Assembly: GCA_036679645.1 (NCBI GenBank)
Contig: JAZDCY010000011.1
Span: 85,152 to 149,151, forward strand
Direction: 5' to 3'
Source of the DNA: Gemmatimonadota bacterium
GTDB taxonomy: Bacteria; Gemmatimonadota; Gemmatimonadetes; Gemmatimonadales; GWC2-71-9
Length of the DNA stretch: 64,000 nucleotides
The notes beneath the pieces are model-generated. The model worked only from the letters and a program-made list of their open reading frames with translations. It ran no database searches and was not told the origin of the DNA. Shown here piece by piece: positions 1 to 64,000 of this stretch (positions are counted from its first letter, which is position 1; each line of letters begins with the position of its first letter). A program made the position numbers and the translations under genes.

Positions 1-206
1 TCGAAGTCGCTCACCGCGTCGCGGGCCCATTGTTCGAGCAGTCTGAAGTCGATGCCCATGCCGTTAGAGTCGAGCGCGTCCGGCGCAACGCGCACCGTGA
101 CCCGGAGCCGCCAGTTATGGCCGTGCATGCGCTCGCAGGCCTCCACACCCGGGAGCGTGTGAGCGGCCGAGAACGTCGTCTCGGCCGAGAGTAGATAATG
201 GCCCAC
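1..206 (-). CDS. queD: 6-carboxytetrahydropterin synthase (PTPS/QueD family), runs off window start
   Basis: Manual translation from GTG at 206 (overlaps upstream TAG): MGHYLLSAETTFSAAHTLPGVEACERMHGHNWRLRV...GMGIDF; FSAAH and CxxxHGH motifs. Not in ORF track. Confidence 0.85.
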   Translation of the reverse strand, partial: MGHYLLSAETTFSAAHTLPGVEACERMHGHNWRLRVTVRVAPDALDSNGMGIDFRLLEQWARDAVSDF

Positions 207-1591
207 TACCGAATGCCCTGAATGTGGTGCAACACGTCGTAGCGCGTGACGATTCCGGCGATCTCGCCGTCGCTGCGGACCAGAACCGCGGGGGTTTCCC
301 GGGACAGGAGCGCGCTGAACCGTTCGAGTGGCAGCTTTGAATCGATCACTGGATAAGGGGACTCCATGATCTCCCGGACGGGCTGCTCGAGCAGTGTCGG
401 CTCCGCAATAGCCCGCGCCATGAGTGCCGACTCCGTGACGGCCCCAACGCAGTCACCGGATTCGACCACGGGAAGTTGCGATACGTTGTAGGTGCCCATC
501 AGGTTGAGGGCCTGACGAATGGTGTTCGTCTCACCCACCGTCACGAGCGGAGGCGCGCCGTTGGTCTTCGATTCGAGCAGCGTGGTTGCCGTGACCCGCT
601 CCTCCTCGAGCAGTTGATGTTCCCGCATCCAGTCTTCATTGAAGAGCTTCGAGAGATACCGCTCGCCCGTATCGCACAGGAGCGCCACGACACACGCGTC
701 GGGATCGTCGGCTTCCCGGGCGATGTCCAGTGCGACGACCACGTTGAGACCCGTCGATCCCCCGACGAACAGCCCTTCTTCACGGACGAGACGACGTGCC
801 ATCTGAAAGGCCGCGGCGTCACTCACCGTCCGGAACTCGTCCACGAAGTCGAAATGCAGGGTGTCGGGCAGCTTGTCGCCACCGATACCCTCGACCTTGT
901 AGGGGTGACCCTCGATTTTGGTGCGACTGCGTCCATACTCCCCGTAGATCGAGCCGTCGGGGTCGCCGGCGATGATCCGTACGTTCGCGTTCTTTTCCTT
1001 GAGATAGCGCCCGGCCCCACTCACGGTGCCTCCGGTGCCGGCAGACGCGATGAAATGGGTGATGCGCCCTTCGGTCTGTTCCCACAACTCCGGTCCGGTG
1101 GTGCGGTAGTGCGCGTCGGGGTTGACCTGATTGTAGAACTGGTTGGCGAGGATCGCGTTGGGGGTGTCCTTCACGATTGCCTTCGCCTTCATCACGTAGT
1201 TGTCCGGATGGTCGGGTGGGACGGCCGTGGGTGTGATGATCACTTCGGCGCCGAACGCGCGCAGCAGTAGCACCTTCTCGTTCGACATCTTGTCCGGCAT
1301 CGTGAAGATGCAGCGATAGCCCTTGAGGGCCGCCGCCAGGGCCAGGCCCACGCCGGTGTTGCCCGACGTCCCCTCGACGACCACGCCTCCCGGCACCAAC
1401 TCGCCGCTATGTTCCGCGGCCTCGATGATCGCGATACCGATCCGGTCCTTCACCGAGCCGCCGGGGTTGAAGAACTCCGCCTTGCCGTACACCGGTGTGC
1501 GAATCCCATCGGTGACGCTGTTCAGCCGGATCAGGGGTGTCCACCCGATCGTTTCGAGAACGTTGTTGTAGGGTCGTGTATGGGGAGCCAT
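206..1591 (-). CDS. Cystathionine beta-synthase (PLP domain plus C-terminal CBS pair)
   Basis: KAEFFNPGGSVKDR, TSGNTG, GTGGT, VEGIG motifs; C-terminal CBS repeats. Confidence 0.9.
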   Translation of the reverse strand: MAPHTRPYNNVLETIGWTPLIRLNSVTDGIRTPVYGKAEFFNPGGSVKDRIGIAIIEAAEHSGELVPGGVVVEGTSGNTGVGLALAAALKGYRCIFTMPDKMSNEKVLLLRAFGAEVIITPTAVPPDHPDNYVMKAKAIVKDTPNAILANQFYNQVNPDAHYRTTGPELWEQTEGRITHFIASAGTGGTVSGAGRYLKEKNANVRIIAGDPDGSIYGEYGRSRTKIEGHPYKVEGIGGDKLPDTLHFDFVDEFRTVSDAAAFQMARRLVREEGLFVGGSTGLNVVVALDIAREADDPDACVVALLCDTGERYLSKLFNEDWMREHQLLEEERVTATTLLESKTNGAPPLVTVGETNTIRQALNLMGTYNVSQLPVVESGDCVGAVTESALMARAIAEPTLLEQPVREIMESPYPVIDSKLPLERFSALLSRETPAVLVRSDGEIAGIVTRYDVLHHIQGIR

Positions 1592-2004
1592 CAGGCCCCA
1601 CCTCCGAGGTCGGTGCTTTCAGGGTGTTGGAAGTGCACTGGCTGGAGAAACGCCGTAGCGACCGGAATCCCGTTCCGGCGCGCCGGCGCGAAGTGCATCT
1701 CAGCTACCGCCGCGAGCGCCGCCGAGTCGAACTCTCGGTGCCCGCTTCCCTCGGCTATTCGTGTTGAGTCTGGGACGATGGCGCCGGTCTCATCGACGAA
1801 GAGCCGCAGCACCACGGTGCCCTCGATCTGCTGCTCGTAGAGCGTCGGCGGGTAGCGCACGGGCGGCTCGGGGTTAGTGGCCACGGGCGGCTCGAATTCC
1901 GGCGTCCCTCCTCCGTCGTCGACGCCGTTGTCCGAAAGCGCGGGTTGACTCGCACAGGCGACAAGCCACATGCAGAACACGAGGAATCGTCTACCCGAGC
2001 TCAT
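1591..2004 (-). CDS. TonB C-terminal domain lipoprotein
   Basis: Lipobox-like LVAC; YP...EGTVVLRLFVDETG...SG...FDSAALAAV...FAPARRNG. Confidence 0.8.
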   Translation of the reverse strand: MSSGRRFLVFCMWLVACASQPALSDNGVDDGGGTPEFEPPVATNPEPPVRYPPTLYEQQIEGTVVLRLFVDETGAIVPDSTRIAEGSGHREFDSAALAAVAEMHFAPARRNGIPVATAFLQPVHFQHPESTDLGGGA

Positions 2005-4592
2005 GGCTCAGCGCGCTTCTTGAGGTCCGCCAGGCGCGCCAGCGCTTCGAGCGGAGTCATCGTGTCCGGGTCCAAGGTGCGGAGCTCGGAGAGCACCGGG
2101 TGGTCTCGAGAGAAGAGCGGGAGTTGGCTCGCGTCGGGCGGGGGCGGCGGTACGACGCCCGTAACATGATGACCTGCTTCGAGCGCGGTGAGGATCTCCC
2201 CCGCTCGACGGACGACCGCTGTGGGAAGTCCGGCGAGGCGGCCGACGTGAATGCCGTAGGAACGATCTGCACCGCCCGGCTCGAGACGGTAGCGGAAGAC
2301 GATCGTGTCGCCCGTTTCCTGGACGGCCACATTGAAGTTCCGCGCGTGCTGCAGCTCTTCGGTCAGCTGCGTCAGTTCGTGGTAATGCGTCGCAAACAGC
2401 GTCTTGCACCCGACCACATCGTGCAGGTGCTCAGTTACCGCCCACGCAATTGCCACTCCGTCGTACGTAGACGTGCCGCGCCCGATCTCGTCGAGCAGCA
2501 CGAGACTCGCCGCCGTTGCAGCGTGGAGGATGGCGCTGGTCTCGCTCATCTCCACCATGAACGTCGATTGTCCGCGACCCAGGTTGTCACTGGCACCGAC
2601 GCGGGTGAAGACGCGGTCCACCACGCCCATGGTGGCCCGCGCACACGGCACGAACGACCCAGCTTGCGCCAGCACCACATTGAGACCGATCTGTCGGAGT
2701 ACCGTCGACTTCCCGGCCATGTTCGGGCCGGTGAGCACCACCACCCGGCCCGCGGCGTCGAGACGGATGTCGTTGGGAATGAACTTGCCCTGGGGCAGCA
2801 CGTGCTCGACGACCGGGTGACGTGATTCCACCAGGTCCAACGCAAAAGCATCCGTCATCTCGGGGCGGACATATCCGTTGGCAACCGCCGTTTCGGCCAG
2901 CGCGGCGAACACGTCGGCCTGTGAGATCTGGTGCGCGGTGGTCTGGAGCCGCCCGATGCGCTCGCCCACCGCGGTGCACAGGGCGGCGATCAGTTCTCGC
3001 TCACGGTGCAGTATCTGCTCTTCGGCCCCCAGCACCCTGGCTTCGTACTCCTTGAGTTCCGGCGTCACGTACCGCTCGGCGCCGGTCAGCGTCTGGCGCC
3101 GCTCGTAGTGCGCCGGCACAGCATCCTTGTGCGTCTTTGTCACCTCGAGGTAGTACCCGAAGACGCGGTTGTATCCGACTTTGAGGTTCGCAATGCCCGT
3201 TGCTTCGCGCTCCCGGCCCTGCAGGGCGGCGATGAACTGCTTCCCTCCGTCTCGCAGGTCGCGCTGCGCGTCGAGCGCCTCGTCGGTACCGGGGCGAATC
3301 GTGTTGCCGTCGCCCAGCGTCGCGGGCGGACGATCGACGAGCGCTCCAACGAGCTTGCCTGTCAGGTCAGTGAGCAGATCGAGTTGCTCTGCGACGCGCT
3401 CGAGTGCGGCGCTCCGCTCCCGCGCGGCGAGACCGTCCAGCGCGCCGCGGATGTCGGGCAAACGCTCCAGTGAATGCCGCAGGGCGCCGAGGTCCCGTGG
3501 CGTGGCGCGTCCGGTGGCCGCGCGCCCGGCAAGGCGTTCCAGATCGCGGACCTCGTCGAGCGCATCGCGCAGCCGCTCACGGCCCCGCGCATCGGTGTGA
3601 AGCACCTCGACGGCATCGAGGCGCGCCCGGATCGCCTGCGTGGTTCGGAGCGGTGCCAGCAGCCACTGACGTAGCAAGCGGGCACCCATCGGCGTCACCG
3701 TCCGGTCGATGACCGAGAGGAGCGTTGGCGCGCTCCCGCCGGGCCGTAGTGGCTCTGCCAGTTCGAGATTGCGCCGCGTCATCTCGTCGAGCGGCATCGT
3801 GCTGCCGAGACGACGAATGTACGGTCGCGCCAAGTGCGGAAGGCCCTGGGGCTGCAGAGTGCGAACGTAGGTCAGTAATGCAGCGGCCGCGGCGAGTGCC
3901 GGCCGGTCGTCGTCGGTCACCCCAAGACCGTCGAGCGACGCGAGATCGAACCGACGCTGAATCTCTTCCCCTCCCGCCACGGGATCGAATTCCCATGACT
4001 CGCGCCGGGTTATCAGGACGCTTTCGGGAATGCCGACCGGCTCGTCGTCCGTCGTGAGCACGATCTCGCGAGGCTCGAGCCGCGCGAGGGCCGCCTCGAG
4101 GTCGCGTGGCTCGACACATTCCAGCACGAACTCGCCGGTCGAGACGTCAATTGCTGCGAGACCACGTGGCTCGCCGGGTGCCACGGCGGCGAGGAAGTTG
4201 TTGCGTACGCCCTCCAGCAGATCATCAGTGAGGACGGCGCCAGGTGTTACCGTCTCGATCACCTGCCGCTTGACGACTCCCTTGGCCAGTTTTGGATCCT
4301 CGATCTGCTCGCAGATCGCCACGCGAAAACCCTTTTGCACGAGTCGGCGCACGTATTCCGACGCCGCCTTTACCGGCACGCCCGCGAGCGGGATGTTTGC
4401 CGCGCCGCCATTGTTCCGCGAGGTCAGGGTGAGTCCCAACTCGCGGGCCGCGACCTGGGCGTCGTCGAGGAACATCTCGTAGAAATCGCCCATGCGAAAA
4501 AAAAGAATCGCATCTGTGTGCTGCGCCTTGATGTCCCGGTACTGCTGCATGAGCGGCGTGTCCTGGCCGCGTGTCGGGGTGCGGCGGCTCAC
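2001..4592 (-). CDS. mutS: DNA mismatch repair protein MutS
   Basis: TPLMQQY, FFRMGDFYEMF, TGPNMAGKST, STFMVEM, DEIGRGTST, ATHYHEL, SYGIHV. Confidence 0.97.
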   Translation of the reverse strand: MSRRTPTRGQDTPLMQQYRDIKAQHTDAILFFRMGDFYEMFLDDAQVAARELGLTLTSRNNGGAANIPLAGVPVKAASEYVRRLVQKGFRVAICEQIEDPKLAKGVVKRQVIETVTPGAVLTDDLLEGVRNNFLAAVAPGEPRGLAAIDVSTGEFVLECVEPRDLEAALARLEPREIVLTTDDEPVGIPESVLITRRESWEFDPVAGGEEIQRRFDLASLDGLGVTDDDRPALAAAAALLTYVRTLQPQGLPHLARPYIRRLGSTMPLDEMTRRNLELAEPLRPGGSAPTLLSVIDRTVTPMGARLLRQWLLAPLRTTQAIRARLDAVEVLHTDARGRERLRDALDEVRDLERLAGRAATGRATPRDLGALRHSLERLPDIRGALDGLAARERSAALERVAEQLDLLTDLTGKLVGALVDRPPATLGDGNTIRPGTDEALDAQRDLRDGGKQFIAALQGREREATGIANLKVGYNRVFGYYLEVTKTHKDAVPAHYERRQTLTGAERYVTPELKEYEARVLGAEEQILHRERELIAALCTAVGERIGRLQTTAHQISQADVFAALAETAVANGYVRPEMTDAFALDLVESRHPVVEHVLPQGKFIPNDIRLDAAGRVVVLTGPNMAGKSTVLRQIGLNVVLAQAGSFVPCARATMGVVDRVFTRVGASDNLGRGQSTFMVEMSETSAILHAATAASLVLLDEIGRGTSTYDGVAIAWAVTEHLHDVVGCKTLFATHYHELTQLTEELQHARNFNVAVQETGDTIVFRYRLEPGGADRSYGIHVGRLAGLPTAVVRRAGEILTALEAGHHVTGVVPPPPPDASQLPLFSRDHPVLSELRTLDPDTMTPLEALARLADLKKRAEP

Positions 4593-5410
4593 CGCTCCTC
4601 CACGACGAACGGCGATCCACCGATCGCCCGGCGGATTCCGGCGAGCACCTGTTGGGCGCGCGCGCGTTCGGCGTAGCGGCCGACACGTACCTTGAACAAC
4701 CCGTCCGCCTCGCGCACCACGTGCGGGGTGAAACCCGCCCGGCGCAGGGCCTGCATTACTTCGTCTGCCGCCGCCGCGGTCGCCACCGCCGCCACCTGTA
4801 CCGCGTACGCGATCGCACCCGCAGGCGCCGCCGAGTCAGCGGCGGTAGTGGAGTCTCCGGCTTCAACCGACGTGCATCGCTGGAGGTAGAAGCGCGCCCG
4901 GTTCGCGAGTTCTACATCCTCGCCGGCCTCGTCCACGGCGAGGCGGAGGTAGCCGCATGCGCTCGGGAGGTCGCCCAACTCTATGCGCACGCGCGCCGTC
5001 CAGAATGCCGCTGCCGCCCGCACCGGACTGAACGGGTAATCGAGCAACACACGCTCGGCGGAGCGACCCGCCGTTGCGTAGTCGCCGGCGGCAAACCGAA
5101 GCTGTGCGACGCGTAGTAGCGCCTGATCAGCCCAGGCCGACTGCGAGTACTCGATAGCCACTCGTCTGAACGTCGCGACGGCTTCGTCGGCGTCCGCCGC
5201 GACGAGCCCGGCGACGAAGAGGGCCTGCGGGTAGAGGGAATCGAGCGGGCTCAGTTCACCGAGCCGGAAACGCGCCAGCACGCGCGCGGAATCGCCCTGG
5301 CCCTCGGTCGCCAACCGCAGCGCCTGGACCAAAGCCGAATCGGTCGGCCCCTGGGCACGAGCAGGCTGCGCCACCACGCCGAGCAGGACGGCGATGAGCA
5401 CAGCTCTCAT
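4589..5410 (-). CDS. Secreted TPR + SPOR domain protein
   Basis: Signal peptide, helical repeats, C-terminal YAVQVAA...FKVRVGRY SPOR signature. Confidence 0.8.
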   Translation of the reverse strand: MRAVLIAVLLGVVAQPARAQGPTDSALVQALRLATEGQGDSARVLARFRLGELSPLDSLYPQALFVAGLVAADADEAVATFRRVAIEYSQSAWADQALLRVAQLRFAAGDYATAGRSAERVLLDYPFSPVRAAAAFWTARVRIELGDLPSACGYLRLAVDEAGEDVELANRARFYLQRCTSVEAGDSTTAADSAAPAGAIAYAVQVAAVATAAAADEVMQALRRAGFTPHVVREADGLFKVRVGRYAERARAQQVLAGIRRAIGGSPFVVEER

Positions 5411-6453
5411 GCCGCGATGCTCGGTGCGACACGGAGCATCAGCGCCTTGAGCACGCCGGCCGCGTTCGTAATGGATGTGGTCTTCAACTGCCGATCTGCC
5501 TCATACGTCTCGGCAATGAAGTGATCGAGTTCCGCGCCCGACCAGCACTGCGCCGCCGCCGCCCAGCATGCCGCCTCGACACCCCACTTCCGCAGCTTCG
5601 CGGGACGTGCCGCCTTGATACTCTGGAACACAGCGCCCTCGACACGGGCGGGACTGGTTCCCTCATCCAGCAGTGCACGGGCCAGACGCGTGCCGATCAG
5701 GGACGTTCCCAGCAGCATGACCAACTGCACGGGTGTGTCTGCCGAGTGCACCAACACGACATCCACGAGTTGGGATGCACGAGCGACGTCGCGTTGCAGG
5801 ACGGCATCCACCCAATCGTGCGCGGTCTCACCGCGCCGAATTCCAACTAGTGCCGCTACGTCCGCGACCGTTACCGATCCGTCGGTCGTGGCGGCGGCCA
5901 ACTTGTCGAGCTCCCGGGCGAGTAGTGCCAGCTTGCCACCCACCGCTGTCGCGAGGTGATCGACCGCCTCGGGCTCGATAGAGAGTCCGCGGTCAGCGGC
6001 ACGGGTCGCCACCCAGCGGCGTACCAGCTCCGGTTTCAGCTCGTTGAGCGCGACGTGCGTGGTGTGGGCAACCAGATCGCGATCCGGCGGCTGCTCGCCG
6101 CCGTGGGTCAGTACCAGCACCGTTGATGGCGACGGGTGCTCGAGGTACGGGCGCAGCACCTTCCAGGCTTTCGCGTTCTTGCGCCACTGCTCCAGTCCGC
6201 GAATGACCACGACGCGGCGATCGGCGAGCATCGGAGGTGTCTCGATGAGCGTGTGCACCGCTTCGCCGTCGAGGTCGCCCGCCGCGCGCACGTCGACATT
6301 GAAGTCGCGGCTGGCGGGATCGACCGTCCCGTCGATCAGCGCCTTGATCAACTCGTCCTTGAGGATGTCTTCCGGGCCGGTGAGGTAGTACGCCGGCTCG
6401 ATGCGGCCGCGCTTGAGCGCGCCGTAAACCCGCTCCAAAGTGATTCCCGCCAT
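5407..6453 (-). CDS. holA: DNA polymerase III delta subunit
   Basis: YYLTGPE, DFNVD, TPPMLADRRVVVIR, ELDKL, ADRQLKT. Confidence 0.9.
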   Translation of the reverse strand: MAGITLERVYGALKRGRIEPAYYLTGPEDILKDELIKALIDGTVDPASRDFNVDVRAAGDLDGEAVHTLIETPPMLADRRVVVIRGLEQWRKNAKAWKVLRPYLEHPSPSTVLVLTHGGEQPPDRDLVAHTTHVALNELKPELVRRWVATRAADRGLSIEPEAVDHLATAVGGKLALLARELDKLAAATTDGSVTVADVAALVGIRRGETAHDWVDAVLQRDVARASQLVDVVLVHSADTPVQLVMLLGTSLIGTRLARALLDEGTSPARVEGAVFQSIKAARPAKLRKWGVEAACWAAAAQCWSGAELDHFIAETYEADRQLKTTSITNAAGVLKALMLRVAPSIAA

Positions 6454-6503
6454 GCTAGGCGGAAGTTACCGATGGCTGTGGAGCTATGAAAGGAGAGGAG
6501 GGC

Positions 6504-6998
6504 TCAGGGCGACAGGACGACGCGCACGTCGAGCGGTTCCTGCGAGCTGAGGAACTGGAGCGTCGATTGGGTAAAGGGCGATAGCGTGACGTCGATCTCC
6601 TCGAGGGGAGGCGGAAGTGTGTCGAATGCGATGGGCGCGAGCCGGACTGCCGGGGGAGCCTCTTCGGCCGCCGGAGTGTTGGCCTGGTATAGGAACAGTC
6701 CCAGCCCGGTCGCCAGCAGGAGCGCCGCCGCCAGACCGGCGCTCGTGGGAACAATGGGGTCGCCAATTGCCACCTCGGCCCGGAGACGCCGGCTCAGCCG
6801 GGAGCGGAACGTGGGTGACGGGGACACGTCACCGGACCTGAGGACGTCCAGTCCCAGCTCCAACGATTCGACGTGGTGGGCACATCGGTCGCACTTGTCC
6901 AAATGTTCGTGTACGTGCGCAACCGCCCACGGGTCGGTGAGCCGACCGTCGGCGTACTCAGAGTAGAGTTGGAGAAAGTCCTGGCAGTTTATCCGCAC
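6504..6998 (-). CDS. Anti-sigma factor, zf-HC2 type, single TM
   Basis: HEHLDKCDRC zinc motif then TM helix; directly downstream of ECF sigma. Confidence 0.8.
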   Translation of the reverse strand: MRINCQDFLQLYSEYADGRLTDPWAVAHVHEHLDKCDRCAHHVESLELGLDVLRSGDVSPSPTFRSRLSRRLRAEVAIGDPIVPTSAGLAAALLLATGLGLFLYQANTPAAEEAPPAVRLAPIAFDTLPPPLEEIDVTLSPFTQSTLQFLSSQEPLDVRVVLSP

Positions 6999-7072
6999 GT
7001 TTTTTTCCGAAGCCGGCGAATGGTACCCCCGGTGGCGGGAAGGTTCCCAGCGTCTGAGCCCCTGTGCGTCTC

Positions 7073-7699
7073 TCAGTCCACGTGCGGCTCGATGATCTGG
7101 GCGAACCGGTGACGTGCGCGGTTCAACCGGCTCTTCACTGTGCCCAGGTTGCAGTCGGTGATCTCGGCGATCTCTTCGTAGGTCTTGCCCTCCAGCTCAC
7201 GGAGCACGAAGACCATGCGGTGGTGCTCGGGAAGCTGCGAGACAGCCCACTCGACCAACTCACGGAGATGCCGCTTCCGGAACAGGTCGTCCGGACGGTA
7301 GTGATGGTCCTCGAACTGGAGGGGGCGGTGGTCTGCCTCCCAGTTCTTCTTGATTGTCTGGAAGAGGACCAGCGGGTTCCGGCTCCGGTTTCGCAGTTCG
7401 TTCTTGGCCAGGTTGGAGGCGATCGTGTAGATCCAGGTGGAGAACTTCTTGGTCTGATCGAACCGGTGCAGATGCCGATGCACCCGGATGAACACCTCCT
7501 GGACCAGATCCTCGCCCCGCTCCCGGTCTCCGATGGTGCGGAAGACGAAGTTGAGCAGGCGCCTCTGATACCGCTCGACCAGTTGGTCGAACGAGCGCCG
7601 ATCTCCCGCGAGATACGCGGCGACGACTTCCGAGTCCGTTGGCGTACGGACCGGCGTTGCCTCGACGGTCCGTGACGTCGTGGTCGTAACAGTGCTCAT
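7073..7699 (-). CDS. ECF RNA polymerase sigma factor (RpoE/SigW-like)
   Basis: EDLVQEVF, FSTWIYTIASN, YEEIAEITDCNLGTVKSRLNRAR. Confidence 0.92.
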   Translation of the reverse strand: MSTVTTTTSRTVEATPVRTPTDSEVVAAYLAGDRRSFDQLVERYQRRLLNFVFRTIGDRERGEDLVQEVFIRVHRHLHRFDQTKKFSTWIYTIASNLAKNELRNRSRNPLVLFQTIKKNWEADHRPLQFEDHHYRPDDLFRKRHLRELVEWAVSQLPEHHRMVFVLRELEGKTYEEIAEITDCNLGTVKSRLNRARHRFAQIIEPHVD

Positions 7700-7787
7700 T
7701 TTTGGCTCCCTGGACCCCCGAAGGGGTCGCGATGCGAACGAACAGGCTCCGTAATACCCACTCCCTGTTGGTCAGAGATCACATTGC

Positions 7788-7802
7788 GCAACATCTGTAC
7801 CC
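7788..7802 (-). promoter_or_regulatory. Putative sigma54 -24/-12 promoter of the ECF sigma gene
   Basis: Minus strand GGGTAC-AGATG-TTGC, exact GG-N10-GC; palindrome GTCCCC-TTCT-GGGGAC ~100 bp upstream (7902-7917). Confidence 0.55.
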
Positions 7803-7925
7803 TGCCAGGCCCCGGGTCGTTTTGGACCATAAATCGTTTCAAGTCAGTCTGTTAGCGACCTTTTCACGATAACACGGGTGAAACCCTAATTGTTCCCTCC
7901 CGTCCCCTTCTGGGGACACGACCTG

Positions 7926-8480
7926 TCACCATCCGAGTCGAAATCCTGCCGCGTAGAGCAGGCCGACCATCGACTTGGCATCCACGATCTCGCCGTCCCG
8001 AATCATCTTCATGATCTGGGACATCGGGAACGGCCGGACGTCGATCAGCTCATCGTGCTCCGGCCGGGCCTCTCCCATAGAGATGCCCCAGGCGAGGAAA
8101 AGGTGTATTCGCTCATCTGTGAACCCCGGGGTCGTGTAGATCGTCGTCATATGCTCTACGTGTGATGCCACCCCTCCGGTTTCTTCCGCGAGCTCCCGCC
8201 GGGCGCAATCGACCGGATCCTCACCGGGCTCGAGCACGCCGGCGGGGATCTCCCAGATCCTGCCGTCCGCGGCGTAGCGGAACTGATGGATCAGGAGCAC
8301 CTGCGGGTCATCTCCCTTTGGGTCGGACAGGAGCGGGACCACCGCCGCCGCTCCGGCGTGCCGGATCATCTCCAGCTCCACCTCGATTCCATGCGGGAGC
8401 CGGACGGTATCCACGTCGAGCTTCACGATTTGTCCGTCATACGCGCGGCGGGTTGCCAGAACGGTCGCGTTGTCGGCCAA
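7926..8480 (-). CDS. Nudix hydrolase (ADP-ribose pyrophosphatase-like)
   Basis: Nudix box EIPAGVLEPGEDPVDCARRELAEETG, TTPGFTDE; start moved to TTG 8480 after GGAGG. Confidence 0.9.
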   Translation of the reverse strand: MADNATVLATRRAYDGQIVKLDVDTVRLPHGIEVELEMIRHAGAAAVVPLLSDPKGDDPQVLLIHQFRYAADGRIWEIPAGVLEPGEDPVDCARRELAEETGGVASHVEHMTTIYTTPGFTDERIHLFLAWGISMGEARPEHDELIDVRPFPMSQIMKMIRDGEIVDAKSMVGLLYAAGFRLGW

Positions 8481-8500
8481 GGGGTCCTCCGAGAGGTGTG

Positions 8501-8668
8501 CTATGTCTGTCGCGAGAAGACCAGCAATACCTTGGTGGGTTCCAGCGCCACCGACGAATGGAGATGCCACCCGGTGCGCTCGCGCTCGTTGAGCAGATCG
8601 GTCAGCGCATCTTCGTCCTCCCGGCTCGCCCCGGTCAGCTTGGTGATGACGACCTGGTATTGATGCAT
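8501..8668 (-). CDS. Small 55-aa protein (DUF4177-like)
   Basis: MHQYQVVITKLTGASREDEDALTDLLNERERTGWHLHSSVALEPTKVLLVFSRQT; GGAG RBS; fills gap between upp and Nudix. Confidence 0.65.
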   Translation of the reverse strand: MHQYQVVITKLTGASREDEDALTDLLNERERTGWHLHSSVALEPTKVLLVFSRQT

Positions 8669-8677
8669 GGTCTCCGC

Positions 8678-9325
8678 TCAGAGTGTTCCGAACAACCGGT
8701 CGCCGGCGTCGCCCAATCCCGGGAGGATGTATCCCTTGTCGTTGAGTTCCCGGTCGAGGGCCGCGGCAAAGATGTGCACGTCGGGGTGCGCTTGCGCCAT
8801 CCGCTCGACGCCTTCCGGTGCGGCGACGAGACAGAGAAAACGAACCCGGTTGGCACCCGCCGCCTTGAGGGCGGTTGCCGCCTGCACGGCGGAGCCTCCG
8901 GTCGCGAGCATCGGGTCGAGCACGAAGAACACGCGGTCTTCTTCGCTCCCCGGAATCTTGAAGTAGTAGTCGACCGGCTCGAGCGTGTCGTGGTCCCGGT
9001 AGAGGCCGATGTGTCCGACACGTGAGTTCGGGATGAGTTGCGTGATCCCATCGACCATCCCGAGTCCCGCGCGCAGGATCGGCACCAGGGCGAGTTTCTT
9101 CCCGGCGACCTGTTTGCCGACCGTCATCTCGAGCGGGGTCTCGACCGAGACATCCTCCAGGACGAGGTCCTTTGTGGCCTCGTAGGCCATGAGCATCGCG
9201 ATCTCGTTGACGAGCGCCTTGAAGTCCCGCGTGGCGGTCGTCTTGTCCCGCAGCAGCGTCACCTTGTGCTGCACCAGCGGGTGATCGACGACGGTGAGGT
9301 TCCAGTGCGGCCCTTCGGATGTCAC
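8678..9325 (-). CDS. upp: Uracil phosphoribosyltransferase
   Basis: [51 protein letters not shown]; start GTG 9325 overlapping upstream stop. Confidence 0.96.
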
Positions 9326-10002
9326 CGACCCATTCCCGGCATCTCCTGCGGTGTCTCGGTTATCGAGGACGTGGCGTCGGTCCCGTGCCCGGCCAGCACG
9401 ATCTCGCTGCCCTCGGCGCCGGTCATGACGACCTTGACCATGCCGAACGGGACATCGGGGCTCACCCACACGTCGGTCTGCGTACCGCCCTCGGCGGCGG
9501 GCCGGACGTGCAGGGCCCGGAACGTCCCGGCGGGTACCGTGACCTCTTCCCACCCGACGACCTCACCTTCGCCGCATCGCATTGCGGCATTCATCGAAGG
9601 ATTCTCGGGCATCTGGCTACGCATCATCTGCATCATCTGTTCGGACATCCGCATGGCCGGTTGGCCGGCCATCTTCATCACCATCGCCTGGACGTCGCCG
9701 GTCGTGAACGGCCATGTGGGCACCAGCATCTGGACGACGGCCTCCCCCATTGGCGTTTCCATCTTGGTTTCCATCCACCAGTGCTCGGCGCCGTTCACCG
9801 CTTCGGCGTTGACGATTGCCTGGCGAATGGATGTGGTGCCGCCCTGCATCTGTCCCTGCACTCCGGCGCCGGAGATCTGGTATTCCGCCCAATAGCCGAT
9901 GGCGACATCGGCCATCGCATTGCACACCTCCTGTGCACTCTGCGCTGGCAGGGCGCGCGCGACGGAAACGAGCAGCAACGTGGCCACGGTGGTGCGCAGC
10001 AT
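9322..10002 (-). CDS. Secreted Met-rich hypothetical protein
   Basis: ATG 10002 after AGGAG, signal peptide; [10 protein letters not shown]...[12 protein letters not shown] motif. Confidence 0.65.
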
Positions 10003-10093
10003 GAGTCCAGCTCCTGTGGAAGTCATGGGGTGAGTGAGCGAAAGGTGGCATGCCGGCGTAACCGGCAAAAGGGGGTGGCCTCTGGCCGCGCGA

Positions 10094-11134
10094 TCAGCCG
10101 GCCGGTGTGGTAGACAGCAAGCTCGCCGCGGCCCGCCTGCCCGATACGATGGCGCCGTCGATTCCTGGTTCATGGAAGGCCGCTCCGGCAAACTCGACGG
10201 GGCCCAGCGAGCTGAGCGCGTTGCGCGCGGCAGCGATGTGGTCTTGCGATCCGTGCGGGGAATCGGGGAAGATCTCGGGCCAACGGGTCACCCAGGCCAG
10301 GATGGGTGCGGCCCGGATTCCCAGGGTCGGTTCCAGCAGGGCCGCTGCCTTCGCTTCCCACTCGGCGTCGGTGGTACTCGCAAGCTCGCCGCGCGCCGGG
10401 CGGATCACGGAGCGGAGCAGTACCGTCCCGAGCGGTGCGCGTGCGGGAAAATGTGAACTGGTGAAGGTGCACGACTGCAAGCCGGCGCCGGAGCGTCCCA
10501 GTGGGACGGTGAACCCCGACGCGTCCAAGGGATGTGCTACGTCGTCGCGGCGGAATGCGAGCGACACGACGACCACGGACCGCGCCGAGAGTCGGGTGAG
10601 ATGACGCGCCGCCTCCGGGTGGACCGGGTGCACGAGCCAGGCGGCGGCCTTGGGAGGGAATACCCGCCAGCCCGAATCGTGCGCCAGCGCCACCGCGCCG
10701 TTCCCACTGCGCAGATCGACACGGTCGCCCAGGGCGTCGGCCGCGGCGTGGACGAGTGCCTCCATGCCACACGCCAGCGTGTTTGGCACAGTATCGTGCG
10801 ACGCGTCCGGGTGCGGGACGCCGAGGAGCGCAGCGGAGCCGCCCGCGGTGAGCCGGTCGAGCGAACCGTTCTGCAGGACGAGGGTTGGGTGATCGGGCGG
10901 GGTGTAGATCTCCTGGGCTATGCCGAGTGCTTTGGCCCAGTCCGCCCCCAGCTGACCGGTCACGCCGAACGTGTCCGCCCCTTCCTCGACCACGAACCCT
11001 TCTTCTTTTGTGGTCCGAACCTGGCCGCCCAACCGGTCGGCGGTCTCGAGCACCGTGGTCTCGGCGCCGCCCGCGAGCAACTCGGAGGCTGCGGACAGTC
11101 CCGCAAGGCCGCCGCCGATCACCGTCACACGCAA
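10094..11134 (-). CDS. Protoporphyrinogen/coproporphyrinogen oxidase-like flavoprotein, short
   Basis: VIGGGLAGL FAD motif, RLGGQVRT, EEGADTF, SGF, FPARAP, GIDGAIVSG. Confidence 0.7.
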   Translation of the reverse strand: MRVTVIGGGLAGLSAASELLAGGAETTVLETADRLGGQVRTTKEEGFVVEEGADTFGVTGQLGADWAKALGIAQEIYTPPDHPTLVLQNGSLDRLTAGGSAALLGVPHPDASHDTVPNTLACGMEALVHAAADALGDRVDLRSGNGAVALAHDSGWRVFPPKAAAWLVHPVHPEAARHLTRLSARSVVVVSLAFRRDDVAHPLDASGFTVPLGRSGAGLQSCTFTSSHFPARAPLGTVLLRSVIRPARGELASTTDAEWEAKAAALLEPTLGIRAAPILAWVTRWPEIFPDSPHGSQDHIAAARNALSSLGPVEFAGAAFHEPGIDGAIVSGRRAAASLLSTTPAG

Positions 11135-11303
11135 GGTTTGCTGCTCCGCCGTTGCGCCGATCTGGGTCGTCTCATAAGTAGGAATAGAACCAACGCTCCC
11201 GCCCGCCGCGAGTCACAACAGGAGACCCATGACCCGCACGTATACCAACCCGGGCCGCATAGTGCGATTCGCGTTGGTTCCAGGGGGTGAGCGGGGGTTG
11301 AGA

Positions 11304-11380
11304 CGTGCAGCGTGCAGGGCGCAGCGTGCAGCGTAGCTTCGGCTTGTTGGGGACCCCCGCTGCACGCTAGACGCTGCACG
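11304..11380. repeat. Inverted heptamer-repeat element
   Basis: CGTGCAG CGTGCAG GGCGCAG CGTGCAG CGT then CGCTGCA CGCTAGA CGCTGCA CG. Confidence 0.6.
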
Positions 11381-11447
11381 ATGGGCGGGGTAGCGGCGGG
11401 AGGGCCCTCCCTCTCCGCCCCCTGTCTCGCTAATTTACGCCGCCTTG

Positions 11448-11520
<73 letters not shown>

Positions 11521-11689
11521 CTCTCTGAGCGCCGTTGTGACGGGGTTTTCGCGTTCCCTGCCCGCTGGACCAGATGTCGCGTGCGCCAATGCAGCCGGGT
11601 CCGCGACTCACGTCGCATGCCCGTTTCTTCCCACCTTCGCGGAGTGGGTCATGGCCTGTCCTTCCGCGTCAACCCCGGGTATGCTTCAT

Positions 11690-11785
11690 AGCAGCACCAA
11701 ACTTAGCGGGGACCTCTTTGCCCTCCGGCCAGCTCTGGCCGGAACGACGCCGGCGCCTCCTCTGAGCCACACTCTGAGGAGGGCC
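11690..11785 (+). promoter_or_regulatory. Structured 5' leader with RBS-sequestering hairpin
   Basis: CCGGCCAG/CTGGCCGG (11725-11742); CCTCCTC (11756-62) pairs with SD GAGGAGG (11776-82); TATGCT -10 at 11680. Confidence 0.55.
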
Positions 11786-12985
11786 GTGTCCAGCATCCCG
11801 CTCTCGCGGCCGTATTACGCGTCTTTCGCCCATCGCCACCCAACCGCCACCCAGGAATCAGCGCTCTCGGTACTGCCGCGAAGCGACAGTGAACGGGGAC
11901 CGATCGCGACCGCCATCGTCTATTGCGAAGCGAACTTCGGCGCCCTCGACGGGAAGACCGCCAACGGGCTCGTACGACATTCCGAGCTGTACGAGATCCT
12001 GTCGGTGATCGACAGCGAGAAAGCCGGGCTCGATGCGGGCACCGTGCTGGACGACGAGCCAAATGCCATCCCCATCCATCGCGACCTCGCCGAAGCCCTG
12101 GCCCACGTCGACGGGACACCCGACTACTTCATCTTCGGAATGGCACCGGCGAGTGGCATGTTATCGACCCACGAGCGCGGACTCGTACTCGAGGCCATGG
12201 CGCTCGGAATGAACATCGTGAACGGTCTGCATGAGTTCCTGAACGACGACCCGGAGTTCGCGGCGGCAAGCGTCGCGTGCAACGTGCAGGTCTTCGACAT
12301 CCGGAGGCCTCGCGCCAAGAAGGACCTGCGGATGTTCAGCGACCGCATCACCGAGGTGACCTGCCCCCGCATCGCCGTGCTCGGTACCGACTGCGCTATC
12401 GGCAAGCGGACGACCGCGAACATCCTCACCCTCGCCCTCAACGAAAGCGGCGTGAAAGCGGTCCTGGTCGGAACCGGACAAACCGGGCTGATCCAGGGCG
12501 CGCGTTACGGCGTGGCACTCGATGCGGTCCCGTCGCAGTTCTGCTCGGGTGAGATGGAAGCCACCATCGTCGAAGCGTTCGAGGGCGAGAACCCCGACGT
12601 GATCGTCATCGAAGGGCAAGGCGCGTTGAGTCACCCGGCCTTCTCGACCTCGAGCCTCATCATCCGGGGTAGTCGCCCGCACGGCGTCATTCTGCAGCAC
12701 GCGCCGGGGCGTGCCCATCGCTGCGACTTCCCGCAGATGGGGATGCCGACGCCGGACACTGAGATCCATCTCATCGAGACCTTCGCCGAAACGAAGGTCA
12801 TCGGTCTCACGCTCAACCACGAGAACATGACCGAGGCCGAGGTGACCGCGGCCATCGTTCGGTACGAGTACGAACTCGGCATCCCCACAACGGACGCGCT
12901 GACCCGGTCACCCGACCGCCTCGTGGATATGGTCGTGTCGATGTTCCCCGAGCTCGAGGAGAAACTGACCGCCGGCGCACGATGA
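11786..12985 (+). CDS. DUF1611 family P-loop protein (DgcN-like)
   Basis: GKTANGLVRHS, IVNGLHEFL, GTDCAIGKRTT, GTGQTG, IEGQGALSHP; GTG start after GAGGAGG. Confidence 0.85.
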   Translation: MSSIPLSRPYYASFAHRHPTATQESALSVLPRSDSERGPIATAIVYCEANFGALDGKTANGLVRHSELYEILSVIDSEKAGLDAGTVLDDEPNAIPIHRDLAEALAHVDGTPDYFIFGMAPASGMLSTHERGLVLEAMALGMNIVNGLHEFLNDDPEFAAASVACNVQVFDIRRPRAKKDLRMFSDRITEVTCPRIAVLGTDCAIGKRTTANILTLALNESGVKAVLVGTGQTGLIQGARYGVALDAVPSQFCSGEMEATIVEAFEGENPDVIVIEGQGALSHPAFSTSSLIIRGSRPHGVILQHAPGRAHRCDFPQMGMPTPDTEIHLIETFAETKVIGLTLNHENMTEAEVTAAIVRYEYELGIPTTDALTRSPDRLVDMVVSMFPELEEKLTAGAR

Positions 12986-14067
12986 CCGCACCGCGACTCG
13001 AGATTTTCCTCGATAGGATCCACCACAACGCCTGCACGCTGATCGAACGGCTTGGGGCACGCGGCATCTCGGTCACGGGCGTCACGAAGGCGACCCTGGG
13101 CTCACCCGAGATCGCCAGCGTCTTGCTCCGGGCGGGGGTCAACGCGCTCGGCGACTCGCGCATCGAGAACATCGAGGCCATGCGCGGCGCGGGCGTCCCG
13201 GGACCAATGATCCTGATTCGCTCACCAATGCTCAGTCAAGCCGACAAGGTCGTCACCCACGCCGACGTGAGCTTCAACACGGAACCCGCCGTCATCCGCG
13301 CGCTCTCGTCCGCCGCGCAGGCGGCGGGGCGCACGCACGGCATCGTGCTCATGGTCGAGTTGGGAGACCTCCGCGAAGGGATCATGTCCGGTGACCTCGA
13401 GCACGTCGTGCGCGAGACGCTTCACCTCCCGAACATTGCGCTCGAGGGGATCGGGACCAACCTCGCGTGCCACAGCGGCGTGGTGCCCGACAGCAGGAAC
13501 ATGGCGGAGCTGTCGGGGGTCGTCGATGCGATGGAGACGATCTTCGGTATCACGATCGGCATCGTCTCCGGGGGGGGCTCCGCCAACCTCTCGTGGGCGC
13601 TCAGCGGCGCCGACACGGGGCGGATCAACGATCTCCGCCTGGGCGAATCGATTCTGCTCGGTTGCGACCCGCTCGACCGCGAACCGATCGAGGGACTGCA
13701 CACCGATGCCATCATGCTCGTCGCCGAAGTGATCGAGTCGAAGGTCAAGCCGTCACGGCCGTGGGGCGACATCGCGCAAACCGCGTTTGGCGAACAGCCA
13801 CGCGCCGCGGATCGCGGGTCCATCTCGCGGTCGATCCTCGCTGTTGGGCGCCAAGACACCGACGCTTCGGGCCTCAGGGCCCCTCCCGGCATCGAGATCC
13901 TCGGGACCAGCAGCGACCACCTCATCGTGGATACCGGCCGCCATCGCCTATCGGTCGGCGCCGAGATGACGTTTCAGCTCAACTACAGCGCGCTGGTCCG
14001 CGCGATGACCTCGCCCTTCGTCGCGAAGATGGTTCTGAAGGCCGAGACCAGCCAGGTGCTGGTGTAG
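12982..14067 (+). CDS. Alanine/ornithine racemase family PLP enzyme
   Basis: GVTKA, GDSRIEN, MVELGDLREG, GTNLAC, SGGGSA, LRLGESILLG, SSDHL. Confidence 0.88.
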   Translation: MTAPRLEIFLDRIHHNACTLIERLGARGISVTGVTKATLGSPEIASVLLRAGVNALGDSRIENIEAMRGAGVPGPMILIRSPMLSQADKVVTHADVSFNTEPAVIRALSSAAQAAGRTHGIVLMVELGDLREGIMSGDLEHVVRETLHLPNIALEGIGTNLACHSGVVPDSRNMAELSGVVDAMETIFGITIGIVSGGGSANLSWALSGADTGRINDLRLGESILLGCDPLDREPIEGLHTDAIMLVAEVIESKVKPSRPWGDIAQTAFGEQPRAADRGSISRSILAVGRQDTDASGLRAPPGIEILGTSSDHLIVDTGRHRLSVGAEMTFQLNYSALVRAMTSPFVAKMVLKAETSQVLV

Positions 14068-14239
14068 GGCGCCCAACCCCGCGAATCCGTCATCCATGGC
14101 CGCTACCTCAGGCACTACCAACATCTTTCAGCGCCCACCAGGTCCGCGGCCTCGTTATCTGGGGAAGCAACTTCGACGAACTGGATGTCCCTCACATCGT
14201 GAGGTTCAGAGCCAGTGAGCGATGAGCCCATGAGCTGCG

Positions 14240-14280
14240 GACTGTCCCGCAATTGTCCCGGTACGGAGCGTCACTGAACG
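14240..14280 (+). repeat. 41-bp direct repeat, copy 1 (TGTCCC x2 at 11-bp spacing)
   Basis: 38/41 identical to 21080-21120. Confidence 0.85.
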
Positions 14281-14325
14281 CCTGTCCAGGTGGGACCCTT
14301 GGCAAGTTGCTGGCATCCGTCGCTC

Positions 14326-14347
14326 ATGTGTGTGAAATGTGTGTGAA
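14326..14347 (+). repeat. Perfect 11-bp tandem repeat ATGTGTGTGAA x2
   Basis: Read directly. Confidence 0.85.
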
Positions 14348-14522
14348 TGGGGATCACCCAGGGGTACTCTAGACGCGACGAGGCACTAGAACGGGCCTGT
14401 TTCTAGGTCGAGAGTGACCTAGCGTGTACTGGAGTTCAAGGCTTTACGTGGCCTACTGCCTCAATGATCCGCTGGGGATGGTCAACTCGCCCGGTGGCCT
14501 TTCGGCGTGGCTGGCGGAGGTA

Positions 14523-14678
14523 CTACAGGACTCCACGGATCTTCTTGAGATGTGACCGGACGAAGGGCTCGCTCACCTCGAACTGCTCGCCAAGGGCGTA
14601 AGTGTCGGAGAGCGAGGACTTCCGGAGGATGGGGCGCGGCAAGAGCAGCCCACCCGCAAAGACGAACGCTTGCCACTC
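14523..14678 (-). pseudogene. C-terminal fragment of ImmA/IrrE-family metallopeptidase
   Basis: EWQAFVFAGGLLLPRPIL...LGEQFEVSEPFVRSHLKKIRGVL*; no HExxH, in-frame stop just upstream. Confidence 0.6.
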
Positions 14679-14866
14679 TACGCTGACCGCTCCACCGCCA
14701 GGGGGTCAATAGGCCGGTCGCACATCCGGCACTGGGCAACGCCCGCATAGACACGATCGCGAACGGGTTTCAGGCACTTGCACGTCCGACGCGGGTCAGG
14801 CCGCCGCGCTTCACGCATTAGCCGATCGACCTGGTTGAGTATCTTCTCGCTGGTGATTGGTTTCAT
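14678..14866 (-). CDS. Small Cys-rich protein (CxC...CxxC), possibly mobile-element derived
   Basis: MKPITSEKILNQVDRLMREARR...CKC...CRMCDRP. Confidence 0.45.
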   Translation of the reverse strand: MKPITSEKILNQVDRLMREARRPDPRRTCKCLKPVRDRVYAGVAQCRMCDRPIDPLAVERSA

Positions 14867-14954
14867 CCCCAACACCTAATCTAGGGGCTGTGCGGCGGAG
14901 GCACGGCACATCAACTGACCGACGGGACACCGTCGTGTCAGCGCGAGGGTGGGG

Positions 14955-15119
14955 GAGCACCGCCGCGAGTTCGGGGCGCAGCACCTTGACTGCCACCTTG
15001 CGCTTGTGCTTCAGGTCTTCGGCGAGATAGACGATCGCCATCCCGCCCGAACCGAGTTCACGCTCGATGGTGTAGCGGTCGGCGAGGGCGGTGGTGAGGC
15101 GATCAATGTCGTTGCTCAT
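14955..15119 (-). pseudogene. Ser/Thr kinase N-terminal stub (55 codons)
   Basis: MSNDIDRLTTALADRYTIERELGSGGMAIVYLAEDLKHKRKVAVKVLRPELAAVL, then homology lost. Confidence 0.85.
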
Positions 15120-15161
15120 ACAATCGACGATTTGCGATTTGCGATCGAACGGCTCATTACC

Positions 15162-15216
15162 TCCCACACGTCGCTTTAGCGACATCAGCCGCGCCGCGAC
15201 TTTAGTCGCGACGACC
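15162..15216 (-). repeat. Twin-hairpin kinase leader element, copy 1
   Basis: GTCGC-TTTA-GCGAC and CGCGAC-TTTA-GTCGCG; 54/55 identical to 18037-18091. Confidence 0.9.
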
Positions 15217-15274
15217 CCGTGGCAGTATCTCCATACTGGTTCCCCACCTTAACTACTAGCACTCCGGCGCCGGC

Positions 15275-18001
15275 TCAGGGCGCCGCCATCCGCCGCTTCA
15301 GTTCCTCGACAAAATTGAAGACCACGACGACGTGTACAGCGGCGTCACTCTCCCCGCGGATCATCACGAACTCTTGGCCGTCCGGGGTGATGTCGTATTC
15401 ACGGGAAAACGGGTTCGAGGCGTATTGTGCGGCCGGGAAGAGCACACGTGGTGCGCCGGTCTGAAACGTCGTTCCGGCAGTGACCGGCACGGAGATCAGG
15501 TTGCTGGCGGCATCGAGGTAGAACAGCTCGCGCCCGTTGTGGCTCCAAGCCGGATTGATCCCCCCCGTAGTGGAGATTTGGTACTGCGCGCTGCCGGCGT
15601 CGGGGAATGGGCGAACGTACACTTCCCGCCGCCCCGACTCATTCGAACTGTATGCAATCCACCGCCCATCGAAAGACACCGCCGGCGAGAGCTCTTCGGC
15701 GGGCGTGGCGACGACTGCACGTGGCACGGTGTCCACTCCGGGCCTGATCGCCAGGATGTCCGCGTTGCCGGCCTCCTGATCGTCGGTCCGGAACACCATC
15801 CACGTCCCGTCCGGCGACCACGTGAGGCCACCGAGGCCGCGGTCATCGTAGAACTCGGTTTTGCTGAGGCTGCCCGACCCATCGGCCCTCACTTCGAACA
15901 GGTTCGAGCCCAGCGCGGCAGGGGTTTCTTCCCGATTGGAAAGGAACGTGATGGTGCCTGTACCGGGCCGCCAACTGGGGCGGTAGTTGGTACTCCCGTC
16001 GAACGTCAACCGCGACTTGGGGCTGCCGTCGAGCGATTCCACCCACAAATGACTCCGGCCATCGACGCCGGCCATGCTGACCACGAGGTGCAGCCCGTCC
16101 GGCGAGAGCGTTGGCTGCTGCACCGTGAAGTCGCGGAGATCCGCCGCGACGCGACGCGACTCCCCGTTCCGGTCCACCCACACGGCCTGAAATGACTGCA
16201 CCACGCCCTTGGCGTAGGCGAGCGTGCCGTCAGGCGAGAGCGAAAAGTCCGCCGTTCCCCCCGCCGTCACCGCCACGGTGTCCGACAACTCCACCTCCCG
16301 ACCGGACAGGCGCAGGGAACCTGCGTCGAATGGCGCCGCCCATAGCACCCCGTTCGCCTTCGCGAAGACGAGGTACCCGGCCGACGAATACTGGGCGCGT
16401 ATTCCCTGTAACAGGATCTCGATCTTTCCGGTGCTCAAATCCACGACGCCGATCGATGCGCGCTCGGGATCGGTCGCGTTGCGGGCAGGAATCACCGTGA
16501 GAACCGCCGCACGCGCGCCGGGAAGCACCTCGGGCCACAGGTACCGGAGATCGTCTCGCTCCGCGTCGAGCGTGGCGACCGTCTCCAGCGCCCCTCCACG
16601 TGGCGAGACACGGACGAGACCGGCGATCCCACTGACGTAAATCCAGCCATCCGTTCCCCAATCCAGTCCGCCTCCGTCGTCCGTCACGGACGTGAGGCCG
16701 GAGTCGGCGACAATGGCGGACAGCCCGCCGCCGAGCGGCACTACGTGCAGCGTATGGGGCCCGGTGAGGTACGCGACCGAATCGCCACTGGGCGAAAACG
16801 CCGCGCAACAGCCTTCATCGAGCGACTGCGGTAGCCTGGTGGCCTGCAGTTGGTCCCATTGCCGAAGCCAGTATTGGGTCCTGGTGCCGACCCCCGGTCC
16901 GGAGTACAGCAGGCCGGCTCCGTCCGGCGCGAGGGTTAGGATAGGGCCGGGACCCGCCGTGTACCGCGGCCGCTGGTTGGCGAGCATATCCAGCATGAGT
17001 CGCATCGTTGGAGGCGGTGTGGTGTGTTCTCGCCAGGCCAGTTTCGTCGTCACGACGCCCAGGATGAGTGCCGCAACTGCGACAATGGCCACGGCGCGCA
17101 GCCCGAGTGCACGTAATGGCTGAATCGCGCCTCTTGCCTGGCTGACGGCGCGGGTGTCCGATGCGTATGACGGATTCGCAAGCGCGTCCGCAAAGGCTTT
17201 GGCACTCGCGAACCGATCCGCCGGTAGTTTCTCCAGCGCTTTCGCCACTGCTGCCGCCACGTGCGGCGACACCGATTTCCGCACCTTCGTGACGGGCTGT
17301 GCCTCCTCGGTTACGATCTTCATGATGATCTGCTGGGCCGACGAGCCCACGTGCGGCGGGCTTCCCGCCAGCATCTCGTAGAGCACGCTACCCAGCGAAT
17401 AGATGTCGGAGCGATTCGTGAGGTCCTTCTCCGCGGTCGCCTGCTCGGGACTCATGTAGTGCGGCGTGCCGAGCGAGAGGCCCGTCTCGGTCATGCGTCC
17501 ACCCGCTGCCGCGCTCACCGCCAACGCAATGCCGAAGTCCGCCACCATCGGACGGCCATCGTGGAGCAGGATATTCTCGGGCTTGATGTCCCGATGGATA
17601 ACGTTGTTGCGATGTGCGTAGTCGAGCGCGTCAGCGATGTCGGTTGTGATCTTCACCGCCTCATCGATGGAGAGTTGCGTTTCGCGGTTCAGCTTGTCGC
17701 GCAGGGTCTCGCCCTCGATGTACGGCATGACGTAGTACAGGAAGCCGTCCGTCTCTCCGGAATCGAACAGCGGCAGGATGTGCGGATGTTGGAGATTGGC
17801 GGTGGTCGTGATCTCCTGCAGGAAGCGTTCGGCACCGAGCACGGCTGCGAGTTCAGGGCGCAGTACTTTGACCGCGACCATGCGCTTGTGTTTGAGGTCT
17901 TCGGCGAGATAGACGGTCGCCATGCCACCCGCACCGAGTTCGCGTTCGATCCGGTAACGGTCGGCGAGAGCAGTGGAGAGGCGATCTACGTCGTTGCTCA
18001 T
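15275..18001 (-). CDS. Ser/Thr protein kinase with TM and PD40/TolB-like beta-propeller
   Basis: HRDIKPEN, DFGIA, GTPHYMSPEQ; TM; repeated SPDG/WSPDG motifs. Confidence 0.95.
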   Translation of the reverse strand: MSNDVDRLSTALADRYRIERELGAGGMATVYLAEDLKHKRMVAVKVLRPELAAVLGAERFLQEITTTANLQHPHILPLFDSGETDGFLYYVMPYIEGETLRDKLNRETQLSIDEAVKITTDIADALDYAHRNNVIHRDIKPENILLHDGRPMVADFGIALAVSAAAGGRMTETGLSLGTPHYMSPEQATAEKDLTNRSDIYSLGSVLYEMLAGSPPHVGSSAQQIIMKIVTEEAQPVTKVRKSVSPHVAAAVAKALEKLPADRFASAKAFADALANPSYASDTRAVSQARGAIQPLRALGLRAVAIVAVAALILGVVTTKLAWREHTTPPPTMRLMLDMLANQRPRYTAGPGPILTLAPDGAGLLYSGPGVGTRTQYWLRQWDQLQATRLPQSLDEGCCAAFSPSGDSVAYLTGPHTLHVVPLGGGLSAIVADSGLTSVTDDGGGLDWGTDGWIYVSGIAGLVRVSPRGGALETVATLDAERDDLRYLWPEVLPGARAAVLTVIPARNATDPERASIGVVDLSTGKIEILLQGIRAQYSSAGYLVFAKANGVLWAAPFDAGSLRLSGREVELSDTVAVTAGGTADFSLSPDGTLAYAKGVVQSFQAVWVDRNGESRRVAADLRDFTVQQPTLSPDGLHLVVSMAGVDGRSHLWVESLDGSPKSRLTFDGSTNYRPSWRPGTGTITFLSNREETPAALGSNLFEVRADGSGSLSKTEFYDDRGLGGLTWSPDGTWMVFRTDDQEAGNADILAIRPGVDTVPRAVVATPAEELSPAVSFDGRWIAYSSNESGRREVYVRPFPDAGSAQYQISTTGGINPAWSHNGRELFYLDAASNLISVPVTAGTTFQTGAPRVLFPAAQYASNPFSREYDITPDGQEFVMIRGESDAAVHVVVVFNFVEELKRRMAAP

Positions 18002-18036
18002 ACGATCGACGGTTGGCGATCGAACGACTCGTTACA

Positions 18037-18091
18037 TCCCACACGTCGCTTTAGCGACATCAGCCGAGCCGCGACTTTAGTCGCGACGACC
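18037..18091 (-). repeat. Twin-hairpin kinase leader element, copy 2
   Basis: Near-identical to 15162-15216. Confidence 0.9.
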
Positions 18092-18177
18092 GTAGCCATA
18101 CCACCCGCACCGAGTTCACCTTCGATTCGGTAGCTGTCGGCCAGTGCTACGGTAAGGCGGTTGAGGTCGTCGGCCAT
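18088..18177 (-). pseudogene. Ser/Thr kinase N-terminal stub (30 codons) fused to the hairpin element
   Basis: MADDLNRLTVALADSYRIEGELGAGGMATV; frame continues through element to TGA 17998-18000 overlapping the kinase ATG. Confidence 0.8.
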
Positions 18178-18356
18178 CGCGTTGGTATTCCCTGCAGAGA
18201 GAGGGCCAAAGATGGGCCTCAGTGGACGGGGTGGCTAGCTGGTGATTGTCGCGGAGTTGCTCCGGTGGGGCGACACTGAGCGGCGATGCTCGGCGGCATG
18301 AAGCCGTCTGCCGACGATAAATCGGCCGCCGGATGACAACGTTGCCCGCGAGACTC

Positions 18357-18414
18357 TTGACACCGCCTCCGCACCGGTATATTACCATACTAGCACACCA
18401 GTACACTAATACAC
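18357..18414 (+). promoter_or_regulatory. Sigma70 promoter and probable GntR/YtrA operator
   Basis: TTGACA 18357, AT-rich -10 region, repeats TAGCACAC-CAGTACAC-TAATACAC. Confidence 0.6.
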
Positions 18415-18429
18415 TCTGCGAGGAGGCGT

Positions 18430-18840
18430 GTGCTGATCACTATCGATGAAACAGATCCGCGGCCGATCTACCAGCAGATCGCGGATGAGGTTCGGCGCGG
18501 GCTGGTGGTCGGGACCCTGCGTGCCGAGGATGCGTTGCCGTCGGTGCGGCAGTTGGCGGCAGAGCTGCGGGTGAATCCGAACACAGTGCAGCAGGCATAT
18601 CGCGAACTGGAGCGGGAGGGACTGGTGCACGTTCGGCGCGGGAAGGGGACATACGTGGCGGAGATGCGTGATGGTGGTAGGGCGCGGGAGCGGAGCACGC
18701 TGGCGCGGTCGGTGGCGCAGCGGGCGTTGCGGGAGGCCCACCGGAACGGGCTGAGTGCGGAGGAGTTGGTCGAGGCGATTCGGCGCGCTGCGAGTGGCGG
18801 CGCGCCGGCGGCAACGAGCGCGGAAGGAGCAAACGCATGA
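18430..18840 (+). CDS. GntR family regulator (YtrA subfamily)
   Basis: PIYQQI, LPSVRQLAAELRVNPNTVQQAYRELEREG, RRGKGTYV. Confidence 0.92.
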   Translation: MLITIDETDPRPIYQQIADEVRRGLVVGTLRAEDALPSVRQLAAELRVNPNTVQQAYRELEREGLVHVRRGKGTYVAEMRDGGRARERSTLARSVAQRALREAHRNGLSAEELVEAIRRAASGGAPAATSAEGANA

Positions 18841-19838
18841 TGGACAAGCTGCCGACGGAACTGACCACAACCGGTCCGCTGGCCGTGACGACGCGGTCGC
18901 TGGTGAAGCGGTTCGGCCGCACGACAGCGCTGGCGGGCTTGGACCTGGCGGTGCCGGAGGGTTCCGTCTACGTGCTGGTCGGGCGGAACGGGGTGGGGAA
19001 GACGACCACGATCAATGTGCTCCTGGACCTGGTGGTCGCGGATTCGGGCACGGCGGAGGTGTTCGGATTGGACACGCGCGCCGAGGGGGCCCGCGTGCGT
19101 GCGCAGGTGGGGTATGTCCCGGAGCGGCACGAAGTGGCGTACGGCTGGATGCGGGTGGGCGCGCTGATGCGCTACCATGCCGGCTACTATCCGGCGTGGG
19201 ACGCGGCGTATGCCGACGAGTTGTCGCGACTGTTCGACATCCGCGCGGACATCAAGTTCGGCAGGCTCTCGAAAGGCCAGAAGCGCCGAGTGCAACTGCT
19301 GCTCGCCCTCGCGCATCGGCCACCGCTGCTCGTGATGGACGAGCCAACCGACGGGCTCGACCCCGTGATGCGGGAGGAGGCGCTCTCGGCCCTCGCGGCT
19401 CATCTGGCGCGCTTCCCGACGACGATTCTGGTCTCGACCCATCAGGTGCACGAGATAGAGCGACTGGGGGACCATCTCGGGCTCGTGCGCGCCGGTCGGA
19501 TCGAGGCGCAATTCAGCCGCGACACGTTGCGCCGCTACCTGCACAGCTACCGCCTCGAGGTACCGGACGGGTGGGCGGGCGTGTCGGCGATGGAGGATGT
19601 GGTGATCCGCCGGAACGGGTCGGGTCGAGAGATTGCGTGGACGATCTGGGGCAATGAGGCGGAGGTGACGGAGCGACTTGGGGGCGCGGGGGCAACGGTC
19701 CGGCAGGTCGAGCCGCTGACGTTGGAGGACGCGGCGTTGTCGCTCCTGACACAGCGCGCGACGTCGAACGGGGCCGATGGGAGTGAGATACTTCAAACGA
19801 TACCGGCCGGCGTCGGACCGGCGCATGGAGGAGAGTGA
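18837..19838 (+). CDS. ABC transporter ATP-binding protein
   Basis: GRNGVGKTT, LSKGQ, MDEPTDGLDP, STH. Confidence 0.93.
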   Translation: MMDKLPTELTTTGPLAVTTRSLVKRFGRTTALAGLDLAVPEGSVYVLVGRNGVGKTTTINVLLDLVVADSGTAEVFGLDTRAEGARVRAQVGYVPERHEVAYGWMRVGALMRYHAGYYPAWDAAYADELSRLFDIRADIKFGRLSKGQKRRVQLLLALAHRPPLLVMDEPTDGLDPVMREEALSALAAHLARFPTTILVSTHQVHEIERLGDHLGLVRAGRIEAQFSRDTLRRYLHSYRLEVPDGWAGVSAMEDVVIRRNGSGREIAWTIWGNEAEVTERLGGAGATVRQVEPLTLEDAALSLLTQRATSNGADGSEILQTIPAGVGPAHGGE

Positions 19839-20644
19839 GCATGCGTGCGAATGTTGCGGTGCGCGAGCTGCGGCCGACCCCCGGGATCGGGGTCTCGTTC
19901 CGCCAACAGGCGTGGCTCCTCGGTATGAGTGGCCGCTGGATCCTTCAGATCCTGGGTCTTCTGGCGTTACTGATGCTGATCGGCTTGAGCGACGTCCCCC
20001 GCGAGGCGCCGCGGATCCTCATCACTTCGATGCTCGCAATACTGGGCGGCACGACCTGGGCCGTGATGGTGTGGCACGGAGAGGGGCCGGACCGCCGGTC
20101 GTATCACTGGTCGCTCCCGGTCCCGAGACCGGCCCATGACCTGGCCCGGGTGGCCCTGGGTGCGGCGTACCTGCTCGCCATCTGCGCGGTGCTGGCCGGC
20201 GCCGGCGCGATTGCGGCATCCGCGAACGGCACGTTCGATCGTTTCGCGGCGACCGCGCCGGAGGCGTGGGCGAACTTCTTCGTGGCGCCGCTGATCGTCT
20301 ACCTGTTGGTGACACCCGTGGTGCTCTGGAGCGACTACCCTATCACCCGCTGGGTGTTCGCGATCTACTTAGGTGGGGGGCTGCTTGCCGCGATCCTCAG
20401 CTGGCAGGGGTTCGACCTGCTGGTAGAGGGCCTCGAAAAGATCTTCGATGCAGAGAACTGGGGGCTCGCGGCCGCGCTGTTCGCCGGGATCCAGCATGAG
20501 GTGAGCGCGTCCATGGGGCTGCCCCCCCTCGTCGACCTGTGGTGGACCGGCGCGGTGCTGTGGTTCGGGCTGGGCCTCGCGCTCACGGTATTCACCGCGC
20601 TTTACCGACCGGACGATCTGCGACGATTGGTGCGCCGCGCGTAG
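19835..20644 (+). CDS. ABC-2 type membrane protein
   Basis: About 6 TM helices; SLPVPR loop; coupled to ATPase gene. Confidence 0.7.
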   Translation: MSMRANVAVRELRPTPGIGVSFRQQAWLLGMSGRWILQILGLLALLMLIGLSDVPREAPRILITSMLAILGGTTWAVMVWHGEGPDRRSYHWSLPVPRPAHDLARVALGAAYLLAICAVLAGAGAIAASANGTFDRFAATAPEAWANFFVAPLIVYLLVTPVVLWSDYPITRWVFAIYLGGGLLAAILSWQGFDLLVEGLEKIFDAENWGLAAALFAGIQHEVSASMGLPPLVDLWWTGAVLWFGLGLALTVFTALYRPDDLRRLVRRA

Positions 20645-20703
20645 GCAAGTTCTCCACCAGACCAGGTGCCACGAGTCGTTGAGGGCTCAGCCCCGCTCTG
20701 TCG

Positions 20704-21015
20704 GCGTAGCGACTCGCCCTCCACGAACGGCATCACGTAGTAGAGGAATCCGTCGGCTTCGCCCGAGTCGTACAGGGGTAGGATGTGCGGATGGCTGAGC
20801 TGGGCCGCGATCTCGATCTCGCGAACGAACCGCTCCGAGCCGAGGGCCACAGCCAACTCCTGCCGCAGCACCTTGACGGCCACCTTGCGGCGGTGCTTTA
20901 CGTCCTCCGCCAGGTAGACGGTGGCCATCCCGCCGCGCCCGCTGCCGACCTCACGCTCAATGGCGTAGCGGTCCGCGAGGGCTGTAGTGAGGCGATTCAG
21001 AGGGTCGTCGGCCAC
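20704..21015 (-). pseudogene. Ser/Thr kinase N-lobe stub (~104 codons)
   Basis: ADDPLNRLTTALADRYAIEREVGSGRGGMATV...HPHILPLYDSGEADGFLYYVMPFVEGESLR, ends before HRD. Confidence 0.88.
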
Positions 21016-21079
21016 CGCTTGATACTCCTGCAGCGAGTGGGCCCAAGATGGGTGACCCGGCGCCGCGTCGCTGGCGGGT

Positions 21080-21120
21080 GACTGCCCCGGAATTGTCCCG
21101 GTACGGAGCGTCACTGAGCG
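21080..21120 (+). repeat. 41-bp direct repeat, copy 2
   Basis: Matches 14240-14280; followed by partial tandem GTACGCAGCGTCAC. Confidence 0.85.
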
Positions 21121-21177
21121 GTACGCAGCGTCACATCCTCCCGCCACCTGCACTTGGAAGTGTGGCGGCGTCTGTAA

Positions 21178-21570
21178 CTACTTGAGTCGCACGAGATGAT
21201 CCCGAATCCACCGGGCGACGTCTCCCTCTGACGCCTCGCCCGCAGCAACCGCGCTGACGATGGCGACTACCTCTGGCTCCTCGACGGCGAGGCCGTGGCC
21301 GTTCAAGCCGAGGAAGATCACGGTTGCGAGAAAGGCAATCCGCTTGTTGCCATCCCGAAAGGGATGGTTCTTCGCGAGCCCGTAGAGATAAGCCGATGCA
21401 AGAGAGGCAATGTCTGGTCGCCGCTTGTACGTCCATTTGTGCTGCGGCCGCGCGAGCGCGGACTCGAGGAGACCTTCATCGCGCAGGCCGGCCAGACCGC
21501 CGTGCTCGCGGATCTGGTCGAGATGCACGGCCTCGAGGACAAGGCGCGGCACCCAGCGCGGCTCTCTCAT
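21178..21570 (-). CDS. doc: Death-on-curing (Doc/Fic) toxin
   Basis: GLRDEGLLESALARP, NHPFRDGNKR. Confidence 0.93.
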   Translation of the reverse strand: MREPRWVPRLVLEAVHLDQIREHGGLAGLRDEGLLESALARPQHKWTYKRRPDIASLASAYLYGLAKNHPFRDGNKRIAFLATVIFLGLNGHGLAVEEPEVVAIVSAVAAGEASEGDVARWIRDHLVRLK

Positions 21571-21576
21571 GCGGCA

Positions 21577-21804
21577 CTATTGCGCCAGTTCGCGCAGCGC
21601 GTTCCGATAGCGCTTGGCGGCGTCCGCCGCGACCGCCAGGGCCTCCTGGGTGAGCGGATCGTAGGGCGTCAACAGGATGCCCTCCGCCGTCTCGACGGCG
21701 AGGAGGCTATCACCGGGCTCGAGGCGGAGCCGATCGGCCATGTCTTTGGGGAGGGTGGTACCGACCGAGCCGCCGACCCGTCGCACTTTGACTCGTTTGA
21801 CCAT
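21577..21804 (-). CDS. AbrB/MazE-fold antitoxin
   Basis: KVRRVGGSVGTTLPK...GILLTPYDP...YRNALRELA; upstream palindrome TAAGT-NNN-ACTTA. Confidence 0.88.
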   Translation of the reverse strand: MVKRVKVRRVGGSVGTTLPKDMADRLRLEPGDSLLAVETAEGILLTPYDPLTQEALAVAADAAKRYRNALRELAQ

Positions 21805-21941
21805 GTCAAAAGTATAATATAAGTGCTACTTACAGACAACGACGTCTAGCCACAGCAAACGGCGGGAGCGGATCGAGTCCCTCGGCTGTTCGCGAAAGCA
21901 TAGGCGGGAGTGCCGTTGCTGGTAGCCGGCGCACTGTCGCT

Positions 21942-24900
21942 TCAGCGCCCCCGCGCCAGCTCTTCTAGTGCCAGCCGCGCCGACGTGACCTGATCGCGCA
22001 GTTCCGGGTCGGGATTCGACCAGAGATCGAGGAATTGCCGGTAATACTCGATGGCCGCTTCCGTGTCACCGCGAGCCTCCGCCAGCTCGGCCAAGCGGCG
22101 CAACGCGAACGGCAACTGCACTCGCGCGAAGCCCCATGAACCCGACTCGGAGGTGAGGCTGGCGTGAACAGCCAACTCGAAGTGAGCAACAGCCGAGTCC
22201 GGCTCCGCGAGCTCATCGAACGCCAGCCCGTACATGAGATGAGCGTGCGTTAGCCATCCGTCTAGCACGTAGCCCAGGCCATCTATTTCGCGTAACGCCG
22301 CAACCGCACCGTCCGAATCACGTTGGGCCAACGACCGGGCGGCACGGGCCATTGCCTCAGCATATTGAACCGTCCACGGAGCTGCACCTGACGGCTCCGG
22401 ATACGTCTCCCCGAACCGCTCCAGGAGGTCGGCATGTCCGAGCAGCCCAGCACCGACACCCAGGGTCGTCCGGTAGACCACCCGCTCGAATCCAGTGACG
22501 GAATCAGCCGCAAAGCGGTCGAGCGCGGCCTCGAGTCGCGCGCGCGCCGCCGTCGGCCGCCCCCTCATCTCCTCGGCCAGAGCGACGCCGAGCACCACGT
22601 TCGAATAGTCGAGGTACCGGCGCTGCTCGCCGTAGTACCGTCCCGCAGCCTCCATGCGACCGATGGCTTGGCTCACGCGGCCATGGGTAGCGGAAAGCGA
22701 CCCGCAAAAGCTGCGGGCGTCGGCGAGGCCCGCGGGACTGCCGGCCTCCCCCAGCACCGAGTCACACAGCGCATCCGCTCGATCGTAGTCTCCCGACCCG
22801 ACGGCGTAAGCGCGGGACCAACGTGCGGCTGGATCCGCGAATCCCCGTGCCCTGGCGGCGGCGATGAGGCTGTCGGCTGCAGCCCACCGTCCCAGGTCAA
22901 TGGCCGTGTAGATCGCGTTGCTGTACCTCAATAGGCTATTGGGATCGAGGGTGAGAGCCTTTAGGTAGGTCACATACGCTCGCTCCGTCTCGCCCAGATA
23001 AATGATCGCAACGGCCAAGTTGTTTACCGCACGGGAATCGTCCGGGTACTGGGCAAGGAGGGCATCGTACACGTCGACGGCACGGTGAATCTCGTACCGT
23101 TGATAGTGATAGGTGCCCTCGACATGCATCCGCTCCCGATCCGTCAAGCGATCGCGCCGCTCGTAGGCCCGCTGCGCGTACTCCCTACCCTGGGCGCGGC
23201 GTTCCGAATTGCCAAACGCCACGCCGGCAAGCCGATAAGCCATGGCGAAGCTGGTATCGAGGCGCGTCGCGGCCACGGCGAGTTCTGCCGCCCGGGGGTA
23301 GTCAGCGTCGATCTCCAGAGCTGCCTTCGCCAAGGCGTACCTGCGAAGCGCTTCCATTGATGTTGTGGTCACTTCAGGAAGCGGACGACTCTGCCGAATC
23401 GCAGCGGATGCCTCCCCCAACCGACTTCTCAGCTCGCGCGAAAGCGCCTCCACACCCTCCAGCAAGCGCTCGGCCCGGGCAGCCGTCCGCACCGCGATCA
23501 GCTCCCGGCCGGTACCCGGCTGGATGACGCGAGCGCTGAACACATAGTCATCGCCCAGGCGCGCGACCGCCGGCACGAGCACCGCCGCCATCCCTTCCCG
23601 CTGCGCGATCTCCAACGCGACAGTCTCATCCAGCTTCGTGGTGTCGGGAAGCCCCATTCGCCGCAAGACGGGGACGATCTGGTTGCGGCCCCGGACATTG
23701 ACGTACCGCGATTGCTGGAGATCAACGCTCAAGGCGGTTTGCGCGGCGAGAGCGATCTCTTTTTCGCTCTCCGGGGCAACGAACTCCGCCAAGACGATCC
23801 AAGCTCGCTCCCCGAATGCCTCGCCCGCCGACCCATGGGCCTCCGTCACCCGCGCAGAGCCGCGCACCACGATGAGCGTGCTCATCATGCCCAGGACGGC
23901 GAACGCCAGCGCGCCGCCCATGATCGCCCGCGGCCAGGTCAGCTGCCGGACGATCGGTTTCCCGGTTCGCTCCGGAGCGGGCCGCGGCTGGCGCGCCTCT
24001 TCGCGCACGAACGCGGTGGCCAGTACGACGGGAAAACCGAGCAGCAGCAATATGAGCGCCGCCGCGTAGACCCACTCGGGCAGCAGGTAGCGCGCGACGA
24101 TCTGGTCGGCAACCGCCAGCACAGCCCAGGAGGCGACCACGTAGATGGTGAGAGCGATCATCACGGCGCGTGCGCGGCTGCCGCGGAGCTTCACTGTTGT
24201 TGGGGTCGCTGTAGCCACAACCGCCGCCGACTCGCGCCTCGCCAACGCCTCAGCAAACTGTCCAACCGGGCTGAAGCGGTCCGCCGGCGTCTTCGCGAGC
24301 GCACGCGCCACTGCCGCAACTACGTCGGCGGGCACTGCAGGTCTCAGATTCGTGATCGCGGGGGCCTCAACCGCCACGTGCTGCTGGATGACGCTCTCCA
24401 CCGTCGGGCCCGTGAACGGCGGCTGCCCCGCGAGCATCTCGAAGAACACGCAGCCCAGCGCGTAGAGATCGCTTCTGCCATCGAGGTCACCACTCCCCAC
24501 CGCCTGCTCGGGACTCATGTAGCTCGGCGTCCCGATCGCGAGCCCGGTCTCTGTCAACCGGTCACCACCCGCGGCGCTGATCGCTCGCGCAATGCCAAAG
24601 TCCGCTACGACCGCGTGCCCGCTCTCCAGCAGGATATTCTCCGGCTTGATGTCGCGATGCAGCACGTCGTGGCTGTGTGCGTAGGAAAGCGCGTCCGCGA
24701 CTTCGCGTGCGATCTGCACCGCGTCGTCGATGGGGAGTTGCTTTTCACGATCGAGCCGGTCTCGCAGTGTCTCGCCTTCCACGAACGGCATGACGTAGAA
24801 CAGGAAACCGTCGGCCTCGCCCGAATCGAGCAACGGCAGGATGTGCGGGTGGGTGAGACGGGCGGTGATCTTGATCTCGCGCAGGAATCGTTCGGGGCCG

Positions 24901-25064
24901 AGCGCGTGGGCGAGATCGGGCTTCAGCACCTTGAGCGCGACGTGACGCTCGTGCTTCACGTCTTCGGCCAGGTAGACGGTGGCCATGCCGCCCGCACCGA
25001 GTTCGCGTTCGATCCGGTAACGGTCGGCGAGAGCAGTGGTGAGGCGATCGACGTCGTTGCTCAT
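21942..25064 (-). CDS. Ser/Thr protein kinase with membrane segment and TPR C-terminus
   Basis: HRDIKPEN, DFGIA, GTPSYMSPEQ; about 3 TM helices; TPR region ending YYRQFLDLW. Confidence 0.93.
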   Translation of the reverse strand: MSNDVDRLTTALADRYRIERELGAGGMATVYLAEDVKHERHVALKVLKPDLAHALGPERFLREIKITARLTHPHILPLLDSGEADGFLFYVMPFVEGETLRDRLDREKQLPIDDAVQIAREVADALSYAHSHDVLHRDIKPENILLESGHAVVADFGIARAISAAGGDRLTETGLAIGTPSYMSPEQAVGSGDLDGRSDLYALGCVFFEMLAGQPPFTGPTVESVIQQHVAVEAPAITNLRPAVPADVVAAVARALAKTPADRFSPVGQFAEALARRESAAVVATATPTTVKLRGSRARAVMIALTIYVVASWAVLAVADQIVARYLLPEWVYAAALILLLLGFPVVLATAFVREEARQPRPAPERTGKPIVRQLTWPRAIMGGALAFAVLGMMSTLIVVRGSARVTEAHGSAGEAFGERAWIVLAEFVAPESEKEIALAAQTALSVDLQQSRYVNVRGRNQIVPVLRRMGLPDTTKLDETVALEIAQREGMAAVLVPAVARLGDDYVFSARVIQPGTGRELIAVRTAARAERLLEGVEALSRELRSRLGEASAAIRQSRPLPEVTTTSMEALRRYALAKAALEIDADYPRAAELAVAATRLDTSFAMAYRLAGVAFGNSERRAQGREYAQRAYERRDRLTDRERMHVEGTYHYQRYEIHRAVDVYDALLAQYPDDSRAVNNLAVAIIYLGETERAYVTYLKALTLDPNSLLRYSNAIYTAIDLGRWAAADSLIAAARARGFADPAARWSRAYAVGSGDYDRADALCDSVLGEAGSPAGLADARSFCGSLSATHGRVSQAIGRMEAAGRYYGEQRRYLDYSNVVLGVALAEEMRGRPTAARARLEAALDRFAADSVTGFERVVYRTTLGVGAGLLGHADLLERFGETYPEPSGAAPWTVQYAEAMARAARSLAQRDSDGAVAALREIDGLGYVLDGWLTHAHLMYGLAFDELAEPDSAVAHFELAVHASLTSESGSWGFARVQLPFALRRLAELAEARGDTEAAIEYYRQFLDLWSNPDPELRDQVTSARLALEELARGR

Positions 25065-25065
25065 A

Positions 25066-25105
25066 CCACACGTCGCTTTAGCGACATCAGCCGAGCCGCG
25101 ACTTT
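25066..25105 (-). repeat. Twin-hairpin kinase leader element, copy 3 (truncated)
   Basis: CCACACGTCGCTTTAGCGACATCAGCCGAGCCGCGACTTT; cut in the loop of one hairpin. Confidence 0.88.
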
Positions 25106-25155
25106 CGGTAGCGGTCGGCCAGTGCTGCGGTCAGGCGATTGAGGTCGTCGGCCAT
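25105..25155 (-). pseudogene. Ser/Thr kinase N-terminal stub (17 codons)
   Basis: MADDLNRLTAALADRYR with same upstream leader as 18177 and 21015. Confidence 0.75.
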
Positions 25156-25325
25156 CGCTGCGTATTCCCTGCTGCGAGTGGGCCTAACATGGGCGCCCCG
25201 GCTCCGCGTGGCTAGGCGGGCGACTGTCCCAACGAGCCGCAGCCTTCAGCGTCGGAGCCGCTTCTGGCACACCGGCTGCGCGGATTTGATCACGTCGCCA
25301 GGCCGAGCGTACGTTACGTTGGGAC

Positions 25326-25613
25326 ATGCCCGTGACCGCGAAGCTGTCCCGCGAATTCTACGACCGCTTTGGCGACAAGGTCGTCGACGAGCTGGTGGGG
25401 TTGCTCAACGACATGGACGCAACGTTCCGGGCCGAGTCGCGGGAATTGAACGATCAGAACGTCCGGCGTTTCGAGGCCCGGCTCGAGCAGCACGCGGCAG
25501 AGTTGCGTGTGGAGCTGGCGGCGCTCAAGGCTGAGCTGATCAAGTGGATGTTCCTGTTCTGGCTGGGCACGGTCGCCACCATGCTTGGGATCGGGCAGTT
25601 GCTGATCGGCTAA
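25326..25613 (+). CDS. DUF1640/CCDC90-like coiled-coil protein with C-terminal TM
   Basis: Coiled coil then LKAELIKWMFLFW. Confidence 0.75.
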   Translation: MPVTAKLSREFYDRFGDKVVDELVGLLNDMDATFRAESRELNDQNVRRFEARLEQHAAELRVELAALKAELIKWMFLFWLGTVATMLGIGQLLIG

Positions 25614-25676
25614 CGGATACGGTCAGCAATGAGCGGTGTCGTCTCGTCAGGCATCCTCAACATCGCGAGCAATGGT

Positions 25677-26069
25677 CTACCACCTAGAGACCGCTACGTC
25701 GGTCTGTGAGAAATCGTCACCTACGAAGAGTAGGGGCTCATCGCGGGCCACCGACAGCGCATAGCTGAAGCAGTCTCCGAAATTCAACCCCGCCGGGTGT
25801 CGTCCGCGACCGAACCGCAAAGCTGCGTCGCGGGCGAGGTACGCCTGCTCCTCGCCGACGGGGACCACTTCGGCGCCGATTCCGCGCAGTAGGCGGTCGA
25901 GTTGCGGTTCGCCGGCCTCGCCAAAGCGTCCCAGGAGAACGAGTGCGGCCTCGACCACGGTCGCCGCCGACACGAGTCTGGTCGCGTCGGCTTCAACGGC
26001 CGCCACGAGCCGACCCGCAGTGGGCTCGCGAGTGAGGATCCCTATGAGGGCCGACGTGTCGATGACCAT
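25677..26069 (-). CDS. vapC: VapC PIN-domain toxin
   Basis: MVIDTSAL, FGRGRHPAGLNFGDCFSYAL, LLFVGDDFSQTD. Confidence 0.93.
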   Translation of the reverse strand: MVIDTSALIGILTREPTAGRLVAAVEADATRLVSAATVVEAALVLLGRFGEAGEPQLDRLLRGIGAEVVPVGEEQAYLARDAALRFGRGRHPAGLNFGDCFSYALSVARDEPLLFVGDDFSQTDVAVSRW

Positions 26070-26072
26070 GAG

Positions 26073-26324
26073 TCAGCGCGGGAGACCGTGGTCGTCGTAG
26101 TCGAGGATCTGCTCGGCGGATCGTGCATCCAGCACGGGAAGCCGAGCGAGTCGCTCCTGGACCCGCCGGATTTCGGCTCCGACGCGCCCGCGGGACAGCC
26201 GGGTTTCACGTTCGAGACGCTCGCGTAGTGCCATGCGAATCGCCTCAGTCAGCGATTCGCCGGTGGCTGCGGCGAGCGCTCGGGCGAGGCGGTCCGTCTC
26301 GGGGTCTTTGATGCTTAGTGCCAT
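26073..26324 (-). CDS. vapB: VapB antitoxin (Rv0623-like)
   Basis: [29 protein letters not shown]...[10 protein letters not shown]. Confidence 0.9.
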
Positions 26325-26425
26325 TTCTAGTCTTCTATATGAATATCTATAAATCTAGACTACTTGAGTACGGCGCGCAAGGAGGAGGGAACCAAGGAGG
26401 CAAGAGGGAACGTGTTCTCTCATGA

Positions 26426-26723
26426 GCGGTCACCCGCAGTGAACGGGTCTACCAACCCATCGCGATCTGGTCACCCGACGGCAGCCGGCTGGCGGTCGTG
26501 GACTACGACTACCCGACGGACAGTTACGACTTGCAGCTGGTCACGTGGCCGGGGGGGGGGGGGGGAATGGCGTCAGCTCACGGAGACGCCAGACGCCATC
26601 GAGTTAGGCCCGGTCTGGACGCCGGACGGTACGCAGATTGTCTACACATACCAAACGACAACCGCCCGGATCATCTCCGTTTCGCTGGCGGAGCTGTTGG
26701 CGGAGACTGGAGACGAGGAATAG
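26426..26723 (+). pseudogene. Orphan C-terminal PD40 beta-propeller fragment, frameshifted at G15
   Basis: IWSPDGSRLAVVD...LVTWP / EWRQLTETPDAIELGPVWTPDGTQIVY in two frames either side of 26551-26565. Confidence 0.7.
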
Positions 26724-26735
26724 GCCGGCCGGCGG

Positions 26736-26900
26736 TTACGTCTTGCGGCGATCCTTCTCCTCCCGCCGCTCCTCCTCCCGCCGATCGGCGCCCGACCGCC
26801 GGTCGACGTGCACGTCGTCCGTAGATGTTCTGCGCTCGCCCTCTCGGATGGGTTCCTGACGACGCTCCTTCCCGCCGCGCCGCTCTGGTGTATCGGTCAT
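26736..26900 (-). CDS. Small (E/D)RR-repeat protein, 54 aa
   Basis: MTDTPERRGGKERRQEPIREGERRTSTDDVHVDRRSGADRREEERREEKDRRKT; purine-rich RBS. Confidence 0.65.
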   Translation of the reverse strand: MTDTPERRGGKERRQEPIREGERRTSTDDVHVDRRSGADRREEERREEKDRRKT

Positions 26901-26920
26901 GCCAGCCCTTTCCTTTCTAT

Positions 26921-28600
26921 CTATTCGCGATTCCAGCCCGTCCAGCCGGGGCCGCGCACCACACGGCCCGGCAACGCTCCCGTGTGCTCCTCGTCGCGCA
27001 GGACGATCTCGCCGTTCACTACGACGTGCTGGACGCCCGTCGCCAACTGGTGCGGTTCCGCGAACGTCGCGTGATCCGCGATCGTCGCGGGGTCGAACAC
27101 CACTACGTCCGCAAAGTATCCCGGTTCCAATCGTCCGCGCTGCCGAATCCGTAGGTTCTCGGCGGGCAGCGAAGTGAGACGTCGGATCGCTTCGCCGAGG
27201 GGAGTCACCCCCTCCTCGCGCACGTACCTGCCGAGCAGCCGCGCGAAATTGCCATAGGCCCGGGGATGTGGGTTCGAGCGCAAGAAGACGCCCTCCGGCG
27301 CCGGGGAGCCCGCGTCCGAACCGAAACTCACCCACGGCAACGCTATCTGGCGCCGGATATTCTCCTCAGACATCAGGAAATACACCGTCCCGACTCGACT
27401 GTCATCCTGCACCACGAGATCCATCGCCGTCTCTTCAACGGACGTGCCGCGCATCTCGGACACTTCGGCGAGTGTCTTACCCGTCAGGTACTTGAGTGAA
27501 TCCTGCCTGAAGGCGACGAGCAATACGTTTTCCGGCGTGCCCGCCGCGAGCAGGAGGTTTTCCCACTCGTCGGTAGGTGTCCGCATCTCTCGCGCGATGC
27601 GCGCACGGATGTCCGGGTCGCGTAGCCGCTCCTCCCATGCGTCCTGTCCGCCCTCTTGCACCCACGGTGGCATGGCCGCGTCGAGACCCGTGGCGCCCGC
27701 GGGGTAGTTGTACATGTCCGCTGTAATACGGAGACCGTTGGCGCGCGCCGTTTCTACGCGCTCAATCACCTGCTCCATCTTGGGCCAGTTCTCCCGGCCT
27801 CCGGCCTTGAGGTGGTAGATCTCCGCCGGGACGTTCCCGTCGCGCGCGATGGTAATGAGCTCCTCGACCGCCTCCAGTAGCCGGTTTCCTTCGCTCCGCA
27901 TGTGCGAGATGTACATACCGCCATACTCGGCGGCGACCTTGTTGAGTTCGATCAATTCATCGGTCTCGGCGTAAAAGGCCGGCGCGTAGATGAGCGACGA
28001 TCCGATGCCGAGGGCTCCTTCTTCCATACCCTGGCGCACGAGCGCGCGCATCCCGTCCAACTCGTCGGCTGTCGGGGGCCGATCGTCGTAGCCGATCTCG
28101 TGAATGCGCAGCGTGGTCGCGCCCAGGAACGACGCGATGTTGGGCGAGATGCCCCGCTCCACGAGATGGTCCAGGTACTCGCCCAACGTGGTCCAGGGAA
28201 TGTCGAACGTGATGTCGCCCTGTTGTTCGATTTCCTCGGCCCGCATCGCGTCCGTGAGCGGTCCCATCGACCAGCCCTCTCCAAAGACCTCCAGCGTCAC
28301 GCCCTGGCGAATATCGCTGAGCGAGCGCCCGTCCTCGATCAGGCTCACGGTAGCCCAACTGAGCATGTTGATGAAACCGGGCGAGACGGCGAGCCCCGCC
28401 GCGTCCATCACCACGGCCGCCGACGCGTCGGCAAAATCGCCGATACCCGCAATCGTGTCGCCGCTGATGGCCACGTCGGCCGGATACGGGTCCCCACCGG
28501 ACCCGTCGTACACGGTCCCTCCGCGGATGATGATGTCGTAATCAGGGGTGCATGCCGTGGCTGCGAGAGCCAGGCACAGCGCCCTAGCGCATCGGTGCAT
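26921..28600 (-). CDS. N-acyl-D-amino-acid deacylase family lipoprotein
   Basis: IIRGGTVYDGSG, SPGFINM, SHMRSEG, GSDA, HPRAYGNF, ADVVVFDP. Confidence 0.9.
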   Translation of the reverse strand: MHRCARALCLALAATACTPDYDIIIRGGTVYDGSGGDPYPADVAISGDTIAGIGDFADASAAVVMDAAGLAVSPGFINMLSWATVSLIEDGRSLSDIRQGVTLEVFGEGWSMGPLTDAMRAEEIEQQGDITFDIPWTTLGEYLDHLVERGISPNIASFLGATTLRIHEIGYDDRPPTADELDGMRALVRQGMEEGALGIGSSLIYAPAFYAETDELIELNKVAAEYGGMYISHMRSEGNRLLEAVEELITIARDGNVPAEIYHLKAGGRENWPKMEQVIERVETARANGLRITADMYNYPAGATGLDAAMPPWVQEGGQDAWEERLRDPDIRARIAREMRTPTDEWENLLLAAGTPENVLLVAFRQDSLKYLTGKTLAEVSEMRGTSVEETAMDLVVQDDSRVGTVYFLMSEENIRRQIALPWVSFGSDAGSPAPEGVFLRSNPHPRAYGNFARLLGRYVREEGVTPLGEAIRRLTSLPAENLRIRQRGRLEPGYFADVVVFDPATIADHATFAEPHQLATGVQHVVVNGEIVLRDEEHTGALPGRVVRGPGWTGWNRE

Positions 28601-28755
28601 GTGTTCGGCCTTTGGTGCGGTTGGGTGAGAGACTTACTACTTGCGGAGTAGCATCGCAACACGCCCCGGCGGTTAGTTGCCGGGGGTGTTTCCCATCTCG
28701 TCGCACCAGGGGCAGACGCGGATCTGGCGCAGAGTCGCCACCTGCCCCGTCATCG

Positions 28756-29160
28756 TCATTGGACGGTGATTGTCCCGGTCATGCCCATCGTCTGATGGGG
28801 AGTGCACACGAAGTCGTACGTCCCCTCGACGAAACGGGTATCGACCACGAGGTCATAGGTCTGACCGAGCGTCGTGAGGAACGGACCCATGGCCGCGGTA
28901 CCGAGGTCCGATCCCTCGGGGACGTCCTTGAACTCGACGTTGTGAGGCATCTGCCCGGTCTGCTCGAAGCGAATGGTATCGCCGGGACTCACCATGATTT
29001 CGGCGGGCTCGAACCGGTACTCGGTCGCCGAGACGTCGACCATCTTCACGACGATGGTCTGCGGAGTGGTGGCGCGCTCTGACTGCGCGCTCCCGAGAAG
29101 TGACATTGCCGCCAACGCAATCACTGCTACCGTTGCCGCTATGGCTGCTTTGCGAAGCAT
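28756..29160 (-). CDS. Plastocyanin/azurin family blue-copper protein
   Basis: Signal peptide; HNVEF...CTPHQTMGM type-1 Cu ligands. Confidence 0.9.
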   Translation of the reverse strand: MLRKAAIAATVAVIALAAMSLLGSAQSERATTPQTIVVKMVDVSATEYRFEPAEIMVSPGDTIRFEQTGQMPHNVEFKDVPEGSDLGTAAMGPFLTTLGQTYDLVVDTRFVEGTYDFVCTPHQTMGMTGTITVQ

Positions 29161-29293
29161 CTGTGAGACTTCCTCCGTGATGGTGTTGGATCCGTGCGGG
29201 TCGGGGCGTGCGAGCAGGAGGCTCGATCGCCAATTATGAAGTTTTTCCTTCCCCTAGATATTGCGCACTGCTCTTGTGTGCATTCGCACAAAT

Positions 29294-29310
29294 GGCAGGA
29301 AGCGTGCCGA
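29294..29310 (-). promoter_or_regulatory. Sigma54 -24/-12 promoter of the cupredoxin gene
   Basis: TCGGCAC-GCTTC-CTGC, GG-N10-GC. Confidence 0.75.
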
Positions 29311-29414
29311 TCTGTTTGTTGCAACAAGGTTGTTTCAGGACACTATGTTATGCCGATCGAACCCGGGCGGGCGGCACGGGAGTGGGACCTGCAGCGTCAC
29401 ATTAAAGGCGGGAG

Positions 29415-29456
29415 ATGTCGCAGTCGGGACTGACGGGGAATGTCTCAGTCGGGACT
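29415..29456. promoter_or_regulatory. Tandem putative enhancer (UAS) sites
   Basis: ATGTCGCAGTCGGGACT and ATGTCTCAGTCGGGACT, 25 bp apart, 105-145 bp upstream of the sigma54 promoter. Confidence 0.65.
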
Positions 29457-30800
29457 CTAGAATGCGATGTCCGATCGAAGCCAGACAGTTGTGCCCTGAG
29501 ATCGTTCCCCAATGACTGCCTCGATCGCGACCCTGATATTCTGTCTCAGGAGGGCGATGACGCCGGGGAGCAGGCGCGTGTCCCGGCCGGCGCCGATCGC
29601 ATCGAACCCGACGGCTGAGGGGTCGATCCTCGTGTCGAAACGGTCCAGCTTCATCGACCCGATGAGCCACGGAAAGAGCATGAACTCGCCCTTGGCAAAC
29701 ACCGACGTATGGCGGAGCCCGACGCCGGCGCCCCACGGGTCGTCGTGGTCTCCGCGCACCCAACCGAGGCCGACATCCAGCGGTCCGTACAGGACCCGGG
29801 CGCTCACCCCGAAAGCACGGTGGGGGTCTTCACCCGCGATCCCGTTTGGTTCTCGTCCGATGTATCCGAAGTGCTCGATCGTGAGCGAACGGTCGAGGAG
29901 CTGGCCCCCGCTTCCCAGGACAGGCCGCCCGCCCTCGTCATACGTCCCGTCGAGGCCGAGCCCCCAAAGCTTGTAGCGGACCTTGTAGAAGAAATCCATG
30001 AAGTTGTTGTTGTCTTCCGTGGCGCGACCCGCGCCCTGCGCCAGACCCACGCCGTAGTACAACCGTCCTCCCACGAGGCCATTCAGTTCGATGGCCGGTG
30101 TGGTTCGGCGGAGTTGAAATGCGTTGCTCGACGGCAGGATCTGTCCCGTTACGTTATCGCGGAGTTCCACGTCGGTGGCGGCGAAACGCTGCCACGCGAA
30201 CACCTCTCGCGCCGCACGGTCGATCTGCCGGTCGGCGAAGGTGAAGAGGTACAGGTTCTGCAAGCCAAACCAGAGGTTCGCGGCCCGGGAGGGCAGCCAG
30301 GGAATCAGGTTCTGTATCTTGATCTTCGCCTGAACCACCTCGAGGCCGTTCTCCCGGGTCCATTCCGTCTCGAGGAAGGCCGAGAACGTCTCACCCAGCG
30401 TGCCCCCTGCCAGCAGGTACACCTCGTGCGGAAACCGGTAGCTGTAGCTGTAGTCTCCGTTGGCGTCCCGAGAGACGCGCACGTCGTTCTGGAGGCGGAT
30501 CGACACCGGAGAGGCCCCGGGTATTTCCCCGGGCCAGATGGCGCGCGGCCAGAGATCGCGCCAAGGGTCTTCGCCGAGCGGAACGGGTTCCTCGCGGCGC
30601 AACAGAACGTCATTCTCGGGGAACCGGTATCCGTTCAGCCGGAATGCCTCGCCCATCACGTTCAACTTCGGGGCGGCGATGTGGCAGGTGGAACAGCTCG
30701 TTCGGTACTTGCGCGCGAATGCGGGGATGCCTCCATGTGTCGCGTGCAGTGGAGGCGTTGACGCCGTTGTCGCCAGCAGGGCGAGGAGCGTGAGTTGCAC
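29457..30800 (-). CDS. Monoheme cytochrome c-porin fusion, Cyc2-like
   Basis: IPAFARKYRTSCSTCHIAAPKLNVMGEAFRLNGY; beta-strand-rich body, terminal Phe. Confidence 0.8.
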   Translation of the reverse strand: MQLTLLALLATTASTPPLHATHGGIPAFARKYRTSCSTCHIAAPKLNVMGEAFRLNGYRFPENDVLLRREEPVPLGEDPWRDLWPRAIWPGEIPGASPVSIRLQNDVRVSRDANGDYSYSYRFPHEVYLLAGGTLGETFSAFLETEWTRENGLEVVQAKIKIQNLIPWLPSRAANLWFGLQNLYLFTFADRQIDRAAREVFAWQRFAATDVELRDNVTGQILPSSNAFQLRRTTPAIELNGLVGGRLYYGVGLAQGAGRATEDNNNFMDFFYKVRYKLWGLGLDGTYDEGGRPVLGSGGQLLDRSLTIEHFGYIGREPNGIAGEDPHRAFGVSARVLYGPLDVGLGWVRGDHDDPWGAGVGLRHTSVFAKGEFMLFPWLIGSMKLDRFDTRIDPSAVGFDAIGAGRDTRLLPGVIALLRQNIRVAIEAVIGERSQGTTVWLRSDIAF

Positions 30801-30806
30801 GGTGCG

Positions 30807-31397
30807 TTACCTCCGCGTGAGCCGCAGTTCGAGGCGCGTGGGTTCGCCGGGGCTCACGACAAGGGCTCGACGGAACGGGCGGGTCCGGCGGTGCCAGATG
30901 TGGAGCTGGTAAGAGCCGGGAGGAACGTCGGGAATCACAAAGCGTCCGGTCCGATCGGCAACGGCGTGGAAGGGTGTCGGCACCGTGACGACGTACGCGA
31001 CCATCTCCGGGTGAACGTGGCAGAGTATGACGTGGCTTCCCATCTCCGTGAACGTGTGCGGCCGCTCCTCCCCACGCGGGTACGTCCCGAGGTCGAACGC
31101 CGGCTCGGCGCCTGCGGGGTGGAAGACGTTATGGAAGACGGGGTCGCTGTTCCGGAATCGGATCGTCAGGCCCGGTTGACCGACCAACACCCGGGGCATG
31201 AATCGGAGATTGGTCTGATCGATCATGAGTGTCTCGGGGAGAGCTGCGAACGACCCGCCCGGGTTCGGTACGAGATAGGCCACCGCGCCGCGCGTTCGCA
31301 CGTTCGCTGCCGTGAGGACGCCCTCGACCTGCGTCGTTTGCGCCGTGGACGTTGCGGCCCACGAGGCCAGGAGCGCGATGGCACCGGCGGCCTTCAA
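30807..31397 (-). CDS. Secreted cupredoxin-like / carboxypeptidase-regulatory-domain protein
   Basis: FRNSDPVFHNVF...CHVHPEM...VPPGSYQLHIWH. Confidence 0.75.
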   Translation of the reverse strand: MKAAGAIALLASWAATSTAQTTQVEGVLTAANVRTRGAVAYLVPNPGGSFAALPETLMIDQTNLRFMPRVLVGQPGLTIRFRNSDPVFHNVFHPAGAEPAFDLGTYPRGEERPHTFTEMGSHVILCHVHPEMVAYVVTVPTPFHAVADRTGRFVIPDVPPGSYQLHIWHRRTRPFRRALVVSPGEPTRLELRLTRR

Positions 31398-32782
31398 TCG
31401 CGCTCCGGTGGGGTGGTCGTCTCGGCCGTGTCACCGGCTAACCAGCGGTGCAACGTGCGCCGGCTCACGCCAGCCGTGACGGCGGCACGGGAGATGTTGC
31501 CATCGTGATGGGCCAGCAGGCGTTGGATGTATGCGCGCCGGAACGCGATGATCGCCTTCTCGCGGGCGGTCGCATACGGTGGCGGGACTTCCTCGGCCGG
31601 GCCGTCTGCCCAACCGCGCACGACGTCGGGCAGATCGGATACCGTGATCCGGCCGTCGTCATCCATCACCACGAGCCGCTGCGCCAGGTTGCGCAACTCA
31701 CGCACGTTGCCCGGCCACCTATACGCTTCGAGCGCCGTCCACGCCTCGGGGGACACGCGAGGGGGATCCCGTCCCGCCTCGTCCGCGAACCGTTTGAGGA
31801 ACGCGTGCACGAGCAGCGGCAGGTCGCCGGTTCGGACGCGGAGGGGGGGGACGTCGAGCTGGACGACGTTGAGCCGGTAGAACAGATCCTGGCGAAACAG
31901 GCCTCGGTTCACAGCCTTGGTCAGGTCGATATTCGTGGCCGCCACCAGGCGGATGTCGATTGCCGCGAGCGACGTGCTCCCTACTGGTCGTACCTGCCGC
32001 TCCTCGAGCGCCCGTAGCAACTTCGCTTGGAGGCTTCCGGGCAATTCCCCGACCTCGTCCAGAAAAACCGTCCCACCGCTCGCGGCGACGAACAGTCCCA
32101 CTTTTCGCGTGACAGCTCCGGTAAACGCGCCCCGCTCGTGGCCAAACAATTCACTCTCGAGCAATGCCTCGGGTAATGCGGCACAGTCGAGGGGTACGAA
32201 GGGGCCGGAGCGCCGCTTGCTATGTTGGTGGATAGATCGTGCGACGAGTTCCTTCCCGGTTCCGCTCTCGCCGGCGATGAGCACGTTTGCCTCCGATGGA
32301 GCGACGCGTTCCACTTGCTCCAGCAAACGGGTGATGGCAGGTGATGCCCCGATGATCGGGTCAAAGCCTCGGCCTTCCACCCGTTCGCGCAGTTCGCGGT
32401 TCTCGATCGTCAATCCTCTGTACCGCACGGCGCGTTCGACCGTGACCACGAGTTGCTCCCGCGAGAACGGCTTGCCGATGTAGTCGAATGCTCCCTCGCG
32501 AATGGCCTGAACCGCCGACGTGACCGTCGCGTATGCCGTCATGATGATCACGGGAAGCATTGGGTCTACCGCCAGCGCGGCGGCGAGTACTGTCATCCCG
32601 TCCACCTCAGGCATCCGGAGGTCGAGGAGCAGCACATCCGGGGAGGACGCCGCGAGCGCGTCGTGGAGTTGCGTGGGGTCGTTGAGCGTATGCGGCACAA
32701 ACCCCGCGTGCGAGAGGAGGCGACGGCAGTTCTCCAGCATGTCCGGCTCGTCGTCGATCACCAGGACGCTGGCTCGACTCAC
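31394..32782 (-). CDS. Sigma54-dependent response regulator (NtrC/AtoC family)
   Basis: Receiver; GESGTGKEL, ESELFGHERGAFTGA, WPGNVREL; Fis HTH. Confidence 0.95.
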   Translation of the reverse strand: MSRASVLVIDDEPDMLENCRRLLSHAGFVPHTLNDPTQLHDALAASSPDVLLLDLRMPEVDGMTVLAAALAVDPMLPVIIMTAYATVTSAVQAIREGAFDYIGKPFSREQLVVTVERAVRYRGLTIENRELRERVEGRGFDPIIGASPAITRLLEQVERVAPSEANVLIAGESGTGKELVARSIHQHSKRRSGPFVPLDCAALPEALLESELFGHERGAFTGAVTRKVGLFVAASGGTVFLDEVGELPGSLQAKLLRALEERQVRPVGSTSLAAIDIRLVAATNIDLTKAVNRGLFRQDLFYRLNVVQLDVPPLRVRTGDLPLLVHAFLKRFADEAGRDPPRVSPEAWTALEAYRWPGNVRELRNLAQRLVVMDDDGRITVSDLPDVVRGWADGPAEEVPPPYATAREKAIIAFRRAYIQRLLAHHDGNISRAAVTAGVSRRTLHRWLAGDTAETTTPPERD

Positions 32783-35064
32783 GCGTCACCTCCGGCAGCG
32801 GGCTTGAGCGCCGCCACGAACACGCTCCCGGACCCGTGAGGGGAACCCTCGACCCAGATGTGCCCACCATGTCGCTCCACGATGCTGCGGCAGAGCGAGA
32901 GTCCCAATCCCGTGCCGCGCACCCCCTTCGTCGTGAAGAATGGCTCGAAAATCCGCTCACGCAGCTCATCTGGAACGCCCACCCCATCATCGGCGACTCG
33001 CAGTTCGACCAAGTCCCGCGAAGGATCGTGGCGGGTTGTGATCGTAATCGTGCCTCCCGACGGCATCGCATCGGCCGCGTTCAGCAGTAGGTTCATGCAC
33101 ACGGTCTCCAGGGCGCTGGCACTTCCTATGACAGGTGGGGGCTCCGTTTCCCGGACCACATCGATCCGGATGTGGCGGCCAATCAGCGTGCGCTCGAGCA
33201 GGTGCGCGAGGCGTCCCGCTACGTCGCCCAGGTTGACCTGACCGGGTTGCTCATCGCCATCGCGAGCGAACCGCAACAGGTCGCGAGTGGTGTCGCTGAG
33301 GCGCGTAGTATGGTCGCGCAACACGGCTAGATCGCCGCGGAGACTGGCGTGCTCCGGGAGCGACTCGATCTCGGCTTCCATGCACTCGAGACGGTTCGTG
33401 ATAATGGCCAGCGGGTTATTGATCTCGTGGGCAATGCCGGCGGCCATGACACTGATGGCGGCGAGTCGCTCGGACCGCCGCATGTGATCCTCGACCTTAG
33501 CCTGCAGGCTCGTGTCACGGAAGATCAGCGACATCCCGTGCGGGGTGCCGGCGTCGTCAGTGATGACCGTCTCGGTCACGCTCACCGGAATCAGCTTCCC
33601 GCCTTTGACCGTGCGCTGCGCCTGGAGATTGACCACGGCGCCCGTACGCGCGAGTTCGCGGTCGAGGTACTCCCGTTCGGCCTGCGCCTCGGAGCTGGTC
33701 GGCGTGAGGAGCTCGTCGACGTTCCGGCCGATCGCTTCCTGGGCAGCGTACCCGAACAAGCGTTCGGCGCCGCGGTTCCAGACGCGAACCCGCCGCTCGT
33801 CATCCGTCCCGACGATGGCGTCCGCCGAGTGGGCGAGGATGTCAGTGAGTTCGGCATGCGCTGTTTGCAGTTCGCGGGTACGCCGGGCGACCACCTCTTC
33901 TAGTTCCCGACGATGTGCGGTCAGCGTCTCGGCCATGAGCGCAAAGTCCGTCGCGAACTCCTCGAGTTCGTCATTGGTCTGGATGGTGAGCGGGGGCGGG
34001 ATCTCTCCTCTCGCGAGACGGGCGGCTCCCTCGCGCAGTTGATATATCGGTTCCGTCATTTGCCGCGCGGCGAGCATCGCCAGCGCCGAGACGACGATCA
34101 CGATCAGTGATCCCGCGATGACGGTCCAGCTCAAGAACTGCCGGACCGGGGCCTTGATCGTGGACAGCGGAACGGCACGGGCGAGCGTGAGCGGCGCCCC
34201 GTACTGTCCGAGGTCGACGCTGGCCAAGCTCACGAGCTGACTGCGCCAGGCCTGCGTCGTGGGTGTCCGCCCGCCGTTGCGGCGTTGGGACGTGTCAGTC
34301 ATTGCCAGCCAGCCCGTGTCCAGGTCTTCGGCCAACAGGCTCCGCCAGTCCCGCTTGCGCTCGGAGTGGTAGAGGATCAATCCGCTCGAGTCGAGGAGAA
34401 CGGTCGTGCCAGGCAGTTCCGGCGAGTGGTTGTCGAGATCGCCGAATACGACGCTCGCAAACGCCTCACCGACGACTGCACCGTGGAACACGCCGCTCGA
34501 ATCCCGCACGGCAACGACGACGGCAATGGCAGGCACCGGAGTCGAGACGCCCGCCGCATCGCGTGCCGCCCGGAGCTCAACGGGCATCGTCAGATGGTCG
34601 CCCTCTCCGAGTTCCCGCGCGCGGTGGATGTAATAGAACCCGCTGACGTCATCGTCCGGAGCGCCGTCTGCCTGTATGGATGATGTCCCTGCGCGAAAGA
34701 CGATCGTTCCGTCGTCAGAGATAACGCGGACCTGAAAGAGCGCCGGGTGCCGCTCGACGAACTCGGTGACGGTTTGTGTCAGGTGCGCCCCGGTGTCACG
34801 AGGTATGAGGACCGTCGCCTCGAGCAGAGCCTCAGAGAGAAACTCCACATCGTACTGAACGCGCGTCAGCAGCTGCTCGGCCTGTGTACGCGCCGTGGTC
34901 ACGTCGTGCTCGAGAGTTGCCTGGGCCCGGGCTCGCAGCCGGGGAACCGCGACGCCCGCGGCGACGACGGCCAGCAACGCAACGGGAAGCGTCGCAAGCG
35001 AGGCAAAGGCGATGCTCAGCTTCGCGCGGATCGACAAGCGGGGGAAGAGCTTGTTGAGGTTCAC
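32779..35064 (-). CDS. Sensor histidine kinase (periplasmic sensor, HAMP, PAS, HisKA, HATPase)
   Basis: AHEINNPL, NLLLNAADAM, FEPFFTTK, GTGLGL. Confidence 0.93.
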   Translation of the reverse strand: MNLNKLFPRLSIRAKLSIAFASLATLPVALLAVVAAGVAVPRLRARAQATLEHDVTTARTQAEQLLTRVQYDVEFLSEALLEATVLIPRDTGAHLTQTVTEFVERHPALFQVRVISDDGTIVFRAGTSSIQADGAPDDDVSGFYYIHRARELGEGDHLTMPVELRAARDAAGVSTPVPAIAVVVAVRDSSGVFHGAVVGEAFASVVFGDLDNHSPELPGTTVLLDSSGLILYHSERKRDWRSLLAEDLDTGWLAMTDTSQRRNGGRTPTTQAWRSQLVSLASVDLGQYGAPLTLARAVPLSTIKAPVRQFLSWTVIAGSLIVIVVSALAMLAARQMTEPIYQLREGAARLARGEIPPPLTIQTNDELEEFATDFALMAETLTAHRRELEEVVARRTRELQTAHAELTDILAHSADAIVGTDDERRVRVWNRGAERLFGYAAQEAIGRNVDELLTPTSSEAQAEREYLDRELARTGAVVNLQAQRTVKGGKLIPVSVTETVITDDAGTPHGMSLIFRDTSLQAKVEDHMRRSERLAAISVMAAGIAHEINNPLAIITNRLECMEAEIESLPEHASLRGDLAVLRDHTTRLSDTTRDLLRFARDGDEQPGQVNLGDVAGRLAHLLERTLIGRHIRIDVVRETEPPPVIGSASALETVCMNLLLNAADAMPSGGTITITTRHDPSRDLVELRVADDGVGVPDELRERIFEPFFTTKGVRGTGLGLSLCRSIVERHGGHIWVEGSPHGSGSVFVAALKPAAGGDA

Positions 35065-35196
35065 GCGAGATGCCTCCGATACCCGAGCAGTAGAGTTGTT
35101 TATACTCCTTTGCCCTTAATTCGCGTGCAGCCGCTCGTGAAGAATCCTTCAGGAGCGCCATTGCCGCGACGAGACTCATCGGGGCATTCTTCCCGC

Positions 35197-36951
35197 GTGC
35201 CGCAGACCTTTGCCGTTCCCGCGACCACCGCCGCCGAGTTGGCTGCGGTGTTCCTCCAGGCCGCCGTGACCCTTGGCCTGGCGGCGCTCTTCACGGTCCT
35301 CTGGCGCCGCTACGGCAAACCCTACTTTGGCTGGTTCTCCCTCGCCTGGTTCCTCTACCTGTTGCGCTTGGGCGCGATCACCAGCTTTCTGCTCAGCGAG
35401 AACTGGATCTGGCTGTACTGGCATCAGGTGGTCACGGGCTGGACCGCGCTGGTGCTGCTCTGGGCGGCGCTGGTTTTTTCGCGCCAGTTCCGCTGGCACC
35501 CGCAGTACCTCGCGGCCGTACTGTTCCCGCCGCTCTGGTCGTACGTGGCGATCTACCGCATGGACAACTTCCTCCTCGCAGCGGGACCGGCCGTCGGGTT
35601 CCTGAGCCTTGCCACCATGTGGACCGGATGGTCGTTCTTCCGTCACTATCGGCGCGTCGGGGCCCGTGCGGCGGCCTTCCTTGCCGGCGCGCTGTTTCTG
35701 TGGGGATTGCACCACCTCGATTACCCGTTCCTGCGGGCGCGCGGCGCTTGGAACCCGTGGGGCTACTACATCGACCTGCTCTTCGTCCTGTCGATGGGAG
35801 CGGGAATCTTGCTTCTCGTCGTGGAAGATCTCCAGCGTGGTCTCGGCGCGCTGGTTGCCCTATCGAACGACCTGCAGCGGCGCGAGCCCGAAGACGACCT
35901 GCCCGGCGCATTGCTGACCCGCATCCTGTCGCTTGCCGGCGTGCGCGGCAGCGCGATGTACGTATGCAAGGACGGCACGATCCAGCACGTGCGCAGTGTC
36001 GGCGCGTGCGCCGCCTGGGAAGCAGCCGGACCGCCGGCCGCGGTCCGTGCGGTCATCAAACACATGCTCGAGACGGGGCAGCCGGAAACGGTCGGTGATA
36101 AGGTGTATCCCTTCGTCGCCTCGCTCCCCGTGCTCCGGGGCGATGTCGTGACCGGCTCGCTCGTTGTGGTGGGCGACGCGCGGGACCCCTTTGCGGCACT
36201 CGACAACCGGTTCCTTCTGGCCTTGGGACGCCAGGTGGGCGCGGCACTTGCGAACGTAGATCTCACGCACCGTCTCGAGACGCGTACGGCCGAACTCGAA
36301 CGGCTCACGGCGCGGATGGTCCAGCAACACGAAAGCGAACGTCGCCGGTTGTCCCGCGAGTTGCACGACGAGACCGCGCAGGTTTTCTCTGCCGTCAAAC
36401 TGCAACTGGGGATCCTACGCGAGTCGGCGACGCCGGATCTCGCGCCCCGGCTCGATCGCGCGCTCGAGTTGATCGATACCGGGATCACGGGAATCCGCAA
36501 CGTGACACATTCACTACGGCCGCCACTGCTCGACGAGCTCGGTGCGCTGCCGGCCCTGCGGGCGCTCGTGGAAGAATGCCGGCAGGGGAGTGACCTGGCG
36601 ATCGAATTCGAGGCACCCGATTGCCTGCCGCAACTCTCCGAACCCGCGGAGCTTGCGCTCTACCGTGCGCTGCAAGAAGGATTGGCCAACGTCCTGCGCC
36701 ACGCCGACGCAACAAGCGTGCGGGTAGCGGTGGCGGCCACGAACGGCACGCTGGAACTAGCGGTCACGGATGACGGAAGAGGTGTTTCGGCCGAGGGATC
36801 ACTCGATGACCTCGAGCGACAGGGCCACATGGGGCTCGCGGGAATGCGGGAACGCATCGCGGCACTTGGCGGATCGGTTGTGATCTCGCGGGCGCCGACC
36901 GGAGGTACGTCGCTGGTGGTTCGCATACCCGCTCCCACATCGACGCCATGA
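35197..36951 (+). CDS. Multi-TM GAF sensor histidine kinase (HisKA_3)
   Basis: About 7 TM; ERRRLSRELHDE, LRPPLLDELG, QEGLANVLRHA, GLAGMRER; start set at GTG 35197 to avoid overlap. Confidence 0.88.
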   Translation: MPQTFAVPATTAAELAAVFLQAAVTLGLAALFTVLWRRYGKPYFGWFSLAWFLYLLRLGAITSFLLSENWIWLYWHQVVTGWTALVLLWAALVFSRQFRWHPQYLAAVLFPPLWSYVAIYRMDNFLLAAGPAVGFLSLATMWTGWSFFRHYRRVGARAAAFLAGALFLWGLHHLDYPFLRARGAWNPWGYYIDLLFVLSMGAGILLLVVEDLQRGLGALVALSNDLQRREPEDDLPGALLTRILSLAGVRGSAMYVCKDGTIQHVRSVGACAAWEAAGPPAAVRAVIKHMLETGQPETVGDKVYPFVASLPVLRGDVVTGSLVVVGDARDPFAALDNRFLLALGRQVGAALANVDLTHRLETRTAELERLTARMVQQHESERRRLSRELHDETAQVFSAVKLQLGILRESATPDLAPRLDRALELIDTGITGIRNVTHSLRPPLLDELGALPALRALVEECRQGSDLAIEFEAPDCLPQLSEPAELALYRALQEGLANVLRHADATSVRVAVAATNGTLELAVTDDGRGVSAEGSLDDLERQGHMGLAGMRERIAALGGSVVISRAPTGGTSLVVRIPAPTSTP

Positions 36952-37607
36952 GCGACGACACGATCCGCATAGTGATCGCCGATGACCACACTATCGTGCG
37001 GGAGGGCATCCGCTCGGTGCTCGAGACGGCCGGGGATCTCGACGTCGTGGGCGAGGCGGCGACGGGTGCCGAGGCACTTCGGCTGGTGGAAGACCTGTCG
37101 CCCGACGTACTCGTGCTCGATATCTCGATGCCCGAGGGGTCGGGCCTGGATGTCACGCGCCAGCTGCGCACTGCCGGTTCCGCGGTCCCACGTGTCCTGA
37201 TCCTGAGCGTCTACGACGACACCGAGTTCGTGGTCGAGGCCGTGCGTGCGGGCGCCGCCGGCTATCTGCGGAAGGACTCATCTCCCTCGGAGCTACGCGA
37301 TGCGGTGCGCACCGTGCATCGGGGAGAGGAGTATTTCTCTCCCGCGGTGGCCAGCCGCCTCAGCTCCGCCATCCGAGATGGCTCGCCGCGCCGCGCAGCG
37401 ACGCCGCTTGACGTGCTCACGAGCCGGGAACGAGAGGTCCTTGCACTAGTCGCCACCGGGCTCACGAACAAGGAGGTCGCCGCGCGTCTCGGGATAAGTC
37501 ACAGGACTGTCGAAAGTCATCGTGAACATCTCGTGAAGAAGCTGGGTGTGCAGTCGGTTGCCGAATTGACCAAACTGGCACTGAAATCGGGACTTATCGC
37601 CGATTGA
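36948..37607 (+). CDS. NarL/LuxR family response regulator
   Basis: ADDH, LDISMP, LTSREREVL, TNKEVA, TVESHR. Confidence 0.95.
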   Translation: MSDDTIRIVIADDHTIVREGIRSVLETAGDLDVVGEAATGAEALRLVEDLSPDVLVLDISMPEGSGLDVTRQLRTAGSAVPRVLILSVYDDTEFVVEAVRAGAAGYLRKDSSPSELRDAVRTVHRGEEYFSPAVASRLSSAIRDGSPRRAATPLDVLTSREREVLALVATGLTNKEVAARLGISHRTVESHREHLVKKLGVQSVAELTKLALKSGLIAD

Positions 37608-37703
37608 TTCCGTAGAAACCCGGATCTCCCATCCGTAGCTCGCCGAATAGCATCCTTTCAAACGCTGTCTATCGTGAAGCGAATCATGTACGGAGGCTTC
37701 ACG

Positions 37704-39875
37704 ATGAGACGATTTCTTTTTGCGGCCGCCGCGGTCGCTATCACGGCCACGACGGCCCACGCGCAGCGACGCACCGATTCCATCCCGCGCGACACCGTCC
37801 GGCTGACACCCATTGTGGTGACGGCTACCCGGCGTGCGGTGGATGTCTTCAATGTCCCGGTCCCGGTGAGCGTGCTGGACCGCGCCACGATCCGGGAGCG
37901 GGTCCCGAATTCCGTGTCCGATCTCTTCCGGGGGCTACCTGGCCTCGACGTGAGCGGCATTGGGGCCAACCAGGTCCGCCCGGTCATTCGGGGCCAGCGC
38001 GGCGCGCGCATCCTGCTCCTGACGGACGGGATCCGCCTGAGCAACTCCCGGCGTCAGCAGGACTTTGGTGAGATACCGGCGCTGGTCGACATCTCGGCCG
38101 TCGAGCGGGTGGAAGTGGTACGCGGTCCGGCGTCCGTGCTCTATGGGAGTGATGCCATCGGCGGCGTCATCAACATCATCACGAATCGTTCGGCGCTTCC
38201 CGGCCTGCACGGGTCGGCCGGATACCGCTACAGCGGCCACGACGACCAGCAGCGCGTCGTGGGAAGCGTCGCCGGGAAGTTTGGTGACCTGACCGTCCGG
38301 GCTCGCGGCTCGTACCGCGACACCGATCCCTACAGCGCGCCGGCGGGCTCCTTCGGCAATATCACGCTGGCCAACGACGTTCGCGTCGAGGACTCGGGCG
38401 TCCAGGACGAGAGTTTCGACGGGTACCTGGGCTATGACCTCTCCTCAGGTCAAGACGTCTTCGTCAAGTACGAGCGGTACAGCGCCGACTCGGCCGGTTT
38501 CGGTTTTGTAGATCCGGCGGCGTTCTCGCCGGGTGATCCGCTCGTCCAGATCCGGTATCCAAGACAGCGGTTCGACAAGGTGACCGCCGGATACCGCGGG
38601 ATCGGCGTGACGCTGCCTTTTGCGGATCGCGTCGACGCGGTCGCGTATTGGCAGGACAACGACCGGCTTCTCAACTTCGATCTCCAGATCCCGACTGGCG
38701 GTGCGCCGGGGCCGGATAGCGTCGTCGTCAATCAACGGAACGTGACCAGCATCGAGACCGTGGGCGGACGACTCGAGTTCGCTAAGCTCATCGGCTCCGC
38801 CGTCACGCTGACCTACGGTGTGGATTTCTTTCGGGACGCCACGACGAATACCGACACCAGCATGTCGGCCACCTACTTCGCGGCGCCCCCGTTTCCCGGT
38901 GGTCCCACCGTGTTCGAGGATCCCACGGTCACGACTCCAAACGTTCCCAATGCGCGCTTCCGCTCAATCGGCGCTTTCGTTCAGAGTGAGATTGCGATTG
39001 CCCCCCGGGCCACTGTGATTCTCGGCGCCCGCTATCAGGACGTGAATGCGTCCACGCGCGAGACGCCCGGACTCACCGGACCGACGGTCAGTGCGACGGA
39101 CCGGACGGTTGTCGGCGCGGCGAACGTGATTGTTGGGCTGACCAATCGGGTGAGCGTGCTCGGATCGGTGGGTCGAGCCTTCCGCTCGCCGAACCTCATC
39201 GAGCGCTTCTTCAACGGGCCCATAGAAGGCCTGTTCCAGGTGCCGAACACCGACCTCGAGGCCGAGACGAGCTTCAACGTCGACTTGGGGCTGCGGTACC
39301 GCGATAGCCGATTCTATTTCGAAGGCTTCGTGTTCCAGAATCAGATCTTCGACGGCATTCGGAGCCAGGCAACGGGCGACACGGTCGCGACGCTCCCGGC
39401 CTTCACCAACGTGAACGTAGAAGAGCTGCGTGCCCGCGGCGTCGAGCTGAACGGCGATGTGCAGCTACCGCTTGGATTCGGTGTGGGTGCCCACTTCACG
39501 CACTTGGATACGCAGAACGTGACGGAAGACCAGAACAGCCCGATTGGCGATGGTTTCTCGACGCAGATCGGCGGATTCCTCCGGTATCGCGCCCCGTCGG
39601 GGCGGTTCTTTGGCGAGTACACGGTACGTCACAATGGGGAGCGGGACGATTCCGAGATCCTCTCTGGGAATCCCATTGGCACGACGCTTCCCGCGTTCAC
39701 CGTGCACTCGCTCCGGGCGGGTGTCACCGTGTTCCGTCGTGGAACCCACGCACATCGGGTCACCGTTGCCGTCCGCAACCTCACGAACGAGTTGTACGCT
39801 GAGTTCGCAAACGCGAGTTTCTTCCGGCCGGAGCCGGGACGGCATCTCGTTGTTGCCTACGACCTGACGTTCTAA
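37704..39875 (+). CDS. TonB-dependent receptor (heme/siderophore-like)
   Basis: IVVTATR TonB box, RVEVVRGPASVLYGSDAIGGVINIIT, AFRSPN, NTDLEAE, terminal Phe; ATG after GGAGG. Confidence 0.92.
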   Translation: MRRFLFAAAAVAITATTAHAQRRTDSIPRDTVRLTPIVVTATRRAVDVFNVPVPVSVLDRATIRERVPNSVSDLFRGLPGLDVSGIGANQVRPVIRGQRGARILLLTDGIRLSNSRRQQDFGEIPALVDISAVERVEVVRGPASVLYGSDAIGGVINIITNRSALPGLHGSAGYRYSGHDDQQRVVGSVAGKFGDLTVRARGSYRDTDPYSAPAGSFGNITLANDVRVEDSGVQDESFDGYLGYDLSSGQDVFVKYERYSADSAGFGFVDPAAFSPGDPLVQIRYPRQRFDKVTAGYRGIGVTLPFADRVDAVAYWQDNDRLLNFDLQIPTGGAPGPDSVVVNQRNVTSIETVGGRLEFAKLIGSAVTLTYGVDFFRDATTNTDTSMSATYFAAPPFPGGPTVFEDPTVTTPNVPNARFRSIGAFVQSEIAIAPRATVILGARYQDVNASTRETPGLTGPTVSATDRTVVGAANVIVGLTNRVSVLGSVGRAFRSPNLIERFFNGPIEGLFQVPNTDLEAETSFNVDLGLRYRDSRFYFEGFVFQNQIFDGIRSQATGDTVATLPAFTNVNVEELRARGVELNGDVQLPLGFGVGAHFTHLDTQNVTEDQNSPIGDGFSTQIGGFLRYRAPSGRFFGEYTVRHNGERDDSEILSGNPIGTTLPAFTVHSLRAGVTVFRRGTHAHRVTVAVRNLTNELYAEFANASFFRPEPGRHLVVAYDLTF

Positions 39876-39876
39876 C

Positions 39877-40590
39877 ATGCGCGAGCCCGTTCTCTTCATA
39901 CCAATTGCGACCACGTTCATAGCCCTCGTGTTCGCAGGCGTCATCTTCGCGCGCTACCGCGAGCGGCGTACCGGGGCTCACCTCCTGTGGTGGACATTTG
40001 GCATTCTCGCGTACGGGACGGGTACGTTCGTCGAGGCGGCGGTCACCCTCACCGGGTGGAACCTGGTGCTGTTCAAGGCCTGGTACGTCAGCGGGGCGCT
40101 GCTGGGCGGCGCGCCGCTGGCGCAGGGGACGGTCTACCTGCTGTTCTCGCGCCGCACCGCCAACCGTCTCACGGCGGTGCTCGTGCCGTTCTTCCTTGTC
40201 GCCGCGACCGCGGTGATCCTCTCGCCCGTGAACTACGCCCTCGTCGAGCCGTACCGGCTCACGGGATCCGTGATGGAATGGCACTGGGCACGCCTGTTCA
40301 GTCCGTTCATTAACACGTACGCCGCCACGTTCCTGATTGGCGGCGCGGTTGTGTCGGCCATGCGGTATCGTAGGTCAGCCGATACACATCACCGGTTCAT
40401 CGGGAACGTGCTTATCGCGATCGGGGCGCTGTTACCGGGTATCGGTGGGACGGCGACGCGGTTTGGCCATACGGAGGTTCTCTACGTCACGGAGTTCGTG
40501 GGGCTGCTGCTGATCTGGGCTGGGTATTGGTGGAACGTGAAGGTCCCGGTGCCCGCTCCGCCGCGAGAGCAGCTTGTGCCCGCCACTTGA
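39877..40590 (+). CDS. Uncharacterised ~7-TM membrane protein
   Basis: Hydrophobic helices; coupled to the receptor gene. Confidence 0.75.
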   Translation: MREPVLFIPIATTFIALVFAGVIFARYRERRTGAHLLWWTFGILAYGTGTFVEAAVTLTGWNLVLFKAWYVSGALLGGAPLAQGTVYLLFSRRTANRLTAVLVPFFLVAATAVILSPVNYALVEPYRLTGSVMEWHWARLFSPFINTYAATFLIGGAVVSAMRYRRSADTHHRFIGNVLIAIGALLPGIGGTATRFGHTEVLYVTEFVGLLLIWAGYWWNVKVPVPAPPREQLVPAT

Positions 40591-40595
40591 CCACG

Positions 40596-40623
40596 GTCGG
40601 CCTCGGCGCGCGCCGGGGCCGAC
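40596..40623 (+). terminator. GC-rich hairpin after receptor operon
   Basis: GTCGGCCTCGGC-GCGC-GCCGGGGCCGAC; weak U-tail. Confidence 0.4.
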
Positions 40624-40856
40624 GACCACCTTTCCGAGCGTCTGGCTTCGACTGATTCCTCCCCGGCGAACGTAGACTGGCCGCCCAGTCAGTTAATTGA
40701 CGACGGCCGAAGGCGGCAAGTGCTCGTTCAGAGGCTCAGCGGTGGTGAAGCAGGGAGGGAACCTTCTCGCCACTCGGGCTGATAATCAGATCATGCACGT
40801 GGCTCGACCCGGTTCGGGCCGTTGCCCCCAGACACCCGCTGTCCGAGGGAGGGTCG

Positions 40857-41936
40857 ATGCGCGCGCTGTCCGTCCTGTCCGTTCTGTCGTTGCTGTACGC
40901 CCCGTCAGTCTCCTCTGCCACACCGACCCCGACCGACACCGAGGAACCCTATTTGGCTATCCGGACGGGTCTCAAGTGTTCGGCCTGCCATACAAACATC
41001 ACCGGCGGCGGGAACCGATCCCAGTTCGGGTCGCTCTACGCCCAGACACAACTTCCCGCGCGTCCGGGGACGTTCGTTAGCAAAGCGGTAGCAGATTTCC
41101 TCAACGTTGGGTTCGATTTTCGGGTGGAGGGATCGGGCACCGTCGAGACATCCGACCCCCGCACGCGGCTCGGGCTGATTGAGGCCCAGGTCTATTTCGA
41201 GGCCCGGTTCCTCAACGGGCAGCTGACCCTGTACATCGATGAGACGGTTGGGCCCAACGCCGCGGTTTCCCGCGAAGCGTTCGCCCTGGTCCGTTCGGGT
41301 AGCGGCTACGCCAAGGCCGGTAAGTTCCTGCTGCCCTACGGTCTGCGCCTACCGGACGACGACGAGTTCATTCGCAGCATCACGGGGTTCTCGTACTTCA
41401 CGCCGGACCAGGGGATCGAGGTGGGGTTCGAGCCTGGCCCGCTCCAGTTCGCCGTCGCGCTGACGAACGGCGAGGTCGGGATGCAGGAGAGCAACAGCGG
41501 GAAACAGATCACGTCCAGCGCCGCACTCGTATTCCGCAATCTGCGGCTCGGCGGGTCCGCGTCACGCGACCACGACCCCGACGGGGTGCGGGATGTCGCG
41601 GGTGGGTTCGGTGGCCTGTCGTTGGGGCCCATCGTCCTCCTCGGCGAAGTCGATTACATCCGGGAAGATCCCGATGCCGGCGCCCAGGTCGAGCAGCTGG
41701 CCGCATATGTGGAAGCCAATATTCTGGCAGCCCGTGGCATAAATCTGAAGGCCACGTTTGGGTACTTCGATCCGGATCTCGAGTTCGACAGCGGCACCCA
41801 GAGACGCTCGCGGTTTGGGCTGGAGGTTTTCCCTGTCCCGTTCGTTCGTCTCGCCGGTTTCTATACGCTGCTGGACTTCGACCAGGGCGGTAACGACCGA
41901 GATCGCCTCAGCGTCGAAGCACATGTACATTTCTAG
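40857..41936 (+). CDS. Second monoheme cytochrome c-porin fusion
   Basis: Signal peptide, EPYLAIRTGLKCSACHTNITGGG, porin-like GKFLLPYGLR, terminal HVHF. Confidence 0.75.
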   Translation: MRALSVLSVLSLLYAPSVSSATPTPTDTEEPYLAIRTGLKCSACHTNITGGGNRSQFGSLYAQTQLPARPGTFVSKAVADFLNVGFDFRVEGSGTVETSDPRTRLGLIEAQVYFEARFLNGQLTLYIDETVGPNAAVSREAFALVRSGSGYAKAGKFLLPYGLRLPDDDEFIRSITGFSYFTPDQGIEVGFEPGPLQFAVALTNGEVGMQESNSGKQITSSAALVFRNLRLGGSASRDHDPDGVRDVAGGFGGLSLGPIVLLGEVDYIREDPDAGAQVEQLAAYVEANILAARGINLKATFGYFDPDLEFDSGTQRRSRFGLEVFPVPFVRLAGFYTLLDFDQGGNDRDRLSVEAHVHF

Positions 41937-41954
41937 GGTCCTTGCAGAGAAGTT

Positions 41955-44270
41955 GTGCCAGAGTTCTCACGTCGTGATCCCGTCATCTTCGATCGACTGG
42001 TTGAGCATTCCCTGGACATGGTCCTCGTGCTCGATGCAGCCGAGACGATCCTATACGCCACCCCGGCGTTGGAGCGGGTCCTCGGGTATGCCCCGGAAGA
42101 ACTAATCGGCGCGAACACGCTCGAGTTCGTCCATGCGGATGACGTCGAGCGCGTCGCGCGGTTCCTGGCCGTACAGATGGCAACGCCGGGTATCGCGCCG
42201 CCGATTGAGATGCGGTTCCGGGAAGCCCAGGGTGGGTACAGACTCCTAGAGGTCGTAGGTAACAACCTCATGGGTGACCCCCGCGTGGGGGCCCTCGTAC
42301 TGAATGCTCGGGACATCACGGAATGGGACGCGACACGGCGCGCGCTGCGAGAGAGCGAGCAGCGCTATCGCGCGTTCGTCGAGCGAAGCAGCGAGGGCAT
42401 TTTCCGCTTCGAGCTGGAACCGCCTGTGCCTACCTCGCTTCCGATTGACGATCAGATCACGCAGTGGTATGAGTGCGCCCGGCTCGCCGAGGGGAATACG
42501 GCGCTCGCGCGGATGCTGGGGCGTGAGGCAGCGACAGACGTGATCGGCATGCGGCTCGCCGATATGCTGCCTCCGGACGATCCGGCCAGTTGGCAGTTCT
42601 TGCGGACGTTTGCGAGTGCGGGCTTCCACGTCACCGACGCGCAGACCCGTGAGCGCAACGGCGACGGGTCGGAACGGTGGTACCGCAACAACCTGCTCGG
42701 CGTCACCGATCACGGCCTGATGGTCCGCATGTGGGGCCTCAAGCGGGATGTCACGCACCACGAGGTCGCGGACGAGCTCGTGCAGCAGTCGGAATCGCGT
42801 CTCCGTCGCATGCTGCAGCAGGCCCCCGCCATACTCTGGACCACGGACGCGTCCCTGCGCTTTACATCGGCGACGGGGAGCGGACTGAGCGCTCTGGGTG
42901 TGGAGCCTCAGGACCTCGTTGGGGTTCCAATTGGCGACCGTTTCCGGGCTATCGACCGTCAGCTAGATGTCCTCGAGGCACATCGGGCGGCGCTGCGCGG
43001 CGAGTCACGCCAGTATGAGGCAGAGTGGGCCGGTCGCTCGTTTTGCGTGCATGTCCAGCCACTGCGCGGCGAGGACGGCGCGGTGACCGGGACGATCGGC
43101 GTGGCGCTGGACATTACCGGGCAGCGCCGCCTGGAGCAGCTGTCGGTCCAGTCGCAGAAGATGGATGCGGTGGGACAGCTGACGGGAGGCATCGCGCACG
43201 ACTTCAACAATCTGCTCACGGTCATCCTGACAAACGCCGAGTTGCTCGCCGCAGACCTTCCCCAGAACGCACCGGAGGCGGCGTCCGATCTCGGGGAGAT
43301 TCGCGGCGCCGCGCAGCGTGGCAGCGAGATCGTCAAGAAACTGTTGGGGTTTGGGCGACGTGAGATGCTCTCGCTGCGCGCGCATCGGGTGAATGACATC
43401 CTTGAACGCGGAGGAGAGACCATCCGGCAACTCCTTCCGCCAGGCATCACGGTCGAGATGGAAGCCGCCGATCCCGGTCTGATCGTCCATGCCGATGCCA
43501 CTGCTGTGGAACAAATGCTTGTAAACCTCGTGACGAACGCGCGAGACGCGATGCCCAATGGCGGCACGGTCACGATAAGTGCGAGGAGTCTGGCGTCCGC
43601 CGGCCACGCGGCTGCGGTTGTGGAGATCGCGGTGGCGGATTCGGGTGTTGGGATGACGCAGGACGTGCTCGAACACGCTTTTGAACCGTTCTTCACAACG
43701 AAAGCGCCGGGCGAGGGAAGCGGGCTCGGTCTGGCCATGATCTATGGCCTCGTGAAACAACACGGAGGTACGGTCGAACTCCGGAGCGAGCCTGGCGCCG
43801 GTACCACGGCATTCCTGCGGCTGCCGCTCATGCATGCCGGTGCGGTCGTCTCCGAGAACGGTGCGGACCGCGGGCCACAGCACTCCAACGGTGGGGCGGG
43901 CACGGTTCTCGTGGCCGAGGACGAAACGGCCATCCGCGCGGCGGCGCGCCGACTGCTCGAAGGAAACGGCTATCGCGTTATCGAAGCAGCCGATGGTGCC
44001 GAAGCGCTGGAACAGTTCCAGGCGCACGAGCAGGATGTCAGTCTGATCATCTGTGACGTCGTGATGCCGCGTCTCGGCGGGCCCGAGGTACTCGACGCGT
44101 TGCGACGGAGGGGGAAATCGGTGCCGTTTCTCTTCATGAGCGGGCACAGCGGTCGCGGCGGTGCCGCGGCGGACGCCGTTGAGCCGGGCATACCCTTCCT
44201 ACACAAGCCCTGGACCGCTACCGAGTTGCTCGGACTCGTCCGCCGCCTGGTCGACGTAGACCCCACCTGA
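41955..44270 (+). CDS. Cytoplasmic hybrid PAS histidine kinase/receiver
   Basis: Three PAS domains, QKMDAVGQLTGGIAHDFNN, NARDAM, receiver DVVMP. Confidence 0.92.
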   Translation: MPEFSRRDPVIFDRLVEHSLDMVLVLDAAETILYATPALERVLGYAPEELIGANTLEFVHADDVERVARFLAVQMATPGIAPPIEMRFREAQGGYRLLEVVGNNLMGDPRVGALVLNARDITEWDATRRALRESEQRYRAFVERSSEGIFRFELEPPVPTSLPIDDQITQWYECARLAEGNTALARMLGREAATDVIGMRLADMLPPDDPASWQFLRTFASAGFHVTDAQTRERNGDGSERWYRNNLLGVTDHGLMVRMWGLKRDVTHHEVADELVQQSESRLRRMLQQAPAILWTTDASLRFTSATGSGLSALGVEPQDLVGVPIGDRFRAIDRQLDVLEAHRAALRGESRQYEAEWAGRSFCVHVQPLRGEDGAVTGTIGVALDITGQRRLEQLSVQSQKMDAVGQLTGGIAHDFNNLLTVILTNAELLAADLPQNAPEAASDLGEIRGAAQRGSEIVKKLLGFGRREMLSLRAHRVNDILERGGETIRQLLPPGITVEMEAADPGLIVHADATAVEQMLVNLVTNARDAMPNGGTVTISARSLASAGHAAAVVEIAVADSGVGMTQDVLEHAFEPFFTTKAPGEGSGLGLAMIYGLVKQHGGTVELRSEPGAGTTAFLRLPLMHAGAVVSENGADRGPQHSNGGAGTVLVAEDETAIRAAARRLLEGNGYRVIEAADGAEALEQFQAHEQDVSLIICDVVMPRLGGPEVLDALRRRGKSVPFLFMSGHSGRGGAAADAVEPGIPFLHKPWTATELLGLVRRLVDVDPT

Positions 44271-44350
44271 AACCATCGCGGACGCGGTCCGGCGATGGAA
44301 TCCGCTGCTAAGTGCGTGCAAAATCCGACCCCTGAAAGGAACACGAATTC

Positions 44351-45979
44351 ATGAGTGGTGACTTCCAGATCCCGTTCCCTGTGAACGAGCCGGTTTTGTC
44401 GTACGCGCCGGGAGCGCCCGAGCGCGACGAACTGAAGCGCAAGATCGATGAGATGACGTCGACCCAGATCGAGATCCCGTTGATCATCGGTGGGAAAGAG
44501 GTCAAGACGGGCGATTGCAAACAGTCGATTATTCCGCACCGCCATGGGCACGTGCTGGCGACGTGGCACCGGGCTGGCAGCGCCGAGATCAAGCAGGCGA
44601 TCGCGGCAGCCGCGGAGGCGCATCGGGAGTGGGCGAGTTGGGCTTGGGAAGATCGTGCGGCGGTCTTTCTCAAGGCGGCGGACCTTCTGGCCACCACCTG
44701 GCGGCAGACGTTGAACGCCTCAACGATGCTGTGCCAGAGCAAGACCCCGCACCAGGCCGAGATCGATGCGGCGTGCGAGTTGATCGATTTCTATCGGTTC
44801 AACGCCCACTTCGCGGAGCGGCTCTACGAAGAACAGCCCATCTCCGCACCCGGTATCTGGAACCGGGTCGAGTACCGGCCGCTCGAAGGGTTCGTGCTTG
44901 CCATCACCCCGTTCAACTTCACCTCGATCGGCGGCAACCTGCCCGTCGCTCCGGCAATGATGGGCAACACGGTGATCTGGAAACCCGCATCAACAGCGGT
45001 CTTCAGTAGCTACTACATCTTCCGCATGCTCGAAGCCGCCGGGATGCCACCCGGCACGATCAACTTCGTTCCCGGCAAGTCCGCGGAGATCTCGGACACG
45101 GCGCTGCGGGACCGCGCGTTTGCCGGCATCCACTTCACGGGCTCGACCGAGGTGTTCCAGCATCTGTGGCGCACGGCGGGAGCGAATATCGCCAATTACG
45201 CGACCTATCCGCGCCTCGTCGGCGAAACGGGCGGGAAGGACTTCATCATTGCCCATCCCTCGGCCGATCCTGCGGCACTCCGGACGGCAATCGTGCGCGG
45301 AGGTTATGAGTACCAGGGTCAGAAGTGTAGTGCTGTCTCACGAGTGTACGTCCCCGACTCGATATGGCGCGAGATGAAAGACGATCTGCTCCAGGAAATC
45401 CGGGGGCTCGCCATGGGGGACGTCGCCGATTTTCGGACCTTTATGGGGGCGGTCATCGACCAGTCCGCCTTCGACAGCATCTCGGCGTATATCGACAACG
45501 CCAAGGCGTCGCCCGATGCCGATATCCTCGTTGGCGGCGGTACCGACGACGGCGAAGGGTACTTCATCGAGCCAACCCTCATCGAGGCGCGGACCCCCGA
45601 CTACGTCACCATGTGCGACGAGATCTTCGGTCCGGTCGTAACGGTTCACGTCTATTCGGACGCCCAATGGCACGAAACGCTCCGGCTGGTAGATACGACC
45701 TCACCGTATGCGCTTACCGGTGCCGTATTCGCGGCCGATCGCCGCGCCGTCCGTGAAGCAACTGACGCGCTGCGCTACGCGGCGGGCAACTTCTACATCA
45801 ACGACAAGCCGACGGGCGCCGTGGTGGGTCAGCAGCCCTTTGGCGGGGCTCGTGCGAGTGGCACCAACGACAAAGCCGGCTCTGGGCTCAACCTCGTCCG
45901 GTGGGTCTCGGCGCGCTCGTTGAAGGAGACTTTCGTCCCAGCGACCGACTACCCGTATCCCCATATGGCCGCCAAGTGA
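44351..45979 (+). CDS. pruA: 1-pyrroline-5-carboxylate dehydrogenase
   Basis: QAEIDAACE, TPFNFT, FTGST, GETGGK, EYQGQKCSA, QQPFGGARASGTNDK. Confidence 0.93.
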   Translation: MSGDFQIPFPVNEPVLSYAPGAPERDELKRKIDEMTSTQIEIPLIIGGKEVKTGDCKQSIIPHRHGHVLATWHRAGSAEIKQAIAAAAEAHREWASWAWEDRAAVFLKAADLLATTWRQTLNASTMLCQSKTPHQAEIDAACELIDFYRFNAHFAERLYEEQPISAPGIWNRVEYRPLEGFVLAITPFNFTSIGGNLPVAPAMMGNTVIWKPASTAVFSSYYIFRMLEAAGMPPGTINFVPGKSAEISDTALRDRAFAGIHFTGSTEVFQHLWRTAGANIANYATYPRLVGETGGKDFIIAHPSADPAALRTAIVRGGYEYQGQKCSAVSRVYVPDSIWREMKDDLLQEIRGLAMGDVADFRTFMGAVIDQSAFDSISAYIDNAKASPDADILVGGGTDDGEGYFIEPTLIEARTPDYVTMCDEIFGPVVTVHVYSDAQWHETLRLVDTTSPYALTGAVFAADRRAVREATDALRYAAGNFYINDKPTGAVVGQQPFGGARASGTNDKAGSGLNLVRWVSARSLKETFVPATDYPYPHMAAK

Positions 45980-46061
45980 GGAGGCTCCAGCAAGGAAAGG
46001 CTTGACACTCAAAACGGAGCATCACATCCTGCGTTCGGTGCCCAACACTCCGTTGCACACC

Positions 46062-47255
46062 ATGCGGCCCGGCCGCCCCACGAGTGCACCCGCGCTCGCG
46101 ACGGCTGGGCTTCTCCTCATCGCCGCTTTGGGCTGCGAACCAGGCTCCGTCACCGAAGCCCGAAATCAGCTCAATCGGGGCGGTGAGCGCATCTTTTCGC
46201 TGATCCTCCCTGTAACGATCGACTCGGCCGTGGTCGACGACTTTCTCGAAGGCGTGAACGACACCGTCGTGAATGGCGTACTCGGTGTCCCAATCGATCA
46301 GCAGAGCCTGAGTGTTCCGGTCATCCCCTCCTTCCTGGCCTCCAACCCCGTTCCGGTCACCGCTGTCGATTTCGCGGAATTCGAGGACGCGGTTCGCGAC
46401 GCGACCATCGCGTCGTCACCCGCACGCCTGCGATTCACGAATCTGAACGGCCAGGTGGCCACGCTGTCGAATGTCGTCATCGGTGTCGTCGCGCTCAATC
46501 CGGACGGGTCGATCCCCGTGGATGGGACCGGCGCCCCCGTCTACGACACTACTGGAGCCGGCGTGCCGCGCACGCTGGGCGTCTCGGATCCCGGCAGCGC
46601 CGTCATCACGGTTGCCGTCGGCGCTACGAGTACCATCGACGTTGAAGCGGCCATCATCGTCGATGGGGTAGTCGATCTGATCCTGAATGGGAACAGACCG
46701 GCCGTGGTGGTGAGCGGGGACGGGGCGGGCCCGCTGGGTGGGTTCCTTTCGGTGACCATCGATATGGTGGCGTTGTTCGATTTCTTCCTCCCGCCGGAGG
46801 GAGTGGTCCTCAACTCGAATACCACGCAAGCCGGCGCGGAGCTGGATACCGGCGACGCGGATCAGGTGGCAGATCGGGTCTCGCTCGCGTCGTTCATTGC
46901 GGTGGCCACCAATCGGACAGCGTTCAGGGTTGACGTAGAGATTGCGATTGCGGAGGGCGACTTCGGCGAGACGGACGTGTTCGGTGTCCCTGGCAGTGTC
47001 GTTATCTCGAGTTTCTCGCTCGATGCCGGTACAGTCGATGTTACCGGGGTCTTGACGGCCCCGATCGTCGACACGGTGACGATTGCGCTCACCGGAGCGC
47101 AAACCCGCCCGCTGCTGGGCGACCTGTTCACGGCCAGCACGCGTATCACCCTGCTTCCCGTATCGGCAAACGGGCGTGCGGTTATCCGGCCGACGGATGT
47201 CGTGACATTCAACGCCCGCGCCGCGCTCACGATCGTGACGGGAGAGAAGCAATGA
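46062..47255 (+). CDS. Beta-rich lipoprotein, hypothetical
   Basis: Lipobox ALGC; start uncertain (46002 or 46062). Confidence 0.7.
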   Translation: MRPGRPTSAPALATAGLLLIAALGCEPGSVTEARNQLNRGGERIFSLILPVTIDSAVVDDFLEGVNDTVVNGVLGVPIDQQSLSVPVIPSFLASNPVPVTAVDFAEFEDAVRDATIASSPARLRFTNLNGQVATLSNVVIGVVALNPDGSIPVDGTGAPVYDTTGAGVPRTLGVSDPGSAVITVAVGATSTIDVEAAIIVDGVVDLILNGNRPAVVVSGDGAGPLGGFLSVTIDMVALFDFFLPPEGVVLNSNTTQAGAELDTGDADQVADRVSLASFIAVATNRTAFRVDVEIAIAEGDFGETDVFGVPGSVVISSFSLDAGTVDVTGVLTAPIVDTVTIALTGAQTRPLLGDLFTASTRITLLPVSANGRAVIRPTDVVTFNARAALTIVTGEKQ

Positions 47256-48547
47256 GGCGCGCCGTCGGCATAGCACTGCTGGCCGGGGTGCTCCATACCG
47301 GAGCATTGGCGGGCCAGGCGGTCCCCCAGGGATCTCAGGCCGACCGTGTCGATCTGGGGTATCGTCGGACCCCGACCCTGCGGTTCGATCCGTTTCGCCA
47401 TCTCATGATCCCCCATTGGGGATTCGTCATGTCCTTCGGGGCGCGCGGGGCGAACACCGCGCTGAACCTGAGTGACCTCGGGGCCCTGCTCAAGATCGAC
47501 AGCGACGATGAACTCCTGGCAGGTGATGCGATCGACGTACTCGGTCTCATTCCCCGTGGCACCGGACTGGCATTCTCGGCGCAGGGGGAGGGAGGCTTCT
47601 ACCTCGGCGGACCCCTTCCCGGCGGCCTCGCCATCGGGTTCTCCGTGCAAGCTCGCGGATTCGGCGCGGCGCAGTTCGACGACGATGCCGTCGCCCTGCT
47701 GCGAGACGGCAACGGGGCGCGCCAAGAGTTCTCGTTGGGTGACTCGCGGGGTTCCGGCCTCGCCTCGGCCGACTACGGTGCCCATCTCCTGCTCCGCCTG
47801 GGACCGGTCTACTCCGTCGACGGTCCGCGCATCACCTTGGGGGCCGGTGCGCGGATCGTCCGGCCAGTAGCCTTCGCGCGCGCCCGGTCGTTGCTGGACA
47901 ACGGTGGTCGCGTGCTGGTGACGGGAGACAGCCTCGTCGCGAACATCCAGATACAGTCCTTGCACACACCCATCGACGGGTTCGATGCGGGCACGGCCTT
48001 CGGTGACCGAGGATCAGGACTAGCGGCCGATTTCCTGGTCCGTCTCGAGTGGCCCACCAACGGGATCGCGCTGGAGGCAATGGTCGCCAATCTCGGAAGC
48101 GTCACGATCGATGGCGTCGAGCGTCGCACGGCAAACATCAGCGTCGCGACAACACTGCTAGACAGTCTCATCAACGTGCTCGACACAGCCGATCTGGCCA
48201 TACAGGACACGCTGACGCTGGACCTCACCTTGCCGCGCGTCGTGCGGTTCTCCGCCAGCGCGTGGGCCAACTCAATTCTACAGGTCGACGTGGCCGCCAC
48301 CCTGCCCACCGGCGGCGAGTTCCCGGCACCTCTCGCGGTCGATATCGGGACCACCTGGCGGTTCATCCGGACGTTGCCGCTCCGGGCGGGCGTGATCCTC
48401 GGCGACAATCAGGGCGTGGGGTTTTCCGGCGGGTTTGCGATCGAGGGCCGAGTGCTGTTTCTGCAGGTTTCGGGGCAGTCCCTGGGCGGGTTGTTCAAGC
48501 ACGCGACGGGCGCGGGCGGACGGTTTGAGTTGGGGCTTTTCTTCTAG
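47252..48547 (+). CDS. Outer-membrane beta-barrel (DUF5723/TraF-like)
   Basis: Signal peptide, GSGLAADF, LPLRAG, terminal GLFF. Confidence 0.65.
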   Translation: MRRAVGIALLAGVLHTGALAGQAVPQGSQADRVDLGYRRTPTLRFDPFRHLMIPHWGFVMSFGARGANTALNLSDLGALLKIDSDDELLAGDAIDVLGLIPRGTGLAFSAQGEGGFYLGGPLPGGLAIGFSVQARGFGAAQFDDDAVALLRDGNGARQEFSLGDSRGSGLASADYGAHLLLRLGPVYSVDGPRITLGAGARIVRPVAFARARSLLDNGGRVLVTGDSLVANIQIQSLHTPIDGFDAGTAFGDRGSGLAADFLVRLEWPTNGIALEAMVANLGSVTIDGVERRTANISVATTLLDSLINVLDTADLAIQDTLTLDLTLPRVVRFSASAWANSILQVDVAATLPTGGEFPAPLAVDIGTTWRFIRTLPLRAGVILGDNQGVGFSGGFAIEGRVLFLQVSGQSLGGLFKHATGAGGRFELGLFF

Positions 48548-48852
48548 AAGAGTCCACTCCGGGCCGCCTGCCACAGCCGTACCATGCGATCGAACCCCAC
48601 CTGGAGCATATCTGCGGCCTGCGGCGATGCGGGTTCGGCCAAAGTGGCCTGGAGCTCGCTGGCGATTCGCGGTAACTCGTTGTGACCACCAGTCTTAGCT
48701 GCCTCGATAGTCCTGTCGAGCAATCCTCGTAGTCGATCCCGCTCCGCCTCGTCATCCGGGACCTGGAAGAGGTAGCCAGCCACGTCTTTTCCCTCGAAGA
48801 GGAGCTTACCTACGTCGTCGAGTGGTGGTTGTGGACGGGGCTTGTCGTTCAT
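48544..48852 (-). CDS. Small helical hypothetical protein
   Basis: ATG after GAGGA; fits between convergent and divergent genes. Confidence 0.6.
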   Translation of the reverse strand: MNDKPRPQPPLDDVGKLLFEGKDVAGYLFQVPDDEAERDRLRGLLDRTIEAAKTGGHNELPRIASELQATLAEPASPQAADMLQVGFDRMVRLWQAARSGLF

Positions 48853-48931
48853 GCTGATTCCTCGCGCTGACACCGGAACCCTGCCGGGCTCCGGTCGGGT
48901 TTATTCTTGAGATGGCAGTTCGACCAAGATA

Positions 48932-50017
48932 GTGAATTCGCAGAATAGAGAGGCAAGGGTGTTTCACACATTTGGAATGATGGGGGCCGTTGTCGCGCTC
49001 GCGGCGTGTTCGAATGCTCCAGCTGTAGAGTGGGCTGCTGAGGCTGGCGAAGTGCATCTCACCAACCTCCAACAACTCACCTTTGGCGGGCAGAACGCCG
49101 AAGCGTATTTCTCACCCGACGGGGAGCAGTTGATCTTCCAGCGCACCGACGCCGACGGCGGGTGCGACCAGCAGTACGTGATGAACATCGACGGAAGCGG
49201 TAGGGAGTTGGTCTCGAACGGGCTGGGCCGGACGACGTGCGGATACTTCTACTTCGGCGGAGAGCGGATCTTGTATTCGAGCACTTTCCATCTGAGCGAC
49301 CAGTGCCCGCCGCCGCCCGACTACTCCCGCGGGTACGTGTGGCAGGTTCCCGATTTCGATATCTACACCGCGGCGCCGGATGGAAGCGACATCCAGCGAC
49401 TGACGGAGGTGCCGGGGTACGATGCCGAGGCCACGCTTAGCTTCGATGGACAGACGATCGTTTTCACGTCGACTCGTGACGGCGACCTCGACATCTACAC
49501 GATGGACGTCGACGGCTCCGATGTCCGCCGGCTCACCGATGCGGCGGGCTACGATGGGGGACCCTTCTTCTCACCCGACGGCAGCATGATCGTCTACCGG
49601 GCCTGGCACCCGACTGACGAAGATGAACTTGCCGACTACCGGTCGCTGCTTGCCGACGAGTTGATCCGACCGGTCCGGCTCGATATCTGGGTGATGAACG
49701 CGGACGGCTCGGAGCAGCGCAGGGTAACGGATCTCGGCGGTGCCAACTTCGCACCTTTCTTCCACCCCGATGGCCAGCGCATCATCTTCGCGTCGAATCA
49801 CCACAACGCCGATCCAGCGGACCGCAATTTCGATCTCTTCATGGTGAGCGTCGACGGTACGGGGCTAACGCAGATCACGACGGAAGGCACGTTCGATGGG
49901 TTCCCCATGTTCTCGCCCGATGGGTCGAAACTGGTGTTTGCGTCAAACCGCCATAATGCGGTGGACGGGGAAACGAACATCTTCATTGCTGATTGGGTAG
50001 AGCAACCTGGTGACTAA
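48932..50017 (+). CDS. TolB-like PD40 beta-propeller lipoprotein
   Basis: LAAC lipobox; NAEAYFSPDG, GRTTCGYF, YDGGPFFSPDG, FDGFPMFSPDG. Confidence 0.88.
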   Translation: MNSQNREARVFHTFGMMGAVVALAACSNAPAVEWAAEAGEVHLTNLQQLTFGGQNAEAYFSPDGEQLIFQRTDADGGCDQQYVMNIDGSGRELVSNGLGRTTCGYFYFGGERILYSSTFHLSDQCPPPPDYSRGYVWQVPDFDIYTAAPDGSDIQRLTEVPGYDAEATLSFDGQTIVFTSTRDGDLDIYTMDVDGSDVRRLTDAAGYDGGPFFSPDGSMIVYRAWHPTDEDELADYRSLLADELIRPVRLDIWVMNADGSEQRRVTDLGGANFAPFFHPDGQRIIFASNHHNADPADRNFDLFMVSVDGTGLTQITTEGTFDGFPMFSPDGSKLVFASNRHNAVDGETNIFIADWVEQPGD

Positions 50018-50790
50018 TGGCAAGAAGACCGACTGACCAGAACGTGAGCGAAAAGGCGCCCGCCACCGACGAAAGACGGGCACCCTCGGGGCAACCAGTG
50101 AGGCGGCCGGCCTCGCAGGTCAAAGACTGGATCAAATCGCTGGCGATCGCGCTCGCGATCTTCCTGTTGCTCCGCACGTTCCTTGTCGAGGCGTTTCGGA
50201 TTCCGTCGGGGAGTATGGAGAACACGCTCCTCATTGGCGATTTCCTGTTCGTGAACAAGGCACTCTATGGGGCCGAGATCCCCTTCACGGGCGTGCATCT
50301 CCCTGCCCTCCGGGACCCCCGGCGTGGTGACCTCGTCATCTTCAAGTCGGTTGAGGAAGAACATATGACGGTCGTGAAGCGCGTCATCGGCATGCCCGGC
50401 GATACGCTTTCGATGGAGAGCAACCAACTCTTCGTGAACGGGAACGCACGCCCGGAGCCGTATGCCGTGTTGCAAGATCCGCTCAACGATCCGGAAGACC
50501 CCAAGATGCGAGCCTGGCAGGTGCGATACTTGAGCGAGGACCGCGATCCGCAGGACTACCGACCGACCCTCAAGACCTGGGGGCCAATTGTCATCCCGGC
50601 CGACTCGTTCTTTGTGATGGGTGACAACCGGGATCGCTCCTACGACAGCCGATACTGGGGGCTCCTCGGGCGCGATAGAATCCGCGGCCATCCCATGCTG
50701 GTGTACTACAGCTTCGACAAGACGGGGCTGTTGCCGCTGCCCTTCATCACCGGGATTCGGTGGAAACGGATTCTCGCGATACCAGATTGA
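50017..50790 (+). CDS. lepB: Signal peptidase I
   Basis: IPSGSMENTLLIGD, VKRVIGMPGD, MGDNRDRSYDSRYWG. Confidence 0.96.
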   Translation: MARRPTDQNVSEKAPATDERRAPSGQPVRRPASQVKDWIKSLAIALAIFLLLRTFLVEAFRIPSGSMENTLLIGDFLFVNKALYGAEIPFTGVHLPALRDPRRGDLVIFKSVEEEHMTVVKRVIGMPGDTLSMESNQLFVNGNARPEPYAVLQDPLNDPEDPKMRAWQVRYLSEDRDPQDYRPTLKTWGPIVIPADSFFVMGDNRDRSYDSRYWGLLGRDRIRGHPMLVYYSFDKTGLLPLPFITGIRWKRILAIPD

Positions 50791-50829
50791 AGAAGCACCG
50801 CGCTGGCAATTCCCATCGCCAAGCAAAGA

Positions 50830-50856
50830 ACCCCGCCGGCGCCTGCCGGACGGGGT
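50830..50856. terminator. Hairpin between convergent genes
   Basis: ACCCCG-CCGGC...GCCGG-A-CGGGGT. Confidence 0.45.
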
Positions 50857-50888
50857 CCTGAGTATCTCGATCGTCCGCTGACGTACTG

Positions 50889-51146
50889 TTAGCCTGCCGT
50901 GAGCTGAGCCTCGGACGGCTGGGTCACGTTCTTAGGCACGTAAACTGCCTGGCGGCCACACTTCCGACACTTCAGCGTGACCATCCGGTCGGTCTGCCGC
51001 AGCGCGGCTCGCACACGTCGCTTCGGTGTGCGATCGATCGCACTAGATCCGCAAGACGGGCAAGCCAACGACTCGCGATCGCGATCTGCGAGAATTAGTT
51101 GAAGAGCCTCCGGCGCGCGGTACTCCTTGATTCCTCGACGTCCCAC
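50889..51146 (-). CDS. Small zinc-ribbon protein
   Basis: CPSCG...CRKCG; start uncertain. Confidence 0.6.
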   Translation of the reverse strand: MGRRGIKEYRAPEALQLILADRDRESLACPSCGSSAIDRTPKRRVRAALRQTDRMVTLKCRKCGRQAVYVPKNVTQPSEAQLTAG

Positions 51147-51479
51147 CCTGTACCCCCAGGTCAACGAAGCCTCGAAATGTATCCCGCCCACGGGCACCTG
51201 GCAAACGCGCGTAACCCATTGGCGTATATGCACTAATGAGATATCACCTGCGGAAGGACCGGTTTGAGCGGTGATGGAAGGCGGTTAGGATGACACGACG
51301 GCGCGTCCAGCCTGCCCCCCAGGCGCTGCTGCCCCGGCGGCATTCCGCGGGAGGCTCAAGAAGCTAAATCGCATAGTGACAACAGATTGACCGGTTTGGA
51401 GCCTTTCCGGACCCGCTTGACGGAAGGGCTCGGAGCCGCTAGGTTGCCGCCCGAAACATCGCCACATAAGGAGTTTTCC

Positions 51480-51947
51480 ATGGCTGCCGACTTGGGCGGC
51501 TCGCAAATCTCAGCACTGCTCGAAAGCGTTCCCGGGATCGTGAACGTTTTGCGGAGTCCCGTCGCGGACGCGATCGTGAACATGATCCGCGCGGGGGGAG
51601 GCGTGCGTCCGTTTTCTTACCAGTACGCCGAGGAGCTCGTGCAATTCGCGGTCCGGCGGGGCCTGATCGGCGCCGCGGAGGGTGACGAGGTACTCGAAGA
51701 TGTCAGAAGCGTCAAGCGCGGCGGCCGGTCGAGGAGTGTGAAGACCGCAAAGCGCCCGGCTGCCAAGAAGTCCACTGCGAAAAAGGCCGCCAAGCCCAAG
51801 AACACGGCGAAGAAGGCAACGGCCAAGGGGGCGAAACCTACGCGCAAGGTCGGCGCGTCCGCAAAGAAGAAGGCTGTCAAGAAGACGAAGAAAAAACCGG
51901 CCCAAAAAACGGCCAAGAAGCCGCAACGCGGCGGCAAGCGCCGCTAG
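51480..51947 (+). CDS. Protein with histone H1-like Lys/Ala tail
   Basis: AAKK/PAAKK repeats; AAGGAG RBS; TTGACG-17-TAGGTT promoter upstream. Confidence 0.75.
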
Positions 51948-53656
51948 ACGGTAAACCCCTCGACCAACTGCCGCAGTTTGTCGGCCGCCTCCGTAAGCGT
52001 GCCTGCTTGCGCGGCCATCTCTTCTGTCGATGCTCCCTGCTCCTCCGCGGCAGCGGTGACCTCCTGTGCGGATGAGGCGTGGGCGCCGGCGGCTTCCGCC
52101 ACGTCGCGCAGCACACCGGCGATCTCATCGGTGGCCCGGACGTTGGTGCCGGCTTCGTCGGTGACGCGTCGTGCCGCTGACTCCACTTCGGTCACCGCGG
52201 TGACGATTTCCTCCAAGGCGAGCGCGGCGCTCTCCGCGACGCCCCCTACGCGCCCGACCTGGGAGCGGGCCTCCGCGATGGTCGTGGCAACATCGGTAAC
52301 CTGTGCTCGAACCCGTTGGATCGTGTCGGTGACGTCCTCTGCGGCGCGGGCACTCGAATCGGCGAGCTGTCGCACCTCTTCCGCTACCACCGCGAAGCCC
52401 GAGCCCCGCTCGCCGGCGCGGGCGGCCTCTATAGCCGCGTTCAACGCAAGCAGGTTCGTCTGCGAAGAGATCCGCTTGATTAGATCCACGAAGTCGTTGA
52501 TGGCCAGCGAGAGTTCCTCGAGTTCGGCGACTTTTTCGGCGCTGAGCTCAACGACCGATTGCACACCGCGAAGTGACTTGCCGGCCGCCGCAACATTGGC
52601 CCTGTGTCGCTCGGCCAGGCGATGGATGTTGCTGCCGAGTTCGGATACTCGAGCCGCGACTTCGGCATTGGTGCGCGCGGCCTCCCCCAGCGAATCCATC
52701 GCCACCCGGCTGCGCCCGAGGCCTGTTGCCTGACCCTCCGCGCCGCTGGAAATATCGACCATGGCCGTAGTGATTTCGCCTGCGGTGGCAGCCAGTTGCT
52801 CGCTCACCGCCGAGAGATCCGTCGCCGTCTCGGTGACGCTTTCACTCTGGCCGCGTACCTCTATGATGATCGTGCGCAGCGTGGTCCCGACGCTGTTCAT
52901 CGCTACCGACAACTCGTGCAGCTCCCGCGGCATCCCTCGCTCGTCCATCGCACCGGCACGGAGGTCACCCTGGGCGAAGCGGCGTGCGGCCTCCAATAGC
53001 CGGGTGAGCGGCCGATCGATCGACCGGAGGAGTGCGACGCCGATGGCCGACCCAACGAGCACGGCCGCAAGGAGCACCGCCCACACGATCGACCGCTGGT
53101 GATGTGCCGACTGTACTAGACGCTGCGTGACGGCCGCGGAACGCACCGTCTGAGACGCGCTGATGGCCCTGACCGCGCTCACCAGCTCCTCGGCAGGCTC
53201 ACGTGCCGTTGCCGCCGCGGCGATTGCCTGGACCCTCCTACCGTTGTCTGTCAGTGCATGAGCGTAGTGGTATCCCACTTCGACCCGCGACTGCAGCGCG
53301 GCGACACGGGTGGCCGTGACCCGCTCCTCGTGGCCCAGGTCTTGGATCCTGATCAGGGCCAGTTGGTGCTGGAACACGGCGGCGGCCGACGCGCGGAACC
53401 GTTGCTGTGCCTCCGCCGAGGGTGCGGTGAGGTACTGTTCCGCCGCGCGAATTTCGTCCGACACCGCCGCGGTGATCCCGCTGCTCGTCAGCGACACGCG
53501 TTGCAGGAGATCCAGTTCGGTACCGACGGTCGATCCGATCGTGTCGAGCGCAGAGATGGCGATCAGGGCAATCGGGATGAGGCCCGCCAGCAACGCTGCG
53601 CCACCCAGCACAATGCGGGCGCGAAGCGTGTTGAGTCGGGTCAGGAAGTCATTCAT
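51944..53656 (-). CDS. Methyl-accepting chemotaxis protein
   Basis: 2 [40 protein letters not shown]. Confidence 0.95.
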
Positions 53657-54813
53657 CGGTCGGTAGCGGTGACCAGGCTGCCAGCGCGTATGACGCCGAT
53701 CACGACGTCTTTGCCCGAGACGTCACCGTTCTCGTCGAACGCGATCCGTCCAGTCACACCGGCAAACGCGTCCGTCTCGGACCCGACGCCCGCGACGTAG
53801 TTGCGCAACTCGGCGCGATTGGTTCCCGCCGCCTCGATGGCGTGTGCGAGCAGGTGGACAATGTCGTAGGCTCCGGCCCCACGGTGGTCCGGCAGCCGCC
53901 CGGCATTAGCAACACGGTAGACCTCGACGAAACGTGCGTTGTTAGGGCCCGGACGGTCGGGCAGGTACGCAGTCGAGATGAACAGGCCTTCGACGTCGAG
54001 CGTCCCTGTCTCAATGCCGGACAGGGCGTCCCCGCCCATCACCGCTGGTGACATCCCCACCGCGTCGAGCGCTGGGATAATCCGTTCGGCGCCTACCCTC
54101 GTCCCCGCAATCATCATGACCTGCACGCCACCCCGGCGTGCGATGCGCCGCAGGTACGGCTCAAAACTCGGCAGATCGTCGAGGTAGGGATCGTCCGCCA
54201 CCACCTGCCCGCCGTTCGCCTCAAACCGGTCACGGAACACTTGGCGCACTCCGCGGCCGTACGGGTCGTTGCTATACAGGATCGCGGCGCGCGTGGCGTT
54301 CAGTTGCTCGTGTGCCCATTTGGCCAACCGGGCACCGTGCGCCATGTCGGTGGGGCAGATCCGAAACGTATAGGGCCCCGCCTCGCTGACACGCGGGTTC
54401 GATGCCGAGGGTGAAATCTCGAGGAGCGGTCGTTCGCCACCATTGTAGACCGGTGCGGCGGCCAGGGTAGTGCCACTCGTCATGTGCCCAATGACCGCGA
54501 CGATACTCACGTCGTCGTAGAACTCGCGCGCCACGGCGACGGCACGCTCGGTATTTGCCCTGTCGTCGCGGAAGACGAGCTCAATATCTCGCCCCCGCAC
54601 GCCCCCCGCACGGTTGATCTCATCGGCCGCCAGTTGGGCCGCGAGTTGCATCGACTCGCCCCGCGCCTGCGTGAAGGGGCCGACCACGCCGATGCGGATA
54701 GCGGAGCCGTTGGAGTTACACGCGGTCGAGAGGAGCGCGGTGCACGCCACGGCAGCGAGCATTCGCGCTGAGACATGGTGCGGTGCCGGGAGGCCATTCC
54801 TGTGGAAACGCAC
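53653..54813 (-). CDS. LivJ/LivK-type substrate-binding lipoprotein
   Basis: [47 protein letters not shown]; start uncertain. Confidence 0.9.
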
Positions 54814-54860
54814 GTGCGCGCAACATTAGCGACCGACCGTCACGAAGGCAATGTGGGGGG

Positions 54861-55508
54861 CTAGCGCAGCCAACGCCGCAGAATCGTCGTTTCCGCGTCG
54901 GGGACGGTTACCTCGAAGAGCAATGCGTTGGCGATGGGGTCATACAGCGCCCGCCACTCGTTCTCGGTATCGCCCTCCTCCTCCTCCTCCTCCGCGCGCT
55001 CCGCGGCATTGGTTTCCTCGGTCTCCCACGTGAACGTGATCACTCGGGACGTGCGGTCCCACTCGCCGACGGTCCATTTCCCCGAGGGGAGCGTTCGCCA
55101 CCGCGCGACTCCGTTCGAAAAGATGCGTAGGTCTACGAGCGTTCCATCTTCGGTACCCAGCGGGCCGATCCACCGACCACTGAGCGGGCGCGCAAGGAAC
55201 TTCTGCTTTGCCATTGTGACAACGCCGTCGGGCGTGGCAAGAAGTAGCCAGCCTCGTGCGAGGCGATACCGACCCACTACCGTCGTGTCACCGATCGCGA
55301 TGAGGGAATCGCGCGTGAGATGATAGTCTAGCAAGTGCCGGTCGTTCACGACCAGTATCGAGTCACCGTAGAACTCGAAGAACAGGGGGCGACCGAGGTG
55401 CCGGCCAACCCAACGGTGGGCAACGACCGTGTCCCGCTGGGCTGAAAGCGGCGCGGGCGTGGCTGCCAATGTTCCGGCAAGGACCGCGGCAATCACCAGG
55501 AAGCGCAT
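54861..55508 (-). CDS. Secreted hypothetical protein with acidic tract
   Basis: Signal peptide; two W-x-G beta modules; EEEEEE. Confidence 0.65.
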   Translation of the reverse strand: MRFLVIAAVLAGTLAATPAPLSAQRDTVVAHRWVGRHLGRPLFFEFYGDSILVVNDRHLLDYHLTRDSLIAIGDTTVVGRYRLARGWLLLATPDGVVTMAKQKFLARPLSGRWIGPLGTEDGTLVDLRIFSNGVARWRTLPSGKWTVGEWDRTSRVITFTWETEETNAAERAEEEEEEGDTENEWRALYDPIANALLFEVTVPDAETTILRRWLR

Positions 55509-55595
55509 CGTCTGAACGTAACCGCTGGACGTTCGCAGCGTCTACGCGTCAGTCGATCTACTCGCTGCCCAGCTCGATGGTTAAGTTCCGAGCCC

Positions 55596-56213
55596 ATGAC
55601 CAATCCTGCACCCGCTCCTACGGTGCGCACGTTCGCAGATCGCGCTGATGCGCTCAGCTTTTTCTTTCAGCAAGCCGGTGATGCGCCCCGCCTCGTCGCG
55701 TATGACGACGAACTCGGGTGCCCCCTGCACAATGCTCTGGCGGCGCTCGAGTGGACCGTTGCCGTGGGTATTCTCAATCCCGATGATCACGTCCACGCGG
55801 CTCGGCTGAGTGGCGAGACCGCCGCCGCAATGGTCGAACGGAAGCGGGACAGTGGGCGTATTTACGTATACCTCGGGCCGCGCATGGACGCTCCACCCGC
55901 CGATCCGTACGAAGGCACGCTGCTCTACGATGAGCCGGGTGTCCGGGCCTACGAGTTCGCTCAGCGTGTGCACGCCCTGGCACATTTTCTTCGGGCGACG
56001 CAAGGTGTCGGAGCCACGCTGTCCATGCTCTCGAAACGCGCCCCGGTGTTGCTGCATGTGAAGCGATGGTTGGTTGCCTTGCTGAGCCAACCCCATCCCC
56101 AGGTCTCGAATCAGATGCTTGCCGGCTGGTTTGCTGCCGGCGGCGGCGGTGTGCTGCACGTTCCCAACGCCGACGGTCCCTACGTGTATCAGGAAACGGG
56201 GCTCGAGGCGTAG
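55596..56213 (+). CDS. Hypothetical cytoplasmic protein with internal repeat
   Basis: FADRADALSFF vs FAQRVHALAHF. Confidence 0.7.
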   Translation: MTNPAPAPTVRTFADRADALSFFFQQAGDAPRLVAYDDELGCPLHNALAALEWTVAVGILNPDDHVHAARLSGETAAAMVERKRDSGRIYVYLGPRMDAPPADPYEGTLLYDEPGVRAYEFAQRVHALAHFLRATQGVGATLSMLSKRAPVLLHVKRWLVALLSQPHPQVSNQMLAGWFAAGGGGVLHVPNADGPYVYQETGLEA

Positions 56214-56365
56214 TTTTTTCCACGAGTTTCTTGCACGTCTCGACGTTGCGTCCAATTGACAAATCCACATGGCGTGGATAAGCGTGCGCAACCCGCTGTC
56301 GGTGGTGCGCTTAGTCATCCACACGGGGTGCACATTGGTGCCGTAAGCCGAAGAAAGATCGGCAC

Positions 56366-56393
56366 TTGCGGGGTTTTGTCAGTCCCCTATATT
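56366..56393 (+). promoter_or_regulatory. Sigma70-type promoter of candidate ncRNA
   Basis: TTGCGG-16bp-TATATT, +1 near 56400. Confidence 0.55.
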
Positions 56394-56399
56394 GACGCT

Positions 56400-56781
56400 G
56401 CGTCATGCCGGGGAAGGGTCGGGATTCGACATCTCGATTACGCCTTGTGTGACCAGCCCGAGCGGGAATTCCGGGGAGGCCGCCCACGCAACAAGGGCTC
56501 AGGCGTCCGACGATCCGGGTAGCTGCACCGACTCGAGCAGGCGAGGCCAGTCGCGTGCCTCGTCCGCGCCGATCTAGCGCCTCGGCGCGCAGTGCGAAGG
56601 GTCAGTCCGCGACCTGATCCGACTCGCAGCGCTCGCACCGGCGAACCTCGCGGCCCGGCCGGGTCGCTTGGGGATGGAAGCCGGAGCTCCCAACAGCCCT
56701 CCCGCGGGCGTATCAGCCCAGGCGGTGGCCACGGGAAGAAGAACAGAGGGAGTCAATCCCCTGGCTCCGGGTAACCGATGC
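56400..56781 (+). ncRNA. Candidate large structured ncRNA, family not recognised
   Basis: 5'/3' end pairing, at least 5 internal stems, promoter and terminator, no credible ORF. Confidence 0.6.
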
Positions 56782-56782
56782 G

Positions 56783-56830
56783 GAAACGGCCCGCAAACCC
56801 TTCACGGGGTTGGCGGGCCGTTTCGATTTT
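56783..56830 (+). terminator. Rho-independent terminator (may act bidirectionally)
   Basis: GAAACGGCCCGC-AAACCC...GGGTT-GGCGGGCCGTTTC then GATTTT. Confidence 0.8.
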
Positions 56831-56863
56831 CGGTGCCCCTACATCATGCACCGTCCTGTCCCG

Positions 56864-57847
56864 TCACTCCCCTTTTCCCCAATCGCTGACCCCCCGGTAC
56901 GCACGTCGTCGGTCGATGCTCCAATGCGGCTCGGCAAAATCGCTGTCGGGACGGAAGCGACCGGGATCGGCGAGGATCTCCGCCATGCTCGTGGTCTTTG
57001 CGCTTGCGTTGTCAGCCCAGTGCAGTACGTCAGCTTCCAAGGTGAGCGGAGGAACGGGACTCCCAAACTCGCGCCGACCGTGATGTGACAGAATGAGGTG
57101 AAGCAGAAGGTCCCGCTCGTGATCCGAACATGGTGGTGTGGGCTCGCTGGCGAGGCGACGATCGAACCGCATCGCACCAAGTACAACGTGACCCATAAGC
57201 CGGCCGGTACTTGTGTGGTCGAACGGGCCGTCCCACCGATAGGCATCCAGTTTTCCGATATCGTGCAGCAGCGCGCCGGCGAGTACGAGTTCACCGTCCG
57301 CACCCGATGTCCGCGCAATTGTCCGCGCGATGGCCGCTACCTCGGTCGTGTGCTGGAGTAGGCCGCCCAATGCCGCGTGGTGGCCACCGATGGAAGCAGG
57401 ACAGCGCTCGAAAGCCTCGCGGAACGCCGCGTCGTCAAAGAATAATGCCAGTACGCCGCACAGGTTCGGTTTTGCGATCTCTTGGCGCCACCCGTCGAGC
57501 GTGCCCCAATAGCGGTCGACGGCGCCGACAGACGGAAGCAGCTCAGCCATGTCCGCCGTTCCCGACGGGAGCACGCGTATGGAGCGGATCTTCACCTGAC
57601 GGCGATCGCGATACAACGCGATCTCGCCAATTGCCTGCACGACGTGTCCCTTGCGCACGCCCACAATTTCCTGTTGCCGCTCCAACCAGAACGGCTCGCT
57701 AGGCAGTTGCCCGCTCTGGTTGCCGAGAGTGAGAACCGTGAAGGGGTTTCCGGTCTCGGGCGTGCGCTCTGTGACGTCGCACACGAGGAACGTCCCCTCG
57801 AGGTGGTCGCCTACGGCGAGCGCAGTGAGGTCAACCGGTTTCTTCAT
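56864..57847 (-). CDS. OB-fold + HD domain 3'-5' exoribonuclease (YhaM family)
   Basis: PASIGGHHAALGGLLQHT, LLHDIGK, GHV, HLILSHHG, GSP, HWAD. Confidence 0.88.
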   Translation of the reverse strand: MKKPVDLTALAVGDHLEGTFLVCDVTERTPETGNPFTVLTLGNQSGQLPSEPFWLERQQEIVGVRKGHVVQAIGEIALYRDRRQVKIRSIRVLPSGTADMAELLPSVGAVDRYWGTLDGWRQEIAKPNLCGVLALFFDDAAFREAFERCPASIGGHHAALGGLLQHTTEVAAIARTIARTSGADGELVLAGALLHDIGKLDAYRWDGPFDHTSTGRLMGHVVLGAMRFDRRLASEPTPPCSDHERDLLLHLILSHHGRREFGSPVPPLTLEADVLHWADNASAKTTSMAEILADPGRFRPDSDFAEPHWSIDRRRAYRGVSDWGKGE

Positions 57848-59325
57848 CGTGTGGGCGGACGCCAGGCTCTGAGTGAGGGAAGCGAGTCGTCGGACTCCCG
57901 AGCAGGATGGGGTTCGTCCGCGCGCCGCGTGCGCGGGAGCAGGTGGCGAATCGAGTTCGCATAGTATTCGAGCAGCGGACGCTGTGACGGGAGTACGATA
58001 TAGGTATTGCCCTCCCGTACCACGAGACGTCGCATGCGAAACGTACGCCAGGCACGATCCAAGACGGCCTCGGCATCGCGTTCCGCATGGACCAATTTCG
58101 CGCTTCGTCCGTGCAAATGATCGCGGTAGTCGGTCAGGCGCTGGAGGACGTTCACACGCGAGATCGCCGTCTCGCCAAATGACAGCAGCGCCGCCGCGGC
58201 GAGGGGAACGGCGGTGACAGGGATGACCTCACCGACCCGTTGGAGCATACCGTCGGCCAGTTCCTGAATCTGCGGGAGCCGTTGCTCCTTGGGCAGGTCG
58301 AGCACGCCCGGCCGCTCCTCGAACCACTCCCGCAGCGAGACGGGTGTACCGAAGTTGATTGCCACGCGGCCGTAGCGTTTCAGGTTGCCGGTGAGCAGCC
58401 GCATGATATTGCGACCCAAATACAGCATCACCCCGCCCAGCTGTGCAACGCGGCCCCGCCGGTCGCGCTCATCGATCAACTCACGAATGAGCGATCGGTC
58501 TTCGAGCACCCGATCGTAGTTCAGACCCACCGGGAGGAGCCAGATGTCGCGGTCGAAAGATTCGTCGCGCAACGTGCGCGCGATGTAATCGAGCAAACCG
58601 ACCTTCGCGGGTCGCAGCGCGCCGTCACGACTCAGGCCCCCTTCGAGGAAGATGCCCTGTGTCACGCCGTTCCTGGTGATCAATTGGACGTACCGTTCGA
58701 GAACCGTGTGATAGAGCGGTTCGCGAAAGCGGCGCCGGATGAAGTACGAACCGAAGGACTTGAAGATGTACTCGAGCGGCCAGGTGCGGGCCCATTCTCC
58801 GACGGCGTAGCTGATGCTGACGCCCTTGGCCAGGATATAAGCCACCACAACGTAGTCGGCGTTCGACCGGTGGTTCATGAGGTACACGACCACATCTCGT
58901 TTGGGGATGGCGTTGAGCGCTTCGTGATCCTGATACGTCGAGCTGACGCGATAGAACAGGTTGATCGTCAGCCGGGCGACGTTGTATCCGAGCTTGTAGT
59001 AGGACAGCACGTTGAAGAACGGCACGATTTCGTGGATGTAGCGCTCGATCCGCGCGCGCACGTCGGTCTCGGTCGCACCGGTCTCTTGACAATATGCGCG
59101 CATCGCGTCGTGGACCCGAGCGTCGAGCATGAGCTCGTCGCGAATGGTGCGCCGGGTTACGAGCTTGTAGCGCTCGAGGCGAACCTCGAATTGTCGCACG
59201 GCCCGCAGCACCGCGCGCCGGACCCGGCGTTGGATTGCGCGGCGGGTTCGGCGGATGAGCCAGAGGGTGAGCCCCGCGGCCAGCAGCGCGGCGGCGGCGA
59301 GGAGCAGCCAATCGAGCGCAGTCAC
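57844..59325 (-). CDS. Glycerol-3-phosphate acyltransferase (PlsB-like)
   Basis: NHRSNADY, FIRR, FLEGGLSRDG, YDRVLED. Confidence 0.85.
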   Translation of the reverse strand: MTALDWLLLAAAALLAAGLTLWLIRRTRRAIQRRVRRAVLRAVRQFEVRLERYKLVTRRTIRDELMLDARVHDAMRAYCQETGATETDVRARIERYIHEIVPFFNVLSYYKLGYNVARLTINLFYRVSSTYQDHEALNAIPKRDVVVYLMNHRSNADYVVVAYILAKGVSISYAVGEWARTWPLEYIFKSFGSYFIRRRFREPLYHTVLERYVQLITRNGVTQGIFLEGGLSRDGALRPAKVGLLDYIARTLRDESFDRDIWLLPVGLNYDRVLEDRSLIRELIDERDRRGRVAQLGGVMLYLGRNIMRLLTGNLKRYGRVAINFGTPVSLREWFEERPGVLDLPKEQRLPQIQELADGMLQRVGEVIPVTAVPLAAAALLSFGETAISRVNVLQRLTDYRDHLHGRSAKLVHAERDAEAVLDRAWRTFRMRRLVVREGNTYIVLPSQRPLLEYYANSIRHLLPRTRRADEPHPARESDDSLPSLRAWRPPTR

Positions 59326-59326
59326 G

Positions 59327-60352
59327 CTAGACGGTCTCGGGCAGGGTCCCGGTCTTTTCGTAGGTGTAAGCCATCTGCTTCAAACGCGCGATGCGTACGG
59401 CCATGGGGGGGTGGGTCGCGAGCAGGTTGGCGACGACCCCCTGTCGGTGCGTGAGTCGTCGGCCGAGGGGATCGGCGATGCAGAGGTGTGCGGTGCCGCG
59501 TTTGATGGACTTGGTGGCGGCAGCGGCGTGCTCGATCCGTTCCAGGGCCGTGGCCAGGGCCGAGGGATTGCGAGTGAACTGGGCGGCGGTGGCGTCGGCG
59601 AGGTATTCGCGCTTGCGGCTCACCGCCAGGGCCAGCACGCGCGAGACGAGCGGAGCGAGCAGAACGGAGATGAGCCAGACGACGAGCAGTACGACGACGA
59701 GACCGCCGCCCTTCTTCGACCCGCCACGCGAGCTGCCTCGCTTACCGACGCGGCCTCCGTACCTGATGAACCGCCACGTGCCGTCGGAGATGAGCGCAAG
59801 CACGCCGACGAGTGCCGCGAGCAGGGTCATCAGCTTCACGTCATGGTTCTTGATGTGCGCCATCTCGTGGGCGACGACAGCCTGCAGCTCGTCCCGTGAG
59901 AGGGTGGACAGGAGTCCCTCCGTGACCGCGACGTGTGCGTGGTGCTCATCCGTGCCTGTTGCGAACGCATTCGGATCGGGGTCCTTCACGATCCAGATCG
60001 ACGGCCTGGGAACACCGGACGCAATCGACATCTCCTCGACAACGTTCTTGAATTGCTTCTCCTCGAGGCTCTTCGCCTCGATCAGTTCCCACGCACCGGT
60101 TGCCCACAGGATCTGCTTTGGCCCGCGGCGCCAGCTGAACCATGCCATGCCGATGGCGAGGAGCGAACTCGCCATTCCGACGAAGGGGATGCGGTGCACG
60201 TATGCCCCGGGCCGCGTGGATTGTGTTTGCAGGTAGAGAATCAGGTCGGCGCCGAACCCGATCCAGGCAAAGAAGAGGATGAATACAGCGACGAGCAGCG
60301 CCGATCGCCTGCGGTTGGCACGTTGCTGCGCAAAAAGGTTGGTGTCGCTCAC
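59327..60352 (-). CDS. htpX: M48 zinc metalloprotease (HtpX-like)
   Basis: PNAFATG, AHEMAH, SRKREYLAD, THPP. Confidence 0.9.
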   Translation of the reverse strand: MSDTNLFAQQRANRRRSALLVAVFILFFAWIGFGADLILYLQTQSTRPGAYVHRIPFVGMASSLLAIGMAWFSWRRGPKQILWATGAWELIEAKSLEEKQFKNVVEEMSIASGVPRPSIWIVKDPDPNAFATGTDEHHAHVAVTEGLLSTLSRDELQAVVAHEMAHIKNHDVKLMTLLAALVGVLALISDGTWRFIRYGGRVGKRGSSRGGSKKGGGLVVVLLVVWLISVLLAPLVSRVLALAVSRKREYLADATAAQFTRNPSALATALERIEHAAAATKSIKRGTAHLCIADPLGRRLTHRQGVVANLLATHPPMAVRIARLKQMAYTYEKTGTLPETV

Positions 60353-60939
60353 GCCTTCGGGTTCATGGAGAGATCGACCTCGGGCACGTCACGGTCGCCG
60401 CGATCCTCGATCTCCCACAACTCGACGGTCTCCGCCCGCGCCAGTCCCGCGACCAGGTTCCACGGTACCTGTTGTTGCTTGATGTTGTAGCTCGTTGCCG
60501 TGTCGTTGTAGAGCTGACGAGCAAATGCCACACGGTTTTCCGTCGAGGTCAGCTCTTCCTGGAGCTGGGCGACGTTGCTCGTGGCCTTGAGGTCGGGGTA
60601 TCGCTCGACTACCACGTTCAGGCGTGAGAGGGCCGAACTCAGCGTGGCTTCCGCCTGCGCGAGCGCCTGGACGCCGCCAGTGGGCAGCGCGTCTGCTTGA
60701 ATCTTGACCGCCTGGTTCCGGGCCTGGATGACAGCTTCGAGCGTGTCATGCTCGAACTCCATTGCCCCCTTCACCGCGTTGACCAGGTTGGGAATCAGGT
60801 CATGGCGTCGCTTGAGCTGGACGTCGATCTGCTTCCAGGCATTGACGGTCTGTCCCTTGAGCGCGACGAGCGTGTTGTAGGCGGAAATGGCCCAAAGGGC
60901 TACCGCGACAAGGAGAATCAGAAAAATCCACGAGACCAT
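60349..60939 (-). CDS. lemA: LemA family protein
   Basis: IDVQLKRRHDLIPNLV, ERYPDLKA, TENRVAFARQLYN. Confidence 0.95.
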   Translation of the reverse strand: MVSWIFLILLVAVALWAISAYNTLVALKGQTVNAWKQIDVQLKRRHDLIPNLVNAVKGAMEFEHDTLEAVIQARNQAVKIQADALPTGGVQALAQAEATLSSALSRLNVVVERYPDLKATSNVAQLQEELTSTENRVAFARQLYNDTATSYNIKQQQVPWNLVAGLARAETVELWEIEDRGDRDVPEVDLSMNPKA

Positions 60940-60972
60940 ATGGCCGCTCCGGTTCCCGGAAGAAAGGGTCGG

Positions 60973-61593
60973 TCAGCGAGCCTCTGCAGCACGGGCTGCG
61001 AGGCGAGCTAGAGCCGTTCTGACGCCATCGACGATCTCGGCCGACCGGTCGGGGCCATCGGCCAGCGGGTGGTCGAGGCTCAGATGCAGCTCGGCGCCAG
61101 GGCCAACGGGGATGCGGCGCCATGCGTTAGACGGTGCTGCCGGCAACTCCCCCTCCCGCTCGGAGGTGACGCGCATCCGTGCCTGGAATGCGCGCCCGGC
61201 ACCGCCAACCCGCCACTGTCTACCCTGCGCGGGCCCCGGTCCGAGCGCCGCGGCGACCCGTCGCTCGATGACGTCGCCCGTCATCTCGCTCAATTCCCGT
61301 GCAATGAGGTCGAGCGTGGCGCCCTCCATCTGCCGCAGCTTCACCGCCAGAACTTGCAGGAGGTGGCGATACGAATACGTGGCCGCCGGCCCACGCCCGT
61401 CGGGCGGCGCGATCAGCCCCCGTGAGACGTAAAACCGTACCGTGCGCTCGCTGGGTGCATCGGACGCAGCCGCGTTGACTGGACGCACACCGGCGTGCTC
61501 GAGAATGGCCGCCGCGGTCGCGACGAGATCGCGCAGATTCCACGGGGCGTCCTGTCTGAGATCCCGGAGCGCGCCGAGAGCGTCTGGCGTCAC
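60973..61593 (-). CDS. MerR-like HTH protein
   Basis: ERTVRFYVSRGLIAPP...YSYRHL; W.R..VGPGAELH; GTG 61593 overlaps upstream stop. Confidence 0.8.
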   Translation of the reverse strand: MTPDALGALRDLRQDAPWNLRDLVATAAAILEHAGVRPVNAAASDAPSERTVRFYVSRGLIAPPDGRGPAATYSYRHLLQVLAVKLRQMEGATLDLIARELSEMTGDVIERRVAAALGPGPAQGRQWRVGGAGRAFQARMRVTSEREGELPAAPSNAWRRIPVGPGAELHLSLDHPLADGPDRSAEIVDGVRTALARLAARAAEAR

Positions 61594-61991
61594 GCGTGTT
61601 CGTCGCGCGCGTCGGGCGTGCGCCACTGGGCCAGCCGCGCGATGATGTGGCGCATGTCGTCGAGCCGGAACGGCTTGGTCAGCACGGGGAGATCGTGCAG
61701 CGCGAGCCAGTCCTTGTACTCGTTCGAATCCGGATCGCCCGCCATGACCACGACGCGCTGCGCCAGGTCCGGCCACTGTGAGCGGATGAGCTGGTACAGG
61801 GTGCGTCCGGACATTTTGGGCATCCGCAGATCCATCAGTACAACGTCCACGTCCGTGTCGCGGAGGATGTCGCTGGCCTCAACACCGTTGGCGGCCGTGA
61901 GGACCTCATAGCCGTCGTGCTCGAGCGCGCGCTGCAACGTCCGCCGCATGGACGCGAGATCGTCGACGACGAGTATACGGAGGCCGGTCAT
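61590..61991 (-). CDS. Single-domain response regulator
   Basis: ILVVDD, MDLRMP, KPF. Confidence 0.9.
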   Translation of the reverse strand: MTGLRILVVDDLASMRRTLQRALEHDGYEVLTAANGVEASDILRDTDVDVVLMDLRMPKMSGRTLYQLIRSQWPDLAQRVVVMAGDPDSNEYKDWLALHDLPVLTKPFRLDDMRHIIARLAQWRTPDARDEHA

Positions 61992-62785
61992 GAGACGTCC
62001 TCCAAGGGCACCGCCGGAGGGAAATACCGCGCTCGCACCAGTGCCAGTGCTTCATCGGGCGTGAGACGCACCCGCAACTCGCCCGGCGTCATGCCGAACA
62101 CCTCTTTCATGGCGAGTGTGAGGGTCTTGGTCTGTGAGTAGCTCAACTTGGCGGCCACGTCATCGACCGTATACCCCGGATCCTGCAGGAGCCTGTGCGC
62201 GTGGACCGCGCGGACCACCATCAGCGTGACTTTGGGGGGTGGCAGTAGCGAGCGAGCGAACCACCGCAGACAGGTCCGACGATCCATACGTGCCCGCTCT
62301 GCGAGCTGCTGCACCGACTGCACCGATGCGGGCTCCCGTACCATTGTCTCGATTGCCCACCGCAACTCGCTGGGGCACCCAGCGAGCATGTCGGCGAGAC
62401 TCCCAATGAGCTGAGCGGTCACGGCACGCGAACTCTCGTTGACGAGGACCTCACTCAGTCGTTTTGGATGATCGTCGTGCCCTGCGATTACGACCTGCTG
62501 GACGCCGCTCCCGCCGAGCCGCAGGAGCACTGGTGCCACGGTGGGGGTCAGGCTCGTGTAGAGCACCGTTGGGAGAGAGGGAAAGAGCATGCCGAGCCGC
62601 TCGATCTCGTGGTGAGTCGGCTCTCCCTCCAGCGCCGGGTCCAGCACCGCGATCTCGACGGGCCGGCGCAGAATGGCCTGGAGGGCACGATCCCACGTAC
62701 TCGCCGCCTCGAACTCGAAGCGGCGGCCGGCCGCCTGGTGGAGCCTGGCGGTCAGCTTGCCCCGCACAGCCGCCAGGATCAGCAC
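61988..62785 (-). CDS. AraC-like double-HTH regulator with degenerate receiver-like N-terminus
   Basis: SVQQLAERARMDRRTCLRWF; AHRLLQDPGYTVDDVAAKLSYS...FGMTP. Confidence 0.8.
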   Translation of the reverse strand: MLILAAVRGKLTARLHQAAGRRFEFEAASTWDRALQAILRRPVEIAVLDPALEGEPTHHEIERLGMLFPSLPTVLYTSLTPTVAPVLLRLGGSGVQQVVIAGHDDHPKRLSEVLVNESSRAVTAQLIGSLADMLAGCPSELRWAIETMVREPASVQSVQQLAERARMDRRTCLRWFARSLLPPPKVTLMVVRAVHAHRLLQDPGYTVDDVAAKLSYSQTKTLTLAMKEVFGMTPGELRVRLTPDEALALVRARYFPPAVPLEDVS

Positions 62786-62787
62786 AA

Positions 62788-62824
62788 ATGTCCCAGAATC
62801 GCCTGTCGATGTCCCAAAATCACC
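62788..62824. promoter_or_regulatory. 16-bp direct repeat at 21-bp spacing (AraC-type operator candidate)
   Basis: ATGTCCCAGAATCGCC (62788) and ATGTCCCAAAATCACC (62809). Confidence 0.65.
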
Positions 62825-62965
62825 CTAACGCGGGCGGCTACCCAGCGCGCATCGTTCCTCGCTGCGTTTGTCCTCTCGCTGGCCATCGGTGCCACAGCCT
62901 GCGGGGACGTGACAGCCCCCCAGGGCGCGTGCACGCAGGGTCAGAGTTCCGACTGCCCTGGATAG
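62819..62965 (+). CDS. Putative small secreted/lipo-peptide, start codon unresolved
   Basis: ...QRASFLAAFVLSLAIGATA-CGDVTAPQGACTQGQSSDCPG*; no in-frame ATG/GTG/TTG nearby. Confidence 0.45.
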   Translation: MTLTRAATQRASFLAAFVLSLAIGATACGDVTAPQGACTQGQSSDCPG

Positions 62966-62967
62966 CC

Positions 62968-64000
62968 TCAGCTGACACCGGCCCGCAGGGCCTGGAGGAA
63001 GTCTGCCACGCGATCCACCTCCAGGTCCTGACCGTCTGGCGCCGCGCGCGCTGGACTCCCGGCTTCCCACCGGTTTCCGCTCCGCAACAGGCGAAGGGCC
63101 TCCTCTGCCTGGAAGAGGTACGTGCTCGCTCCGTGTTCCTCCGCCCGCGCAATCGCGGCGCGCAGTAGTTCTTTAGCCCGTTCCGGGTGATCGAATACCT
63201 CAAACCCGGCCGCGAGTTTGAGATCGAAATCGATGCGTGCGTCGGGGTTCATGTTGGGCTCGAGCGTACGCAGCCGCTGGCGATAGCGCTCGAAGCTCAC
63301 CCGGTTACTCGTGAGTGCCGCGACGTGAAGCAGCTCGAGGAGCGTGTTGACGCGAATCTCGGAAGTGACTGCCTCGCCGGCGAGCACGATGTTCAGGGCA
63401 TCGTCGGCCGCGGCGTAATGGCCCAGCATCTTGAAGGCCATGCCCAAGTCACTCAGCGCACGGACCCTCTGTTGCGGGCGCTCGTACAGCTCGTAGGCTA
63501 GATGGACCTCGCGCACGGCTTGGCCCGGTTGCTCCAACAGCATGAGCACGTTTGCCATGTCGTGGTGCGCGCGCGCCTCGGCCTCGAGATCTCCTGACAG
63601 CTGTGCGTCGCAAATCACTTCATAGAGCAGTCTCCGCGACTCTGGTAGGTCGCCCATCTTGTAAAGCACGATGGCGCGCCCGATGCGGGCTGAGAGGACG
63701 CTGTGCCCGTCGCCCAACCGCCCAGCCATCTCGGCCGAATCCTTGAAGGCGTCGAGGGACTCATGGTAGCGGCTCAGCTTTCGCAGGACCCGTCCCTGCT
63801 GGTAGCGTGCCGCCGTTTCCTCATCGCTGTCCTCGAGACGACTCGTTCGGAGCACCGTCTCCAGCACGTCGAGGGCTTCGAGGTTACGCAGTTCCTGCTC
63901 GAGCCAGTACGCGTAGGCCAGCACCGGCGCCCACACGAGCCGCACGTTCCCCGAGCCAGCCGTGACCCCTCCCACCCGCATGATCTCGAGCAGGTGGTTG
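62968..64000 (-). CDS. TPR-repeat protein, N-terminus beyond window
   Basis: Helical repeats (RYQQGRVLRKLSRYHESL; RALSDLGMAFKMLGHY); frame open to window edge. Confidence 0.8.
   Translation of the reverse strand, partial: NHLLEIMRVGGVTAGSGNVRLVWAPVLAYAYWLEQELRNLEALDVLETVLRTSRLEDSDEETAARYQQGRVLRKLSRYHESLDAFKDSAEMAGRLGDGHSVLSARIGRAIVLYKMGDLPESRRLLYEVICDAQLSGDLEAEARAHHDMANVLMLLEQPGQAVREVHLAYELYERPQQRVRALSDLGMAFKMLGHYAAADDALNIVLAGEAVTSEIRVNTLLELLHVAALTSNRVSFERYRQRLRTLEPNMNPDARIDFDLKLAAGFEVFDHPERAKELLRAAIARAEEHGASTYLFQAEEALRLLRSGNRWEAGSPARAAPDGQDLEVDRVADFLQALRAGVS

Follow-up and report, generated by a model that had tools for sequence, protein, structure and literature searches.

A tRNA-Phe island of sensor kinases, kinase stubs and toxin-antitoxin genes in a Gemmatimonadales genome, and how it may have grown

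How does a chromosome come to carry six beginnings of the same kinase gene in one row, only two of which continue into complete genes? The question is raised by a stretch of 64,000 nucleotides (hereafter the window) from a Gemmatimonadota bacterium (GCA_036679645.1, contig JAZDCY010000011.1), in which an accessory insert of about 15 kb adjoining tRNA-Phe holds two intact sensor kinases, four kinase stubs and toxin-antitoxin (TA) genes. Our best reading invokes host homologous recombination and deletion rather than an integron: it is rather probable that the island grew as a short unit, consisting of island end, promoter and kinase start, was acquired again and again, and that it was reshuffled by homologous recombination among kinase paralogues.

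The island at tRNA-Phe and its counterparts in relatives

The frame and the cargo of the island are as follows, G001 and G002 being congeners of the source genome and S3 a kinase stub listed further below.

11448..11521, plus strand: tRNA-Phe(GAA), its 3' end the island anchor; empty site in G002, att duplicate in G001
11537..14067, plus strand: DUF1611 protein and alanine-racemase-N protein, island cargo; the start of the first ORF is uncertain
14240..14280, strand not assigned: island-end module copy 1, a tandem repeat of 11-nt period without kinase, possibly an arm site
18430..20644, plus strand: GntR regulator, ABC ATPase and permease in inverted orientation, in the place of the former S3 body
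21178..21804, minus strand: Doc (Fic) toxin (21178-21570) and AbrB/MazE-type antitoxin (21577-21804)
25326..25613, plus strand: 95-aa CCDC90-like coiled-coil/TM gene, score under the Pfam cut-off
25677..26324, minus strand: VapC (PIN) toxin (25677-26069) and Rv0623-type antitoxin (26073-26324)
26364..26723, plus strand: orphan PD40 tail fragment, on the opposite strand
26921..28600, minus strand: amidohydrolase, the conserved far flank of the island

The insert lies at the 3' end of a tRNA and is absent from a relative: in G002 only about 380 nt separate tRNA-Phe from the amidohydrolase. The G001 site has a single intact kinase, whose leader and repeat match those here, together with a second copy, 42 nt long, of the 3' half of tRNA-Phe; no such direct repeat was found at the far end in the source genome. 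In a third genome, G003, a different gene neighbours tRNA-Phe and the locus is uninformative. Among relatives the site is thus empty, occupied by one kinase or filled with 15 kb, so that the earlier view of a locus that is not static is borne out, while the tRNA-Phe anchor (the sole match in an Rfam search of the locus) and the four homologous island-end modules of the window were absent from that account. The racemase-like gene has matches in two of 201 genomes, its own included, and the island-end sequence has a strong match in one of 120 other genomes of the family, namely G001. Two integrase genes of the source genome terminate in similar tandem repeats adjoining tRNAs, and at tRNA-Pro and tRNA-Lys sites such repeats are also found ahead of kinase starts. 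As a first step, a tyrosine-integrase-type event may have placed a one-kinase element at tRNA-Phe, a state that G001 would still show.

A repeated unit with two kinase bodies

All six kinase starts lie on the minus strand (S1 at 15119, K1 at 18001, S2 at 18177, S3 at 21015 with GTG, K2 at 25064 and S4 at 25155), as had been noticed initially. The kinase genes, their leaders and the hairpins between them are these.

14678..14875, minus strand: 65-aa ORF with Cys motifs after S1, no family match
14955..15119, minus strand: stub S1, 55 codons, break at 14955; 85% nucleotide identity to the K1 start
15162..15216, minus strand: REP-like double hairpin copy 1, TAAA loops; 7-nt repeats just below, at about 15127-15145
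15275..18001, minus strand: K1, intact Ser/Thr kinase of 908 aa, Pkinase, one TM helix and PD40 propeller sensor
18038..18091, minus strand: REP-like double hairpin copy 2, joined to the S2 break
18088..18177, minus strand: stub S2, 30 codons
18178..18285, minus strand: S2 leader carrying a putative -10 box and a diverged copy of the island-end repeat; promoter predicted from conserved spacing
20704..21015, minus strand: stub S3, 104 codons, GTG start; counterpart of an intact G001 kinase-TPR gene
21016..21137, minus strand: S3 leader and island-end repeat; in G001 about 100 nt from the tRNA-Phe duplicate
21942..25064, minus strand: K2, intact kinase of 1040 aa, Pkinase, three TM helices and TPR sensor
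25066..25105, minus strand: REP-like hairpin copy 3, shortened in the window, complete in run X2
25105..25155, minus strand: stub S4, of 17 codons as assembled in the window and about 28 according to run X2
25156..25232, minus strand: S4 leader and part of an island-end module

The two complete genes were rightly recognised at the outset as kinases with different sensors. Both have a Pkinase domain with intact catalytic loop and DFG motif, a TM helix and a C-terminal sensor, and thus the layout of Hanks-type receptor kinases of the PknB/PknD type, with propeller or TPR sensors; they differ from these in belonging to a family with about 90 starts in one genome and in standing in arrays with stubs and TA genes. 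PADLOC matches to the defence systems PD-T4-6 and Mad6 were set aside, as only the generic kinase domain was covered.

K1 and K2 form a head-body mosaic: their nucleotide identity is 96% over codons 1-30 and 70% over the body, the K2 body belongs to a different subfamily from that of K1, and the closest gene to each body lies on another contig (83% and 81%). In a second step, crossovers in the kinase start may have given one leader-stub-hairpin-head unit these two bodies. The proposal that modules are gained and swapped at conserved 5' ends is supported by this mosaic; special conservation of the heads and general local homogenisation of heads are not. Codons 11-60 scored 0.74-0.78 in conservation, as did several later blocks (0.74-0.78), and among 43 genes the best match was local for 14 heads and 16 bodies. 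In 47 of 48 genes, the sensor is at most 50% identical to that of the gene with the closest kinase domain.

Might the stubs be assembly chimeras of near-identical kinase starts? This is very improbable. The contigs of an independent run, X2, have a depth of about 102-114 and no mismatches on long pieces (run X1, with thin, partly diverged pieces, was left out of the read support), and they carry the S1, S2 and S3 breaks each inside a single contig at flat depth. The breaks reported after 55, 30 and 104 codons therefore stand, and the one after 17 does not: the S4 junction is unsupported by X2, in which one contig departs from the window at 25104 with 14 letters continuing the kinase frame and a 91-nt contig joins a longer S4 head to the complete hairpin. 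Relative to X2 the window lacks about 49 nt there, through either an assembly slip or a variant. Yet even in X2 S4 is no more than a stub, G001 has an orthologue of the S3 leader, and other genomes have stubs too, all of which argues against chimeras. The X2 version of S4 makes the two stub-hairpin-kinase units, whose common layout around both intact genes was already described, even more alike than first seen; their order rests on the window's own assembly, since k=31 contigs cannot phase the shared 40-nt hairpin, a point in favour of chimeras. No rearranged subpopulation was seen in the X2 contigs, which hide rare forms.

Stubs, hairpins and TA genes beyond the island

The locus is neither unique nor special within its genome: of 27 stubs listed genome-wide, 23 lie outside it, and similar ones recur in other genomes of the comparison. 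These 27 were chosen by hand, C6:111989, C6:101687 and C8:61398 being omitted for internal deletions or want of a clear head. Most are short: 23 break off no later than codon 70, among them 15 within codons 21-30, a peak that may be censored decay since stubs shorter than about 15-20 codons are undetectable. Within the island, S3 retains 76% nucleotide identity over 433 nt, leader included, to the kinase-TPR gene (804 aa, intact) that occupies this site in G001. In a third step, deletions or cargo gains would have removed old bodies such that stubs remained, and short stubs would outlast long ones because the latter would be lost through recombination with the following intact copy.

The hairpins are multi-copy and intergenic, and at C53:97289 members of the family stand in inverted orientation on either side of a Y1 transposase, as in REP elements. 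This transposase matched IS200/IS605 TnpA (NF033573, 59 bits vs a cut-off of 55) over a 112-aa part only, and fell short of RAYT (NF047646, 28 bits vs a cut-off of 80). Genome-wide there are 77 TRAA-loop hairpins, and 26 of them have a kinase start no more than 300 nt away, against 0.6 under the null. As general markers of stubs they were rejected for G001, where the 12 stub loci viewed were all devoid of TRAA hairpins.

Such placement, the inverted pair at the Y1 transposase, the att duplicate of G001 and the nine integrase-family matches in the genome would suit a site-specific cassette system acting in trans, with a tyrosine integrase at the island-end repeats or a Y1 transposase at the hairpins inserting kinase or TA cassettes serially. 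We regard this as improbable. No tRNA-core duplicates were found within the window, including between its units; the stub breaks span codons 15-147 without a common sequence, and only about seven of the 27 end at a hairpin. A profile search of the window's contig for tyrosine recombinases, Y1 transposases and resolvases gave no match, which extends to the whole contig the initial remark that the window has no recombinase gene; likewise, PF00589 and TIGR02249 had no match on contig C4, and no resolvase family was found in the genome (92.7% complete). The best IntI-like match is on another contig, C86, split over two frames and below cut-off. A crude home-made scan found no attC-like site in 11500-27000 (control regions gave one weak match and none). 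With neither IntI and attI at the array nor a conserved crossover point, and with ragged junctions, the array is not best read as an integron. A dedicated cassette recombinase would be unnecessary for growth by homologous recombination and deletion.

The Doc and VapBC modules are predicted to be type II TA pairs, adjacent and of known families. They and the inverted GntR-ABC cassette are real, as first described, VapBC lying about 520 nt upstream of S4 and hence beyond the span originally assigned to the array. TA modules may limit deletion, as was first proposed, and none of them lies between the K1 and S1 units. Across the genome, 10 of the 26 PIN toxin genes are found upstream of a kinase start at a distance of at most 1 kb (the null gave a mean of 0.38 and a maximum of 3 in 1000, under uniform placement that ignores the clustering of accessory genes). 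Across the order, nine of 27 loci of VapC relatives hold a kinase head, seven of them co-oriented and 14-75 nt after the toxin, a tight spacing that occurs in three families, and one locus has a stub also before the TA pair. A second VapC sample gave one kinase head in five Gemmatimonadota loci, Doc relatives adjoin heads in only two of 29, and the control gene sets in none (Uma2 0/29, ABC 0/29; 0/58 in total). The association of TA genes with kinase units is therefore strong upstream of kinase starts, and order-wide for VapC, although the cargo behind the stubs of G001 is mostly non-TA (12 stub loci viewed). In a fourth step, TA modules with a kinase start at their 3' end might enter at kinase starts and persist because their loss is toxic.

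The same material could be plain debris, in which tandem kinase duplicates decay by deletion, starts are kept because the following gene is expressed from their promoter, REP hairpins and TA genes accumulate passively where the region tolerates them, and head recombination plays no part in cargo gain. Internal deletions and head-tail fusions (C63, C6:111989 and C9:136148), the loss of the S3 body beside the Doc module, heads without special conservation and the mixed cargo of G001 all suit such decay, as does the observation, reported in PMC13617665, that the neighbourhoods of chromosomal TA systems are not conserved. We consider it possible but doubtful, for it sits poorly with the K1/K2 mosaic, with the tight VapC-head spacing that the controls lack and with stub-hairpin junctions that are shared within arrays (three in C8, two in C75 and two in the window) and yet carry different cargo.

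Parallels and significance

The preferred course, growth by gain of the short unit and recombination among paralogues, has partial parallels. With CIMEs and site-specific accretion at tRNA 3' ends (PMC5704250), the island shares an integrase-less element, an att duplicate (in G001), tandem decayed units and an empty site in a relative; it differs in units that begin with promoter and kinase start, and in lacking att cores between units and transfer genes. Sedentary chromosomal integrons with TA cassettes (PMC13108822) are likewise co-oriented variable arrays rich in TA modules that could penalise loss; here there is no IntI at the locus, the crude scan found no attC, the junctions are ragged and the repeated joint is paralogue coding sequence. 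Polymorphic toxin loci with cassette replacement (PMC3482391) parallel the constant 5' and variable 3' regions, nearby truncated copies and exchange by recombination, whereas here the leftovers are 5' heads and it is a sensor that varies; no immunity genes and no store of 3' cassettes were found, the one detached tail being the inverted orphan PD40 fragment. The hairpins resemble REP/RAYT and REPIN elements as many-copy short double hairpins with an inverted pair around a Y1 transposase, and differ in that the transposase scores as TnpA. A literature search on this kinase expansion gave no relevant match, within open-access-leaning coverage of few subscription papers.

Were all this only debris, the locus would still illustrate clearly, by comparison among genomes, how an island grows at a tRNA, and would warn of possible small junction errors in kinase-rich regions of MAGs. 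More tentatively, and we think it unlikely, kinase starts might be a recombinase-free docking site in Gemmatimonadales: cassettes with a kinase start at their end, those of one VapBC type above all, would home into any of the dozens of kinase genes and take over the promoter already present there, with a stub left behind. They would stack as integron cassettes do, and the same crossovers would re-pair leaders, kinase domains and sensors into a reshuffled set of receptors. If this were true, a large paralogue family would be a distributed gene-capture platform without a recombinase of its own, TA modules would gain a homing route by coding-sequence homology, and there would be an explanation for how this little-studied phylum maintains dozens of kinase domains that are nearly identical but joined to unrelated sensors.

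Kinase starts of the window and their assembly

The window is the terminal part of contig C4 of a 4.05 Mb draft genome, and all six co-oriented kinase starts claimed in the initial annotation were recovered on its minus strand. Two open complete receptor kinase genes which, as had been claimed, differ in their C-terminal sensors:

K1, minus strand, 908 aa: Pkinase, one TM and PD40; catalytic motifs intact
K2, minus strand, 1040 aa: Pkinase, three TM and TPR; catalytic motifs intact

The description of the Doc and VapBC pairs and of the inverted GntR-ABC block also holds, and no match to a tyrosine recombinase, Y1 transposase or resolvase was obtained anywhere on C4. Runs of 7-nt repeats lie upstream of kinase starts (window 15127-15145 and many kinase leaders). 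A small CCDC90-like gene is seen at window 25326-25613 and in locus L016 near 2400-2700, with a similar-looking reading, by eye, after another stub (C75:28776).

The other four starts are stubs that, as counted in the window, break off after 55 (S1), 30 (S2), 104 (S3) and 17 (S4) codons. The public sequencing run X2, which may be the source, contains 98% of the sampled words, and X2 contigs run unbroken across the ends of S1, S2 and S3 with flat depth and zero mismatches. At S4 an X2 contig departs from the window at 25104, continuing with 14 letters shared with the K1 and K2 heads (the kinase gene starts), and a 91-nt X2 contig connects this longer S4 head to a complete hairpin; X2 thus gives S4 ~28 codons, against which the window falls ~49 nt short. 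That the stubs are assembly chimeras is very improbable: three breaks lie within X2 contigs, and S4, its junction altered, remains a stub there too.

The tRNA-Phe site in three genomes

The kinase units lie between two landmarks:

11448-11521: tRNA-Phe
26921: start of the far flank, an amidohydrolase

The site is not static among relatives. In the congener G002 tRNA-Phe lies ~380 nt from the amidohydrolase. The congener G001 has in this gap a single intact 804-aa kinase-TPR gene with its leader, together with a tandem repeat, a peptidase and 42 nt that duplicate the 3' half of the tRNA. This G001 gene corresponds to S3 plus leader in the window (76% over 433 nt). Further homologues of the same island end are the S2 leader, the S4 leader and a bare copy at 14240; a search for tRNA-core duplicates in the window found none left. 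This three-state comparison is new here, and the island resembles CIME accretion (PMC5704250).

Similar 11-12-nt tandem repeats end two integrase genes of the window's genome, next to tRNAs, and stand upstream of kinase starts at its tRNA-Pro and tRNA-Lys sites. We take them to be putative integrase arm sites, though they may instead be a regulator site; a site-specific system acting in trans is, as an account of the island, unlikely. A second arm-like tandem repeat (window 14283-14350) resembles, by eye, sequence upstream of a stub beside tRNA-Leu (C53:58067). Elsewhere in this genome, C52:969-7067 carries an integrase, tRNA-Ser and three PIN genes on a contig without a kinase, and C86:51824-52734 an integron-integrase-like gene split over two reading frames, under the TIGR02249 cut-off. 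Six loci (C7:211519, C11:12621, C32:56781, C47:754, C59:8760, C7:130360) carry tRNA-Leu-like genes with a long arm, whose anticodons specify Ala or Val or cannot be read; a kinase stub is 160-320 nt away from three of them. These genes might represent att hybrids, recoding tRNAs or a repeat that resembles a tRNA.

Stubs, hairpins and probable paralogue recombination

The genome yields 121 kinase alignments and 93 core-family starts, and genome-wide stub mapping, which the initial annotation had proposed, added 23 stubs outside the window to give a hand-picked set of 27. By codon 70, 23/27 have ended, and 15/27 end at codons 21-30 (S4 taken as 28), counts in which array copies are non-independent and very short stubs undetectable. 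Kinases, stubs, hairpins and TA-type cargo alternate in the same way in arrays on C6, C8 and C75. One co-oriented array (C8:46880-85940) has ~13 intact kinases with stubs and TA pairs, a second (C8:110307-122503) extends past the contig end, and a third, at tRNA-Pro 3' fragments (C6:94164-112295), shares the window's design, with HigBA and AbiEii-type pairs and a different island-end repeat present three times.

Near kinase starts we counted PIN genes (10/26 within 1 kb upstream; null mean 0.38), TRAA-loop hairpins (26/77 within 300 nt; null 0.6) and tRNA calls (6/51 within 400 nt; null 0.5), excesses that are inflated because the null is uniform while accessory DNA in general clusters. Short-frame head matches number 13/63 in G001 and 2/36 in G002, one per genome at a contig end; the 12 G001 stub loci viewed have mainly non-TA cargo and no hairpins. 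In-frame fusions join heads of 30-41 codons to unrelated exported proteins in L066:1373-3142 (G002) and L196:13511-15199 (G152), the head apparently supplying the start of the protein.

The window's hairpin is double, with TAAA loops. Of its dozen or so relatives in the genome, two lie in inverted orientation on either side of a transposase:

C53:97180-97711 (L024): Y1 transposase between two inverted window-type hairpins, directly upstream of a kinase

By profile score the transposase falls with the IS200 type, not with RAYT. Only ~7/27 stubs end at a hairpin.

Across codons 1-30 K1 matches K2 at 96% identity, and across the body at 70%; the nearest relative of each body lies on another contig, and in 47/48 genes the sensor is at most 50% identical to that of the nearest kinase-domain partner. 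Heads find their best match locally in 14/43 genes against 16/43 for bodies, and codons 11-60 are conserved no better than several later kinase blocks, which argues against a mechanism specific to heads and leaves the 5' bias of the stubs in need of an additional step. We take this step to be survivorship, in which long remnants would be lost by recombination with the intact copy that follows and short ones would persist. That the stubs are plain debris is a weaker but serious contender, in line with the absence of special head conservation.

Toxin-antitoxin genes and kinase heads across the order

Integron arrays are described as guarded by TA cassettes (PMC13108822), a putative role of the TA modules of this locus as well, as the initial annotation had proposed; no TA lies between the repeats flanking K1. 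The island has some functional likeness to an integron array or a polymorphic-toxin locus (PMC3482391), but it does not qualify as either by the criteria tested.

Among 27 loci of VapC relatives drawn from 200 genomes, nine carry a kinase head, co-stranded and starting 14-75 nt after the toxin in 7/27; the head-bearing loci cover three families with differing neighbourhoods. Layouts include stub-VapBC-head (L118), stub-VapBC (L102) and VapBC-stub-cargo (L103, L114); in the window VapBC stands 520 nt from S4 and is not coupled to it. Among the control sets, Uma2 (0/29) and relatives of the window's ABC ATPase (0/29) had no head, and heads stood by Doc relatives in 2/29 loci and by the amidohydrolase in 1/11. 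A second VapC sample had a head in 1/5 Gemmatimonadota loci and 0/75 others; the five closest named relatives of the window's VapC agree with this phylum for the window's genome. For Photorhabdus chromosomal TAs, neighbourhoods were not conserved (PMC13617665). The open-access literature yielded no papers on the kinase expansion seen here, and the order-wide VapBC-head link is new in the present analysis.

On balance, we lean towards the locus being a real and variable tRNA-Phe island of repeated leader and kinase-start units, probably shaped by recombination among paralogues and by deletion.
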